Origin: a virus | DNA length: 34,619 nt | Virus record (IMG/VR): IMGVR_UViG_3300025101_000083 | Direction: 5' to 3' (one strand) | Notes under the pieces: model-generated | The model's input: only the letters and a program-made list of their open reading frames with translations | Database searches by the model: none | What the model was told of the DNA's origin: nothing | In this document: one piece after another, positions 1-34,619 of the stretch | Numbering within the stretch: position 1 is the stretch's first letter | How the letters are laid out: every line of letters begins with the position of its first letter | Program-made: the position numbers and the translations under genes

Positions 1-99
1 TAAACAGAACTTTACATCTTCTACCGCAGAAGCCCATTTACCTAGCTGTGAGAATACTTCTTGAGCTTCTTTACCATAGTTTACTGCTGTCTTGATACC
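1..99. repeat. 99-bp exact direct terminal repeat, copy 1 (identical to 34521-34619); circular-assembly overlap
   Basis: Read directly: TAAACAGAACTTTACATCTT...GTCTTGATACC occurs at both window ends. It lies inside a coding frame that continues across the junction. Confidence 0.95.
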
Positions 100-147
100 C
101 TGAAATACTGCATTTGCTGTAGCCAAAGCTGTGATTGGGTCGATCAT
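1..147 (-). CDS. 5' part (49 codons) of a gene split by the linearisation point; continues at 34520 downward to the stop at 34167
   Basis: ATG at 147-145 overlaps the stop of the upstream gene (ATGA, 144-147). My translation is MIDPITALATANAVFQGIKTAVNYGKEAQEVFSQLGKWASAVEDVKFCL. It runs in frame into TQEESKPSIFKK...MEKELKH, the ORF-track entry 34167..34415. Confidence 0.8.
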   Translation of the reverse strand, partial: MIDPITALATANAVFQGIKTAVNYGKEAQEVFSQLGKWASAVEDVKFCL

Positions 148-1976
148 TGTCCTGTCATCATTCCTTCTCTAACTCCTTGATTACTTCTTTCTCTTTCCAT
201 AGCAGGAGCAGTTATTAAACTTCCTTTAATATAAGGTAAATCTCCTTTTAATGTTTTTCCTAATTTTTTAAAAAATGGACTTCTTGATCTTAATAAAAAA
301 TCTAAGGCTTCTTGTCCTGTTTCAGAATATATACCAGTTCCTATAGCAATGCCTCCTATTGTTAAAGTTGGCTCAACAAAACCAGCAGTTCCTGTACCAA
401 TTGTAGCTAATCTTCTTATATTTTGTTCAGACATACTTAACGCTTCTCTACCACCATAAAACGTACCCTCTTCGCCTAAGGCTTCTGCACCAGCTTCAGC
501 AATAGTTTGACCAGGTATTTTACCTAATCCAAAATTTACTTTATCTCTTGAATTATCTCCTGCTCTAATTGCTTTTAAATAAGCATTAGGAGTAAATGTT
601 CCTAATTTTGAATTTATATCAGACGCTGCTACTTTCATAGCATGAAGTTGTCCATAACCAGAATCTATTTTTGCTAATTGTTTTCCTAAATCTCCATTTT
701 GACTGTAAAAATTTTTCTTTAATGTTTTTCTAACACTTTCTAAGGCAAAAGCCTCATCTAATGTTTCAGGATTTTTAAATAATTTTATTATTTTAGCTCT
801 TAAACCAGAGTCCATTCTTTTAAAATCTTCTCCTGATATTTCTAAAGTTCCTTTAGGTTTACCAGCCATAAAATCAAATTCTTTAAAATTAGTGTATATT
901 TCATCATCTATGTAATCTTGTACTGTTTTTCTTGCTTTAGGTGTTCTTAAACCTGCTTCATTTAAAGAATCTAACACTTCTTTTGTTATTTTAGTACCAT
1001 TTAATGAAAATTTTGTTCCTTTTAATGTTTGATTATATGCCTCATCTAATTGTTTAGCAGCATAATTTAAAGCTGGTCTACCTATAACTTTTGTTTTTGG
1101 TATTTCATTTCTAAAAGGTATTGGCAATGTATCTAATGCTTTGTTAATCAATCCTTCATTAAACTTATATAAAACTTTTTGTTGTTGATTTTCAATTTGT
1201 TTTCCTATTATTGGTAAAAATTTAGCAAATTCTTCTATATTTTTTACAGCCCCTCCAAAAGTTTGTCCTGTAGTGGGTCTAACACCTAGATTACGCATTA
1301 ATTTTTCTGCTTCAGATACTACAGGATCTAACACTTTTCCTGTTCCTGTAACTACAGCTTCTCCTGCTAAACCAGTTAAAGTACCTCCAGCAACTAGTTT
1401 ACCTTTTTCATAAACAAAATCTATTTGATTTTTTTCATCAGTTACTGGAGTTCCTAATCCTTGTGTTGCTCCTACTACCATTGATTTAACAAATTTAGGA
1501 GCTTTTTCAACAAGTTCAACTGTTTTAAGTGCTGTTACAAAACTAGTAGGGTTAAGTATATTAAAAAAAGTTCTATCAAAATCATATCCTTTTTCACCAC
1601 TTTCTAATCTTCTTGCTTGATAAGCATTTTCTTCATCTGCTATTGTTTCATTTAATCTTTTAGATTCGTTTTCTAACCATTTACTAACTTGATTAGGACT
1701 TAAACCAAATCCTGACGCTATTTTTGATAAGGTATAAGGCAATAATTGGGCGTAAGCATCTATAGGATCTTTTAAACCTTTTACTGTTCCACTAGGAATA
1801 TACTTTTCTCCAAAAGGTTTTACATCAAAACCAGAAAGACCAGTAAAATCTTCAGGGGCTTCTTCAACATCAGAAACACCTTTTGATCTTAATTCAGAAG
1901 CAATTTGATCTATTTCTTCTTCTGATAATTTGTTAGGAGTTCTAATTTTTTTACCATCTATTATGTATGTAGGCAT
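144..1976 (-). CDS. large virion-associated protein (putative internal/ejection protein), 610 aa
   Basis: Long ORF at the distal end of the structural operon, after the tail genes, in the position of T7 gp14-16. No catalytic motif recognised. Very AT-rich and K/N/I-rich. Confidence 0.45.
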   Translation of the reverse strand: MPTYIIDGKKIRTPNKLSEEEIDQIASELRSKGVSDVEEAPEDFTGLSGFDVKPFGEKYIPSGTVKGLKDPIDAYAQLLPYTLSKIASGFGLSPNQVSKWLENESKRLNETIADEENAYQARRLESGEKGYDFDRTFFNILNPTSFVTALKTVELVEKAPKFVKSMVVGATQGLGTPVTDEKNQIDFVYEKGKLVAGGTLTGLAGEAVVTGTGKVLDPVVSEAEKLMRNLGVRPTTGQTFGGAVKNIEEFAKFLPIIGKQIENQQQKVLYKFNEGLINKALDTLPIPFRNEIPKTKVIGRPALNYAAKQLDEAYNQTLKGTKFSLNGTKITKEVLDSLNEAGLRTPKARKTVQDYIDDEIYTNFKEFDFMAGKPKGTLEISGEDFKRMDSGLRAKIIKLFKNPETLDEAFALESVRKTLKKNFYSQNGDLGKQLAKIDSGYGQLHAMKVAASDINSKLGTFTPNAYLKAIRAGDNSRDKVNFGLGKIPGQTIAEAGAEALGEEGTFYGGREALSMSEQNIRRLATIGTGTAGFVEPTLTIGGIAIGTGIYSETGQEALDFLLRSRSPFFKKLGKTLKGDLPYIKGSLITAPAMERERSNQGVREGMMTGQ

Positions 1977-1987
1977 TATTAATTCCT

Positions 1988-3406
1988 TTAATTTTCAACA
2001 ATTGTGTATGATGTGCCTTTAGTTGTAAAACCTATCTCTTCATTATAGTATTTATATAATTTAAATAAGTCATCATCTTCTTTAATATTTACTCTAAATA
2101 TATCAATATTTTTATTATAATTATTTTTTAATGTTTTAAAAAGCCTAGATAATATTTTTTCTCTTCCTAAAGAAGATAAAGATAATTTATTACCTTTTAC
2201 TTCACGCATAAAATTTAATTCTTCATTAGAGTCATTACCTCCTAATAATTTCATACTTTGTAATACATTATCTGCTGTTAAAGACTGTATAAATTCTGTA
2301 TTTGCTATTTTTAACTTTTCTTCTTCTGACACAAATGCTTGATTTTTTATTTTTGCTATTTGTTGTTTTATTTCTGCAAAAGTACCACTAAAAGGAGTAC
2401 CATCAATTTTTTTTCCTTGTGAATCTTTAAATGTATTTCCTTGCGCATCTTTATTTTTAAGTAGTAGAACCGCTTTTCTAACACTATCAATAACTGATGT
2501 TCCATTATTTAAAACTTTTTCTACAGTCTCAGCACTCTTAGTTAAAAATTCTTTTTTAAATGGATTTTCTTCATCTTTAGTAGGAGGATGCATTTTTTCA
2601 TACTCTTCAACAAATATTTTTTGATCTTCAGTAGCATTTCCTTTGCGTATATTAAATCTAGCTTCTATGTATGCTTCTTTATTAAATTTTTTATCTTTTG
2701 GGTTAACTTTATACACTAATTTATCTACTGTTTTATACCATTTATCAGGATTATTAGGATTTTGTAATACTGCTTTTCTTACTTCTCCTATACTTTCCAT
2801 TGTGTGTTTACCACCTTTAATTAAATTATTTAAAAATATTATAGGATCTCTAGCATTTTGATAGGCTTCTGTTTCAGATTTTTTAGTTTCAAAAGCATTA
2901 ATTATTTCTTTTTCTGTTACTTCACCTTTTTGTTTAGCAGTTTGTAATTCTTCATAAGTTTTATAAAATTTACCACCAATAAATAAATTTTGCTGTATTT
3001 CAGGAGGAAGTTTTGTTTCCCTGCTTTTATTTGCAATTCTTACCCTTTCAGCTTCTTTAATTAAGTTATGACCTACTAACTGAATATTAGGATTAGGGTT
3101 ATCAATTAATTTAGTGCCTGCTGCTATTAGTCCCTCTGGTGTATTAGGGTCACCAACATTTAACACAGCATCTGTATAAGCTGTTTTTATCTCTTGCAAC
3201 TGTTGAGCTTGTGCTTCTTCTGGTGTTTGTTGTCCAAATAAACGTCTAACACTACCTTGTAACTGCTCTCCACTTTGTGTAATACGCTGTGTTATGGCAG
3301 ACATAGGTGACATAGCACCTCTACCTAGAGTGATAGGTTGTTGTAAAGCATTATTTTGTTGTGTTAATAAACTACTAAACAAACCTTCTGTTATTTCTTG
3401 TGCCAT
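1988..3406 (-). CDS. large virion-associated protein (putative internal/ejection protein), 472 aa
   Basis: Long ORF, same operon and same AT-rich composition as 144..1976. Function inferred from position only. Confidence 0.4.
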   Translation of the reverse strand: MAQEITEGLFSSLLTQQNNALQQPITLGRGAMSPMSAITQRITQSGEQLQGSVRRLFGQQTPEEAQAQQLQEIKTAYTDAVLNVGDPNTPEGLIAAGTKLIDNPNPNIQLVGHNLIKEAERVRIANKSRETKLPPEIQQNLFIGGKFYKTYEELQTAKQKGEVTEKEIINAFETKKSETEAYQNARDPIIFLNNLIKGGKHTMESIGEVRKAVLQNPNNPDKWYKTVDKLVYKVNPKDKKFNKEAYIEARFNIRKGNATEDQKIFVEEYEKMHPPTKDEENPFKKEFLTKSAETVEKVLNNGTSVIDSVRKAVLLLKNKDAQGNTFKDSQGKKIDGTPFSGTFAEIKQQIAKIKNQAFVSEEEKLKIANTEFIQSLTADNVLQSMKLLGGNDSNEELNFMREVKGNKLSLSSLGREKILSRLFKTLKNNYNKNIDIFRVNIKEDDDLFKLYKYYNEEIGFTTKGTSYTIVEN

Positions 3407-3415
3407 GTTTACTCC

Positions 3416-5809
3416 TTATTCTGTAGCAGTTTTAGGTTGTAATATTTTTGCTAACTCTACTATTTGTTGTATCTGATTTGCGTTTACATTACCTTGTTGT
3501 GTAGGCAACCCAAACAGTCCTTTAGCACCAGATGTTAAACCTCTTAGTTTTTCTATTTCTGATAAAGCAACTAATTGATCATATTGTGACCTAGCACTTA
3601 ATCCAGATAGTTCTGGTCTTTGTTGTAGTGTAGCTGATATATCTCTACCAGTAGTTAAACCAGTTAGTGCTGCTTCATCTATCTTCTGCGCCCCTGTTAG
3701 TAAACCAGAACCTAAAGTAGCTTGTCTTTGTGCTTCTGTTAGCCCAAACTGTTGTGCTGCTAATGCTTCTTGTGATCTAGCAGTTTCTTGAGCAGATAGT
3801 ATAGACTCAGCTAATGGATTAACTCTGCGTTGACCTCCTACAGTTGGCATAGTCTGACCATAACCTAGCAAACCTCTCTGTGCTAGTGTACCTAACATTC
3901 TTTCTTGTTCTCTTTGTCTCTGTGGCTCAGTCAATGCTCTAGTAGCTGCTAATTGCTGTGCTGTAGCTTCTTCTCTAGTACCTGGTAATCCTTCAAACAT
4001 TCCTCTAGCTGCATCAAGTTGTGCTGTTCTAAGAGGTTGATAATCAGCACCTACAGTAGCAGTAGCTCCTTCTGGTGCTACAGTTCCTGTTCCAAAACCA
4101 GTAGTAACTGTGTATGGTCTAAATACACTTTCATACTCTTTTTGTATATCTTCACCACGTTCTTCTAAAGAACTTTGTAAAGCTGATAAACCAGCATAAT
4201 CTATACCAGTTCCTATAATGTTTTCTAAAACACCTCCTGCTGTATCACCAAACACTTCTTTTAAGTCAATAAATTTACTAGCTTCTTCTACTACCTTTCC
4301 TACTGCTTCTTTTCCTACAACACCTGCACCTGCTGCTTTTATAATATCATCTACTGCTTTTGTAGCACTCTTTGCATCAGTAATAGTTAAACCACCAGTA
4401 GTAGCATCAATACCTACTTCTCCGCCAGTTAATAAAGGTAAATCACTAGTTAAATCAGCAAATGTTTTTGATTGATCTAATGATGGAACACCTAATCCAG
4501 TAGTAACTCCTTCACCTATTCCTGCTAAAGAATCACCTAGACTACCAAACTGTGGCTCTACAAGAGAAGGAACAGCATCAGCTACTTGTGTAAAACCTCC
4601 AGGTGCAGGATATATTTCTTCAGTTCTTGATAAAAGATCAGTAGTAACTCCTTCACCTAGTCCTGATAAAGAATTACCTCTAGGTATGTTTAAAGTTTCT
4701 ACTGTGTCTGCTTCTAGTATATTATTATCAACTAAATAATCACCAAACTTACCTGATTGTAAAGCATCTACACCATAGGTTACACCATAAGCCATAGTGG
4801 CAGCAAGTAAAGCATCTTCTACATCTCTTCCTAGTGCTAAACTAGTACTTCCTGCTACCACAGCATTACCTACAGCAGTAGCTGCTGTTCCAGTTGCGTT
4901 ACCCCCAGTAATAAAACTTCCTATTCGTGGTGCATAAGCACCTCCTGCCAAAGTAGCAGCTACTGTAGCAAATGTTACTAAATTTTTATCAGAGGTATCT
5001 TGATACAAAGGATAGAAAATAGGTTGATCTCCAACAAACTTAACATTTAAGTCTGCACCACCTTCTACACCTGAATACAGATTACCAAATGATGTAGACT
5101 CTTCACCTCCACTGCGTAATGTGCCACCACCTGCAAATACGTCTACTGTTTCTCCTGTTTTCTTATTGAACAACTCATCCATAGAACTAGGTAGAGTTGC
5201 TATATACATCTTTTCTGTAGCTCCTTGACCTAGAGGTCTACCTGTATCTACTTCCTTAACAGTGCTAGGTTGTACTTCTATTCTTTTACCAACTCCCATT
5301 GCGGTAGTAGGTTCTTCACTGTAATAATATTTAAAATTACCAGTATTAGGATCAGCAATTCTTTCTACTTCTACATTTTGTTTAGTTGTATCTACACTTC
5401 TTTTACCTAAGTCATATATACTATCTACACCAGCTTTAGCAAACTCTTTAGCTTGTTCTTCTATAATATAGTCTAAATCACTAGGATTTACATAATCAAA
5501 CCCTTTTGCTTCTAATACATTATATTGTGCCTTAAATTCATCTCTAAGATTATTAACTCTTTGTTCATAAGACGTAGTATCGTCTGTAACGCTTTCACGA
5601 GCCTGTGACTGCTCTCTTGTCTCTGTAAATAGGTTAGGGCTACTAACGTCTCCAGAGGGCTGTGGTGGGGCTGTGGTGGATTCTGGAGACGTAGCAGCTA
5701 ACCTCATTGCATCTTGTTCTTGTTGTGTTAATCTAGGAGCAACAGAAGGGTCTATGCCTTGTGCAAGTTGCTGTTCTTGAAACATTCTGTAAGCATCTAG
5801 GATACTCAT
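3416..5809 (-). CDS. large virion protein, 797 aa (putative internal core / ejection protein)
   Basis: Largest ORF of the structural arm. Gly/Ala/Thr-rich centre and a Q/A-rich predicted helical C-terminus. Start overlaps the upstream stop by 4 nt. Function assigned by position only. Confidence 0.45.
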   Translation of the reverse strand: MSILDAYRMFQEQQLAQGIDPSVAPRLTQQEQDAMRLAATSPESTTAPPQPSGDVSSPNLFTETREQSQARESVTDDTTSYEQRVNNLRDEFKAQYNVLEAKGFDYVNPSDLDYIIEEQAKEFAKAGVDSIYDLGKRSVDTTKQNVEVERIADPNTGNFKYYYSEEPTTAMGVGKRIEVQPSTVKEVDTGRPLGQGATEKMYIATLPSSMDELFNKKTGETVDVFAGGGTLRSGGEESTSFGNLYSGVEGGADLNVKFVGDQPIFYPLYQDTSDKNLVTFATVAATLAGGAYAPRIGSFITGGNATGTAATAVGNAVVAGSTSLALGRDVEDALLAATMAYGVTYGVDALQSGKFGDYLVDNNILEADTVETLNIPRGNSLSGLGEGVTTDLLSRTEEIYPAPGGFTQVADAVPSLVEPQFGSLGDSLAGIGEGVTTGLGVPSLDQSKTFADLTSDLPLLTGGEVGIDATTGGLTITDAKSATKAVDDIIKAAGAGVVGKEAVGKVVEEASKFIDLKEVFGDTAGGVLENIIGTGIDYAGLSALQSSLEERGEDIQKEYESVFRPYTVTTGFGTGTVAPEGATATVGADYQPLRTAQLDAARGMFEGLPGTREEATAQQLAATRALTEPQRQREQERMLGTLAQRGLLGYGQTMPTVGGQRRVNPLAESILSAQETARSQEALAAQQFGLTEAQRQATLGSGLLTGAQKIDEAALTGLTTGRDISATLQQRPELSGLSARSQYDQLVALSEIEKLRGLTSGAKGLFGLPTQQGNVNANQIQQIVELAKILQPKTATE

Positions 5810-6042
5810 GAGTATGACCCTCCCTCTATTGAACCACCAGATAATGTACCTGATAGTACAACATTTGTAATTGTTGCTGTGCCTGTCACCGCTGGGGAGG
5901 CACTATTAGCTTTCGTCGCAACTGCTGTAGCAATATTATCAAATTCAGTATTAATTTCCGTTCCTTTAACGATTTTGTTTGGATCTCCACTGTTTAACGT
6001 ATCCTTTGCTGCGAAGTTAGTTGTTTTTGAATAATTACTCAT
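5806..6042 (-). CDS. small tail-fibre-like protein, 78 aa
   Basis: The N-terminus (NFAAKDTLNSGDPNKIVKGTEINTEFDNIATAV) has the pattern I associate with podovirus fibre N-termini, and an SPAVTG motif is present. It ends IEGGSYS, like 12613..13155. Confidence 0.5.
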   Translation of the reverse strand: MSNYSKTTNFAAKDTLNSGDPNKIVKGTEINTEFDNIATAVATKANSASPAVTGTATITNVVLSGTLSGGSIEGGSYS

Positions 6043-7658
6043 TATATAGTCCTTCCTAGAACTGAATAAATATCTATCTTTTGTATTGATAGAGGGTTAC
6101 TATCTATTGATGCGTTTACTCCTACTTGTAAAATAGTACCATTTCCTGATAATTGTGTACTAAGTTTGTCAATAAATACAGAAGCTGAATATTCTGCTAC
6201 ATTGTATTCTGCTGTACCATACTCAGCAATGTTTCCTTGTTTTGTTTGTATATCAGCATTATTAAAACTGTTTTCATAATCAAAAGCCCATTTTAAAGCT
6301 AATGTAGTATTAATAGCACCTATGACTGTTACATTAATCTTTTTAGGTATCTTAGTTACAGCAGGATTACCAAAGTCTAAATATGGTGATAAATAACTAA
6401 ATACATAACTAGAACCACCATCAGTAAAGTTTTTATACTCTGCTATACCATTAGGTTGTCCTAACAGTAACCTGTTGTCATTTGTTACCGCTAATGATGA
6501 TGGGTCTATACTATCCCATCTAGTTACTCTGTATGAACCATCAGGTAGTGTTGCTCTTACATCAAAACAAAATGTAAAACCTGAAGCTGGTAAAGTTAGT
6601 AAATAAAATGCTTCTTTCTCATAGTATACACTTCTTATCTCATCTTTGCTCTCTACTGCTACAAGAGAAAGAAAGTTATCTCTTACATTCTTTGACAAGT
6701 CTCTTAGTGGTGCTGACTTCTCTTGTATGGTTCTACCTAGACTTCTTAGACCACTATCAGATAGAAATACTAAATCAGTACCTATAACTTGTACAGAGTC
6801 TCTTGCAATACAACCTGTACCTACTATCACATCATTTAATGATATATTACTTATATCATCTGCATTTTGATATAATACAATGTGATGTTCACAGAATATT
6901 ACTAGAAAGTTATTATGTGCAGCTAGTGCTGTTATCTTGTCACCACCAGGTACAACTTTCTCTAGGTTTAACTGTCCTGAACCTGAACCAGTAAATTCTG
7001 ATCCTTCTAATAATCTACTATGATATATTGTTAATGGATCATTTACTATATTAGCCATCCACATTCTACCAAAAGCTGATAATGCTACGTTTGGTGTAAA
7101 AGTAGTTGCACTATAACCAGAAGGAACACTACCTACATCTACTAATCTTTGAAACCCAAAGTCTCCTGTATGAGAATGACTACCTCCACCACCTGTAGGT
7201 AACTTATGGTATACTAAAGTAGGATGTCCTTTCTGTACTGCATACATGTGTGGACTAAAATTAAGACCACTTTCATATTCTGCTTGTTTAAACTGCCAGT
7301 TGTTATCTGTTATAGTATATGTAAGAGTAGCACTACCATCAGTTGCATATACAGGCATAGCAGACATAGTGCCTTCACCTCTATACAACTTTTCATCACC
7401 ACCACTAATAATAGTATGTGATCCTGTAGCTGTATAATTATCAAACTCTACCATACACTCTGGTAGTGTTGATGTACCACCAGCAGTTGTCTGATACTCC
7501 CAACCTCTTCTAGCAGCCATTCTACCAGACTTATCAATCACAGCATTGTCTGCTTCTAATGTAAATGACAAGTCAAGAGTTACACCAGAGTCTTGTGTGT
7601 TAATACCAAAGAAGCCTGGTGATGTTATTGCTACTGGTTGTATAGGTTTGTTAGGCAT
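6042..7658 (-). CDS. tail tubular protein B-like (nozzle) protein
   Basis: About 538 aa, directly after the adaptor-like gene. I prefer ATG 7658 (TAATG overlap with the upstream stop) over the track's GTG at 7673. Call rests on synteny with the T7 gp11-gp12 order. Confidence 0.5.
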   Translation of the reverse strand: MPNKPIQPVAITSPGFFGINTQDSGVTLDLSFTLEADNAVIDKSGRMAARRGWEYQTTAGGTSTLPECMVEFDNYTATGSHTIISGGDEKLYRGEGTMSAMPVYATDGSATLTYTITDNNWQFKQAEYESGLNFSPHMYAVQKGHPTLVYHKLPTGGGGSHSHTGDFGFQRLVDVGSVPSGYSATTFTPNVALSAFGRMWMANIVNDPLTIYHSRLLEGSEFTGSGSGQLNLEKVVPGGDKITALAAHNNFLVIFCEHHIVLYQNADDISNISLNDVIVGTGCIARDSVQVIGTDLVFLSDSGLRSLGRTIQEKSAPLRDLSKNVRDNFLSLVAVESKDEIRSVYYEKEAFYLLTLPASGFTFCFDVRATLPDGSYRVTRWDSIDPSSLAVTNDNRLLLGQPNGIAEYKNFTDGGSSYVFSYLSPYLDFGNPAVTKIPKKINVTVIGAINTTLALKWAFDYENSFNNADIQTKQGNIAEYGTAEYNVAEYSASVFIDKLSTQLSGNGTILQVGVNASIDSNPLSIQKIDIYSVLGRTI

Positions 7659-8323
7659 TATGAAGGATACCACACTGTTTCTTCATCAGGTCTTCTTGCA
7701 GCTTCTATAGCTATAGCATCTCCTAAAGCCTGTTTAGCTACTGCATACTGACTTGATACACTGATACCTCCGTCTTCACCACGTTCTTCTATTGCTTTAG
7801 CCCATGCTAAAGATGTAATTATATTTTTCTGTATAGCAGTAGTATCTGTATCATTTGTTAGTTCTTCTTCAGGTATAACTAAGTCAAACCTTATTATATA
7901 ATCACCATCAGGAATAGGGTATAAATCTATTTGTCCATCTCTATCAGGGTCTACACCATTAGGATTATAGTATAATGGCGCACCCTGTGTAGGTGTGTCA
8001 GTTAACAACAAACTTTGTATAAAGTATGTTGATGTTTGATAACGTAAAAATACATCTTCTGTATCATTGTGTGCAGAGATGATTCTAAACTTGTTTCTAG
8101 CACCATCTAAGTTGTAGTTAAATGTGCCTTGTTGTGTCGTAAACGATACTGTACTTCTTAGTACATCCCAGTTCCATGCGTCTTCTGTTTCTCTTTTAGC
8201 GTCATTAACTAAAGCACCTATCAAAGAAGAATACCCATTCTGAGACACACTGGTTACTTGGGCTTCTCTGAGCCTAACCAGTACATCATTTACTAAATCT
8301 AAATATGTAGTTGTAAGTGCCAT
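7658..8323 (-). CDS. tail tubular protein A-like / head-tail adaptor
   Basis: 221 aa. The N-terminal LVNDVLVRLRE pattern resembles gp11-type adaptors (VNDIL.SIGE). Sits immediately before the nozzle-like gene. Confidence 0.5.
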   Translation of the reverse strand: MALTTTYLDLVNDVLVRLREAQVTSVSQNGYSSLIGALVNDAKRETEDAWNWDVLRSTVSFTTQQGTFNYNLDGARNKFRIISAHNDTEDVFLRYQTSTYFIQSLLLTDTPTQGAPLYYNPNGVDPDRDGQIDLYPIPDGDYIIRFDLVIPEEELTNDTDTTAIQKNIITSLAWAKAIEERGEDGGISVSSQYAVAKQALGDAIAIEAARRPDEETVWYPS

Positions 8324-8578
8324 TTAGCAATCCCATTTTCTTAGTGCTTTATTAATCCTACTATTAGGATCATTAGCAGTTTTACTACCTGTTCTTTTCT
8401 TTTTCATTCCTTGCATCCTAGCACAGAAACTCTTACGCCTAGATGCTGCCTTGGGTGACTTCTTTGCTTTCTTTCTTGATACTGGTGGTTTTAAGTTAGC
8501 ACCTGTAGTTCTTTTAAAATACTTTCTACCAGCTTCATTAAGACCACCTTTAGGATTTTGATACTTTTTTTGAACCAT
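8324..8578 (-). CDS. small highly basic protein, 84 aa
   Basis: ATG 8578 is preceded by AAGGAAG. The track start at 8593 is a TTG inside that RBS. K/R-rich (KKAKKSPKAASRRKSFCARMQGMKKKR). Confidence 0.6.
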   Translation of the reverse strand: MVQKKYQNPKGGLNEAGRKYFKRTTGANLKPPVSRKKAKKSPKAASRRKSFCARMQGMKKKRTGSKTANDPNSRINKALRKWDC

Positions 8579-8837
8579 TTTTCTTCCTTGCAAATGTTCT
8601 TACATTGGTAGGTTTACCACCTGTATTACCTGCTGCTCTCTTTCTTCTTACAGCAGACTTTCTTTGTGCTTCTGTCATACTCTTAGCTTTAGACCTAGGT
8701 ACACATTTAGGATAAGCTCTCTTACTATCTTTAGTAGACTTACGACCACAAGCCTGAAACTTACCTTTCTTCTTAGGCGCTCCTATATCTACCCAGTCAC
8801 CTTTCTTTCCTTTACCAAACCATTCTTTTAGTGACAT
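8550..8837 (-). CDS. small highly basic protein, 95 aa
   Basis: ATG 8837 has GGAG 9 nt upstream. 31 of 95 residues are K/R by my count. Two conserved-looking Cys (QACGRK, YPKCVP). Confidence 0.6.
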   Translation of the reverse strand: MSLKEWFGKGKKGDWVDIGAPKKKGKFQACGRKSTKDSKRAYPKCVPRSKAKSMTEAQRKSAVRRKRAAGNTGGKPTNVRTFARKKNGSKKVSKS

Positions 8838-8892
8838 AGTAAGCAACTCCTACAGGTATAACAACAATTATAAAAAACATAACTAAACCCAT
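8812..8892 (-). CDS. possible 26-aa hydrophobic micro-protein
   Basis: ATG directly abuts the upstream TAA (TAAATG). Translates to MGLVMFFIIVVIPVGVAYYVTKRMVW. Too short to score. Confidence 0.25.
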   Translation of the reverse strand: MGLVMFFIIVVIPVGVAYYVTKRMVW

Positions 8893-9054
8893 TTATGCGT
8901 AACCTCCACCTCTTTTTTTATACTCCCTTACTAACCAACCATTAGCATAAGCACTAGGATATACATCAAACTTACGTTTAGCTTCTGCTTTGACTCTGTT
9001 ATACAGAGCCTTGTTAGTAGGTGTAGGAGACTTCTTAGACTTTTTTGCTGCCAC
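8893..9054 (-). CDS. small basic protein, about 53 aa
   Basis: GTG 9054 is preceded by AAGGG. Product is VAAKKSKKSPTPTNKALYNRVKAEAKRKFDVYPSAYANGWLVREYKKRGGGYA. The track's longer version (to 9153) overlaps 9035..9220 almost completely and looks non-coding. Confidence 0.45.
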   Translation of the reverse strand: MAAKKSKKSPTPTNKALYNRVKAEAKRKFDVYPSAYANGWLVREYKKRGGGYA

Positions 9055-9220
9055 TTTTAGCCCTTTTTTGTGCTGTTTTAGAAAGTTCTTTAAGATGAAA
9101 AAGTTTTTTACTAGACTTGTTATGTGTTGCACCAGAATGTAATGTACCATCACTCATTTTGTGCATTTTGCCTTTATATTCTTTTCCATCTCTAAAATAG
9201 TGAGCTACTCCCTTAGCCAT
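9035..9220 (-). CDS. small basic protein, 61 aa
   Basis: ORF with K/H-rich product (MAKGVAHYFRDGKEYKGKMHKM...). TAATG coupling to the upstream micro-ORF. Confidence 0.5.
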   Translation of the reverse strand: MAKGVAHYFRDGKEYKGKMHKMSDGTLHSGATHNKSSKKLFHLKELSKTAQKRAKSGSKKV

Positions 9221-9339
9221 TATGCTTTCCTCTTAGCTGGTTTTTTCATTGGCTTTTTAGCCATCATCTTCTTACCACCATAACTTTTATTCATGCCGTT
9301 TTTCATTGGTTTTTTCTTGCCTTTCATCATGCCGTACAT
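9220..9339 (-). CDS. 39-aa lysine/methionine-rich micro-protein
   Basis: Not in the ORF track (under 60 aa). ATG 9339 has GGAGAAG upstream. Product is MYGMMKGKKKPMKNGMNKSYGGKKMMAKKPMKKPAKRKA (14 K, 1 R, 8 M). Confidence 0.45.
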   Translation of the reverse strand: MYGMMKGKKKPMKNGMNKSYGGKKMMAKKPMKKPAKRKA

Positions 9340-9349
9340 AGACTTCTCC

Positions 9350-9526
9350 TTAGCTTAGTTTTAAAATAATAGTAATAAGTATTAATACAATAGAACCAAA
9401 ACAACCAATTAATATAGTTTCTAGTCTTTTGATTTTAGAAAGTGTCTCAGCCCATCTTTCTGCACACACAGCTTCATGTGAAGTTAGTCGTATATCTAGT
9501 TCGTTTAGTAACTCTTCTGTCTTCAT
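9350..9526 (-). CDS. 58-aa tail-anchored membrane protein
   Basis: Not in the ORF track. Product is MKTEELLNELDIRLTSHEAVCAERWAETLSKIKRLETILIGCFGSIVLILITIILKLS, with a C-terminal hydrophobic helix. Confidence 0.45.
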   Translation of the reverse strand: MKTEELLNELDIRLTSHEAVCAERWAETLSKIKRLETILIGCFGSIVLILITIILKLS

Positions 9527-9529
9527 CGT

Positions 9530-9910
9530 TTAAACACCTCCTGCACTAGAACCACTTATATCAATCCATGTCTGATTATCTTCATCCCAGTTATATATAC
9601 CGCCATCAGTAGGCATAGCAGATGGTGCTATCCATGTAGCATCGGCAGTAGACATAGACCAACTGTTATATGGTTTAGGAGGCATAAATAAGTCTTGATC
9701 TACAAAGTAAGTATAACCTTTACCTGCATAGTTACCTCTCGTGTTTCCGTTGTAAGAAGTTTGTTTCCATGTTCCACCTAATACTTTCTCAAGGTGTGCT
9801 TGACCAATGTATTCTTTTTCAACACCGTTAACATCAGCAGTATCTTTGTTTTCTACTACAGTAACTCTTAATACCTCGTTTGCACTATTTAACTCTGCAA
9901 AGTGTGCCAT
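9530..9910 (-). CDS. conserved phage protein of unknown function, 126 aa
   Basis: MAHFAELNSANEVLRVTVV...TSYNGN...YNSW...W.AP matches a widespread phage family I recognise only as hypothetical. Confidence 0.6.
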   Translation of the reverse strand: MAHFAELNSANEVLRVTVVENKDTADVNGVEKEYIGQAHLEKVLGGTWKQTSYNGNTRGNYAGKGYTYFVDQDLFMPPKPYNSWSMSTADATWIAPSAMPTDGGIYNWDEDNQTWIDISGSSAGGV

Positions 9911-9939
9911 CTTTTATGCTCCTATGTGTAATTCAATAA

Positions 9940-10206
9940 TCAATTTAATGCACCAGCAATCTTTCCTTGCATTTCTAGTATTTTATTTTCTTGGTCTTTT
10001 GTCCAAATAGTATTTATAGAATCTTCAAACTCTTGTGCTTTACGTTGTGCATCTTTAACTTCTTGCATAGAAGGGCATGGTCTATCGTCTTCCCATCTAG
10101 TAAATGTAGAATTACTTATTTCCCACTTAGCACCAGGTCTTAGTAACTCCATAGCACTATCAATTCCAGTAAGTCTATAAATTTTATCTTTTGGTTTTAT
10201 TTCCAT
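9940..10206 (-). CDS. small XkdW-like protein, 88 aa
   Basis: The pattern LRPGAKWEISN...WEDDRPCPSMQEV resembles XkdW-type proteins that sit next to fibre genes. Weak assignment. Confidence 0.35.
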   Translation of the reverse strand: MEIKPKDKIYRLTGIDSAMELLRPGAKWEISNSTFTRWEDDRPCPSMQEVKDAQRKAQEFEDSINTIWTKDQENKILEMQGKIAGALN

Positions 10207-10214
10207 TTATACTC

Positions 10215-11852
10215 CTATGCGTTCATAGTTATTACAACAATTCCATCAGCTCCATTTCCACCATTTGTTCCTGATCCGCCTTTTCCAGCACCACCTCCAC
10301 CAGAACCAGTAAAGGACGTTCCATTACTACCATTTCCAGTTACAGAACCATCTCCGCCCACAGAGGAACTTCCACCTGTTCCTGCTGAATCAGCTCCAAA
10401 CGCACCGCCCCCTCCACCTGCTGAATAAACAACAGATGAACCAGTTATTGAAGATGCTGTTCCGTTACCTCCGTTTCCACCTGAATTTGTACCTGAAGCA
10501 TCAGAACCCGCACTAGTAGAACCACCTCCACCGCCTCCACCATTTTGCCCACTATTAGCATCTCCTCCATCATTGCCTTGAGATGGAGTAGTTGAAGGCG
10601 TATTTCCACTACCACCTACTCTTCCGTTAGATGCCCCTCCACCAGACCCTCCGTTTTTCCCATTTGCTCCTGCGGTTCCTCCAATTCCATAACCTCCTGC
10701 ACCACCTCCAGTAGAAGTAATTGTTGAAAACACAGAGTTATTTCCATCACCACCATAAGAACCACCACCAGTTCCTGTACCGCCTCCACCTACTGTAATT
10801 GTGTATTCTGTACCAGAAGTAACTGATAAAGATGTACCAGTTCTAAAACCTCCAGCACCACCTCCACCACCGCCACCGTTAGATGGTGTTCCTCCCCCTG
10901 AACCACCTCCTGCAACTACTAAGTAATCTACAGAAGATACTCCAACGGGGCATTTCCATTTTGTTGTGCCTCTAAATATTAGTGGTGAACTTGTAGGTAC
11001 TGTGTATTTGATAACTACAATTCCTGAACCACCTGCTTTTCCATCCTTAAAAGTTCCACTACCACCGCCACCTCCACCACCGCCTCCACCAGTGTTAGCT
11101 GTGCCTGCCGAACCCCCTGTACCATTACTACCTTGTGTTCCACTGCCTCCGCCACCAGAGCCACCAGATGCATTAATGTTATCTCCTGCACCACCACCAC
11201 CACCTGCGTATGTTACAGATGCACCAGTTATGGTAGATGCTTGACCGTTACCTCCACTTCCTGCGGCAAAAGGAGATGATGTAGCATCTCCTCCTACAGC
11301 ACTAGCACCACCGCCTCCACCTGCGGCATTTGTAACAGCAGAAGACCCTCCGTTTTTACCTTGAAAAGCAACAGCAGGCGCTCCATTACCACCATCTGAT
11401 GAAAGATTAGGGGTGTTACCAGAGCCATTAGAGCCGTTACCGCCTCCACCACCTCCAGAGCCTCCGTTACGACCGTTTCCACCACCAGCACCACCGCCTC
11501 CACCTGCTGTTGAGGTTATGGTAGAAAATACTGAATCATTACCATCAAAACCTGAAGTATTACTAGTAACATCTAAAGCAGTAGCACCTGCACCTACAGT
11601 AATTGTATATTCTGTTCCTGCGGTAACAGCTAATGAAGTGCCTGTTCTAAATCCTCCAGCACCTGCTCCACCACCATTTTGATTTACTCCAGTACCGCCT
11701 CCACCACCTCCTGCAACTACAAGATAATCAACACTTGTAACGCCAGTAGGGCAAGTCCAAACAGTATTACCTAAAAAACTTTCAATAACTACAACTCCAC
11801 CTACAGAGGCAACAGAAAAATTAGAAAATAATAATTGATGTATTCCAGTCAT
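10215..11852 (-). CDS. glycine-rich structural (fibre/receptor-binding-like) protein with internal tandem duplication, 545 aa
   Basis: Two homologous halves (WTCPTGVTSVDYLVVAGGGGGG...FRTGTSLAVTAGTEYTITVG and WKCPVGVSSVDYLVVAGGGSGG...FRTGTSLSVTSGTEYTITVG). CCTCCTGCAACTAC occurs at 10906 and 11707, an offset of 801 nt. Confidence 0.6.
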   Translation of the reverse strand: MTGIHQLLFSNFSVASVGGVVVIESFLGNTVWTCPTGVTSVDYLVVAGGGGGGTGVNQNGGGAGAGGFRTGTSLAVTAGTEYTITVGAGATALDVTSNTSGFDGNDSVFSTITSTAGGGGGAGGGNGRNGGSGGGGGGNGSNGSGNTPNLSSDGGNGAPAVAFQGKNGGSSAVTNAAGGGGGASAVGGDATSSPFAAGSGGNGQASTITGASVTYAGGGGGAGDNINASGGSGGGGSGTQGSNGTGGSAGTANTGGGGGGGGGGSGTFKDGKAGGSGIVVIKYTVPTSSPLIFRGTTKWKCPVGVSSVDYLVVAGGGSGGGTPSNGGGGGGGAGGFRTGTSLSVTSGTEYTITVGGGGTGTGGGSYGGDGNNSVFSTITSTGGGAGGYGIGGTAGANGKNGGSGGGASNGRVGGSGNTPSTTPSQGNDGGDANSGQNGGGGGGGSTSAGSDASGTNSGGNGGNGTASSITGSSVVYSAGGGGGAFGADSAGTGGSSSVGGDGSVTGNGSNGTSFTGSGGGGAGKGGSGTNGGNGADGIVVITMNA

Positions 11853-12616
11853 TATGAAATATTCCCAGTAAGTACAGCTAAGTCTGCTGAATAACTAAAC
11901 ATGATACTAGCAACTCCATTTGCATCTAAGGTATGCAAAGCAGTTGCTGCTAAATCTCCTGCCTTGACTGCATTAACAGCAGTACAAGCTAATGATGCTG
12001 TACATCCATTTACTGATATAACTGATACAATATCACCTACTGCAAATACTCCTGTAGGTACAGTTATAATTGCATTAGAAGCATTAACATTTATTTGATT
12101 ACCTGCATCTCCTATGGCTAATGTATAATTACCTGATATGTTTTGACTTACAGGTATATCTCTTAAATTACCATCTGCATCATTAACAACATCAAAAGTT
12201 TTGTTTGTTAGCGTAGCTGTACCTACCTCAGATACTAGTGTAGAATTAGCTCCTTTAGGCATCAACATTTCATTAGTAACTCCCTCACTATGAGGCTGAG
12301 ACATTATTTTTTGACCATGTGAGTTACTTCTACAATTAAGTTGAACTGTTCCGTCAGTAGAACCACCGCCTTTTATTTCAAATATTTTAGTAGCAGGATC
12401 TACTACTAAGTTACCTGATGTGTTTGTTAAATCTGCATTTAAGTTTAATGATGCTGGGTTTGTACCTACTTCTACAATATCGTTACTACTATTCTTTGTA
12501 TACAATCTTTTGTCAGCAGTATTAACTGCTAACTCTGCTCCTCCAACAGCACTAGTGATATCAGCGGTAGCTGGTACTCCTGATGAGTCTTTCTTTTTAG
12601 TTAAAATGGTTGTCAT
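11852..12616 (-). CDS. tail fibre/spike-like protein, 254 aa
   Basis: N-terminal GGAELAVNTADKRLYTKNSSNDIVEVG motif typical of phage fibre proteins. Coupled (ATGA) to the upstream fibre-like gene. Confidence 0.55.
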   Translation of the reverse strand: MTTILTKKKDSSGVPATADITSAVGGAELAVNTADKRLYTKNSSNDIVEVGTNPASLNLNADLTNTSGNLVVDPATKIFEIKGGGSTDGTVQLNCRSNSHGQKIMSQPHSEGVTNEMLMPKGANSTLVSEVGTATLTNKTFDVVNDADGNLRDIPVSQNISGNYTLAIGDAGNQINVNASNAIITVPTGVFAVGDIVSVISVNGCTASLACTAVNAVKAGDLAATALHTLDANGVASIMFSYSADLAVLTGNIS

Positions 12617-13155
12617 GAGTAAGTACCCCCTTCAATTGTACTTGATTCTGTTAGAACTGTGCTTCCTCCATCTTGCAGCACTCCTGTAAAGTTTGCCGTA
12701 GCAGCATCTAAAAAAGCTGTATCAGCATCATAACCTTGAACTGATACACCTATCATTGATTGTGTTAGTACATTACTAGCACTGTGTTGTAACACACCAG
12801 TAAAGTTTGCAGTAGCATCAGAATAACTAACACCTCCTCCTGTAACACCAGCAGAAGCTACTGATACACCAATATCAGCACTTGTTAGTACATTGCTACC
12901 ACTTTCTTGTAATATTCCTGTAAAGTTTGCTGTAGCATCAGAATAACTAATTGTAGATTGTGCTGGGACAAATTCTACATCAGTTGCACCTGAGTTTACT
13001 GCAAGTACAAAAGTAGCATTACCAGAAAAATCAGGTAAGAGTGATGCTCTAGCAGAAGCTACAGTAGTTGCACTTGTACCGCCCTCACTAATAGCTAAAG
13101 GTAGTTGCTCAAATGTAGCAGTACCTGCACCGCCTGTACCTCTAAAAAAAGCCAT
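12613..13155 (-). CDS. fibre-like protein with three tandem repeats of about 39 aa, 180 aa
   Basis: N-terminal GGTSATTVASARASL motif (fibre-type). Repeats are SYSDATANFTG[IV]LQ..[GA]SNVLT (x2) and LDAATANFTGVLQDGGSTVLT. Ends IEGGTYS. Confidence 0.55.
   Translation of the reverse strand: MAFFRGTGGAGTATFEQLPLAISEGGTSATTVASARASLLPDFSGNATFVLAVNSGATDVEFVPAQSTISYSDATANFTGILQESGSNVLTSADIGVSVASAGVTGGGVSYSDATANFTGVLQHSASNVLTQSMIGVSVQGYDADTAFLDAATANFTGVLQDGGSTVLTESSTIEGGTYS
12616..12951 (-). repeat. three in-frame tandem coding repeats (period about 117-120 nt)
   Basis: On the plus strand, C[CA][TG]GTAAAGTTTGC[CAT]GTAGCA[GT]C recurs near 12683, 12797 and 12917. Confidence 0.8.
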
Positions 13156-13171
13156 AATTATTCCTTAACAT

Positions 13172-13192
13172 AAAAAACCCTCCGAAGAGGGC
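13172..13192 (-). terminator. intrinsic terminator after the small post-capsid gene
   Basis: Minus strand reads GCCCTC-TTCG-GAGGGT followed by TTTTTT, i.e. a UUCG tetraloop hairpin plus a U-tract. Confidence 0.7.
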
Positions 13193-13200
13193 TATAATGT

Positions 13201-13515
13201 TTACCAGTTTGGTCTTCCAACAAGGGCTGTATATTCAGCAGTAGCTAAATCTATTGCACCACCTGTATTGTTATTTAGTTGAAATGTAACTTGATTTGCA
13301 GCAGTAACATTAGCTGTTAAATCTAAGTCTGCAACATCTACACTAGAAGCTACTCCTAATACCATATCACCTAATGCAACACCTGATACAGTTACGCCAG
13401 TAACTTCTTCATTGCCATCTGCTATAGAACCAAAATTAAATGTATCTTTGATTGCCCATGTATCAGAAAAAGCTCCCTGAAACTGTCTGAGTTCTCCTCT
13501 TTTTACTGTAGCCAT
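13201..13515 (-). CDS. small capsid-associated protein (possible decoration/minor capsid protein), 104 aa
   Basis: Sits directly after the major capsid gene and is bracketed by two hairpin terminators. Beta-rich sequence. Function inferred from position. Confidence 0.35.
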   Translation of the reverse strand: MATVKRGELRQFQGAFSDTWAIKDTFNFGSIADGNEEVTGVTVSGVALGDMVLGVASSVDVADLDLTANVTAANQVTFQLNNNTGGAIDLATAEYTALVGRPNW

Positions 13516-13530
13516 TATTCATCCTTATAA

Positions 13531-13560
13531 AGAAAAGGGTTGACTACTAGAGCCAACCCT
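13531..13560 (-). terminator. hairpin plus T-tract after the major capsid gene (probable partial terminator)
   Basis: Minus strand reads AGGGTTG-(11 nt)-CAACCCT followed by TTTTCTTT. Confidence 0.5.
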
Positions 13561-13570
13561 GTTGTTAAAA

Positions 13571-14497
13571 TTAAGCTGGGACAACAAGTGCAACAGCAGA
13601 TTTATCTCTTAGCTCACCAGTACCATATAAGGTATCAGCAGTTAAGAGTGTACCTAAATGCTCTTGCTTGTATTGTGTTTGAACACGAACACCAAGTTGC
13701 TCAACTAATACTCCAAACTCAGGATGGAATAATAAACATACTCTAGCACCGCCAGAACCACTAGTTGTGTCTACATTGGTAGATACATATACTTTGATAC
13801 CATATATGTCACCAATCTGACCATTTCTAATAGTGTTAGCATTACCAGCTTCACCTGTAAATGCTTGCTCTGTGAATCGTGATAGACCCATCATTACGTT
13901 TCTAGCCACAGGCGGGATAACAAAGTTACGATTATCCATAGGAACATCTTGGTCATCAAGACGCTGTATGGCTCTTCTAAACCCTGCATCACTAATAGCA
14001 CTTTCATTGTTACTACCAGCTACATAAAATGTAGAACCATCTGCTCCTAGGAAGCCTTTGTCATAAGCAGCAGAACCTCCTCCTGACTGAGCCTGTCTAC
14101 CTAAAGATAATACATCTGTATCTACTCTAGTAGCTAACGCATAACCAGCATCATCTGTGTAGAAACGTCTTAGTGAACTCAATGCCTGTACTTCAGCAAA
14201 GTCTTCAATCAAGCGACTATACTCATAGTGTTGGTTAATTGTTACAGTTTTTTCTGAACCAGACTCTTGAATAAGAGTAACTTCTGTTTCAGCAGCCTTA
14301 GTTGAAGCTGAACCACGAGCAGGAGCAGGAAAGTGAACTACATCACCTTTCTTACCCTTCATGTTCATTGTTTTAATTAAGTTAGCAGCTACAAGATTCT
14401 TCTTGTAACCAGCGATAATTTCATCCGACCAAATCTCAGGTATAAAACCTGCGGTATTGACTTCTGATTGTACTACATGATTAGTACCTAAACCCAT
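13571..14497 (-). CDS. major capsid protein
   Basis: 308 aa, following the scaffold gene. The N-terminal GFIPEIWSDEIIAGYKKNLVAANL pattern is typical of podovirus/HK97-fold coat proteins. Followed by terminators. Confidence 0.85.
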   Translation of the reverse strand: MGLGTNHVVQSEVNTAGFIPEIWSDEIIAGYKKNLVAANLIKTMNMKGKKGDVVHFPAPARGSASTKAAETEVTLIQESGSEKTVTINQHYEYSRLIEDFAEVQALSSLRRFYTDDAGYALATRVDTDVLSLGRQAQSGGGSAAYDKGFLGADGSTFYVAGSNNESAISDAGFRRAIQRLDDQDVPMDNRNFVIPPVARNVMMGLSRFTEQAFTGEAGNANTIRNGQIGDIYGIKVYVSTNVDTTSGSGGARVCLLFHPEFGVLVEQLGVRVQTQYKQEHLGTLLTADTLYGTGELRDKSAVALVVPA

Positions 14498-14520
14498 TTT
14501 AAAATTCCTTTTCTAAAATA

Positions 14521-15282
14521 TCATCCTCTGACTCTTCCTTCTCTGTGCGCTCTTACAATTTCTGGCAACATAGATTCGTACTTGTCAGGATCACTGTTAA
14601 TAAGATTTCGTATATCAGAACGTCTAAAGATTTTCTTTGATGGTGCTTCTCCGCTACCGCTTGCTACAGTTGTAGTAGCACTCTTGATGTCTTGTGACCT
14701 AGCTTGTTTCTCCATCTCTACAGTTTTACTACCTACCTGTCTCTTTTCTTTCCATGTAGAAATAAGCTCGTCAGCAGCATCATAATCATACCTACGATCA
14801 GCCCTCATAAATAACTCTGCTCTTACTTTAGAATTATTTACCCAGTCCTGAAACCCTTGATCTTTTACTACATCAGTAAAGTCTGGATGTTTTTCTTTCA
14901 GTGACGAAAGAGCTTTAGACCTCTGCATCTCTTGGGTTAACTGTTCTGCTTGTCTAATCTTAGGGTGATTTTGTATTGCCTTGTCTACAGCCTGTTTAGG
15001 ATTAGCAAAAAAATCATCATCATTAGATTCTTCTGGTTCTGCTTGCTTTGTTTGTGGTTGACTTTGAACATAAGAATTAGCAACCCTACGAAGTTCTCCT
15101 AACTCTGTACCTTGTCTGCCTATTAACTTCTCAGCTTGTTGGTGCATAGATATAACTTCTTGAAGAGTTTTCTCCTTATACTTCTCAGGAATCTCTACTT
15201 CTGTTTTAACTTCTTCAGCTTTTACTTCTTCTTGCTGTGGTTCTTCTTTCTTATCTTCTATTTCTTCTACAAATTCAGCCAC
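14521..15282 (-). CDS. scaffolding protein
   Basis: 253 aa with an acidic E/K-rich helical N-terminus, located between portal and capsid genes. Confidence 0.65.
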   Translation of the reverse strand: MAEFVEEIEDKKEEPQQEEVKAEEVKTEVEIPEKYKEKTLQEVISMHQQAEKLIGRQGTELGELRRVANSYVQSQPQTKQAEPEESNDDDFFANPKQAVDKAIQNHPKIRQAEQLTQEMQRSKALSSLKEKHPDFTDVVKDQGFQDWVNNSKVRAELFMRADRRYDYDAADELISTWKEKRQVGSKTVEMEKQARSQDIKSATTTVASGSGEAPSKKIFRRSDIRNLINSDPDKYESMLPEIVRAHREGRVRG

Positions 15283-15335
15283 TATTACTCTCCTGTGTCA
15301 GTTGACATTTTAGGAAAGACACTTTGAATGGGGGT

Positions 15336-15599
15336 CTAACCTTGTCCCATACTACTATACTCTTGACCTATACCCACTTTTCTTTCATACTTCATATGAC
15401 TCTCTCTACGTCTAACCCACGCATCTGATGCAGTGGGGAAGTCACCTGAACAACCATCTAGGTCTATTCTTGGTTTGCTGATTATGCGTTTAGCTTCAGC
15501 ATTACAAGATGGGCAGTTAGTTGTTTTTACTGAATCATCAATGTATTTCTCAAATACATAATTATTTTTACATTGAAACTCAAATATTCTTTTAGTCAT
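15336..15599 (-). CDS. small zinc-ribbon-like protein, 87 aa
   Basis: FEFQCKNNYVFEKY...CPSCNAEAKRIIS resembles FmdB-type zinc ribbons, although the first CxxC is degenerate. Confidence 0.4.
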   Translation of the reverse strand: MTKRIFEFQCKNNYVFEKYIDDSVKTTNCPSCNAEAKRIISKPRIDLDGCSGDFPTASDAWVRRRESHMKYERKVGIGQEYSSMGQG

Positions 15600-15871
15600 T
15601 ATGTGTTCACATACATTAAGTCTTCATTAGGGTGTGCTTCTTCTTCACATAAATCTTCATATACCTTTTCAGACATATCTTTTAACCCTAACATATACTT
15701 TAGTATATCTACCTGTCCTTTAGCAAAATGAAAATCTTTACTAGTTTCACAGTTCTGAACACTGTTGTATTCATCATACATTTTTTGTAAATCTTCCATC
15801 AAGTCTTTCCAACCTGGTGAAGACATCATTGAAAAACGGTTATCATAGTAATTTAATATTTTTTTATCCAT
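15599..15871 (-). CDS. hypothetical protein, 90 aa
   Basis: I prefer ATG 15871 (MDKKILNYY...) to the track's GTG at 15877. First gene downstream of the internal promoter. Confidence 0.5.
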   Translation of the reverse strand: MDKKILNYYDNRFSMMSSPGWKDLMEDLQKMYDEYNSVQNCETSKDFHFAKGQVDILKYMLGLKDMSEKVYEDLCEEEAHPNEDLMYVNT

Positions 15872-15887
15872 TGGCACGTTTTTTGCT
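15872..15887 (+). promoter_or_regulatory. sigma-54 consensus match TGGCACGTTTTTTGCT, antisense to the late genes
   Basis: Exact TGGCAC-N5-TTGC spacing read on the plus strand. Its orientation would give transcription antisense to portal and terminase. Confidence 0.25.
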
Positions 15888-15900
15888 TTATTATTGCGTG

Positions 15901-15929
15901 ATTATAGCACACTTTTTTGTAAAAGTCAA
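15901..15929 (-). promoter_or_regulatory. sigma-70 promoter with extended -10 (TTGACT-N17-TGcTATAAT)
   Basis: Minus strand reads TTGACTtttacaaaaaagtgTGcTATAAT. The -35 overlaps the portal stop codon. It precedes the scaffold/capsid gene block. Confidence 0.65.
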
Positions 15930-17899
15930 GTATTTCTTGAAGATTGTAGTTGTAATTCTGCAATTCTAGCTTTTGTGTCTATATCTTTCTCTTTTAAAGC
16001 CACATTTGCTAGTTTTATACGTCTTTCAAACTCTTTTGAAGGGTCGTCTGCGTCTCCAAGGTACTTAGAAGCACTAGCAGCTATCTTAGCTTGTGTTTCT
16101 ACTGGTTTTAACTGTGTTTCTACCGCTTCACCTTGTGCTTTAGCCTGTTTTAGTTGTACATCAGCCTGTAAATCTGCTAATTCTAGCTGTGCTTTCTGTA
16201 ATTGTAGCTGTATAGCAGCTTGTTGTGACTGTGCTTCCTGTGGATTAGGTTGCATCATCTGCTGTAGCTGTTGTATTAGCTGTTCTCTGTTGTTTAAACT
16301 AGAGTTTTCTATGATTGCAGATAGAACTAATGGTACAATTGGTGATTCTGCACCTAGTGTTTTCAGTAAATTCATAAACTGCATCTGCTCATGCTCTCTA
16401 GCTATGATACCTAAATTACTAGAAGGAATAAAAATAAAGTCTTGTGCAGGATACTTCTCAGGTTCAAACTGCATAAACCTATGTGCAGACTTAGTTATGA
16501 ATGGAATTAAAAACTGCTCTTGAAAGTTTATTAATGTTCTCTTGTTTTTCTTTATGATTGATGATAATGCTACAGATAATCCTGCTCCTTCAGCAGTAGT
16601 CATTGCTTGTAATGATGAACTATCTATTGTTCCTGTAGCCATTAGTAGCATATTCATAAAAGAAGTAGCAGTGTTGATGTTAGAGCCATCTACTGAACCT
16701 ATCTTGAATGGATATAGTATCTCTGCTGGATTACCATTAGTAAGGATAGTCTTACCAGGCTTTACTTCAAACCTAGCACCTCTAGGTAGTCTGGTAGCAT
16801 CCATAGCCATCATAGGTACTGTAGCTAGTGCTACGCTGTCAAGGTGTGAACGCACTTGAGCATCAATAGCCTTTTGCATATTGTAGCCCTTCTCAGCAAT
16901 ACCACGACCCCAGAAACGATTAGGAACACTATCATTTTGAAAAGAAACAATAGGTCTATCTTTCATCATGTAAGGTGACTCTTCTGCTTTGAGTAAATAC
17001 TGCTCATTAGCTATAACTACTATTCCTTCTACAAGGTCACTAAAGTCTGCTGCTTGAGTACCATACTCATCTGCTTGTTTGTTGAATACTTCTTCATACT
17101 TTTCTGAATCATCTTGATTCTCTATCATATACTTTGGTATGAGTCCATAGTATCTTAACAACTTAACTCTGTTCTCTTGATAGTCAGATACTTCTTGTGA
17201 CGGTTCTAAATCAGTCTCTATAGCATACTGAGATAGGTCTGAGACTGTCTCATAGACTCCTGACTCCATTGCTGCTACTACAGAGTGGATAGATACCAAT
17301 TCTTCAATAGCACAGCCTAGAGCCTCCTGTACGTTGCTTGCAGAAGGGTCTATCAAAAAGTTGTATGGTGTAACTGGTTTGAGTCCAACACAGAACCTCG
17401 TTTTTTCTTGTACTCCTACTGCTGTAATACCCATCTCTACTACTGGTTGCATAGCTGGTATTAGTTCTTTCTTTTCATATACAGTAATCTCACCAATACC
17501 GTTACCATAGATTGCAGATAGTAAAATAATATCAGAGATTGACTTTCTTACGTTACCTTTCTTAAAGTCTTCTATCATCTGACTACGAATCATCTGAATA
17601 TCAATCTTTTGTGGATCAAAACCATCATCAGTAATATCAAAGAACTTCTCTCCTCTACCAAACACAGCTTCTTCTATTTCTGCTGTATGTGACTCTATCG
17701 CTTGTTGCAGTGCAGGAGTGATTATTCTGGCTCTTTCAGAATCTCTGGTTTTGTCTGCTGGGTCAAAGATACCTCTAAACAATCTTTCATACTCTTGCCA
17801 CTTGTCCAGATAGTTTGTATCTCTGTGTACTTTCCATTGGTCACATTGACCTAGTACCCATGATACAAGAGGATTTACTGTTTTACTGTCATCATACAT
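15926..17899 (-). CDS. portal protein
   Basis: 657 aa, immediately downstream of the large terminase. Long Q/A/L-rich helical C-terminal extension. Confidence 0.8.
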   Translation of the reverse strand: MYDDSKTVNPLVSWVLGQCDQWKVHRDTNYLDKWQEYERLFRGIFDPADKTRDSERARIITPALQQAIESHTAEIEEAVFGRGEKFFDITDDGFDPQKIDIQMIRSQMIEDFKKGNVRKSISDIILLSAIYGNGIGEITVYEKKELIPAMQPVVEMGITAVGVQEKTRFCVGLKPVTPYNFLIDPSASNVQEALGCAIEELVSIHSVVAAMESGVYETVSDLSQYAIETDLEPSQEVSDYQENRVKLLRYYGLIPKYMIENQDDSEKYEEVFNKQADEYGTQAADFSDLVEGIVVIANEQYLLKAEESPYMMKDRPIVSFQNDSVPNRFWGRGIAEKGYNMQKAIDAQVRSHLDSVALATVPMMAMDATRLPRGARFEVKPGKTILTNGNPAEILYPFKIGSVDGSNINTATSFMNMLLMATGTIDSSSLQAMTTAEGAGLSVALSSIIKKNKRTLINFQEQFLIPFITKSAHRFMQFEPEKYPAQDFIFIPSSNLGIIAREHEQMQFMNLLKTLGAESPIVPLVLSAIIENSSLNNREQLIQQLQQMMQPNPQEAQSQQAAIQLQLQKAQLELADLQADVQLKQAKAQGEAVETQLKPVETQAKIAASASKYLGDADDPSKEFERRIKLANVALKEKDIDTKARIAELQLQSSRNT

Positions 17900-17941
17900 A
17901 TTGTTTTCCTTTTAGGGGTGGTACACATAACGGTATACTAC

Positions 17942-19195
17942 TTAGTAGCCTGTTATCATGTCTAGTGGTTCATATTCTTCTTCTTCATAGTATGTAGTAT
18001 ATTCTGGTATCTGTACCTGTGTGATATACGACAAAGCATCTATTAAATCATCATGCACCTGTGGGTTAGGAAACTGTAACAACTGATCTAAGAACTCTTT
18101 ATTCCATTCTCCTTTATTCAGAGTAATTTTACCATGCTCAAACCTACCCTGTAATGCCCATGTAATTCTATCAATCTTTTTCTTGTTTCCATGAGTTACA
18201 TCTTCTACTCTGAAGTAGGTGTTGTATTGACGCATCATATCTGACAAGTAACCCATTACTGCATTTTTACCAATACCTTTTTCTATTCCTACACACAAAG
18301 GCTGAAAGTCTGTTACTGCTTGAAATATCTTAGAAGCAGTCTTCTTAATATCCCAACGACCATGTTCTATACTATGAACCCACCATCTATCTTCATCTAC
18401 TTTTACTATTGCTATAGCGGTTTGGTCTAGTCTTTTCTTCCTAGCAGTGTTAGCATGAGCTACATCAGAGAATCCTGCAATATCACAAGCTATATACCAT
18501 CTACCTCTTTCTGGTTCTTGTTCATCATACTGTATCCAGTCTTCTTTGAATAAACCACCACTAGCAGCTTCAAAAGAAGCCATAAACTCTTGTCTGAAAG
18601 CAAAGCTAGACATTGACTTTCTAGCTGCTTCTATCTCTTTTGGGTCTAGTAAATCATTATCAAAAGAGTTAAAATGCCATGCTTTGAACTCTGAATCACC
18701 GCTATCGTTAGCGTAGTTGTATAAATCAAAGAAATGGTTTCTACCATAAGGTGTGCCTATAAACAACGCAGAGCCTTTCTGGTCAGCTAGAGCAGGTCTG
18801 ATAATAGTTTCCCATACCTCTGACTTCATAGAGCCATACTCGTCCATTACAACAAACTTTAGAGATACTCCACGCATTGTCTCTGGTCTATCTGCACCTT
18901 TCAATGATATTGTAGTACCATTGATGAGTTTAATCTGTAGATTATTAATATGACTAGAATCTACTACTGGGTGTCCTAACTCAAGAAGAGTAGACCACAT
19001 TACATCTCTAGCCTGTCCCTGAGTGTTGGCTATGTACCAGACATGACCTTTCTCAGTTTGAAGAGCATTAATAATTAATAACCATGCTGCTAGTCTGGAT
19101 TTACCAGTTCTTCTACCAGCTACTACTACTTTGAATCTAGTGGTATCATTCCATACCTTCTGTTGCCATGATAGTAACTTTACATCAAGCTCCAT
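17942..19195 (-). CDS. terL: terminase large subunit
   Basis: Walker A-like VVVAGRRTGKS and Walker B KFVVMDEYG. Nuclease-domain acidic motifs YIACDIAG and VHDDLIDALSY. Confidence 0.93.
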   Translation of the reverse strand: MELDVKLLSWQQKVWNDTTRFKVVVAGRRTGKSRLAAWLLIINALQTEKGHVWYIANTQGQARDVMWSTLLELGHPVVDSSHINNLQIKLINGTTISLKGADRPETMRGVSLKFVVMDEYGSMKSEVWETIIRPALADQKGSALFIGTPYGRNHFFDLYNYANDSGDSEFKAWHFNSFDNDLLDPKEIEAARKSMSSFAFRQEFMASFEAASGGLFKEDWIQYDEQEPERGRWYIACDIAGFSDVAHANTARKKRLDQTAIAIVKVDEDRWWVHSIEHGRWDIKKTASKIFQAVTDFQPLCVGIEKGIGKNAVMGYLSDMMRQYNTYFRVEDVTHGNKKKIDRITWALQGRFEHGKITLNKGEWNKEFLDQLLQFPNPQVHDDLIDALSYITQVQIPEYTTYYEEEEYEPLDMITGY

Positions 19196-19661
19196 CAGAA
19201 TCCTCTATTACTATAGGTTTTGGTTCTGCTGCTGATGATATGTTGATTGTTATTCCTTTGTTTAGTTGTTTGTCTTTTTCAAATATAGAAGTAGGTAATG
19301 CTCTATCCATTAGTAGCTTCAGTGCTGCCATCTGATGTGGGTGTTCATCAGTCATGGCTATGTCTATTGTTTTCTTGAGAACCCTGTCACCATTGGTAAT
19401 GAGCATCCTAGCCATAAGTTCTCTAATCTTTTGTGTTTCTTCTCGTTTTGAGACAAGAGAACTCTTTTTTCTCTTTGTTTTGAGAGCAACATACTCCATT
19501 TCCTTCTTAGAGGGTCTACCAGGTCTTCTCTTTACTTTAGTGCCTACTGGTGTGAGAGTCTTGGCTTTAGTAGCGTATGTTCTTTTCTTCTCTTGTTCTA
19601 TTGAGCTTTGAGTAGAGTCTTTTAACTCCTCCTCAATATTCTTAGAGTGTTCGATATCCAT
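19185..19661 (-). CDS. terminase small subunit (putative)
   Basis: 158 aa, first gene of the late arm, overlapping terL by 11 nt. Basic KRRPGRPSKKE DNA-binding-like segment. Confidence 0.55.
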   Translation of the reverse strand: MDIEHSKNIEEELKDSTQSSIEQEKKRTYATKAKTLTPVGTKVKRRPGRPSKKEMEYVALKTKRKKSSLVSKREETQKIRELMARMLITNGDRVLKKTIDIAMTDEHPHQMAALKLLMDRALPTSIFEKDKQLNKGITINISSAAEPKPIVIEDSDGA

Positions 19662-19806
19662 TGATTTCCTATACTCATTATATAGGTCAATATAGTTATA
19701 ATGTTCATAGTAATTTATAATAAGAATAATAAATGATTATTAATAATTAATTACTATGAAACTGAATGTCCAGTATGACTATATAGACTCTTTCTTCAAA
19801 AGCATA

Positions 19807-19835
19807 ATTCTAGCATATTTTTATTGATTTGTCAA
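19807..19835 (-). promoter_or_regulatory. sigma-70 promoter for the left (structural) arm: TTGACA-N17-TAGAAT
   Basis: Minus strand reads gTTGACAaatcaataaaaatatgcTAGAATtatgc, about 145 nt upstream of the terS ATG. Confidence 0.65.
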
Positions 19836-19913
19836 CTACTTTTTTTAGTGTCGGTGTGGGTTCAGCATAAATACAACACTACAGCATACCCCCTCCCCCC
19901 ATATCAATCAAGT

Positions 19914-19929
19914 TGGCATGATTCTTGCA
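19914..19929 (+). promoter_or_regulatory. sigma-54-type -24/-12 element TGGCATGATTCTTGCA
   Basis: GG and GC dinucleotides at the canonical spacing (TGGCAY-N5-TTGC). Faces the early arm. Confidence 0.45.
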
Positions 19930-19931
19930 TA

Positions 19932-19947
19932 AGCAATTTCTGTGCCA
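19932..19947 (-). promoter_or_regulatory. sigma-54-type -24/-12 element TGGCACAGAAATTGCT
   Basis: Reverse complement of AGCAATTTCTGTGCCA. Faces the structural arm. Confidence 0.45.
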
Positions 19948-19976
19948 CAATAACCATTCAAGCAGCAGAGGTATTA

Positions 19977-19992
19977 TGGCATGATAATTGCT
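19977..19992 (+). promoter_or_regulatory. sigma-54-type -24/-12 element TGGCATGATAATTGCT
   Basis: Same core (TGGCATGAT..TTGC) as the two flanking plus-strand copies. Confidence 0.45.
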
Positions 19993-20028
19993 AGTGTCAA
20001 CTAAAGTTTACAGTTGTAATTGTAAAGT

Positions 20029-20044
20029 TGGCATGATTCTTGCG
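20029..20044 (+). promoter_or_regulatory. sigma-54-type -24/-12 element TGGCATGATTCTTGCG
   Basis: Second copy of the 19-bp repeat. Faces the early arm. Confidence 0.45.
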
Positions 20045-20098
20045 TGTGTTTCTATGTTGCACCACAACGTAGCATTATGCACAATCTTGGTGCATCTA

Positions 20099-20152
20099 AT
20101 ACTTTAGTATATTATACTTTAGTATCAATCAGTTATCATAGTTTTAAACTAT
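20099..20152. repeat. AT-rich segment with a 12-bp direct repeat ATACTTTAGTAT (20099-20110, 20114-20125) and a 15-bp palindrome ATAGTTTtAAACTAT (20138-20152)
   Basis: Read directly. Lies 50-100 bp upstream of the early promoter, so it may be an operator or origin-like element. Confidence 0.6.
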
Positions 20153-20204
20153 CAAATTAAAACAATTAATAGTTAAATAAAATACAATTAATTACATAAA
20201 ATGC

Positions 20205-20233
20205 TTGACATATAATTAGTGTATAATTATATT
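20205..20233 (+). promoter_or_regulatory. sigma-70 early promoter TTGACA-N17-TATATT
   Basis: gcTTGACAtataattagtgtataatTATATTg, followed by GAGGAG and the ATG at 20268. Confidence 0.6.
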
Positions 20234-20267
20234 GTTAATACAGTATGTTTAAACGAGGAGGTATTAT

Positions 20268-20621
20268 ATGTTTAAAGTAGATTATTTTAATAAGAAAGTA
20301 AGAAATAATAAGAGACTAGCTGGACAATTAGCTGGTAAATATGAATTTTTTGGTAAACATAACAGATTTGCTATTGCGCCAGTACACACTAGATTTGATA
20401 AGGTAGATTGGTTCTGCTGGGATGCTGAAAAACTAGATAAATATCCACATCCTAGAACCCATCTCTACACTAAAGAAATAATCGGACAAAAAGATTCTTA
20501 CAGAGAAGCAAGGGATTTTATTATCACTACCATTCAAAATGATCCTAAAGAAATTAAAGAAAGAAAAGAATTACTTTCTAGGATTGTATGTGAACACATA
20601 ATGACTAAAAGAATATATTAA
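20268..20621 (+). CDS. early hypothetical protein, 117 aa
   Basis: First ORF of the early arm with a strong RBS (GAGGAG). No motif recognised. Confidence 0.7.
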   Translation: MFKVDYFNKKVRNNKRLAGQLAGKYEFFGKHNRFAIAPVHTRFDKVDWFCWDAEKLDKYPHPRTHLYTKEIIGQKDSYREARDFIITTIQNDPKEIKERKELLSRIVCEHIMTKRIY

Positions 20622-20638
20622 AAAGTAATTAATACATC

Positions 20639-20658
20639 GAGGATTCTTCGGAGTCCTC
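20639..20658 (+). terminator. 8-bp hairpin with UUCG tetraloop (weak terminator or RNA processing/stability element)
   Basis: GAGGATTC-TTCG-GAGTCCTC followed by TATTGTATT, a poor U-tract. Confidence 0.4.
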
Positions 20659-20693
20659 TATTGTATTAATTTAACTTGAAAGGAACTAAACTA

Positions 20694-21320
20694 ATGATTA
20701 AATATAACACTAGGGAAGAATGGCTCAATGGCGCTGTAAAGGAATTAGAGCCAGAATTAGTAAAGCAAAAAAAATTACTAGCTGGTAAATATCCACACTT
20801 CAATAAACCTTTTCCATCGGTTAAGGTATCAGTAACACAACCCACTAGAGGTAAAGCAATTGGTACTTGCTGGAGCGATAAAGCAAGTAGCAAGGGGCAC
20901 TTTGAGATATTCATAACCGCAAAAGAAGACAATCCAATGAGAGTTCTTGATATTCTCACTCACGAATTATGTCATGCTGTTGACGGTCTAATTAGTGGTC
21001 ATGGTACAGCGTTTAAACGTCTTGCTTATGCTGTTGGATTAACTGGTAAACCCACAGCTACAGAAGCTAGTGAAGAGTTTATAGAAAAATATAAACCTAT
21101 TATAGACTCAAAACTAGGTCAATATCCGCATGATAAAATGAAGCTAGAGAGTGGAACCAAAAAACAAAAGGCTAGATTAATTAAAGTTTCTTGCGTTGGT
21201 TGCGATAACAGTTATAGACAGACTCAAAAATATATAGACTTGTCAATTGATAAAAATTATCAGGTTTATGATAGAGACTTTGTTAGTATATGCCCTATCT
21301 GTAATAGTGACATGATATAA
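20694..21320 (+). CDS. SprT-like zinc metalloprotease with C-terminal zinc ribbon, 208 aa
   Basis: HELCH (HExxH) followed by GHGTAFKRLAYAVGL. C-terminal CVGC...CPIC. ATG 20694 is preceded by TTGAAAGGA; the track's TTG start at 20676 lies in that RBS. Confidence 0.7.
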   Translation: MIKYNTREEWLNGAVKELEPELVKQKKLLAGKYPHFNKPFPSVKVSVTQPTRGKAIGTCWSDKASSKGHFEIFITAKEDNPMRVLDILTHELCHAVDGLISGHGTAFKRLAYAVGLTGKPTATEASEEFIEKYKPIIDSKLGQYPHDKMKLESGTKKQKARLIKVSCVGCDNSYRQTQKYIDLSIDKNYQVYDRDFVSICPICNSDMI

Positions 21321-21333
21321 TACTTGACATATC

Positions 21334-21356
21334 GAAGGCTCTCATATAGAGTCTTC
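21334..21356 (+). other. 9-bp hairpin GAAGGCTCT-CATAT-AGAGTCTTC in the intergenic cassette
   Basis: Read directly. It overlaps a possible TTGACA (21324-21329) -N17- TAGAGT promoter and is followed by TATTATGTTAACTTGAAAGGAA. Confidence 0.4.
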
Positions 21357-21383
21357 TATTATGTTAACTTGAAAGGAAATAAA

Positions 21384-21620
21384 ATGGCATATCAATTTAT
21401 AGCAACTACAAAAGAATGGCGTGATAAGGTAAACGGAAACAGTTATTTCTCATCCGTTGTTGAAGATTTAGAAGGTAATGTAGTTTTGAAGCTACCCTTT
21501 CAATATGGTTATGGTTCTCAAAGCGAATACGAGATCGAAAAATCATTATCTGGTAAAATTAAATTTATCAAAATAAATGGCTGCAAGAAAAAAGAAGTTA
21601 AACAACATGGAGGTAATTAA
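21384..21620 (+). CDS. early hypothetical protein, 78 aa
   Basis: ATG 21384 follows TTGAAAGGAAATAAA. The track's extension to 21324 starts at the TTG of a TTGACA box. Confidence 0.65.
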   Translation: MAYQFIATTKEWRDKVNGNSYFSSVVEDLEGNVVLKLPFQYGYGSQSEYEIEKSLSGKIKFIKINGCKKKEVKQHGGN

Positions 21621-21621
21621 A

Positions 21622-21705
21622 ATGAAATTAAATCATCATAAATACAAGCAGAATTTATATTTATTTATGTTGTTTTGTATTTTGTTTACTGGCGTTGTAT
21701 TTTAA
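21622..21705 (+). CDS. possible 27-aa membrane micro-protein
   Basis: GGAGG at 21609-21613. Product is MKLNHHKYKQNLYLFMLFCILFTGVVF. Fills the gap between flanking genes. Confidence 0.3.
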   Translation: MKLNHHKYKQNLYLFMLFCILFTGVVF

Positions 21706-21723
21706 TTGAAAGGAGCAGAAACA

Positions 21724-21987
21724 ATGAATGAAATGACGGATTTAAACTATTACCAAAATATTCACTTTAAAGAGGGTAAAAGAACTTACATTCTTTGTTT
21801 GGTTATGGATTCAATGGTATATCGGCACATTGACCACAGCGACAACAACAGATTATACGGCAACATTTCAGCCGTAAAGCCTGAAAAATTAAAGAAAATA
21901 TTTAAAATTAATACTAAAGAAGCAAAATTTTGTATTAAGAGGGCTAAAGACTATTTAAGCAGTAAAGGCTATAATAATTTTAATTAA
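21724..21987 (+). CDS. early hypothetical protein, 87 aa
   Basis: ATG 21724 follows TTGAAAGGAGCAGAAACA. Confidence 0.6.
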   Translation: MNEMTDLNYYQNIHFKEGKRTYILCLVMDSMVYRHIDHSDNNRLYGNISAVKPEKLKKIFKINTKEAKFCIKRAKDYLSSKGYNNFN

Positions 21988-22001
21988 AAGGAGTATAAAC
22001 A

Positions 22002-22226
22002 ATGAGAAATAAAATAAAAGTAGTTTTAGATGTTACCAGCTTGTTTGTAGCATTTGCGGTTGTGATGTTTACTGCTGGTTCGATGTTTATTGGGATTGCT
22101 GATTTTACGTTAAAAGACGTTATTATCGCTTGTGCTATAATATTCGGGATAGGGTGTTTAAACGTTTGGTTAATTATCCAACACGTTATTGAGTTTGTAA
22201 AATTAAAAACAAAGGAGAATAAATAA
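22002..22226 (+). CDS. small membrane protein (2 TM), 74 aa
   Basis: AGGAG RBS. Two hydrophobic helices (VTSLFVAFAVVMFTAGSMFIGI and IIACAIIFGIGCLNVWLII). Confidence 0.65.
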   Translation: MRNKIKVVLDVTSLFVAFAVVMFTAGSMFIGIADFTLKDVIIACAIIFGIGCLNVWLIIQHVIEFVKLKTKENK

Positions 22227-22414
22227 TGAAGTGTTTATCTTGCGATTGTATCTTGGACAACCAGGAAGATAATATTATTGGTAGTAACACGAATGAAAGA
22301 GTCCAGCTATGCGTTAACTGTTTACCGTTGCCTGAATTAGATGATAATTTTGGGTACTCAAGTGGAGCAGAAGTGTTGGATATAAACGACAATATACGCT
22401 TAAGTGATACTTAA
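22226..22414 (+). CDS. small CxxC...CxxC zinc-finger protein with acidic tail, 62 aa
   Basis: MKCLSCDC...LCVNCLP. AAGGAG RBS and TAATG-type coupling. Confidence 0.55.
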   Translation: MKCLSCDCILDNQEDNIIGSNTNERVQLCVNCLPLPELDDNFGYSSGAEVLDINDNIRLSDT

Positions 22415-22442
22415 GTACTATATACATTTGCTTTAAAATATG

Positions 22443-22514
22443 TTATTACTATGTAATATATTATTATGTATTATTATGATTATTATTACTATGTATTATA
22501 ATGACTATATAGTC
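22443..22514. repeat. AT-rich repeat region: TTATTACTATGTA x2 (22443-22455, 22483-22495), TTATTATG iterations, and perfect palindrome GACTATATAGTC (22503-22514)
   Basis: Read directly. Lies immediately upstream of the primase-helicase gene, so it is a candidate middle promoter, operator or origin. Confidence 0.6.
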
Positions 22515-22531
22515 TCAATAATGAGGAATTT

Positions 22532-24187
22532 ATGAAAACTAAAAGTAAATTTATTCGTAACTTGCCTTGCTCTCAGATCGTGGATTGCCCTGATTCTGGC
22601 AGCTCAAACGTAGGAGAGTATGAAAAGGAGGACGGTAGCAGTTATTATTTCTGTTATAAGTGTAATAAACCATTAAAGCATGATAAGAAGCCCGTAGAAG
22701 CTCACCAGAGCATTTCTACCGCAGAAGTGTTATCTATACACCCAAAAGCACAGAAAGACGCTAGTGAGCCTGTATTCAAGTCTCAGGGCATATCCGATAG
22801 AAACATCAAACAAAGCACACTAGAGAAGTATGGTGTTAAAATTACTCAAAATGGGGAGCATTACTACCCGTATGGGAAAGATGTTTTCAAAATACGAGGT
22901 AAAAACAAAAACTTTAGATGGTCTGGTGTTGGTGATAAAAAACCTTTGTTTGGCATGGATGTTTATCCATCAGGTTGTGCAAAGATCATTACAGTTGTTG
23001 AGGGAGAGTTAGATTCACTCGCCGCAAGTCAGATGTTAAGTGCAGACTTACGTTTTCCAGTAGTATCAGTTCGTGATGGTTGTGCTAGTGCTGTTAAGTC
23101 TTGCAAGGATTCTTATGAATATTTATCATCCTTTACGCAAATTGTGTTTTGTTTTGATAATGATGATGTAGGACAAAAAGCACAACTTGAATGTGCAGAA
23201 CTATTCCCTAACAAAGCAAAAATGATGAAGATGAGAAAGGGTTACAAAGACGCTTGTGATTACTCTACAGACTCAGCGTTTAAACACTTTACAGAGGACT
23301 GGTGGGCAAGTCAAGTTTATATGCCAGACGGAATAGTTAAGGGTAAAGACTTAAAATCATTGGTGCTAGAGCCACTTCAAAAGTCTATTGCTATTTATCC
23401 CTATGGAGGCTTAAATGATTTAACTGGTGGTATTCGCTCTAGTGAATTAGTTTGTATTACAGCTGGTTCTGGATTGGGAAAGAGTCAGTTTTTACGAGAA
23501 ATTGTATACAAGTTATTAAAAGCCACAGAAGAAAATATTGGTTTGATGTTTTTAGAAGAGTCTGTAAAGCGTACAGCATTAAGCATTATGAGTCTGGACG
23601 CTATGAAACCATTACATCTCAACGAAACGGAAGCAACACAAGAAGAAAAACAAGTTGCTTTTGATGCTACTTTGGGAACTGGTAGGTTATTTTTGTTTGA
23701 TTCTTTTGGCTCTACAAGCGTTGATAACATTATTAATCGTGTACGTTACATGGCAAAAGCACTAGACTGTAAATTTATCTTCCTTGATCATATAAGTATA
23801 GTAGTCTCAGACCAACAACAAGGAGATGAACGTAGGGCATTAGATGAAATAACTACAAAGTTAAGGATGCTTTGCCAGGAGTGTGATATTACTTTATTTG
23901 CAGTTTCACACTTGCGTAGACCTTCAGGCACAGGGCATGAAGAAGGAGCAGTGACAAGCCTATCCCAGCTTAGAGGCTCTGGTGCAATTGGTCAACTTAG
24001 TGATATGGTGTTTGGTTTGGAAAGGCATAGTCAAGCTGACGATGTAACGGAAAGACACACTACAAGAGTAAGAGTAATAAAAAATAGATATTCAGGCTTG
24101 ACAGGGAAGGCGTGTGCATTGTACTATGATCGTAGCACTGGTCGTATGAATGAAGTATTTGAAGAAGATTTAGAGGAGCCTAAGTAA
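22532..24187 (+). CDS. bifunctional DNA primase/helicase (T7 gp4-like)
   Basis: N-terminal Cys4 zinc finger (CPDSG...CYKC). TOPRIM motifs VVEGELDSLA and FDNDDVGQKA. Helicase Walker A GSGLGKS and Walker B IFLDHIS. Confidence 0.93.
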   Translation: MKTKSKFIRNLPCSQIVDCPDSGSSNVGEYEKEDGSSYYFCYKCNKPLKHDKKPVEAHQSISTAEVLSIHPKAQKDASEPVFKSQGISDRNIKQSTLEKYGVKITQNGEHYYPYGKDVFKIRGKNKNFRWSGVGDKKPLFGMDVYPSGCAKIITVVEGELDSLAASQMLSADLRFPVVSVRDGCASAVKSCKDSYEYLSSFTQIVFCFDNDDVGQKAQLECAELFPNKAKMMKMRKGYKDACDYSTDSAFKHFTEDWWASQVYMPDGIVKGKDLKSLVLEPLQKSIAIYPYGGLNDLTGGIRSSELVCITAGSGLGKSQFLREIVYKLLKATEENIGLMFLEESVKRTALSIMSLDAMKPLHLNETEATQEEKQVAFDATLGTGRLFLFDSFGSTSVDNIINRVRYMAKALDCKFIFLDHISIVVSDQQQGDERRALDEITTKLRMLCQECDITLFAVSHLRRPSGTGHEEGAVTSLSQLRGSGAIGQLSDMVFGLERHSQADDVTERHTTRVRVIKNRYSGLTGKACALYYDRSTGRMNEVFEEDLEEPK

Positions 24188-24402
24188 TGGATAATAATAT
24201 TGAAAAAGATGATTTATCTGAACCTGTTAGTTGGAAAGACTTTTTAGCGTTAGCTTCAATAGTCAGACAACAAGAGGAATTAATTAAAATTTGTTTTCAT
24301 AATAATGAGATTCTGAACAACCGACTTAAAAATATTGATGTAGATTTAGATGATTATGAACAACATGAAGAAAGTCTAAGAGAAATAGAAAGGAGCGTTT
24401 AA
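24187..24402 (+). CDS. small acidic hypothetical protein, 71 aa
   Basis: TAATG coupling to the helicase gene. Helical, acidic. Confidence 0.55.
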   Translation: MDNNIEKDDLSEPVSWKDFLALASIVRQQEELIKICFHNNEILNNRLKNIDVDLDDYEQHEESLREIERSV

Positions 24403-24405
24403 ACG

Positions 24406-24591
24406 ATGAGCCACGAAGTCAATGAACAGTTAATCGAGAAAGTTTATCATGAGACACTTGAAATGAGTGTAGACGCATTTGCAGACGAGTTAATGAAACT
24501 TGGTTATACCTATGTTTTGAATGACTTAATTAAAAAGGTAGCTGCAAATAGATATGAAAATTTACCAGAAGGAGATCATAACAATGGATGA
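24406..24591 (+). CDS. small acidic hypothetical protein, 61 aa
   Basis: ORF in the same operon. Confidence 0.5.
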   Translation: MSHEVNEQLIEKVYHETLEMSVDAFADELMKLGYTYVLNDLIKKVAANRYENLPEGDHNNG

Positions 24592-24829
24592 CTTTCAAAT
24601 TAAAGTAGAATTATCAAAACTAGAAAATCAAATTCAGGAATTAGAAAACAAACAAAATGGAGTAAAATTTAATGTTGCTATTTTACAACAATCAATGGAT
24701 AAATTACAACAATCTCTTGAAAAGCTCCTTAAAACTCTTGCCAAAAACCTCGACTTGTGGTATGCTAATACCAATACTAACACAGAAAAGGACGAAGATG
24801 AGCAAACCGATAAGTCTAAGTGTCACTGA
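24584..24829 (+). CDS. coiled-coil hypothetical protein, 81 aa
   Basis: I prefer ATG 24584 (GGAG 9 nt upstream, ATGGATGA overlap) to the track start at 24554. Confidence 0.5.
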   Translation: MDDFQIKVELSKLENQIQELENKQNGVKFNVAILQQSMDKLQQSLEKLLKTLAKNLDLWYANTNTNTEKDEDEQTDKSKCH

Positions 24830-25004
24830 AAATAATAATGGTGTTAAGACTTTTCATGTATTATTTGATGATGGCACAATAAAATCACGACTAGAGGGTC
24901 ATAATGATTGGACAACAGAGCAACCTTGTATTTCTGGACATAGAGACAACGATGGATCACCAAAAGATACATCTGGTGGTAACAAACGCAAACGGAATAA
25001 TTAA
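24798..25004 (+). CDS. possible 68-aa ORF overlapping the DNA polymerase start by 101 nt
   Basis: Internal ATG of track ORF 24672..25004. Product is MSKPISLSVTENNNGVKTFHVLFDDGTIKSRLEGHNDW... Coding status uncertain. Confidence 0.3.
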   Translation: MSKPISLSVTENNNGVKTFHVLFDDGTIKSRLEGHNDWTTEQPCISGHRDNDGSPKDTSGGNKRKRNN

Positions 25005-26547
25005 GTGCCACAGAGATCCACAAAGTCTAAAAAAAGAGATACAGGGAAAAATCTTAGTAGCTCACAACGGGATAGGGTTCGATTACCCAGTTCTAAACAG
25101 GGTATGGGGTCTAAGAATCAAGCTGCATCAGGTTTTAGACACTCTGGTGTTAAGCAGATTGCTGAACCCAATGAGGACAAAACACTCTCTTGCGTCTTGG
25201 GGAGAGGATCTAGGCTTCCCTAAAACAGAGTTCAACCAGTTCGATCAATACTCAGAAGAGATGAGACAATATTGTATAAATGATGTGAAGGTATTAGAGA
25301 GAGTTTATAATCAACTTATTATGGAGAAAAAGAAACATGGATTTGATGAAACAAGTATACGACTCGAACATGAAGTTTGTGCAATTGTCAGCAAGCAAGT
25401 CAGCAGAGGCTTTAAGCTCAATGTCGAAGGCTGCGAAAGACTATGTGGAGTTCTGTCAGGACGAATGGAAGAAATATGTGAAGGATTACAAAAGTCCTTT
25501 CAGCCAATTGTTCACCAACGAGTCTCAGAAAAAACAGGAAAGCCGTTAAAGGATTATATTGAAGAATTTAATCCAGCATCAAGACAGCAGATATCTAAGA
25601 GGTTACAAGCAGTTGGATGGAAGCCAAAGAAGTTTACAGAGAAAGGTTCAGTCATTGTCGATGAATCGGTTTTACGAGGAGTTGATATTCCAGAAGCAAA
25701 ACTCATCTGTGAATATTTACTCTTACAGAAAAGGCTCTCTCAAGTTACCTCTTGGATTGAAGCTGTATCAGACAAACACAGGGTTCATGGTAAGGTCATT
25801 ACCAATGGAGCAGTAACAGGAAGAATGACACACCACAGTCCTAATCTAGCACAAATACCATCAGTAAACGCAGAATATGGCTCAGAATGTCGTGAGCAAT
25901 GGGTTGTTGACCCTAGCTACAAGCTGGTAGGTATCGATGCTAGTGGCTTAGAGCTACGGATGTTAGCTCACTACATGAATGATGAAGAATACACAAGGGA
26001 GGTAGTTGATGGAGACATACACACTAAGAACCAATTAGCAGCAGGGCTTGACACAAGAGCCAAAGCAAAGACTTTTATTTATGCTTTCTTATATGGTGCA
26101 GGTGCTAAAAAAATAGGTAGTATCACAGGCACAAATGGTGCATCTATTATAAAGAAGTTTATGAAGAACGTACCAGCCCTTGCAGAACTGAAAGAGAAGA
26201 TAACTGTGAACTTAGAAAAGAAGGGAACACTACCAGGCTTGGATGGTAGACGGTTATTTATACGTTCAGAACACGCAGCACTAAATACTTTATTGCAAGG
26301 TGCTGGTGCTATCGTGATGAAGAAGGCTCTTGTGATATTTAATAAGTATATTAAGTTGTATGAACTAGATGCACACTTTGTAGCAAACGTGCATGATGAA
26401 TGGCAGTTAGAAGTAAAAGAAGAAGATGCGGAACTTGTTGGTCAGTTAGGAGTCAGATCAATAGTTAACGCAGGTAGAGCATTGAAGTTAAACTGTCCTT
26501 TGGATGGTGAGTATAAGGTAGGTAATAACTGGAAAGAAACACACTAA
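24904..26547 (+). CDS. family A DNA polymerase (T7 gp5-like, compact)
   Basis: Exo I FLDIETT. Pol motif A DASGLELRMLAH, motif B KTFIYAFLYGAG, motif C NVHDEW. A TAG at 24892 closes the frame upstream. Confidence 0.93.
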   Translation: MIGQQSNLVFLDIETTMDHQKIHLVVTNANGIIKCHRDPQSLKKEIQGKILVAHNGIGFDYPVLNRVWGLRIKLHQVLDTLVLSRLLNPMRTKHSLASWGEDLGFPKTEFNQFDQYSEEMRQYCINDVKVLERVYNQLIMEKKKHGFDETSIRLEHEVCAIVSKQVSRGFKLNVEGCERLCGVLSGRMEEICEGLQKSFQPIVHQRVSEKTGKPLKDYIEEFNPASRQQISKRLQAVGWKPKKFTEKGSVIVDESVLRGVDIPEAKLICEYLLLQKRLSQVTSWIEAVSDKHRVHGKVITNGAVTGRMTHHSPNLAQIPSVNAEYGSECREQWVVDPSYKLVGIDASGLELRMLAHYMNDEEYTREVVDGDIHTKNQLAAGLDTRAKAKTFIYAFLYGAGAKKIGSITGTNGASIIKKFMKNVPALAELKEKITVNLEKKGTLPGLDGRRLFIRSEHAALNTLLQGAGAIVMKKALVIFNKYIKLYELDAHFVANVHDEWQLEVKEEDAELVGQLGVRSIVNAGRALKLNCPLDGEYKVGNNWKETH

Positions 26548-26556
26548 GGAGAATCT

Positions 26557-26964
26557 ATGGAACCCAGAAAGTCAATTAAGTTACAAACTAAGGTTATGTG
26601 GGCTTTTCATAACAAGACAAACGACTTGTCAGAAAAGTATCAGATAGACTTATGTGAATTATCTGAAGGGGCTGTGAAAGCATTACAAGATGAATTAGGA
26701 GTTACAGCTAAGAACAAAGAAGATAAAGGTAACTTTATTACTTGTCGTAGTGTTAGACCCTTGAACATTGTAGACCTTGAAGGAAGTTCATTACAAGATG
26801 TTGCAATTGGTAATGGTTCTAGTGGTGTAGCCATTGTATCTTCCTATGATTGGAAGAGTAAGATGGGTAAAGGTACATCACCAACATTAAAGAAAATGGT
26901 AATAAATGATTTACAGGTGTATGCAGGTGATGTTGAAGACGGTGGTGATGGGGATGTGTTGTAG
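26557..26964 (+). CDS. ssDNA-binding protein (gp2.5-like), putative
   Basis: 135 aa between polymerase and exonuclease. Acidic C-terminal tail DVEDGGDGDVL, as in gp2.5-type SSBs. Confidence 0.5.
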   Translation: MEPRKSIKLQTKVMWAFHNKTNDLSEKYQIDLCELSEGAVKALQDELGVTAKNKEDKGNFITCRSVRPLNIVDLEGSSLQDVAIGNGSSGVAIVSSYDWKSKMGKGTSPTLKKMVINDLQVYAGDVEDGGDGDVL

Positions 26965-27644
26965 TGATTGCTCTAGTTGATGGCGATATTCTTACTTACA
27001 GAGTAGGCTTTGGTTGTGAGGACTCTAGTGAGAGTATCGCTGTCGCTAAACTAGCGGAGTATTTAGAAGACCTTGTGTTTATTCATGCAAACTGTGAAAA
27101 GGCACAAGGTTATCTAACTGGCAGAGGAAACTATAGAGATGATATAGCAGTAACAAAAACATACAAAGGACATAGAATAGGGATAGCAAAGCCAAAGCAT
27201 TTTAACCTTATGCGTGAATACATGGAAAAAGCATGGGGCTTTGAAATGCAAGAAGGACAAGAAGCAGATGATGCCATAGGCATAGAAGCATATAGACTAG
27301 AACCTAGAGATTATGTTATTTGTTCAATTGATAAAGACTTAGATAACTTGAGAGGTTGGCATTACAACTTTCACAGAAATGAAATGTATAATGTTACAGA
27401 AGAAGAAGCTATTAAGAACTTTTATAAACAGTTGTTAACAGGTGACAGAACAGACAATATACCAGGCATTAAGGGTATTGGAAGCAAGAAGGCTGATAAG
27501 ATACTTGATGGATTAGAAGAGGAAGAAGACTTATACAGAGTAGTATTAGAAGAGTATAAATATAATCGTGACTACTTATTAGAACAAGGAAGACTATTAT
27601 GGATACGGAGAAAAAAGGAAGAACTCTGGATGCTACCAGAGTAA
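26964..27644 (+). CDS. 5'-3' exonuclease / flap endonuclease (T7 gp6-like)
   Basis: GTG start. Acidic clusters LVDGDILTYRVGF, GQEADDAIG and SIDKDLDN. H3TH-like PGIKGIGSKKADKIL. Confidence 0.8.
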   Translation: MIALVDGDILTYRVGFGCEDSSESIAVAKLAEYLEDLVFIHANCEKAQGYLTGRGNYRDDIAVTKTYKGHRIGIAKPKHFNLMREYMEKAWGFEMQEGQEADDAIGIEAYRLEPRDYVICSIDKDLDNLRGWHYNFHRNEMYNVTEEEAIKNFYKQLLTGDRTDNIPGIKGIGSKKADKILDGLEEEEDLYRVVLEEYKYNRDYLLEQGRLLWIRRKKEELWMLPE

Positions 27645-27937
27645 CTCTAGTACATTGGAAAGACGCAGTAGCAGATGTTGGATGGGATGATAATATTAAG
27701 TCAGAGTTACATGATTGTACTAGTATAGGTTTTATTATTGATGAAACTAAAGACGCTTTGACTCTAGCAAATACTGTATCACAAGACCAGAGTAATTGTA
27801 GGATAAACATACCTAAGAAGTGGATACTAAAGCGGAAGGATATTAAACTTGAAGACAAGCAGCAGAAAAGGAAAAGGTCGAAGCCTACAACAATGGGTAA
27901 GAGACTTGATAATAGAGAAGTTCAAGTTAACCAGTGA
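27599..27937 (+). CDS. hypothetical protein, 112 aa
   Basis: ATG 27599 has AAGGAAG 8 nt upstream. Overlaps the exonuclease gene by 46 nt and the next gene by 89 nt. Confidence 0.5.
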   Translation: MDTEKKGRTLDATRVTLVHWKDAVADVGWDDNIKSELHDCTSIGFIIDETKDALTLANTVSQDQSNCRINIPKKWILKRKDIKLEDKQQKRKRSKPTTMGKRLDNREVQVNQ

Positions 27938-28193
27938 TGATGTACGTTCAACATCTATGGGTTGTGGCGGTGAAGATATACAGCTATCACCAGTTGCTAG
28001 GAAGAAGCTGAATGTTTCTATTGAATGCAAAAGTAGGGCTAGGGTTGCTGTATACGGCTTCTATGAACAAGCTACAGTTAACTGTCCTAGTGGTGCAGAA
28101 CCAGTTGTTGTGGTTAAGCAAAATAGATGTAGTCCTTTATGTGTGGTTGCTGCTGAACATTATTTTGAACTATTAAGAAAGGCTAACTCTTGA
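27849..28193 (+). CDS. PD-(D/E)xK Holliday-junction resolvase-like endonuclease
   Basis: TTG start with GGAAGGA upstream. Hjc-like layout: RKGKGRSLQQWVRDLI, GGEDIQL (Asp) and SIECKS (E-x-K). Confidence 0.6.
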   Translation: MKTSSRKGKGRSLQQWVRDLIIEKFKLTSDDVRSTSMGCGGEDIQLSPVARKKLNVSIECKSRARVAVYGFYEQATVNCPSGAEPVVVVKQNRCSPLCVVAAEHYFELLRKANS

Positions 28194-28963
28194 AAGCTCA
28201 TCAAAAAAAAAGAAGAGAGGAAATAGCTGAGTTAGAAAGCAAAAACCTCTTAGATTTTTATTGGAATGATATAGATACAGACATAAAAAAAGCAGTGGTT
28301 AAACCAGTATCCTTAAAAGATGCTAAAAAAATTATAGAGCAGTATGAATGGTTAGGATGCTTATCTGCTATAAATAAGTATCAGTTTGGGATTTTCTTTG
28401 ATGGTGTTTGTGCTGGGGTTGTTGTTTATGGGACTGACTACATAGAAAATTTAGGCAAATGGGATAAGTATGGATACACAGGAAAAATAATTTTATTAAA
28501 TAGAGGAGCTTGTGTTCATTGGGCACATCCTCATTCCGCTAGTAAATTAATAAGCACTTCTATAAAAATGTTACCAGATAAATATAAAGTAATAACAGCA
28601 ACTGTAGATGATCTTGCAGGAGAGATAGGGACTATATATCAAGCTTGTAATTTCCACTACATAGGTTCTATGAGAGACTCTAACCCTAATGTTAAAAGTA
28701 AAAAAGGAGATAGATGTGGATGGTTAATTAACAACAAGCTGTATGGAGCCAGAGCTATTAGACAAAAATACGGAACAACACAATTAGAAATAATAAAAAA
28801 ACATCATCCAGATGTCAAAAAGGTAAAACAAAACAGTAAAAAAAGATACTTTTATTTTAAAGGAACAAAAAAAGAAAAAAGAGAATTATTTAGGTCAATA
28901 AAACATTTAGTAAAACCATACCCAAAAAGAAAGGAAACTCTTGAAACATTTAATTATACCTGA
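28190..28963 (+). CDS. Mom-like / GNAT-fold protein (possible DNA base-modification enzyme)
   Basis: TTG start (CTTGA overlap). AKKIIEQYEWLG..YQFGIFFDGVCAGVVVYG...LNRGAC...SASKLIS...GEIGTIYQACNFHYIG follows the pattern I remember for Mom-family proteins. Unverified by search. Confidence 0.4.
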   Translation: MKAHQKKRREEIAELESKNLLDFYWNDIDTDIKKAVVKPVSLKDAKKIIEQYEWLGCLSAINKYQFGIFFDGVCAGVVVYGTDYIENLGKWDKYGYTGKIILLNRGACVHWAHPHSASKLISTSIKMLPDKYKVITATVDDLAGEIGTIYQACNFHYIGSMRDSNPNVKSKKGDRCGWLINNKLYGARAIRQKYGTTQLEIIKKHHPDVKKVKQNSKKRYFYFKGTKKEKRELFRSIKHLVKPYPKRKETLETFNYT

Positions 28964-29702
28964 TACACAAGTTAAACCTGGAGTTGAACTAGGTTATCTT
29001 GAATGGATTGGAAAATATATAGTTGATAAAAAACCTGATGTTATCGTACAGATTGGTGACTTTGCTGATATGCCATCACTATCTTCTTTTGATATAGGTA
29101 AGAAGTCGTTTGAAGGTAGAAGATACAAAGATGATATAGAAGCTGCCAAAGAAGGTATGAACATTTTACTTAACCCGATGAGGGAATATAATGAAAAACG
29201 AAAGAAACAAAAACTCAAGCAATATAGACCCAGAATGGTTCTCACACTTGGCAACCACGAACAAAGAATTGACAGAGCAGTCGAAGGAGACTCTAAACTC
29301 GACGGCACTATTGGTACAGATGATCTCAGATACTCAGAGGCTGGTTGGGAGGTGTTTAGTTTCCTTGATACTGTTAGCATTGACGGGATTGTATATAGTC
29401 ATTACCTTGTAAGTGGTGTTATGGGTAGACCTATTGGTACTGCTTCCGCTATGGTTAACAAGACTCACCAGAGTTGTGTAGTAGGTCACCAGCAAGGTAG
29501 ACAAGTAGCCTATGGCAAAAGAGCAGATGGTTCTATTATCACTTGTATCATAGCTGGTTCTTGTTACTTACACAATGAGGACTATATGAGTATACAGGGT
29601 AATACTCACTGGAGAGGTATCGTGGTGTTACATGACGTACATGACGGTCAGTTTGATGAGATGTTTGTTAGTTTAAAATACTTGAGGAAGAAATATGGAT
29701 AA
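28941..29702 (+). CDS. calcineurin-like metallophosphoesterase
   Basis: TTG start with AAAGGA upstream. Motifs IIPDTQ, QIGDFADM (GDxxD), LGNHEQR (GNHE) and VVGHQQG (GH). Confidence 0.75.
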   Translation: MKHLIIPDTQVKPGVELGYLEWIGKYIVDKKPDVIVQIGDFADMPSLSSFDIGKKSFEGRRYKDDIEAAKEGMNILLNPMREYNEKRKKQKLKQYRPRMVLTLGNHEQRIDRAVEGDSKLDGTIGTDDLRYSEAGWEVFSFLDTVSIDGIVYSHYLVSGVMGRPIGTASAMVNKTHQSCVVGHQQGRQVAYGKRADGSIITCIIAGSCYLHNEDYMSIQGNTHWRGIVVLHDVHDGQFDEMFVSLKYLRKKYG

Positions 29703-30039
29703 TTTTATGCAAAAGAACAATAGAGAAGATGATAAGACAGTAGGAGATTATGTACAAAGAGCTGATCCTCTTTATGATCTAAATCTCTATGAGAATACAA
29801 CTAACGACAAAGTTAATCATCCACCACACTATAACAAAGGCACTATAGAAACATATGATTACATAGTTGATACACTAGGTAAGTTTGAAGCTATTAGTTA
29901 TTGTCAAGGTAACATCATCAAGTATATGACTAGAATGTGGCACAAGGGTAAACCATTAGAAGATGCTGAGAAAGCTGAATGGTATTTAAAGTCTATGATA
30001 GATTTATTAAAAGAAACAAAAGGGAAGAATTGGGGGTAA
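29695..30039 (+). CDS. DUF3310-like protein
   Basis: VNHPPHYNKGTIETYDYI...CQGNIIKYMTRMWHKG...DAEKAEWYL matches the DUF3310 signature from memory. Confidence 0.7.
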   Translation: MDNFMQKNNREDDKTVGDYVQRADPLYDLNLYENTTNDKVNHPPHYNKGTIETYDYIVDTLGKFEAISYCQGNIIKYMTRMWHKGKPLEDAEKAEWYLKSMIDLLKETKGKNWG

Positions 30040-30040
30040 T

Positions 30041-30199
30041 ATGGCATTGACATTAAATGATATATGTGATAGACTTAAAAACCTTGACGAAGTTTCGTTG
30101 CTTGAAGTATTAGATATAGCATCTGAGGACATAGTAGATAGATTTAACGATAGAATAGAAGATAAAGCGGATTTATTAGAAGAGGAGTTAAAAGATTGA
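30041..30199 (+). CDS. 52-aa acidic hypothetical protein
   Basis: Not in the ORF track. Product is MALTLNDICDRLKNLDEVSLLEVLDIASEDIVDRFNDRIEDKADLLEEELKD. Its TGA overlaps the TTG start of the reductase gene (TTGA). Confidence 0.5.
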   Translation: MALTLNDICDRLKNLDEVSLLEVLDIASEDIVDRFNDRIEDKADLLEEELKD

Positions 30200-32085
30200 A
30201 TACATACAGTCAGTTTATAGCAAAGAGTCGTTATGCAAGATACTTAGAAGACCAACAAAGAAGAGAAGATTGGAGTGAGTCTGTTCAAAGATATATGGAC
30301 TTTATGGTTAATCATCTAGAAGCAGAGCATGGTCATATAGTAGAAACACCAACAAAACTAAAAGTACAAGAAGCAATAGAGAAGTTAGAAGTTATGCCAT
30401 CTATGAGGGCTATTATGACTGCTGGTAAGGCACTAGATAGAGACAATACTGCTGGGTATAATTGTTCTTATCTTCCTATTGATGATGTTAAGGCATTTGA
30501 TGAAGCTATGTATATTCTTCTCTGTGGAACAGGTGTAGGGTTCTCTGTAGAGCATAAGTACGTTGAGAAGCTACCAGAAGTCCCTGAGAAGCTATTTGAG
30601 TCTGAGACTAACATAGTAGTAGCTGATAGCAAAGAAGGCTGGGCAAAGGCTCTTAGACAGCTTATAGCCCTATTGTATAGTGGTGAAGTACCTAAGTATG
30701 ACTTATCTAAAGTTAGACCATCAGGAGCTAGGTTAAAAACCTTTGGTGGTAGAGCATCAGGATCAGAACCATTGAATCAATTGTTTCAGTTCACTATCTA
30801 CAAGTTTAAACAGGCTGCTGGTAGGAAGTTATCATCTATTGATTGTCACGATATACTATGTAAGATTGGTGAAGTAGTAGTTGTAGGTGGTGTTAGAAGG
30901 TCAGCTATGATATCACTATCAGACTTAGAAGATGATAAGATGAGAGCCTGTAAGTCTGGTGCCTGGTGGGAATACAATCCACAGAGAGCATTGGCTAACA
31001 ACTCTGCTATGTACGATGAGAAGCCTGATATGAGCCAGTTTATGAAGGAATGGTCTAGCTTGTATGAGAGTAAGTCAGGTGAGCGTGGTATCTTCAGTAG
31101 AGCAGCATCAAAGAGACAAGCTGATAAGAATGGTAGAAGAGATATTAACTATGACTTTGGTACAAACCCTTGTAGTGAGATTATACTTAGACCATACCAG
31201 TTCTGTAATCTAACTGAGGTGGTAGTCAGAGCAGAAGACACACCAGCTGATATAGCAGACAAAGTAGAGATAGCAACAATACTAGGTACATGGCAGTCTA
31301 CACTTACTAAGTTTCCATACTTGCGTAAGGTATGGCAGAAGAACACAGAAGAAGAAAGACTGCTAGGAGTGTCATTAACAGGCATTCTGGATAACAAAGT
31401 AATGGGAGATGTAAATGATGGAGCAAGAAGAATCTTACGAGAACTCAAACAAGTGGCTGTTGAAACAAACGCTAACTTATCTACTCTTCTCGGAATCCCT
31501 CAATCGACTGCTATTACTTGTGTCAAGCCTAGTGGTACTGTGTCTCAGCTTGTTGATTCTGCCAGTGGTATTCATCCTAGACACTCTAGTTATTATATTC
31601 GCAGGGTGCGTGGTGATAAAAAAGACCCTCTTTCCCAGTTCTTAAAAGACCAAGGAGTTCATACTGAAGACTGTGTTATGAAGCCTGATTCTACTGTTGT
31701 ATTCTCATTCCCAATAGAAGCTCCTGAAGGTGCTACAGTTAGAGATGATTTAACAGCTATAGACCATCTTGAGTTGTGGATGATGTATCAGAAGGAGTGG
31801 TGTGAGCATAAGCCATCTGTGACCATAAGCGTCAAGGAAGAGGAATGGATGGAAGTAGGGGCATGGGTATGGAAGAACTTTGATGACATATCAGGTATAT
31901 CATTCCTACCTTATGATGGTGGCTCTTATAGACAAGCTCCATATGAAGAGTGTACAAAAGAAGAGTATGTTAAGCTACTAGGTAACACTCCTCCAAAGAT
32001 AAAATGGAATGAGTTAGTAGAAGTAGATGATAATGTTAAAGGAGTACAAGAGTTAGCTTGTTCTTCAGGAAGCTGCGAGGTTTAA
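30196..32085 (+). CDS. nrdJ: ribonucleotide reductase, class II (adenosylcobalamin-dependent) type
   Basis: TTG start with GAGGAG upstream. N-terminal SRYARY...REDWSESVQRY, active-site NPCSEI, C-terminal redox Cys pair CSSGSCEV. Single-subunit size (629 aa). Confidence 0.85.
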   Translation: MNTYSQFIAKSRYARYLEDQQRREDWSESVQRYMDFMVNHLEAEHGHIVETPTKLKVQEAIEKLEVMPSMRAIMTAGKALDRDNTAGYNCSYLPIDDVKAFDEAMYILLCGTGVGFSVEHKYVEKLPEVPEKLFESETNIVVADSKEGWAKALRQLIALLYSGEVPKYDLSKVRPSGARLKTFGGRASGSEPLNQLFQFTIYKFKQAAGRKLSSIDCHDILCKIGEVVVVGGVRRSAMISLSDLEDDKMRACKSGAWWEYNPQRALANNSAMYDEKPDMSQFMKEWSSLYESKSGERGIFSRAASKRQADKNGRRDINYDFGTNPCSEIILRPYQFCNLTEVVVRAEDTPADIADKVEIATILGTWQSTLTKFPYLRKVWQKNTEEERLLGVSLTGILDNKVMGDVNDGARRILRELKQVAVETNANLSTLLGIPQSTAITCVKPSGTVSQLVDSASGIHPRHSSYYIRRVRGDKKDPLSQFLKDQGVHTEDCVMKPDSTVVFSFPIEAPEGATVRDDLTAIDHLELWMMYQKEWCEHKPSVTISVKEEEWMEVGAWVWKNFDDISGISFLPYDGGSYRQAPYEECTKEEYVKLLGNTPPKIKWNELVEVDDNVKGVQELACSSGSCEV

Positions 32086-32086
32086 T

Positions 32087-32218
32087 ATGTGGGAGATTAC
32101 ACCAATATCAGGAGTAATGGTAGGAGTAGAGTATCAACATGATGCTAATGATTATAAGTATTTAGTTATAGACTTTTTTCTTGTGAGGTTTACTTTTCAT
32201 TATGATGCTAGTGAATAA
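32087..32218 (+). CDS. possible 43-aa ORF
   Basis: ATG 2 nt after the reductase stop. Product is MWEITPISGVMVGVEYQHDANDYKYLVIDFFLVRFTFHYDASE. Overlaps the cytochrome start. Confidence 0.25.
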   Translation: MWEITPISGVMVGVEYQHDANDYKYLVIDFFLVRFTFHYDASE

Positions 32219-32516
32219 AATGATAATACTATTGATAGCACTATTATTTAATCCTGTATTTGCAGGTGATATAAAACTAGGTGAAGCAAAGTTTAATAAG
32301 AACTGTAAGCAGTGTCATGGACCAGCAGGTATGGGTCTAGCTAGTTATCCAAAGGTGTCTGGTAATGATATTGCTTACACTATAGATAGACTAAAAAACT
32401 ATAGAGCAGGTATTGAAATAGGACCAAACTCATCTTTAATGATAATGATGGCTAGACCTTTATCTGATGTAGATATTGAAAACTTAGCAGCTTACTTAAA
32501 GGAAGCAAAGAGGTAA
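32202..32516 (+). CDS. secreted monohaem c-type cytochrome (c4/c553-like)
   Basis: Signal peptide MMLVNKMIILLIALLFNPVFA|GD. Haem motif CKQCH. Distal Met region SSLMIMMA. C-terminal LSDVDIENLAAYL typical of class I cytochromes c. Confidence 0.85.
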   Translation: MMLVNKMIILLIALLFNPVFAGDIKLGEAKFNKNCKQCHGPAGMGLASYPKVSGNDIAYTIDRLKNYRAGIEIGPNSSLMIMMARPLSDVDIENLAAYLKEAKR

Positions 32517-32563
32517 TGCTTAACGATTTATTACACGTTTACGTTCTTATGGAGGTATAAAGT

Positions 32564-32758
32564 ATGATTATGGGTATATTAAATATTATCAAACATGGTG
32601 TACTTATACTGTATGTAAGTTTTATTGTTAGTTTAATTCTAATAGGTGCGGTTGGAGAGTTTGTAGTAGAAGATAAGAGAGGATTACAGGAGTTTTTAGT
32701 AGTAGCTGCTATATTCACTCCAATCTACCTTGCTTTCTTGTGGGGTAAAAATGAGTAA
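32564..32758 (+). CDS. small membrane protein (2 TM), 64 aa
   Basis: GGAGG RBS and two hydrophobic helices. Confidence 0.6.
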   Translation: MIMGILNIIKHGVLILYVSFIVSLILIGAVGEFVVEDKRGLQEFLVVAAIFTPIYLAFLWGKNE

Positions 32759-32996
32759 TATTCTTATATTTATATTAGGATGTAGTGTTAGTTATTTATT
32801 ATTATACCAAGGCAGAGAAGAAATACATGATTTATGGAAGGTAGCTTACAAAATAGGCAAAGATGATGGTACTTCTGTAGCCAAGGCACAGTATGAATGG
32901 ACAGAAGAAAGACTTAGTGAAGAGTGTATGTTGTTACACTTTGAGAAAGATGAGAAGCGTAGAAGTAACCTAGGATTAAAAGGGCTAGGTCAATGA
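32751..32996 (+). CDS. small membrane-anchored protein, 81 aa
   Basis: I prefer ATG 32751 (ATGAGTAA overlap) to the track start at 32730. N-terminal TM helix, charged C-terminus. Confidence 0.55.
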   Translation: MSNILIFILGCSVSYLLLYQGREEIHDLWKVAYKIGKDDGTSVAKAQYEWTEERLSEECMLLHFEKDEKRRSNLGLKGLGQ

Positions 32997-33154
32997 CAAT
33001 AGTTGAATCACCTTGTATTGGTATTTGTGAACTACAAGACAATGTTTGTATTGGCTGTAATAGAACAGTTGAACAAATTACCAATTGGGAAACTATGAGT
33101 CACGAAGAAAAAGAAAAGGTAATAAATTCTTTATCTAGTACGACCATACAGTAG
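32993..33154 (+). CDS. DUF1289-like Cys4 (putative Fe-S/metal-binding) protein, 53 aa
   Basis: Not in the ORF track. ATGA coupling. Product is MTIVESPCIGICELQDNVCIGCNRTVEQITNWETMSHEEKEKVI..., matching the SPCxGxC...CxGCxRT..EI..W signature. Confidence 0.8.
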   Translation: MTIVESPCIGICELQDNVCIGCNRTVEQITNWETMSHEEKEKVINSLSSTTIQ

Positions 33155-33524
33155 GTCTAGGTCTAAAAGTAGAGTTTTCAGATGTATCTAAGTGAATGAA
33201 CCTACCACTGCCTTTCTGTTGCACTCCTATGCCAGTAAAACCAAGCTCAAAAGCTAGTGACATAAGCTGGTAAGCGTCACCTCTACTTACCTTTACATCA
33301 GCAGCTAAACCATCATGGTGAACACCTGGAGTCTTTTTCTTTAGTTCTATAGGGTGTGTTCTTGCTCTGTATCCACTTGTAATCACCATAGGTTGACCAT
33401 AGTATTCTCTTAGTTGATTCATCTTATTGATAAACTCTTGATCCATGTTACACTCACCAGTAGCACTACACTTAAACTCATTTTCACTAAAATACTTACC
33501 CCAGTCTATAATATACTTTTTCAT
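33135..33524 (-). CDS. endolysin, peptidase M15 (zinc D-Ala-D-Ala carboxypeptidase-like) family
   Basis: SGYRARTHP...GVHHDGLAADV...FIHLDT gives an H/D/H zinc-ligand layout. Adjacent to a holin-like gene. Confidence 0.8.
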   Translation of the reverse strand: MKKYIIDWGKYFSENEFKCSATGECNMDQEFINKMNQLREYYGQPMVITSGYRARTHPIELKKKTPGVHHDGLAADVKVSRGDAYQLMSLAFELGFTGIGVQQKGSGRFIHLDTSENSTFRPRPTVWSY

Positions 33525-33525
33525 A

Positions 33526-33969
33526 TTAGTCCTTTTTGTCCATTAAATCTGTTAGTTCTTTTGTTTTATCTTTGCTACTAAGACTACTACCAAAGTAGTA
33601 TCCTAAAACCATAGTTACTGCTGATGATAACGTACCTAGTACATATATCAATATATCTTTAGACTGTGGATCTACTTCTACAAATATAATTACAAGAAAT
33701 AAACCAAACGCTAGTATTACTGTACCTAGTGCTAGTATAGGAGTAACAATCTTGTTTAGCATTGGGGCAAACTCACTGTTTGCTATCTTCATCTCTCTTT
33801 CACGAGCAGACTGTTTATCTTGCATCTCTGATTCTAACTTAGCTAGTTCACCTTTTTGCTCCATATCTCTAAGTTCTTTCATAGCTTTAGCACGAGCAGT
33901 AGGGTCAGGTATAACCCTATCTAAAACTTTCTCTGCTACAGGAAGCAGACCAGTAAGTAGTTGTAACAT
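33526..33969 (-). CDS. holin-like membrane protein (resembles the GTA-type 3TM holin family)
   Basis: N-terminal LLPVAEKVLDRVIPDPTARAKAMKEL followed by hydrophobic helices (IVTPILALGTVILAFGLFLVIIFV and ILIYVLGTLSSAVTMVLGYYFG). Located directly upstream of the endolysin. Confidence 0.5.
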   Translation of the reverse strand: MLQLLTGLLPVAEKVLDRVIPDPTARAKAMKELRDMEQKGELAKLESEMQDKQSAREREMKIANSEFAPMLNKIVTPILALGTVILAFGLFLVIIFVEVDPQSKDILIYVLGTLSSAVTMVLGYYFGSSLSSKDKTKELTDLMDKKD

Positions 33970-33978
33970 CTATTCTCC

Positions 33979-34170
33979 TTATGTTGTATAATATTTCTTC
34001 TTTATTTTACAGCCATTCTCAGTCTCTACTTCAAACCAGTTAAACCCTTTATACTCATTAGCACACCAATAAATACACAATCCTCTTTCCATTCGTTGTA
34101 GCCTACAGTAGTATTGTTCTCTTTGTGGTATTATAGTTACTAACATAGTAGATAGTAGTATTTCTATCAT
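33979..34170 (-). CDS. small Cys-containing membrane-anchored protein, 63 aa (lysis-cassette associated)
   Basis: N-terminal hydrophobic segment and 4 Cys. ATGA coupling to the upstream gene. No lipobox seen. Confidence 0.45.
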   Translation of the reverse strand: MIEILLSTMLVTIIPQREQYYCRLQRMERGLCIYWCANEYKGFNWFEVETENGCKIKKKYYTT

Positions 34171-34619
34171 TGTACTCCCTTTATTGAGTCAATTAAGAAC
34201 TGCACCATCCACCATCCAGCCATAAGCAGAACAGCTATAATAGATAACATAGTGGAATTGTAAATGAGTTCTTTACGTTTGCGTATTTGTTGGTATACCT
34301 GAGCTTCTCGTTTGCGTTGAATTGACCTTCTAATCTGTATTAGCTGTTTATAACCATCTGCACCAAGATGGTGCAATGAACCCCAGTAGAACATATGCTT
34401 TAGTTCTTTCTCCATCTCTTTAATTCTTTGTCTTGCAGCAAGTTCATCAAATGCTTCTGCTGTGCTTGACTTAGTGTAAGTAATCTTCTTGAATATAGAT
34501 GGCTTACTTTCTTCTTGTGTTAAACAGAACTTTACATCTTCTACCGCAGAAGCCCATTTACCTAGCTGTGAGAATACTTCTTGAGCTTCTTTACCATAGT
34601 TTACTGCTGTCTTGATACC
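34167..34619 (-). CDS. 3' part of the junction-spanning gene; the full product is 166 aa with a C-terminal TM helix
   Basis: The frame is open from 34619 down to the TGA at 34167, and the true ATG is at window position 147. Full gene is complement(join(34167..34520,1..147)). The track's 82-aa version starts at an internal Met. Confidence 0.75.
   Translation of the reverse strand, partial: GIKTAVNYGKEAQEVFSQLGKWASAVEDVKFCLTQEESKPSIFKKITYTKSSTAEAFDELAARQRIKEMEKELKHMFYWGSLHHLGADGYKQLIQIRRSIQRKREAQVYQQIRKRKELIYNSTMLSIIAVLLMAGWWMVQFLIDSIKGVQ
34521..34619. repeat. 99-bp exact direct terminal repeat, copy 2
   Basis: Identical to 1-99. Confidence 0.95.

Follow-up and report, generated by a model that had tools for sequence, protein, structure and literature searches.

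Between the two divergent arms of a lytic marine phage genome, we found four perfect matches to the -24/-12 element of sigma-54 (RpoN) promoters, and these boxes are adjoined by a dyad of the type that is recognized by NtrC. It appears somewhat probable to us that the boxes bind the sigma-54 RNA polymerase of the host and that host NtrC activates it, an interpretation for which neither binding nor transcript data exist and which concerns a phage whose host has not been identified. By this arrangement, the phage would probably tie its transcription to the nitrogen-stress circuit of its host. Clusters of the same boxes are also observed in many other viruses, among them the cultured Vibrio phage VpV262.

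The phage genome and its two arms

The analyzed stretch of DNA, in the following called the window, comprises 34,619 bp with a GC content of 36%. Its ends overlap directly by 99 bp (1-99 = 34521-34619), and the genome is therefore circularly assembled, with a size of about 34.5 kb. The phage is podovirus-like, lytic and marine. Its genes form two divergent arms, the left one on the minus strand and the right one on the plus strand. The left arm encodes TerL (Terminase_6N/6C), an SU10-type portal, a capsid protein, a glycine-rich protein and tail-like proteins, and the products of the right arm include a SprT-like protein, a T7-type primase-helicase, a family A DNA polymerase and a 5'-3' exonuclease, as well as a Mom-family protein, a class II ribonucleotide reductase and a cytochrome c553. 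A Pfam scan of 27 window proteins, which covered all ORFs of at least 200 aa on the coding strand of their own arm and left out other, shorter ORFs, detected no domain of an RNA polymerase, a sigma factor or an AAA+ enhancer-binding protein. As no gene of these kinds is found among the scanned proteins, transcription must use the host polymerase. The absence of an enhancer-binding domain agrees with a preliminary description of the sequence, whose author had seen no activator gene.

The AT-hook protein that is encoded by the first gene of the left arm (Table 1) has neither a Pfam nor a PHROG match and is presumed to be the small terminase (TerS-like). Genes of its homologues are located at a median distance of 383 bp from box clusters (18 loci). 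Close cultured relatives of the phage were found neither by DNA search nor by TerL search. The best-matching cultured DNA polymerases are those of the Pelagibacter phages HTVC103P/104P/115P, with about 50% identity, and for the MCP and TerL there are only remote matches. The nearest homologues of the cytochrome c553 are encoded on other phage-like contigs and on a cellular contig (31% GC, with a TonB-dependent receptor); one homologue is labelled only as "Alphaproteobacteria bacterium", and the host cannot be identified from this protein. An RNA gene at the junction of the arms was considered and rejected: Rfam gave no match at gathering score in the whole window and none at E<=1 in the region 19600-20320, no tRNA or tmRNA was found in the window, and the folding of the leftward leader is unremarkable, being no better than that of shuffles (z = +1.35).

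Four sigma-54-like boxes at the arm junction

The preliminary description had reported four RpoN-like elements with correct GG/GC spacing in this control region, three of them facing the early/replication arm and one the structural arm, with two boxes inside an exact 19-bp direct repeat. All four were recovered in these positions and orientations (Table 1), and the repeat AAGTTGGCATGATTCTTGC is indeed present at 19910-19928 and 20025-20043. When tested against TGGCAC-N5-TTGC, none of the four boxes has a mismatch, and the GG and GC dinucleotides are exactly 10 bp apart in each. The extended sigma-54 consensus at flanking and spacer positions, tested as Y at -27, G/R at -20 and -19, T at -18 and -17, and W at -11, is fulfilled as well, in the window by AAGT-TGGCATGATTCTTGC-A. 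For comparison, the consensus of the E. coli RpoN holoenzyme is TGGCACnnTTnTTGC (PMC8743547).

In the complete window, TGGCAY-N5-TTGC occurs five times, compared with 0.11 +/- 0.35 expected from 100 dinucleotide-preserving shuffles, none of which reached five matches. The earlier estimate of about 0.1 chance matches, for which a comparison with shuffled sequence had been recommended, is thereby borne out. Four of the five matches are packed into 130 bp at the junction of the divergent arms, and the fifth lies at 15872-15886 (+). The boxes are contained in a 250-bp island of 41% GC that is flanked by DNA of only 19-21% GC, and their spacing is irregular (63 and 52 bp) with mixed orientation. 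Boxes 1 and 2 face each other, with 4 bp between them. Transcripts of sigma-54 promoters start about 12 nt past the GC, and in such paired boxes each predicted start falls inside the partner box; these start sites are inferred.

The junction also contains sigma-70-like promoters. The two that had been described before, one for each arm, were both found, and a third one was detected that is directed leftward and overlapped by box 3.

Table 1. Features at the junction of the two arms. Coordinates are window positions and are given in the direction of reading for the box, promoters and G-tract on the minus strand; transcription starts are predictions.
Feature	Position	Strand	Remarks
Box 1, sigma-54 -24/-12-like element TGGCATGATTCTTGC	19914-19928	+	Faces the replication arm; predicted start ~19940
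Box 2, sigma-54-like element TGGCACAGAAATTGC	19947-19933	-	Faces the TerS-like/TerL arm; predicted start ~19921
Box 3, sigma-54-like element TGGCATGATAATTGC	19977-19991	+	Predicted start ~20003
Box 4, sigma-54-like element TGGCATGATTCTTGC	20029-20043	+	Predicted start ~20055
NtrC-type dyad TGCACAATCTTGGTGCA	20078-20094		Exact TGCAC-N7-GTGCA; absent from the preliminary description
Degenerate second NtrC-like site TGCACCACAACGTAGCA	20058-20074		One good half-site only
Sigma-70-like promoter of the packaging/structural arm	19835-19807	-	TTGACA-17-TAGAAT, TG before the second hexamer
Second leftward sigma-70-like promoter	20000-19973	-	TTGACA-16-CATAAT; overlaps box 3
Sigma-70-like promoter of the replication arm	20205-20233	+	TTGACA-17-TATATT
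Conserved block GGTGTGGGTTCAGCA	19853-19867		No role assigned
G6AG5 tract (C5TC6 on the plus strand)	19900-19889	-	Would lie in the nascent RNA of box 2
First gene of the left arm	19185-19661	-	158-aa AT-hook protein; coding region overlaps the TerL start
First gene of the right (early/replication) arm	20268-20621	+	117 aa, no function assigned

An NtrC-type enhancer beside the boxes

Sigma-54 promoters need an AAA+ enhancer-binding activator, which usually binds 80-170 bp upstream. In case of NtrC, the enhancer is a 17-bp dyad, TGCACCA-N3-TGGTGCA, and two or more sites on one face of the helix allow oligomerization. Such a dyad is present next to box 4, accompanied by a degenerate second site at a distance of 20 bp from centre to centre. 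A search for TGCAC-N7-GTGCA with up to one mismatch gave two matches in the window, both exact, at an expectation of 0.76 at one mismatch. The E. coli consensus of NtrC is TGCACCAnnnTGGTGCA (PMC8743547). The centres of the two sites lie at -145 and -165 from the predicted start of box 2, and if this prediction is correct, the placement is the classic glnAp2 geometry for this box. With respect to boxes 1, 3 and 4, the sites are located downstream, in case of box 4 at +11/+31. Given the adjoining NtrC-type dyad, the activator that is missing from the phage would come from the host.

The co-occurrence of dyad and boxes is not restricted to the window. In all loci collected, GCAC-N7-GTGC occurs 11 times within 300 bp of 37 non-redundant clusters, which corresponds to 0.375 per kb vs 0.015 per kb elsewhere and thus to an about 25-fold enrichment. 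This enrichment is specific to the N7 spacing, as dyads with spacings of N3-N6 and N8-N11 have only 0-2 occurrences beside clusters. The N7 dyad is found in 7/37 cluster regions, where about 0.5 would be expected, and in at least four lineages. Perfect NtrC sites, such as TGCACCAATGTGGTGCA, are present in unrelated contigs; in one contig the dyad precedes a lone box by about 144 bp, which is the textbook arrangement (L148), and another one has three NtrC sites spaced by 20-21 bp (L158). In 30 of the 37 non-redundant clusters an NtrC dyad cannot be recognized, and the regions that lack NtrC sites have no alternative dyad in common that recurs in four or more of them. Judged from these motif counts, the association of NtrC dyads with box clusters is real, but it is not universal.

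Conservation among close relatives

For a comparison with related phages, which had been suggested together with the first description of the boxes, 80 related loci were obtained by TerL-based retrieval from IMG/VR. Relatives with 88-100% TerL identity have 3-6 boxes at the homologous site. In these, the TGGCA and TTGC cores with their GG and GC dinucleotides are kept and the spacers differ, with gain, loss or degeneration of single boxes. Box 2 is present in 6/8 aligned relatives, and its GG core is changed to GT in L005 and L002; box 4 is degenerate (TCGC) in L004 and L012; and at the position of box 1, L010 and L007 have an NtrC-like dyad instead. The relative L013 contains six boxes, of which five are arranged in tandem at 25-29 bp intervals toward the terminase genes. 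In case of the main dyad, the half-sites are kept in relatives and the centre is variable, and of the degenerate second site the TGCACCA half is kept. Conserved cores combined with varied spacers are the pattern that is expected of protein-binding sites that are recognized through their cores.

In relatives with 60-69% TerL identity, dispersed boxes were considered as promoters and rejected, as these boxes lie in the portal gene and encode FGTGIAE. Isolated matches to the motif can therefore be spurious.

The alignment also contains a conserved block for which no role could be assigned (Table 1). Its alignment columns 98-111 (GTGTGGGTTCAGCA) are identical in 9/9 relatives and its first G is kept in 8/9, and the block is retained even in the most divergent relatives, L013 and L002.

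Box clusters in other viruses

An exact-15-mer scan detected the boxes in at least 120 viral contigs with GC contents of 31-62%, about half of them with clusters of 2-9 boxes. When face-to-face units with gaps of 3-4 bp were scanned for, without a seed from the window's own sequence, at least 120 matches were obtained and at least 96 new loci added, with GC contents of 30-68%. Both scans together place the boxes in more than 200 viral contigs (a lower bound) that span 30-68% GC. The gaps between non-redundant neighboring boxes that face each other have a sharp peak at 3-4 bp (20/37) and another one at 7 bp. The possibility that the face-to-face pairs are hairpins was rejected, since 95 of the 97 units listed have unrelated spacers; among these 97 units, 56 have three or more boxes within 300 bp. 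A further scan of a genome collection for the face-to-face unit, aimed at hosts and prophages, was swamped by chance matches to integron attC repeats, about 160 bp long, of saprophytic Leptospira, and the rest consisted of single MAG contigs without any protein in common with the window.

The positions that were not fixed by the search pattern were evaluated in 173 boxes that differ from the seed 15-mer. Among these boxes, T is found at -27 in 59% and a purine at -20 in 98% and at -19 in 82%, and A or T occupies -11 in 89% and -10 in 82%. These free positions match the sigma-54 consensus, which favors a recognition by host RpoN. The genomic neighborhood points in the same direction. TerL is encoded within 4 kb of the cluster in 30/56 loci, and a small gene and TerL usually follow immediately downstream of the cluster. 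There is no homology between the small proteins that adjoin the clusters in different lineages, and the divergence between the TerL of the L154 group and that of the window exceeds what tblastn can detect. An identical motif beside non-homologous neighbors and divergent TerL proteins suggests that the motif is recognized by a universally conserved host factor and not by a lineage-specific phage protein. Arrangements vary: one contig has six boxes that are all on the gene-sense strand, at least four of them intergenic and just upstream of a start codon (L097), and three contigs (L087, L153, L200) have up to nine boxes at 22-29 bp intervals in alternating orientation. Many contigs end at box clusters.

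Among cultured phages, Vibrio phage VpV262 (Zobellviridae, AY095314) contains six TGGCAY-N6-TGC boxes at 173-346, and its genome has 9 relaxed matches vs 0.74 expected. The cluster starts 35 bp past the 138-bp terminal repeat, 4/6 boxes are directed toward the early genes, and there are two face-to-face pairs with 7-bp gaps. VpV262 resembles the window phage in its two-arm layout, its T7-like replisome and the lack of an RNA polymerase, but the relationship between their proteins is only distant, A or C replaces the first T of TTGC in five of the six boxes, there is no NtrC dyad nearby, and a G-rich motif has the opposite polarity. As the host of VpV262 is a Vibrio and rpoN is present in Vibrio species according to two reports (PMC3439928, PMC9817140), VpV262 is an immediate experimental system. 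No boxes were found in the 9.2-9.3 kb loci around TerL of Caulobacter phage RW and MW202545, in the whole genome of roseophage SIO1, in 19.4 kb of ICP2 including the annotated control region, in the first 15.8 kb of Vibrio phage 1.070.O and in 19.5 kb of MEP402, where in case of the last two phages the control regions may lie outside of the inspected sequence. Since the inspected sequences of these cultured phages lack the boxes, the feature is patchy and not family-wide.

A possible mechanism and its alternatives

How could such a control region work? Host sigma-54 holoenzyme would occupy the boxes, and the activator would be borrowed from the host. Under nitrogen limitation, phosphorylated NtrC would bind to the adjoining enhancer and open the bound polymerases, which then would fire. 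Leftward transcription would proceed through the G6AG5 tract to the TerS-like, TerL and structural genes, and up to three boxes would drive transcription rightward to the early genes. In both directions, the sigma-70 promoters of the respective arm would be supplemented by the sigma-54-dependent output or would compete with it. Paired boxes share the -12-proximal DNA and would have to exclude each other, so that they possibly represent a compact two-way promoter; which of the boxes are productive can only be inferred. In addition, it can be inferred that boxes with perfect consensus might fire from solution via any active enhancer-binding protein, which would explain clusters without an enhancer. 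In Salmonella, a DNA-binding-deficient activator reportedly fires sigma-54 promoters from solution (PMC3844500).

The preliminary description had left open whether the phage couples its transcription to a host RpoN/activator circuit or whether the boxes mimic the motif and serve as operators or iterons for a phage protein. The evidence now favors the former, on the grounds of the NtrC dyad, the sigma-54 consensus at free positions, the conservation of the cores only, and the non-homologous neighbors over 30-68% GC, and this support is so far purely computational. The sense-strand boxes before start codons in L097 resemble ordinary promoters, and the polarity of the G-tract, which lies downstream of the box and in RNA sense, likewise would point to transcription. 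Several aspects argue against a simple promoter function. Face-to-face boxes with 3-4 bp gaps and tandem boxes at 25-29 bp cannot all be occupied together, and such a dense overlapping arrangement is odd for ordinary promoters, and simple promoter activity does not account for it. Boxes 1, 3 and 4 have the enhancer on their downstream side, and 30/37 clusters are without a recognizable dyad. Moreover, apparently good sigma-70-like promoters already serve both arms. Finally, the best cultured matches of the DNA polymerase come from Pelagibacter phages, and at least one SAR11 strain, LSUCC0530, has no annotated rpoN (PMC12113158).

What alternatives exist for an activation of the boxes by host NtrC? 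Closed complexes of sigma-54 are long-lived and remain silent without an ATPase activator. The boxes might therefore bind the holoenzyme mainly as a docking array and not as promoters, with closed complexes that occlude or block sigma-70 promoters, keep the two arms insulated or sequester host sigma-54. Box 3 inside a leftward sigma-70-like promoter, the majority of clusters without enhancer, and the arrays of up to nine alternating boxes would fit well to such a role, but the enrichment of N7 NtrC dyads beside clusters is sensible only if the complexes get opened, and the downstream G-tract in RNA sense together with the sense-oriented boxes of L097 points to transcription; we thus regard a mere docking function as unlikely. 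The other possibility is that the boxes are sites of phage proteins that only resemble sigma-54 elements, such as terminase pac/cos sites, origin iterons or operators. With TerL in the vicinity of the cluster in more than half of the loci and a median distance of 383 bp to the TerS-like family, with the VpV262 cluster close to a terminal repeat, and with contig ends at many clusters and a cumulative GC skew that turns at the junction, this idea is not without support. For a terminase site, the adjacency to terS is seen, but a specificity for the own terS is not, as the identical motif occurs beside non-homologous small proteins and with different TerL lineages over 30-68% GC. With respect to iterons, AT-rich flanks and the turn of the GC skew are present, but the orientation is mixed, the spacing is irregular, and neither an initiator nor a repressor gene is recognizable. 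As furthermore the free positions follow the sigma-54 consensus and the NtrC dyad co-occurs with exact spacing, we consider sites of phage proteins quite unlikely. A chance or compositional artefact can practically be neglected: the motif is short and isolated matches can be spurious, as the FGTGIAE codons of the portal gene demonstrate, but none of the shuffles reached the observed number of matches, the boxes are conserved in relatives, and four of them are clustered within 130 bp of non-coding DNA.

The G-rich tract downstream of box 2

If host sigma-54 polymerase indeed starts at box 2, it would soon transcribe the G6AG5 tract, which begins 21 nt downstream of the predicted start. The tract is invariant in 9 aligned relatives. 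Counted over all loci collected, 18 non-redundant contexts have G3+AG3+ downstream of a box on the same strand, none has it upstream, and one has it inverted. A G-tract is also found upstream of TerL in most relatives without boxes, and its role therefore is independent of sigma-54. The cumulative GC skew turns at the arm junction. A terminus or packaging signal could be an equally simple reading of the tract.

The mitochondrial element CSBII, which the tract resembles, has the sequence G5-6AG7-8; its transcription leads to a hybrid quadruplex or R-loop as primer for replication by a replisome of the T7 kind, and T7 polymerase is responsive to G6AG5-15 tracts (PMC3488243, PMC4176368, PMC5027508). 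This permits a wider and, taken as a whole, rather unlikely reading, in which box clusters are a widespread undescribed control module, the leftward RNA primes a CSBII-like origin, and NtrC gates replication. Box clusters, and especially the face-to-face unit TGGCAY-N5-TTGC-(3-4 bp)-GCAA-N5-RTGCCA, would then recruit host sigma-54 polymerase at the genome junction or end, and in this phage family the leftward transcript into the G6AG5 tract would become the R-loop primer of an origin of the T7/mitochondrion type. The face-to-face unit and the CSBII-like tract thus raise a possible link between phage origins and the priming of mitochondrial DNA replication.

Comparison with known systems

The co-option of a host regulator by a phage is known, and so is the promoter class, but the clustered face-to-face architecture is undescribed. 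To our knowledge, phages are thought to use sigma-70 promoters, own polymerases or own sigma factors, and in the open-access literature and bioRxiv, to which our search was confined, we found no description of sigma-54/NtrC sites in phage genomes. With the boxes present in VpV262, a cultured phage, as well as in more than 200 viral contigs, a test of the idea is possible now.

In comparison to proteobacterial NtrC/sigma-54 promoters of the glnAp2 type, the window has a -24/-12 element that matches TGGCAC-N5-TTGC without any involvement of -35/-10 elements, and a pair of 17-bp NtrC-type dyads, one of them degenerate, 145-165 bp upstream of box 2. The differences are that the boxes reside in a lytic phage genome, that four of them lie within 130 bp with two face to face, that the enhancer is downstream of three boxes, and that activation is inferred only. 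The likeness to mitochondrial LSP-CSBII consists in a G5-6AG5-8 tract in the RNA-like strand shortly downstream of a (predicted) promoter and in a replisome of the T7 type with primase-helicase and family A polymerase; here, however, the transcribing polymerase would be the multisubunit bacterial enzyme, and there are no R-loop or quadruplex data.

The left end of phage T7 carries the clustered early promoters A1-A3, which are of the sigma-70 type, activator-independent and directed in one direction. As in T7, several host-polymerase promoters would be located near the genome junction or end and point into early genes, and the VpV262 cluster, with four of six boxes toward early genes, lies beside the terminal repeat, but the T7 promoters differ in being sigma-70-dependent, unidirectional and in no need of an activator.

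With respect to physiology, nitrogen starvation is a dominant condition in the surface ocean. If our interpretation is true, a lytic marine phage would directly sense the nitrogen starvation of its host, and the boxes would be a heterotroph counterpart of the NtcA and PhoB boxes that are carried by cyanophages. CtrA sites, in turn, occur in phages of Alphaproteobacteria (PMC9437464). Like the phages with CtrA, NtcA or PhoB sites, the window phage is a lytic phage with putative host-regulator sites in its control region, which would couple the infection to the state of the host, and it would differ from them in that it co-opts an alternative sigma factor together with its enhancer-binding activator.

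Additional putative regulatory motifs in the window

The window contains a second exact NtrC-type dyad, which represents an almost complete NtrC consensus, and two exact dyads within 34.6 kb are far above what would be expected by chance. This second copy lies within the 5' part of a small ORF (34167-34415, minus strand), and no sigma-54 box is found near it. Apart from the four sigma-54 boxes between the divergent gene arms, there is also a fifth strict box, located in the gap that separates the portal gene from the following one, antisense to both, and adjoining the ATG at 15871-15869. This box is kept in near-identical relatives only, and its role is unclear.

Features of the window and of compared contigs
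Feature	Position	Strand	Remarks
Glycine-rich 545-aa protein	10215-11852	-	extremely glycine-rich; two Gly_rich_2 domains
Fifth strict sigma-54 box TGGCACGTTTTTTGC	15872-15886	+	pattern match
Invariant block GGTGTGGGTTCAGCA	19853-19867		unchanging across relatives
G6AG5 tract	19889-19900		likeness to mitochondrial CSBII
Mom-family protein	28190-28963	+	PF25680, E = 9e-25
Cytochrome c553, phage-borne	32202-32516	+	signal peptide, CxxCH motif
Second exact NtrC-type dyad TGCACCAAGATGGTGCA	34359-34375		exact pattern match
Six sigma-54 boxes of L097 (unrelated 46-kb viral contig IMGVR_UViG_3300006916_000082)	L097 1017-11367		
TerL region of contig L154, with a 295-aa ORF ahead of it	L154 1227-3550		contig GC 56%

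Genome ends and accessory genes

As positions 1-99 and 34521-34619 form an exact 99-bp terminal overlap, the window is a complete, circularly assembled genome. Among its genes, the Mom-family match suggests that the phage modifies its DNA bases, and the gene for the glycine-rich protein lifts local GC to 45%. Homologues of the cytochrome c553 (60-99% identity) are frequent in marine metagenomes, and one is encoded on a 187-kb phage-like contig. In contig L154, the PHROGs matches of the 295-aa ORF are exclusively intein-containing large terminases, and this ORF could represent a piece of terminase that is split or derived from an intein.

Sigma-54 boxes and junction regions in other contigs

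In L097, all six boxes are on the gene-sense strand and at least four of them are intergenic, immediately 5' of a start codon, with one preceding an SSB-like gene. The NtrC dyad is absent from L097. Sigma-54 promoters may drive a large part of the programme of this phage. In case of the Leptospira contigs L201-L320 (e.g. L211, 1204-6943), the face-to-face core TGGCAT...TTGC/GCAA...ATGCCA is part of conserved repeats of about 160 bp that lie between same-strand gene cassettes and are bounded by GCATAAC...GTTATGC; these repeats look like attC sites of chromosomal integrons.

The junction between the arms seems to collect differing regulatory sites in different lineages. L063, a relative with 56% TerL identity, has no sigma-54 boxes in the region equivalent to the junction, and two LexA-like boxes (CTGT-N8-ACAG, L063 4678-4722) are found in their place, while locus L074 carries six copies of the 12-bp tandem repeat GGTGACTCAGGT. 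In the cultured Vibrio phage VpV262 (126-346), the G-rich GGAGGGAGGGGAG closes the terminal repeat of 138 bp, and six sigma-54-like boxes come after it. In this region, the GenBank record annotates the terminal repeats only. The G6AG5 tract and the invariant block of the window show stronger conservation among relatives than its sigma-54 boxes do, and the G-tract resembles the mitochondrial CSBII.

What the first reader, a model, noticed from the sequence alone, without database searches (positions are those of the whole stretch)
32202..33154. Phage-encoded secreted cytochrome c followed by two small membrane proteins and a DUF1289-like Cys4 protein
The distal end of the early arm carries four genes. 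One is a 104-aa protein with a signal peptide, a CKQCH haem-binding site, a Met-rich distal ligand region and a c4/c553-type C-terminus. Two are small membrane proteins. The last is a 53-aa ORF missed by the ORF track with the SPCIGIC...CIGCNRT...W signature of DUF1289. It looks like a compact redox/auxiliary-metabolic cassette that would place a soluble electron carrier in the host periplasm during infection. That is not a standard podovirus function.
Basis: partly seen in the sequence, partly recalled or inferred. Interest (0 to 1): 0.65.

Follow-up and report, generated by a model that had tools for sequence, protein, structure and literature searches.

The report
Phage-borne periplasmic cytochrome c gene
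A marine phage genome carries a real, well-conserved gene for a small exported haem protein (cytochrome c) that in bacteria is always paired with a periplasmic PQQ-dependent sugar dehydrogenase, but it is an optional, swappable gene and does not form a fixed four-gene unit with its neighbours.

Summary
The four ORFs exist as described. ORF 32202-32516 is a monohaem class I cytochrome c (Pfam above cut-off, signal peptide, CKQCH, conserved Met80). ORF 32993-33154 is a DUF1289 Cys4 protein. The "compact redox cassette" reading fails. Near-identical phages carry cytochrome c without DUF1289, DUF1289 without cytochrome c, or an MT-A70 methyltransferase in the cytochrome slot. Metagenome contigs show these variants side by side. 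The two membrane proteins are present in all relatives examined, with or without cytochrome c.

The cytochrome gene occurs in at least two ~34 kb podovirus lineages and in T4-like or large phages, under purifying selection (median dN/dS 0.15). Most phage copies form one clade. All 55 cellular orthologues (50-70% identity) with downstream sequence lie directly upstream of a GSDH-family PQQ dehydrogenase gene. Four phage contigs with the cytochrome also encode PqqA nearby.

The best reading is an accessory metabolic gene that adds a periplasmic electron carrier to the host branch running from the PQQ dehydrogenase to the terminal oxidase. No phage isolate genome, BFVD structure or searched paper holds it. 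I rate it a new member of a known kind, of moderate interest.

The parts
30196..32085 (+). Class II (adenosylcobalamin-dependent) ribonucleotide reductase. It is the last large gene of the replication arm and the anchor of the flexible region that follows.
   Evidence: PHROG 367 ribonucleotide reductase, E 2e-190. NCBIfam RTPR 303 bits, below its 340-bit cut-off.
32087..32218 (+). orf43, a small conserved ORF of unknown function. Its stop overlaps or abuts the cytochrome c start. It is present in relatives with or without cytochrome c.
   Evidence: 100% conserved in L001, L002, L024 and L101; 62-65% in L102 and L104. Omega 0.35. No family hit.
32202..32516 (+). Monohaem class I cytochrome c precursor (104 aa; alternative start 32220 gives 98 aa). 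An accessory gene occupying a flexible slot.
   Evidence: Pfam PF00034 41 bits and PF13442 35.8 bits. PDB 8yts_A E 8e-22, plus c4 domains, c552 and c554. AF2 model TM 0.73 to 8yts. Median dN/dS 0.15 over 241 phage pairs. Slot alternatives are shown.
32202..32264 (+). Predicted Sec signal peptide (aa 1-21, MMLVNKMIILLIALLFNPVFA). Cleavage is probably at VFA|GD.
   Evidence: Hydrophobic stretch at aa 1-24. Alignments to the mature crystallised proteins 1etp and 1cno begin at query residue 21. All phage and cellular homologues have an equivalent N-terminal hydrophobic leader.
32304..32318 (+). CKQCH haem-attachment motif (Cys35, Cys38, His39).
   Evidence: Read directly from the sequence. C35, C38 and H39 are invariant in 40 homologues. 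CKQCH is characteristic of the phage clade, versus CGNCH/CINCH in cells.
32436..32453 (+). LMIMMA segment. By homology, Met80 (32439-32441) is the sixth haem ligand.
   Evidence: L79, M80, I81 and M82 are invariant. M80 aligns with the conserved Met of 8yts and of the cytochrome c4 domains.
32564..32758 (+). tm64, a 64-aa protein with two predicted membrane spans. It is present in all relatives examined and is of unknown function. A GGAGG ribosome-binding site precedes it.
   Evidence: Hydrophobic stretches at aa 2-36 and 43-61. Present with cytochrome c (L001-L003) and without it (L101, L102, L104). Omega 0.22. No family hit.
32751..32996 (+). tm81, an 81-aa protein with one N-terminal membrane span and a charged C-terminal part. 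It is present in all relatives examined and is of unknown function. Its start overlaps the tm64 stop.
   Evidence: Hydrophobic stretch at aa 1-20. Present in L001-L003, L101-L105, L106 and L107. Omega 0.11-0.14. No family hit.
32993..33154 (+). DUF1289 Cys4 protein (53 aa). It is an independently mobile small gene. Its ATGA start overlaps the tm81 stop, and its 3' end overlaps the endolysin 3' end by 20 nt.
   Evidence: Pfam PF06945 62.6 bits. Window 32995-33135 is an insertion relative to L001 and L003. Joints 32994->33136 and 32994->33139 are seen in metagenome contigs. Its dS to L102-L105 is 0.22-0.31, against 1.0-1.8 for its neighbours.
33135..33524 (-). M15 peptidase endolysin, the end of the converging late/lysis arm.
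   Evidence: Pfam Peptidase_M15_3 50.6 bits. PHROG 894 endolysin, E 2e-29.
33526..33969 (-). Holin (three-span GTA-holin type).
   Evidence: Pfam GTA_holin_3TM 32.5 bits. PHROG 3427 holin.

Best explanation
ORF 32202-32516 is a functional, phage-borne auxiliary metabolic gene for a Sec-exported monohaem class I cytochrome c. It sits in a flexible cargo slot at the end of the replication arm of a complete ~34.5 kb marine podovirus-like genome.

It belongs to an orthologous group that in bacteria is always encoded directly upstream of a periplasmic PQQ-dependent six-bladed (GSDH-family) dehydrogenase. In that setting it is the presumed electron acceptor that passes electrons on to a terminal oxidase.

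**Proposed mechanism (inferred).** The gene is transcribed with the replication genes. The precursor is exported and receives haem from the host's cytochrome c maturation system. The extra carrier then raises or maintains electron flow from the host's periplasmic dehydrogenase, and possibly from other donors, to the oxidase. This would sustain proton-motive force and ATP while phage DNA is made.

**The neighbours.** tm64, tm81 and DUF1289 are not functional partners of the cytochrome. tm64 and tm81 are conserved membrane proteins of this phage lineage with unknown function. DUF1289 is a separately mobile Cys4 gene that is common in marine phages.

**Shown:** gene identity, motifs, purifying selection, patchy distribution, slot alleles, and the cellular synteny with GSDH. 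**Inferred:** export, haem attachment, time of expression, and the redox partners.
For: **Identity**
- Pfam hits are above cut-off.
- Sequence matches to solved cytochromes: 8yts E 8e-22, cytochrome c4 domains, c552 and c554.
- The model superposes on the same set of structures.
- C35, C38, H39 and M80 are invariant.

**Phage origin and selection**
- Found in 24 IMG/VR contigs at 66-99% identity, between phage genes.
- Found in T4-like contexts next to gp13/gp14/gp15 and in 144-187 kb contigs.
- Median dN/dS is 0.146 with dS up to about 2.
- All phage copies except the L022 type form one clade, with 77% NJ bootstrap.

**Accessory nature**
- Three slot alleles exist: cytochrome c, MT-A70 methyltransferase, or empty.
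- In the class I RNR podovirus lineage it follows RNR beta in only 9 of 70 loci.

**Link to PQQ dehydrogenases**
- In all 55 cellular loci (50-70% identity) that have downstream sequence, a GSDH gene follows the cytochrome gene. The gap is usually 25-140 nt, with one locus at about 290 nt. Six further loci show the same arrangement.
- PqqA lies within about 2 kb in nine cellular loci.
- Pfam-validated PqqA genes lie 1-2.5 kb from the cytochrome in phage contigs L017/L176, L091, L168 and L178.
- A preprint reports that PQQ six-bladed dehydrogenases are commonly adjacent to periplasmic class I cytochromes c and models them as electron acceptors feeding a terminal oxidase (10.64898/2026.07.10.737718).
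- Freshwater methylotroph phages that encode methanol dehydrogenase and PqqA are a precedent for phage boosting of PQQ-linked periplasmic oxidation (PMC7678222).
Against: - No phage contig encodes the dehydrogenase itself, and the window has no PqqA. The link to GSDH therefore rests on orthology and on co-occurrence in a few other phages.
- The host is unknown, so it is not shown that the host has GSDH or makes PQQ.
- The main phage clade is old and equally distant (64-69%) from alpha- and gammaproteobacterial orthologues. Its partner specificity may have drifted.
- 30 of 34 PqqA-bearing viral stretches show no cytochrome in the part fetched.
- In larger phages the cytochrome sits with IscU and IscA rather than with anything PQQ-specific.
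- No RNA data could be found.
- Haem attachment was not tested.
- The patchy distribution shows the gene is dispensable for the phage.
Confidence: 0.6

Rival explanations
1. General respiratory booster. The phage cytochrome acts as a soluble carrier between the host bc1 complex and an aa3- or cbb3-type oxidase, with no special relation to PQQ dehydrogenases.
For: - The closest solved relatives include cytochrome c4 domains and c552/c554 proteins. Cytochrome c4 is seen bound in a bc1-cbb3 supercomplex (8smr).
- The phage carries no dehydrogenase.
- The window has no PqqA.
- Any GSDH partner cytochrome must in any case dock to an oxidase.
Against: - The cellular members of this orthologous group are found next to GSDH in 55 of 55 informative loci. 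This points to a dedicated rather than a housekeeping carrier.
- PqqA accompanies the cytochrome in four phage contigs.
Confidence: 0.25
2. The four adjacent genes (cytochrome c, two membrane proteins, DUF1289) form one co-functional redox cassette.
For: - All four are co-directional. The last three are linked by overlapping start and stop codons.
- DUF1289 has a Cys4 motif.
- Overexpressing E. coli YdhL (a DUF1289 protein) gave H2O2 and HOCl resistance in a genome-wide screen (PMC8228696).
Against: - Every combination of presence and absence occurs among close relatives and within single metagenomes.
- The cytochrome travels alone or with other neighbours in other lineages.
- DUF1289 occurs in many phages without any cytochrome, often just after RNR.
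- The dS of DUF1289 is 4-7 times lower than that of its neighbours, which shows separate and recent acquisition.
Confidence: 0.05
3. Iron-cofactor economy. The cytochrome is one of several iron-protein genes that marine phages carry (with IscU, IscA, and possibly DUF1289) to override a host's iron-sparing down-regulation of haem and Fe-S proteins. The specific redox partner would be secondary.
For: - In larger phages the cytochrome lies in a conserved cluster: secreted 104-110-aa protein, cytochrome c, IscU, a 42-aa ORF, then IscA.
- A peroxiredoxin gene lies nearby in one contig.
- The patchy, accessory distribution suggests niche dependence.
Against: - No link to iron was tested.
- The window itself has neither IscU nor IscA.
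- This reading explains why the gene is carried, not what the protein does, so it overlaps with the other readings.
Confidence: 0.1
4. Neutral passenger or assembly artefact. The gene is a recently captured host fragment with no role in infection, or a chimeric contig.
For: The gene is dispensable and often absent from close relatives.
Against: - Strong purifying selection holds over deep divergence, and all cofactor residues are kept.
- There is a monophyletic phage clade with its own CKQCH signature.
- The same junctions are found in many independent assemblies and viromes.
Confidence: 0.03

Closest known systems
Cellular cytochromes c encoded directly upstream of GSDH-family (PQQ six-bladed) dehydrogenases in marine Alpha- and Gammaproteobacteria
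   Same: They share 50-70% identity (82-84% for the L022-type phage copies), the same length, a signal peptide, and the signature GPNSxLMIMMAxPL(S/T)DxxIxNLAAYL. A preprint models such cytochromes as the dehydrogenase's electron acceptor (10.64898/2026.07.10.737718).
   Different: The phage gene has no adjacent GSDH. The phage clade has CKQCH instead of CGNCH/CINCH. The phage gene lies between phage replication and lysis genes.
Cytochrome c546/556 of Thioalkalivibrio paradoxus (PDB 8YTS), cytochrome c552 of Marinobacter (Pseudomonas nautica, 1CNO), cytochrome c554 of Vibrio (2ZZS), and single domains of dihaem cytochrome c4 (1ETP, 6Q2U)
   Same: They share the class I monohaem fold, with 48% identity to 8YTS (E 8e-22 by sequence; TM 0.73 by model).
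   Different: Those are cellular proteins with other or unknown partners. Cytochrome c4 has two domains and two haems, while this protein has one of each.
Cyanophage electron-carrier AMGs (plastocyanin petE, ferredoxin petF)
   Same: Each is a small soluble electron carrier carried by a phage as accessory cargo, presumed to keep host electron transport running during infection (my own background knowledge; PMC5082946 was listed, abstract only).
   Different: Those serve photosynthetic electron transport in cyanobacteria and use copper or Fe-S cofactors. This is a haem protein for a heterotroph's periplasm, and it needs the host's haem-attachment machinery.
Other phage-encoded c-type cytochromes: SoxD in sulfur-oxidiser phages, and a NapC/NirT multihaem cytochrome in amoC-phages
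   Same: They are c-type cytochromes encoded on phage genomes as AMGs (PMC8190135; 10.64898/2026.06.18.733297).
   Different: They belong to different families (an enzyme subunit, and a membrane-anchored multihaem protein), different pathways and different hosts. Neither is a free monohaem carrier.
Lake Baikal methylotroph phages encoding methanol dehydrogenase and PqqA
   Same: Here too, phages carry parts of a PQQ-dependent periplasmic oxidation system, including PqqA, and the proposed benefit is more host energy during infection (PMC7678222).
   Different: Those phages carry the eight-bladed dehydrogenase itself, and no cytochrome is reported. The phages here carry the cytochrome (some also PqqA) but not the dehydrogenase.
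DUF1289 / E. coli YdhL
   Same: The 53-aa ORF matches PF06945 over nearly its full length, with the four cysteines.
   Different: The function of the family is unknown. The phage copies are short stand-alone ORFs that are often unannotated, for example directly after the RNR gene in roseophages CRP-1 and CRP-9.

Membership tests
Class I c-type cytochrome (Pfam PF00034 / PF13442) | Profile match above the curated cut-off | tested here: met
   41 bits against a 21.3 cut-off, and 35.8 bits against 27.
Class I c-type cytochrome (Pfam PF00034 / PF13442) | A single CXXCH haem-attachment motif near the N-terminus of the mature protein | tested here: met
   CKQCH at aa 35-39, and there is only one such motif. 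It is invariant in 40 homologues.
Class I c-type cytochrome (Pfam PF00034 / PF13442) | A methionine sixth ligand in the C-terminal half | tested here: met
   M80 is invariant and aligns with the conserved Met of 8yts and of the c4 domains. Actual ligation was not tested.
Class I c-type cytochrome (Pfam PF00034 / PF13442) | An N-terminal export signal (periplasmic location) | tested here: met
   Hydrophobic stretch at aa 1-24. Homology to the mature proteins begins at aa 21. No dedicated signal-peptide predictor was available.
Class I c-type cytochrome (Pfam PF00034 / PF13442) | The all-alpha cytochrome c fold | tested here: met
   AF2 model with pLDDT 78. The top Foldseek PDB hits are all class I cytochromes (8yts TMt 0.73, 1cno 0.69, 2zzs 0.69).
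Class I c-type cytochrome (Pfam PF00034 / PF13442) | Covalently bound haem and reversible redox activity | not testable with these tools
   This needs expression with a cytochrome c maturation system, haem staining and spectroscopy.
Dihaem cytochrome c4 | Two class I domains, each with its own CXXCH | tested here: not met
   There is one domain and one CXXCH in 104 aa. The protein aligns separately to either domain of 1etp.
Cytochrome c6 / c553 PetJ (NCBIfam NF045930) | Equivalog score above the cut-off | tested here: not met
   29 bits against a cut-off of 135. No NCBIfam cytochrome model is reached.
GSDH-partner cytochrome c (orthologous group defined here by synteny) | Sequence membership: at least 50% identity and the GPNSxLMIMMA...NLAAYL signature | tested here: met
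   64-69% identity in the mature domain to alpha- and gammaproteobacterial members.
GSDH-partner cytochrome c (orthologous group defined here by synteny) | The gene lies directly upstream of a GSDH-family PQQ dehydrogenase gene | tested here: not met
   True in 55 of 55 informative cellular loci. It is not true in the window or in any phage locus, and no close GSDH relative was found in viral contigs.
GSDH-partner cytochrome c (orthologous group defined here by synteny) | Accepts electrons from the dehydrogenase | not testable with these tools
   This is only modelled in a preprint, and for related pairs.
Auxiliary metabolic gene of a phage | A host-type metabolic gene inside a bona fide viral genome, flanked by viral genes | tested here: met
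   The genome is complete, with terminase, portal, capsid, DNA polymerase, primase-helicase, RNR, endolysin and holin. The same junctions appear in many viral contigs.
Auxiliary metabolic gene of a phage | Maintained by selection in phages | tested here: met
   Median dN/dS is 0.146, and the phage copies form their own clade.
Auxiliary metabolic gene of a phage | Expressed during infection, with an effect on host metabolism | not testable with these tools
   No RNA run holds the sequence, and there is no cultured host.
DUF1289 (PF06945) | Profile match above the cut-off, with four conserved cysteines | tested here: met
   62.6 bits against a cut-off of 27, covering profile positions 1-44 of 47. 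Cysteines C8, C12, C19 and C22 are conserved in the phage homologues.

The most novel reading that the evidence does not exclude
Abundant marine phages of several morphotypes carry a dedicated cytochrome c, and some also carry the PQQ precursor peptide PqqA. Together these would plug into the host's periplasmic branch from a PQQ-dependent sugar dehydrogenase to the terminal oxidase. Infected heterotrophic cells would then gain respiratory energy from oxidising dissolved aldoses outside the cytoplasm. This would be a heterotroph counterpart of the photosynthetic electron-transport genes of cyanophages. The cytochrome-positive and cytochrome-negative alleles would be kept in balance by host genotype or by iron supply.
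Probability: 0.35. Interest if true: 0.7.

Novelty: new member of a known kind. Interest (0 to 1): 0.5.

Why it matters
Electron-transport cargo genes are well known in cyanophages and are less well documented in phages of marine heterotrophs. This gene family is widespread in uncultured marine phages. It occurs in two podovirus lineages, in T4-like phages, and in dozens of contigs from many samples. It is clearly under selection. It is absent from all 50,697 deposited phage genomes searched, from PHROGs and from BFVD, and the paper searches done here found no description of it.

Its orthology to the partner of PQQ-dependent periplasmic dehydrogenases gives a concrete and testable hypothesis for how such phages keep an infected cell energised. 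The co-existing alleles with and without the gene offer a natural experiment on when that pays off.

The work also shows that DUF1289 is a common and often unannotated small phage gene. Finally, it shows that adjacent small genes at the end of a phage operon should not be read as a functional cassette without comparing relatives.

Tried and rejected
- **Four-gene cassette.** Rejected on distribution.
- **Functional link between DUF1289 and RNR.** DUF1289 lies directly after RNR in CRP-1, CRP-9 and L108-L110. In the largest phage group (L111-L145) it follows an orf82-like membrane protein with no RNR nearby. The link is therefore not general, and I left it as an observation.
- **Dehydrogenase on phages.** No GSDH relative was found in viral contigs.
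- **Expression evidence.** No RNA run holds the cytochrome gene.
- **Promoter and terminator scans of 29500-34619.** Promoter-like sites did not exceed the shuffled expectation, and no terminator-like sites were found.
- **tRNA genes.** None.
- **Defence or anti-defence role for the small ORFs.** No PADLOC hits.
- **PHROGs, NCBIfam and Pfam for orf43, tm64 and tm81.** No PHROGs or NCBIfam hits, and nothing above cut-off in Pfam.
- **DUF1289 in the PDB.** No match by sequence.
- **Donor lineage of the main phage clade.** Unresolved. Identities to alpha- and gammaproteobacterial orthologues are equal at 64-69%, and the 82-column NJ tree is weak. A first Biopython bootstrap run timed out.
- **Host.** Not determined. 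The DNA polymerase is closest (52%) to HMO-2011-type pelagiphages. However, a preprint on the genus Pelagibacter does not mention PQQ and reports conserved SUF-system gene pairs, not ISC. The hosts of the IscU-carrying relatives may therefore be other low-GC Alphaproteobacteria.
- **Literature.** Ten searches found no paper describing this phage cytochrome. A search for the PDB code 8YTS returned one unrelated paper.
Full report
**What is in the sequence**

The window is a complete phage genome. Its first and last 99 bases are identical. It encodes:
- terminase large subunit (17942-19195, - strand);
- a portal-like protein (15926-17899, - strand);
- major capsid protein (13571-14497, - strand);
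- primase-helicase (22532-24187, + strand);
- family A DNA polymerase (24904-26547, + strand);
- class II ribonucleotide reductase (30196-32085, + strand).

The + strand replication arm runs from about 20268 to 33154. There it converges on the - strand lysis genes, an M15 endolysin (33135-33524) and a holin (33526-33969). G+C is about 36%. The DNA polymerase is at most 52% identical to any deposited phage; the nearest are HMO-2011-type pelagiphages. No deposited phage matches the region at the DNA level except for a distant RNR hit.

The four ORFs of the finding are all present.
- **32202-32516 (104 aa)** matches Pfam Cytochrom_C (41 bits, cut-off 21.3) and Cytochrome_CBB3 (35.8 bits, cut-off 27).
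- **32993-33154 (53 aa)** matches DUF1289 (62.6 bits, cut-off 27).
- **32564-32758 (64 aa)** has two hydrophobic stretches.
- **32751-32996 (81 aa)** has one N-terminal hydrophobic stretch.

**The cytochrome**

The protein has an N-terminal hydrophobic leader (aa 1-24). It has one CKQCH motif at aa 35-39 and an invariant L79-M80-I81-M82 segment.

By sequence, its nearest solved relative is chain 8yts_A (E 8e-22). Foldseek names that entry as cytochrome c546/556 of Thioalkalivibrio paradoxus, at 48% identity. The next relatives are the individual domains of dihaem cytochrome c4, Marinobacter c552 and Vibrio c554. These alignments begin at query residue 21, which corresponds to the mature N-terminus of those periplasmic proteins.

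An AlphaFold model (pLDDT 78) superposes on the same proteins. It reaches no named NCBIfam family; cytochrome c6 scores 29 bits against a cut-off of 135. It is therefore a monohaem class I cytochrome c of the c4-domain/c552 type. It is not a c4 and not a c6/c553.

The start codon is ambiguous. ATG 32202 overlaps the stop of the upstream 43-aa ORF and supplies a lysine in the leader. ATG 32220 is the start conserved in more distant phage copies.

**Is it really a phage gene, and does it matter to phages?**

A scan of IMG/VR found 24 viral contigs with the gene at 66-99% identity.
- In near-identical phages (L001-L003, L024) it occupies the same place after RNR and orf43.
- In a second lineage of ~34 kb podoviruses, which carry class I RNR alpha and beta genes (Pfam), it again follows the RNR gene, separated in some loci by one small ORF, just before the converging late arm. 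None of the window's other three small genes is present there.
- In T4-like phages it lies next to gp13, gp14 and gp15 homologues. That variant is recorded in at least 51 contigs.
- It also occurs in 144 kb and 187 kb contigs.

Across 241 pairs of phage copies the median dN/dS is 0.146, with synonymous divergence up to about 2. All cofactor residues are kept. All phage copies except the L022 type form one clade (77% NJ bootstrap) with a CKQCH signature, where cells have CGNCH or CINCH. The L022 type, found in T4-like phages, is 82-84% identical to low-GC Alphaproteobacteria and looks like a second, more recent capture.

None of the 50,697 deposited phage genomes has a match. No PHROG matches, and no BFVD viral structure matches.

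**It is optional cargo in a swappable slot**

- L101 is otherwise 98-100% identical to the window. There, the same slot holds a 177-aa MT-A70 methyltransferase that even begins with the same six residues, MMLVNK.
- In sister phages L102 and L104 (RNR 90% identical), orf43 is followed directly by tm64.
- Contigs from one metagenome run (X6) show three things together: a joint 32215->32558 that skips the cytochrome gene, a loose end at 32220 that reads into the methyltransferase, and a depth of 6.4 over the cytochrome against 36-68 on the flanks.
- In the class I RNR lineage, only 9 of 70 loci with enough downstream sequence have the cytochrome after RNR beta, and only 3 of the 8 closest.

**The neighbours are not its partners**

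tm64 and tm81 are present wherever this phage lineage was sampled, with or without the cytochrome. They are under purifying selection (omega 0.11-0.22). They match no family in Pfam, PHROGs, NCBIfam or PADLOC.

DUF1289 is a clean 141-bp insertion (window 32995-33135) relative to L001 and L003. Metagenome contigs show the form lacking it at comparable depth: 34.7 without against 21.2 with in X10, and 9.3 against 22.7 in X6. Its synonymous distance to L102-L105 is 0.22-0.31, while its neighbours show 1.0-1.8. It has therefore moved between these phages recently.

DUF1289 homologues occur in 49 further viral contigs and in cultured phages. In roseophages CRP-1 and CRP-9 an unannotated copy lies directly after the RNR gene. 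In the largest group of contigs, however, it has a different neighbour.

All combinations are therefore seen: cytochrome with DUF1289, cytochrome alone, DUF1289 alone, and a different gene in the cytochrome slot. The cassette reading is not supported.

**What the cytochrome most likely does**

A scan of one genome per bacterial species found 56 loci with an orthologue of 50-70% identity. They come from Alphaproteobacteria (including low-GC "Rickettsiales", "Alphaproteobacteria" and "Pelagibacterales" MAGs, Roseibium and Tateyamaria) and Gammaproteobacteria (Granulosicoccaceae, Marinobacter, Cocleimonas, Litoricola).

In all 55 loci that extend beyond the gene, the next gene is a GSDH-family protein. 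The gap is usually 25-140 nt, with one locus at about 290 nt. That protein matches Pfam PF07995 (172 bits) and has its own signal peptide. The same pairing is seen in six loci from another collection. More distant cytochromes (31-45% identity) lack this neighbour. A PqqA gene lies within about 2 kb in nine of the cellular loci.

A 2026 preprint reports that PQQ-dependent six-bladed dehydrogenases are commonly adjacent to periplasmic class I cytochromes c. It models the cytochrome docked over the PQQ site and passing electrons to a terminal oxidase (10.64898/2026.07.10.737718).

On the phage side, Pfam-validated PqqA genes (38 and 41 bits, cut-off 21.1) lie 1-2.5 kb from the cytochrome in L017/L176 and L091. 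The same peptide type lies near the cytochrome in L168 and L178. Phage-encoded PqqA, together with a PQQ-dependent methanol dehydrogenase, has been described in freshwater methylotroph phages and read as energy boosting (PMC7678222).

My best explanation is therefore that the phage supplies extra copies of the periplasmic carrier linking a host PQQ dehydrogenase, and possibly other donors, to the oxidase. This would sustain energy supply during replication. The following steps are inferred and not shown:
- export;
- haem attachment by the host maturation system (established for class I cytochromes in proteobacteria);
- early-to-middle expression with the replication operon;
- the identity of the redox partners.

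**Weak points**

- No phage encodes the dehydrogenase.
- The window has no PqqA.
- The host is unknown.
- The main phage clade is old and equally distant from alpha- and gammaproteobacterial orthologues.
- In larger phages the gene's constant companions are not PQQ-specific. They are a secreted Cys-rich 104-110-aa protein, IscU and IscA.
- No transcript data could be found.

A general role between the bc1 complex and the oxidase, or a broader "iron-protein supply" role, cannot be excluded.

**Comparison with what is known**

Phage-borne electron carriers are well known in cyanophages (plastocyanin, ferredoxin). c-type cytochromes have been reported on phages as SoxD (PMC8190135) and as a NapC/NirT multihaem protein (10.64898/2026.06.18.733297).

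A free monohaem class I cytochrome c in phages of marine heterotrophs, orthologous to the GSDH partner, was not found in ten literature searches, in deposited phage genomes, in PHROGs or in BFVD. I class it as a new member of a known kind, namely auxiliary metabolic genes for electron transport.

**Verdict**

Interest is moderate (0.5). This is a widespread, selected and apparently undescribed phage cargo gene with a specific and testable functional hypothesis. The hypothesis rests on comparative evidence alone, and the kind of thing it is, is familiar.

Noticed in passing
window 1-99 and 34521-34619: An exact 99-bp direct terminal repeat. The window is a complete genome of about 34.5 kb, either circularly assembled or with terminal repeats. 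The - strand late arm continues across the window ends into the lysis genes.
   Followed up: partly
L017 7871-7948 (-); L091 8759-8863 (-); L158-L191: PqqA precursor-peptide genes occur on marine viral contigs. 34 IMG/VR stretches carry the motif WTKPxATDxRFGFEITMY. Both copies tested (L017, L091) pass the Pfam PqqA cut-off. Three of the IMG/VR stretches, plus the ENA contig L091, have the cytochrome c within 1-2.5 kb.
   Followed up: partly
L018 1660-3115; L155 6667-8283; L156; L092; L168: In larger phages the cytochrome c sits in a conserved cluster. The order is a secreted Cys-rich 104-110-aa protein with no family match, cytochrome c, IscU (NifU_N), a 42-aa ORF, then IscA-like (Fe-S_biosyn). 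In L018 the order differs (IscU and IscA precede the cytochrome), and L092 and L168 show no IscU. Peptide deformylase or peroxiredoxin genes lie nearby in L018 and L156.
   Followed up: partly
L150 3501-3644 (Roseobacter phage CRP-1); L151 3501-3635 (CRP-9): Unannotated DUF1289 ORFs lie directly downstream of the ribonucleotide reductase gene in cultured roseophages. The same RNR-then-DUF1289 order is seen in viral contigs L108-L110, but not in the largest DUF1289-bearing phage group (L111-L145).
   Followed up: partly
L101 3168-3758 and 3880-4413: A phage otherwise 98-100% identical to the window carries two extra genes in this region. One is a 196-aa ORF with no family hit, between RNR and orf43. 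The other is an MT-A70 DNA methyltransferase exactly in the cytochrome c slot, sharing its first six codons.
   Followed up: partly
window 28190-28963 (+): A Mom-family protein (Pfam PF25680, 88 bits), which suggests DNA base modification. A stronger Mom homologue lies near the cytochrome in L017 (196 bits).
   Followed up: no
L021 171-845: One cytochrome c copy is truncated after the LMIMMAKPLSD segment and fused in frame to the downstream 137-aa ORF. It lacks the last helix, so it is probably a broken copy or an assembly deletion.
   Followed up: no
window 20676-21320 (+): A weak SprT-like metalloprotease match (25.2 bits, just under the 25.6 cut-off) at the start of the early arm.
   Followed up: no
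window 10001-12000: G+C rises to 0.45-0.46, against about 0.36 elsewhere. This falls over ORF 10215-11852 (-), which matches PHROG 2295 (unknown function).
   Followed up: no
L032 1-690 and L044 1-602: In low-GC alphaproteobacterial genomes, the iscU and iscA genes lie about 4.3 kb upstream of the cytochrome c-GSDH pair. The cellular IscU is 76% identical to the phage IscU of L018.
   Followed up: no
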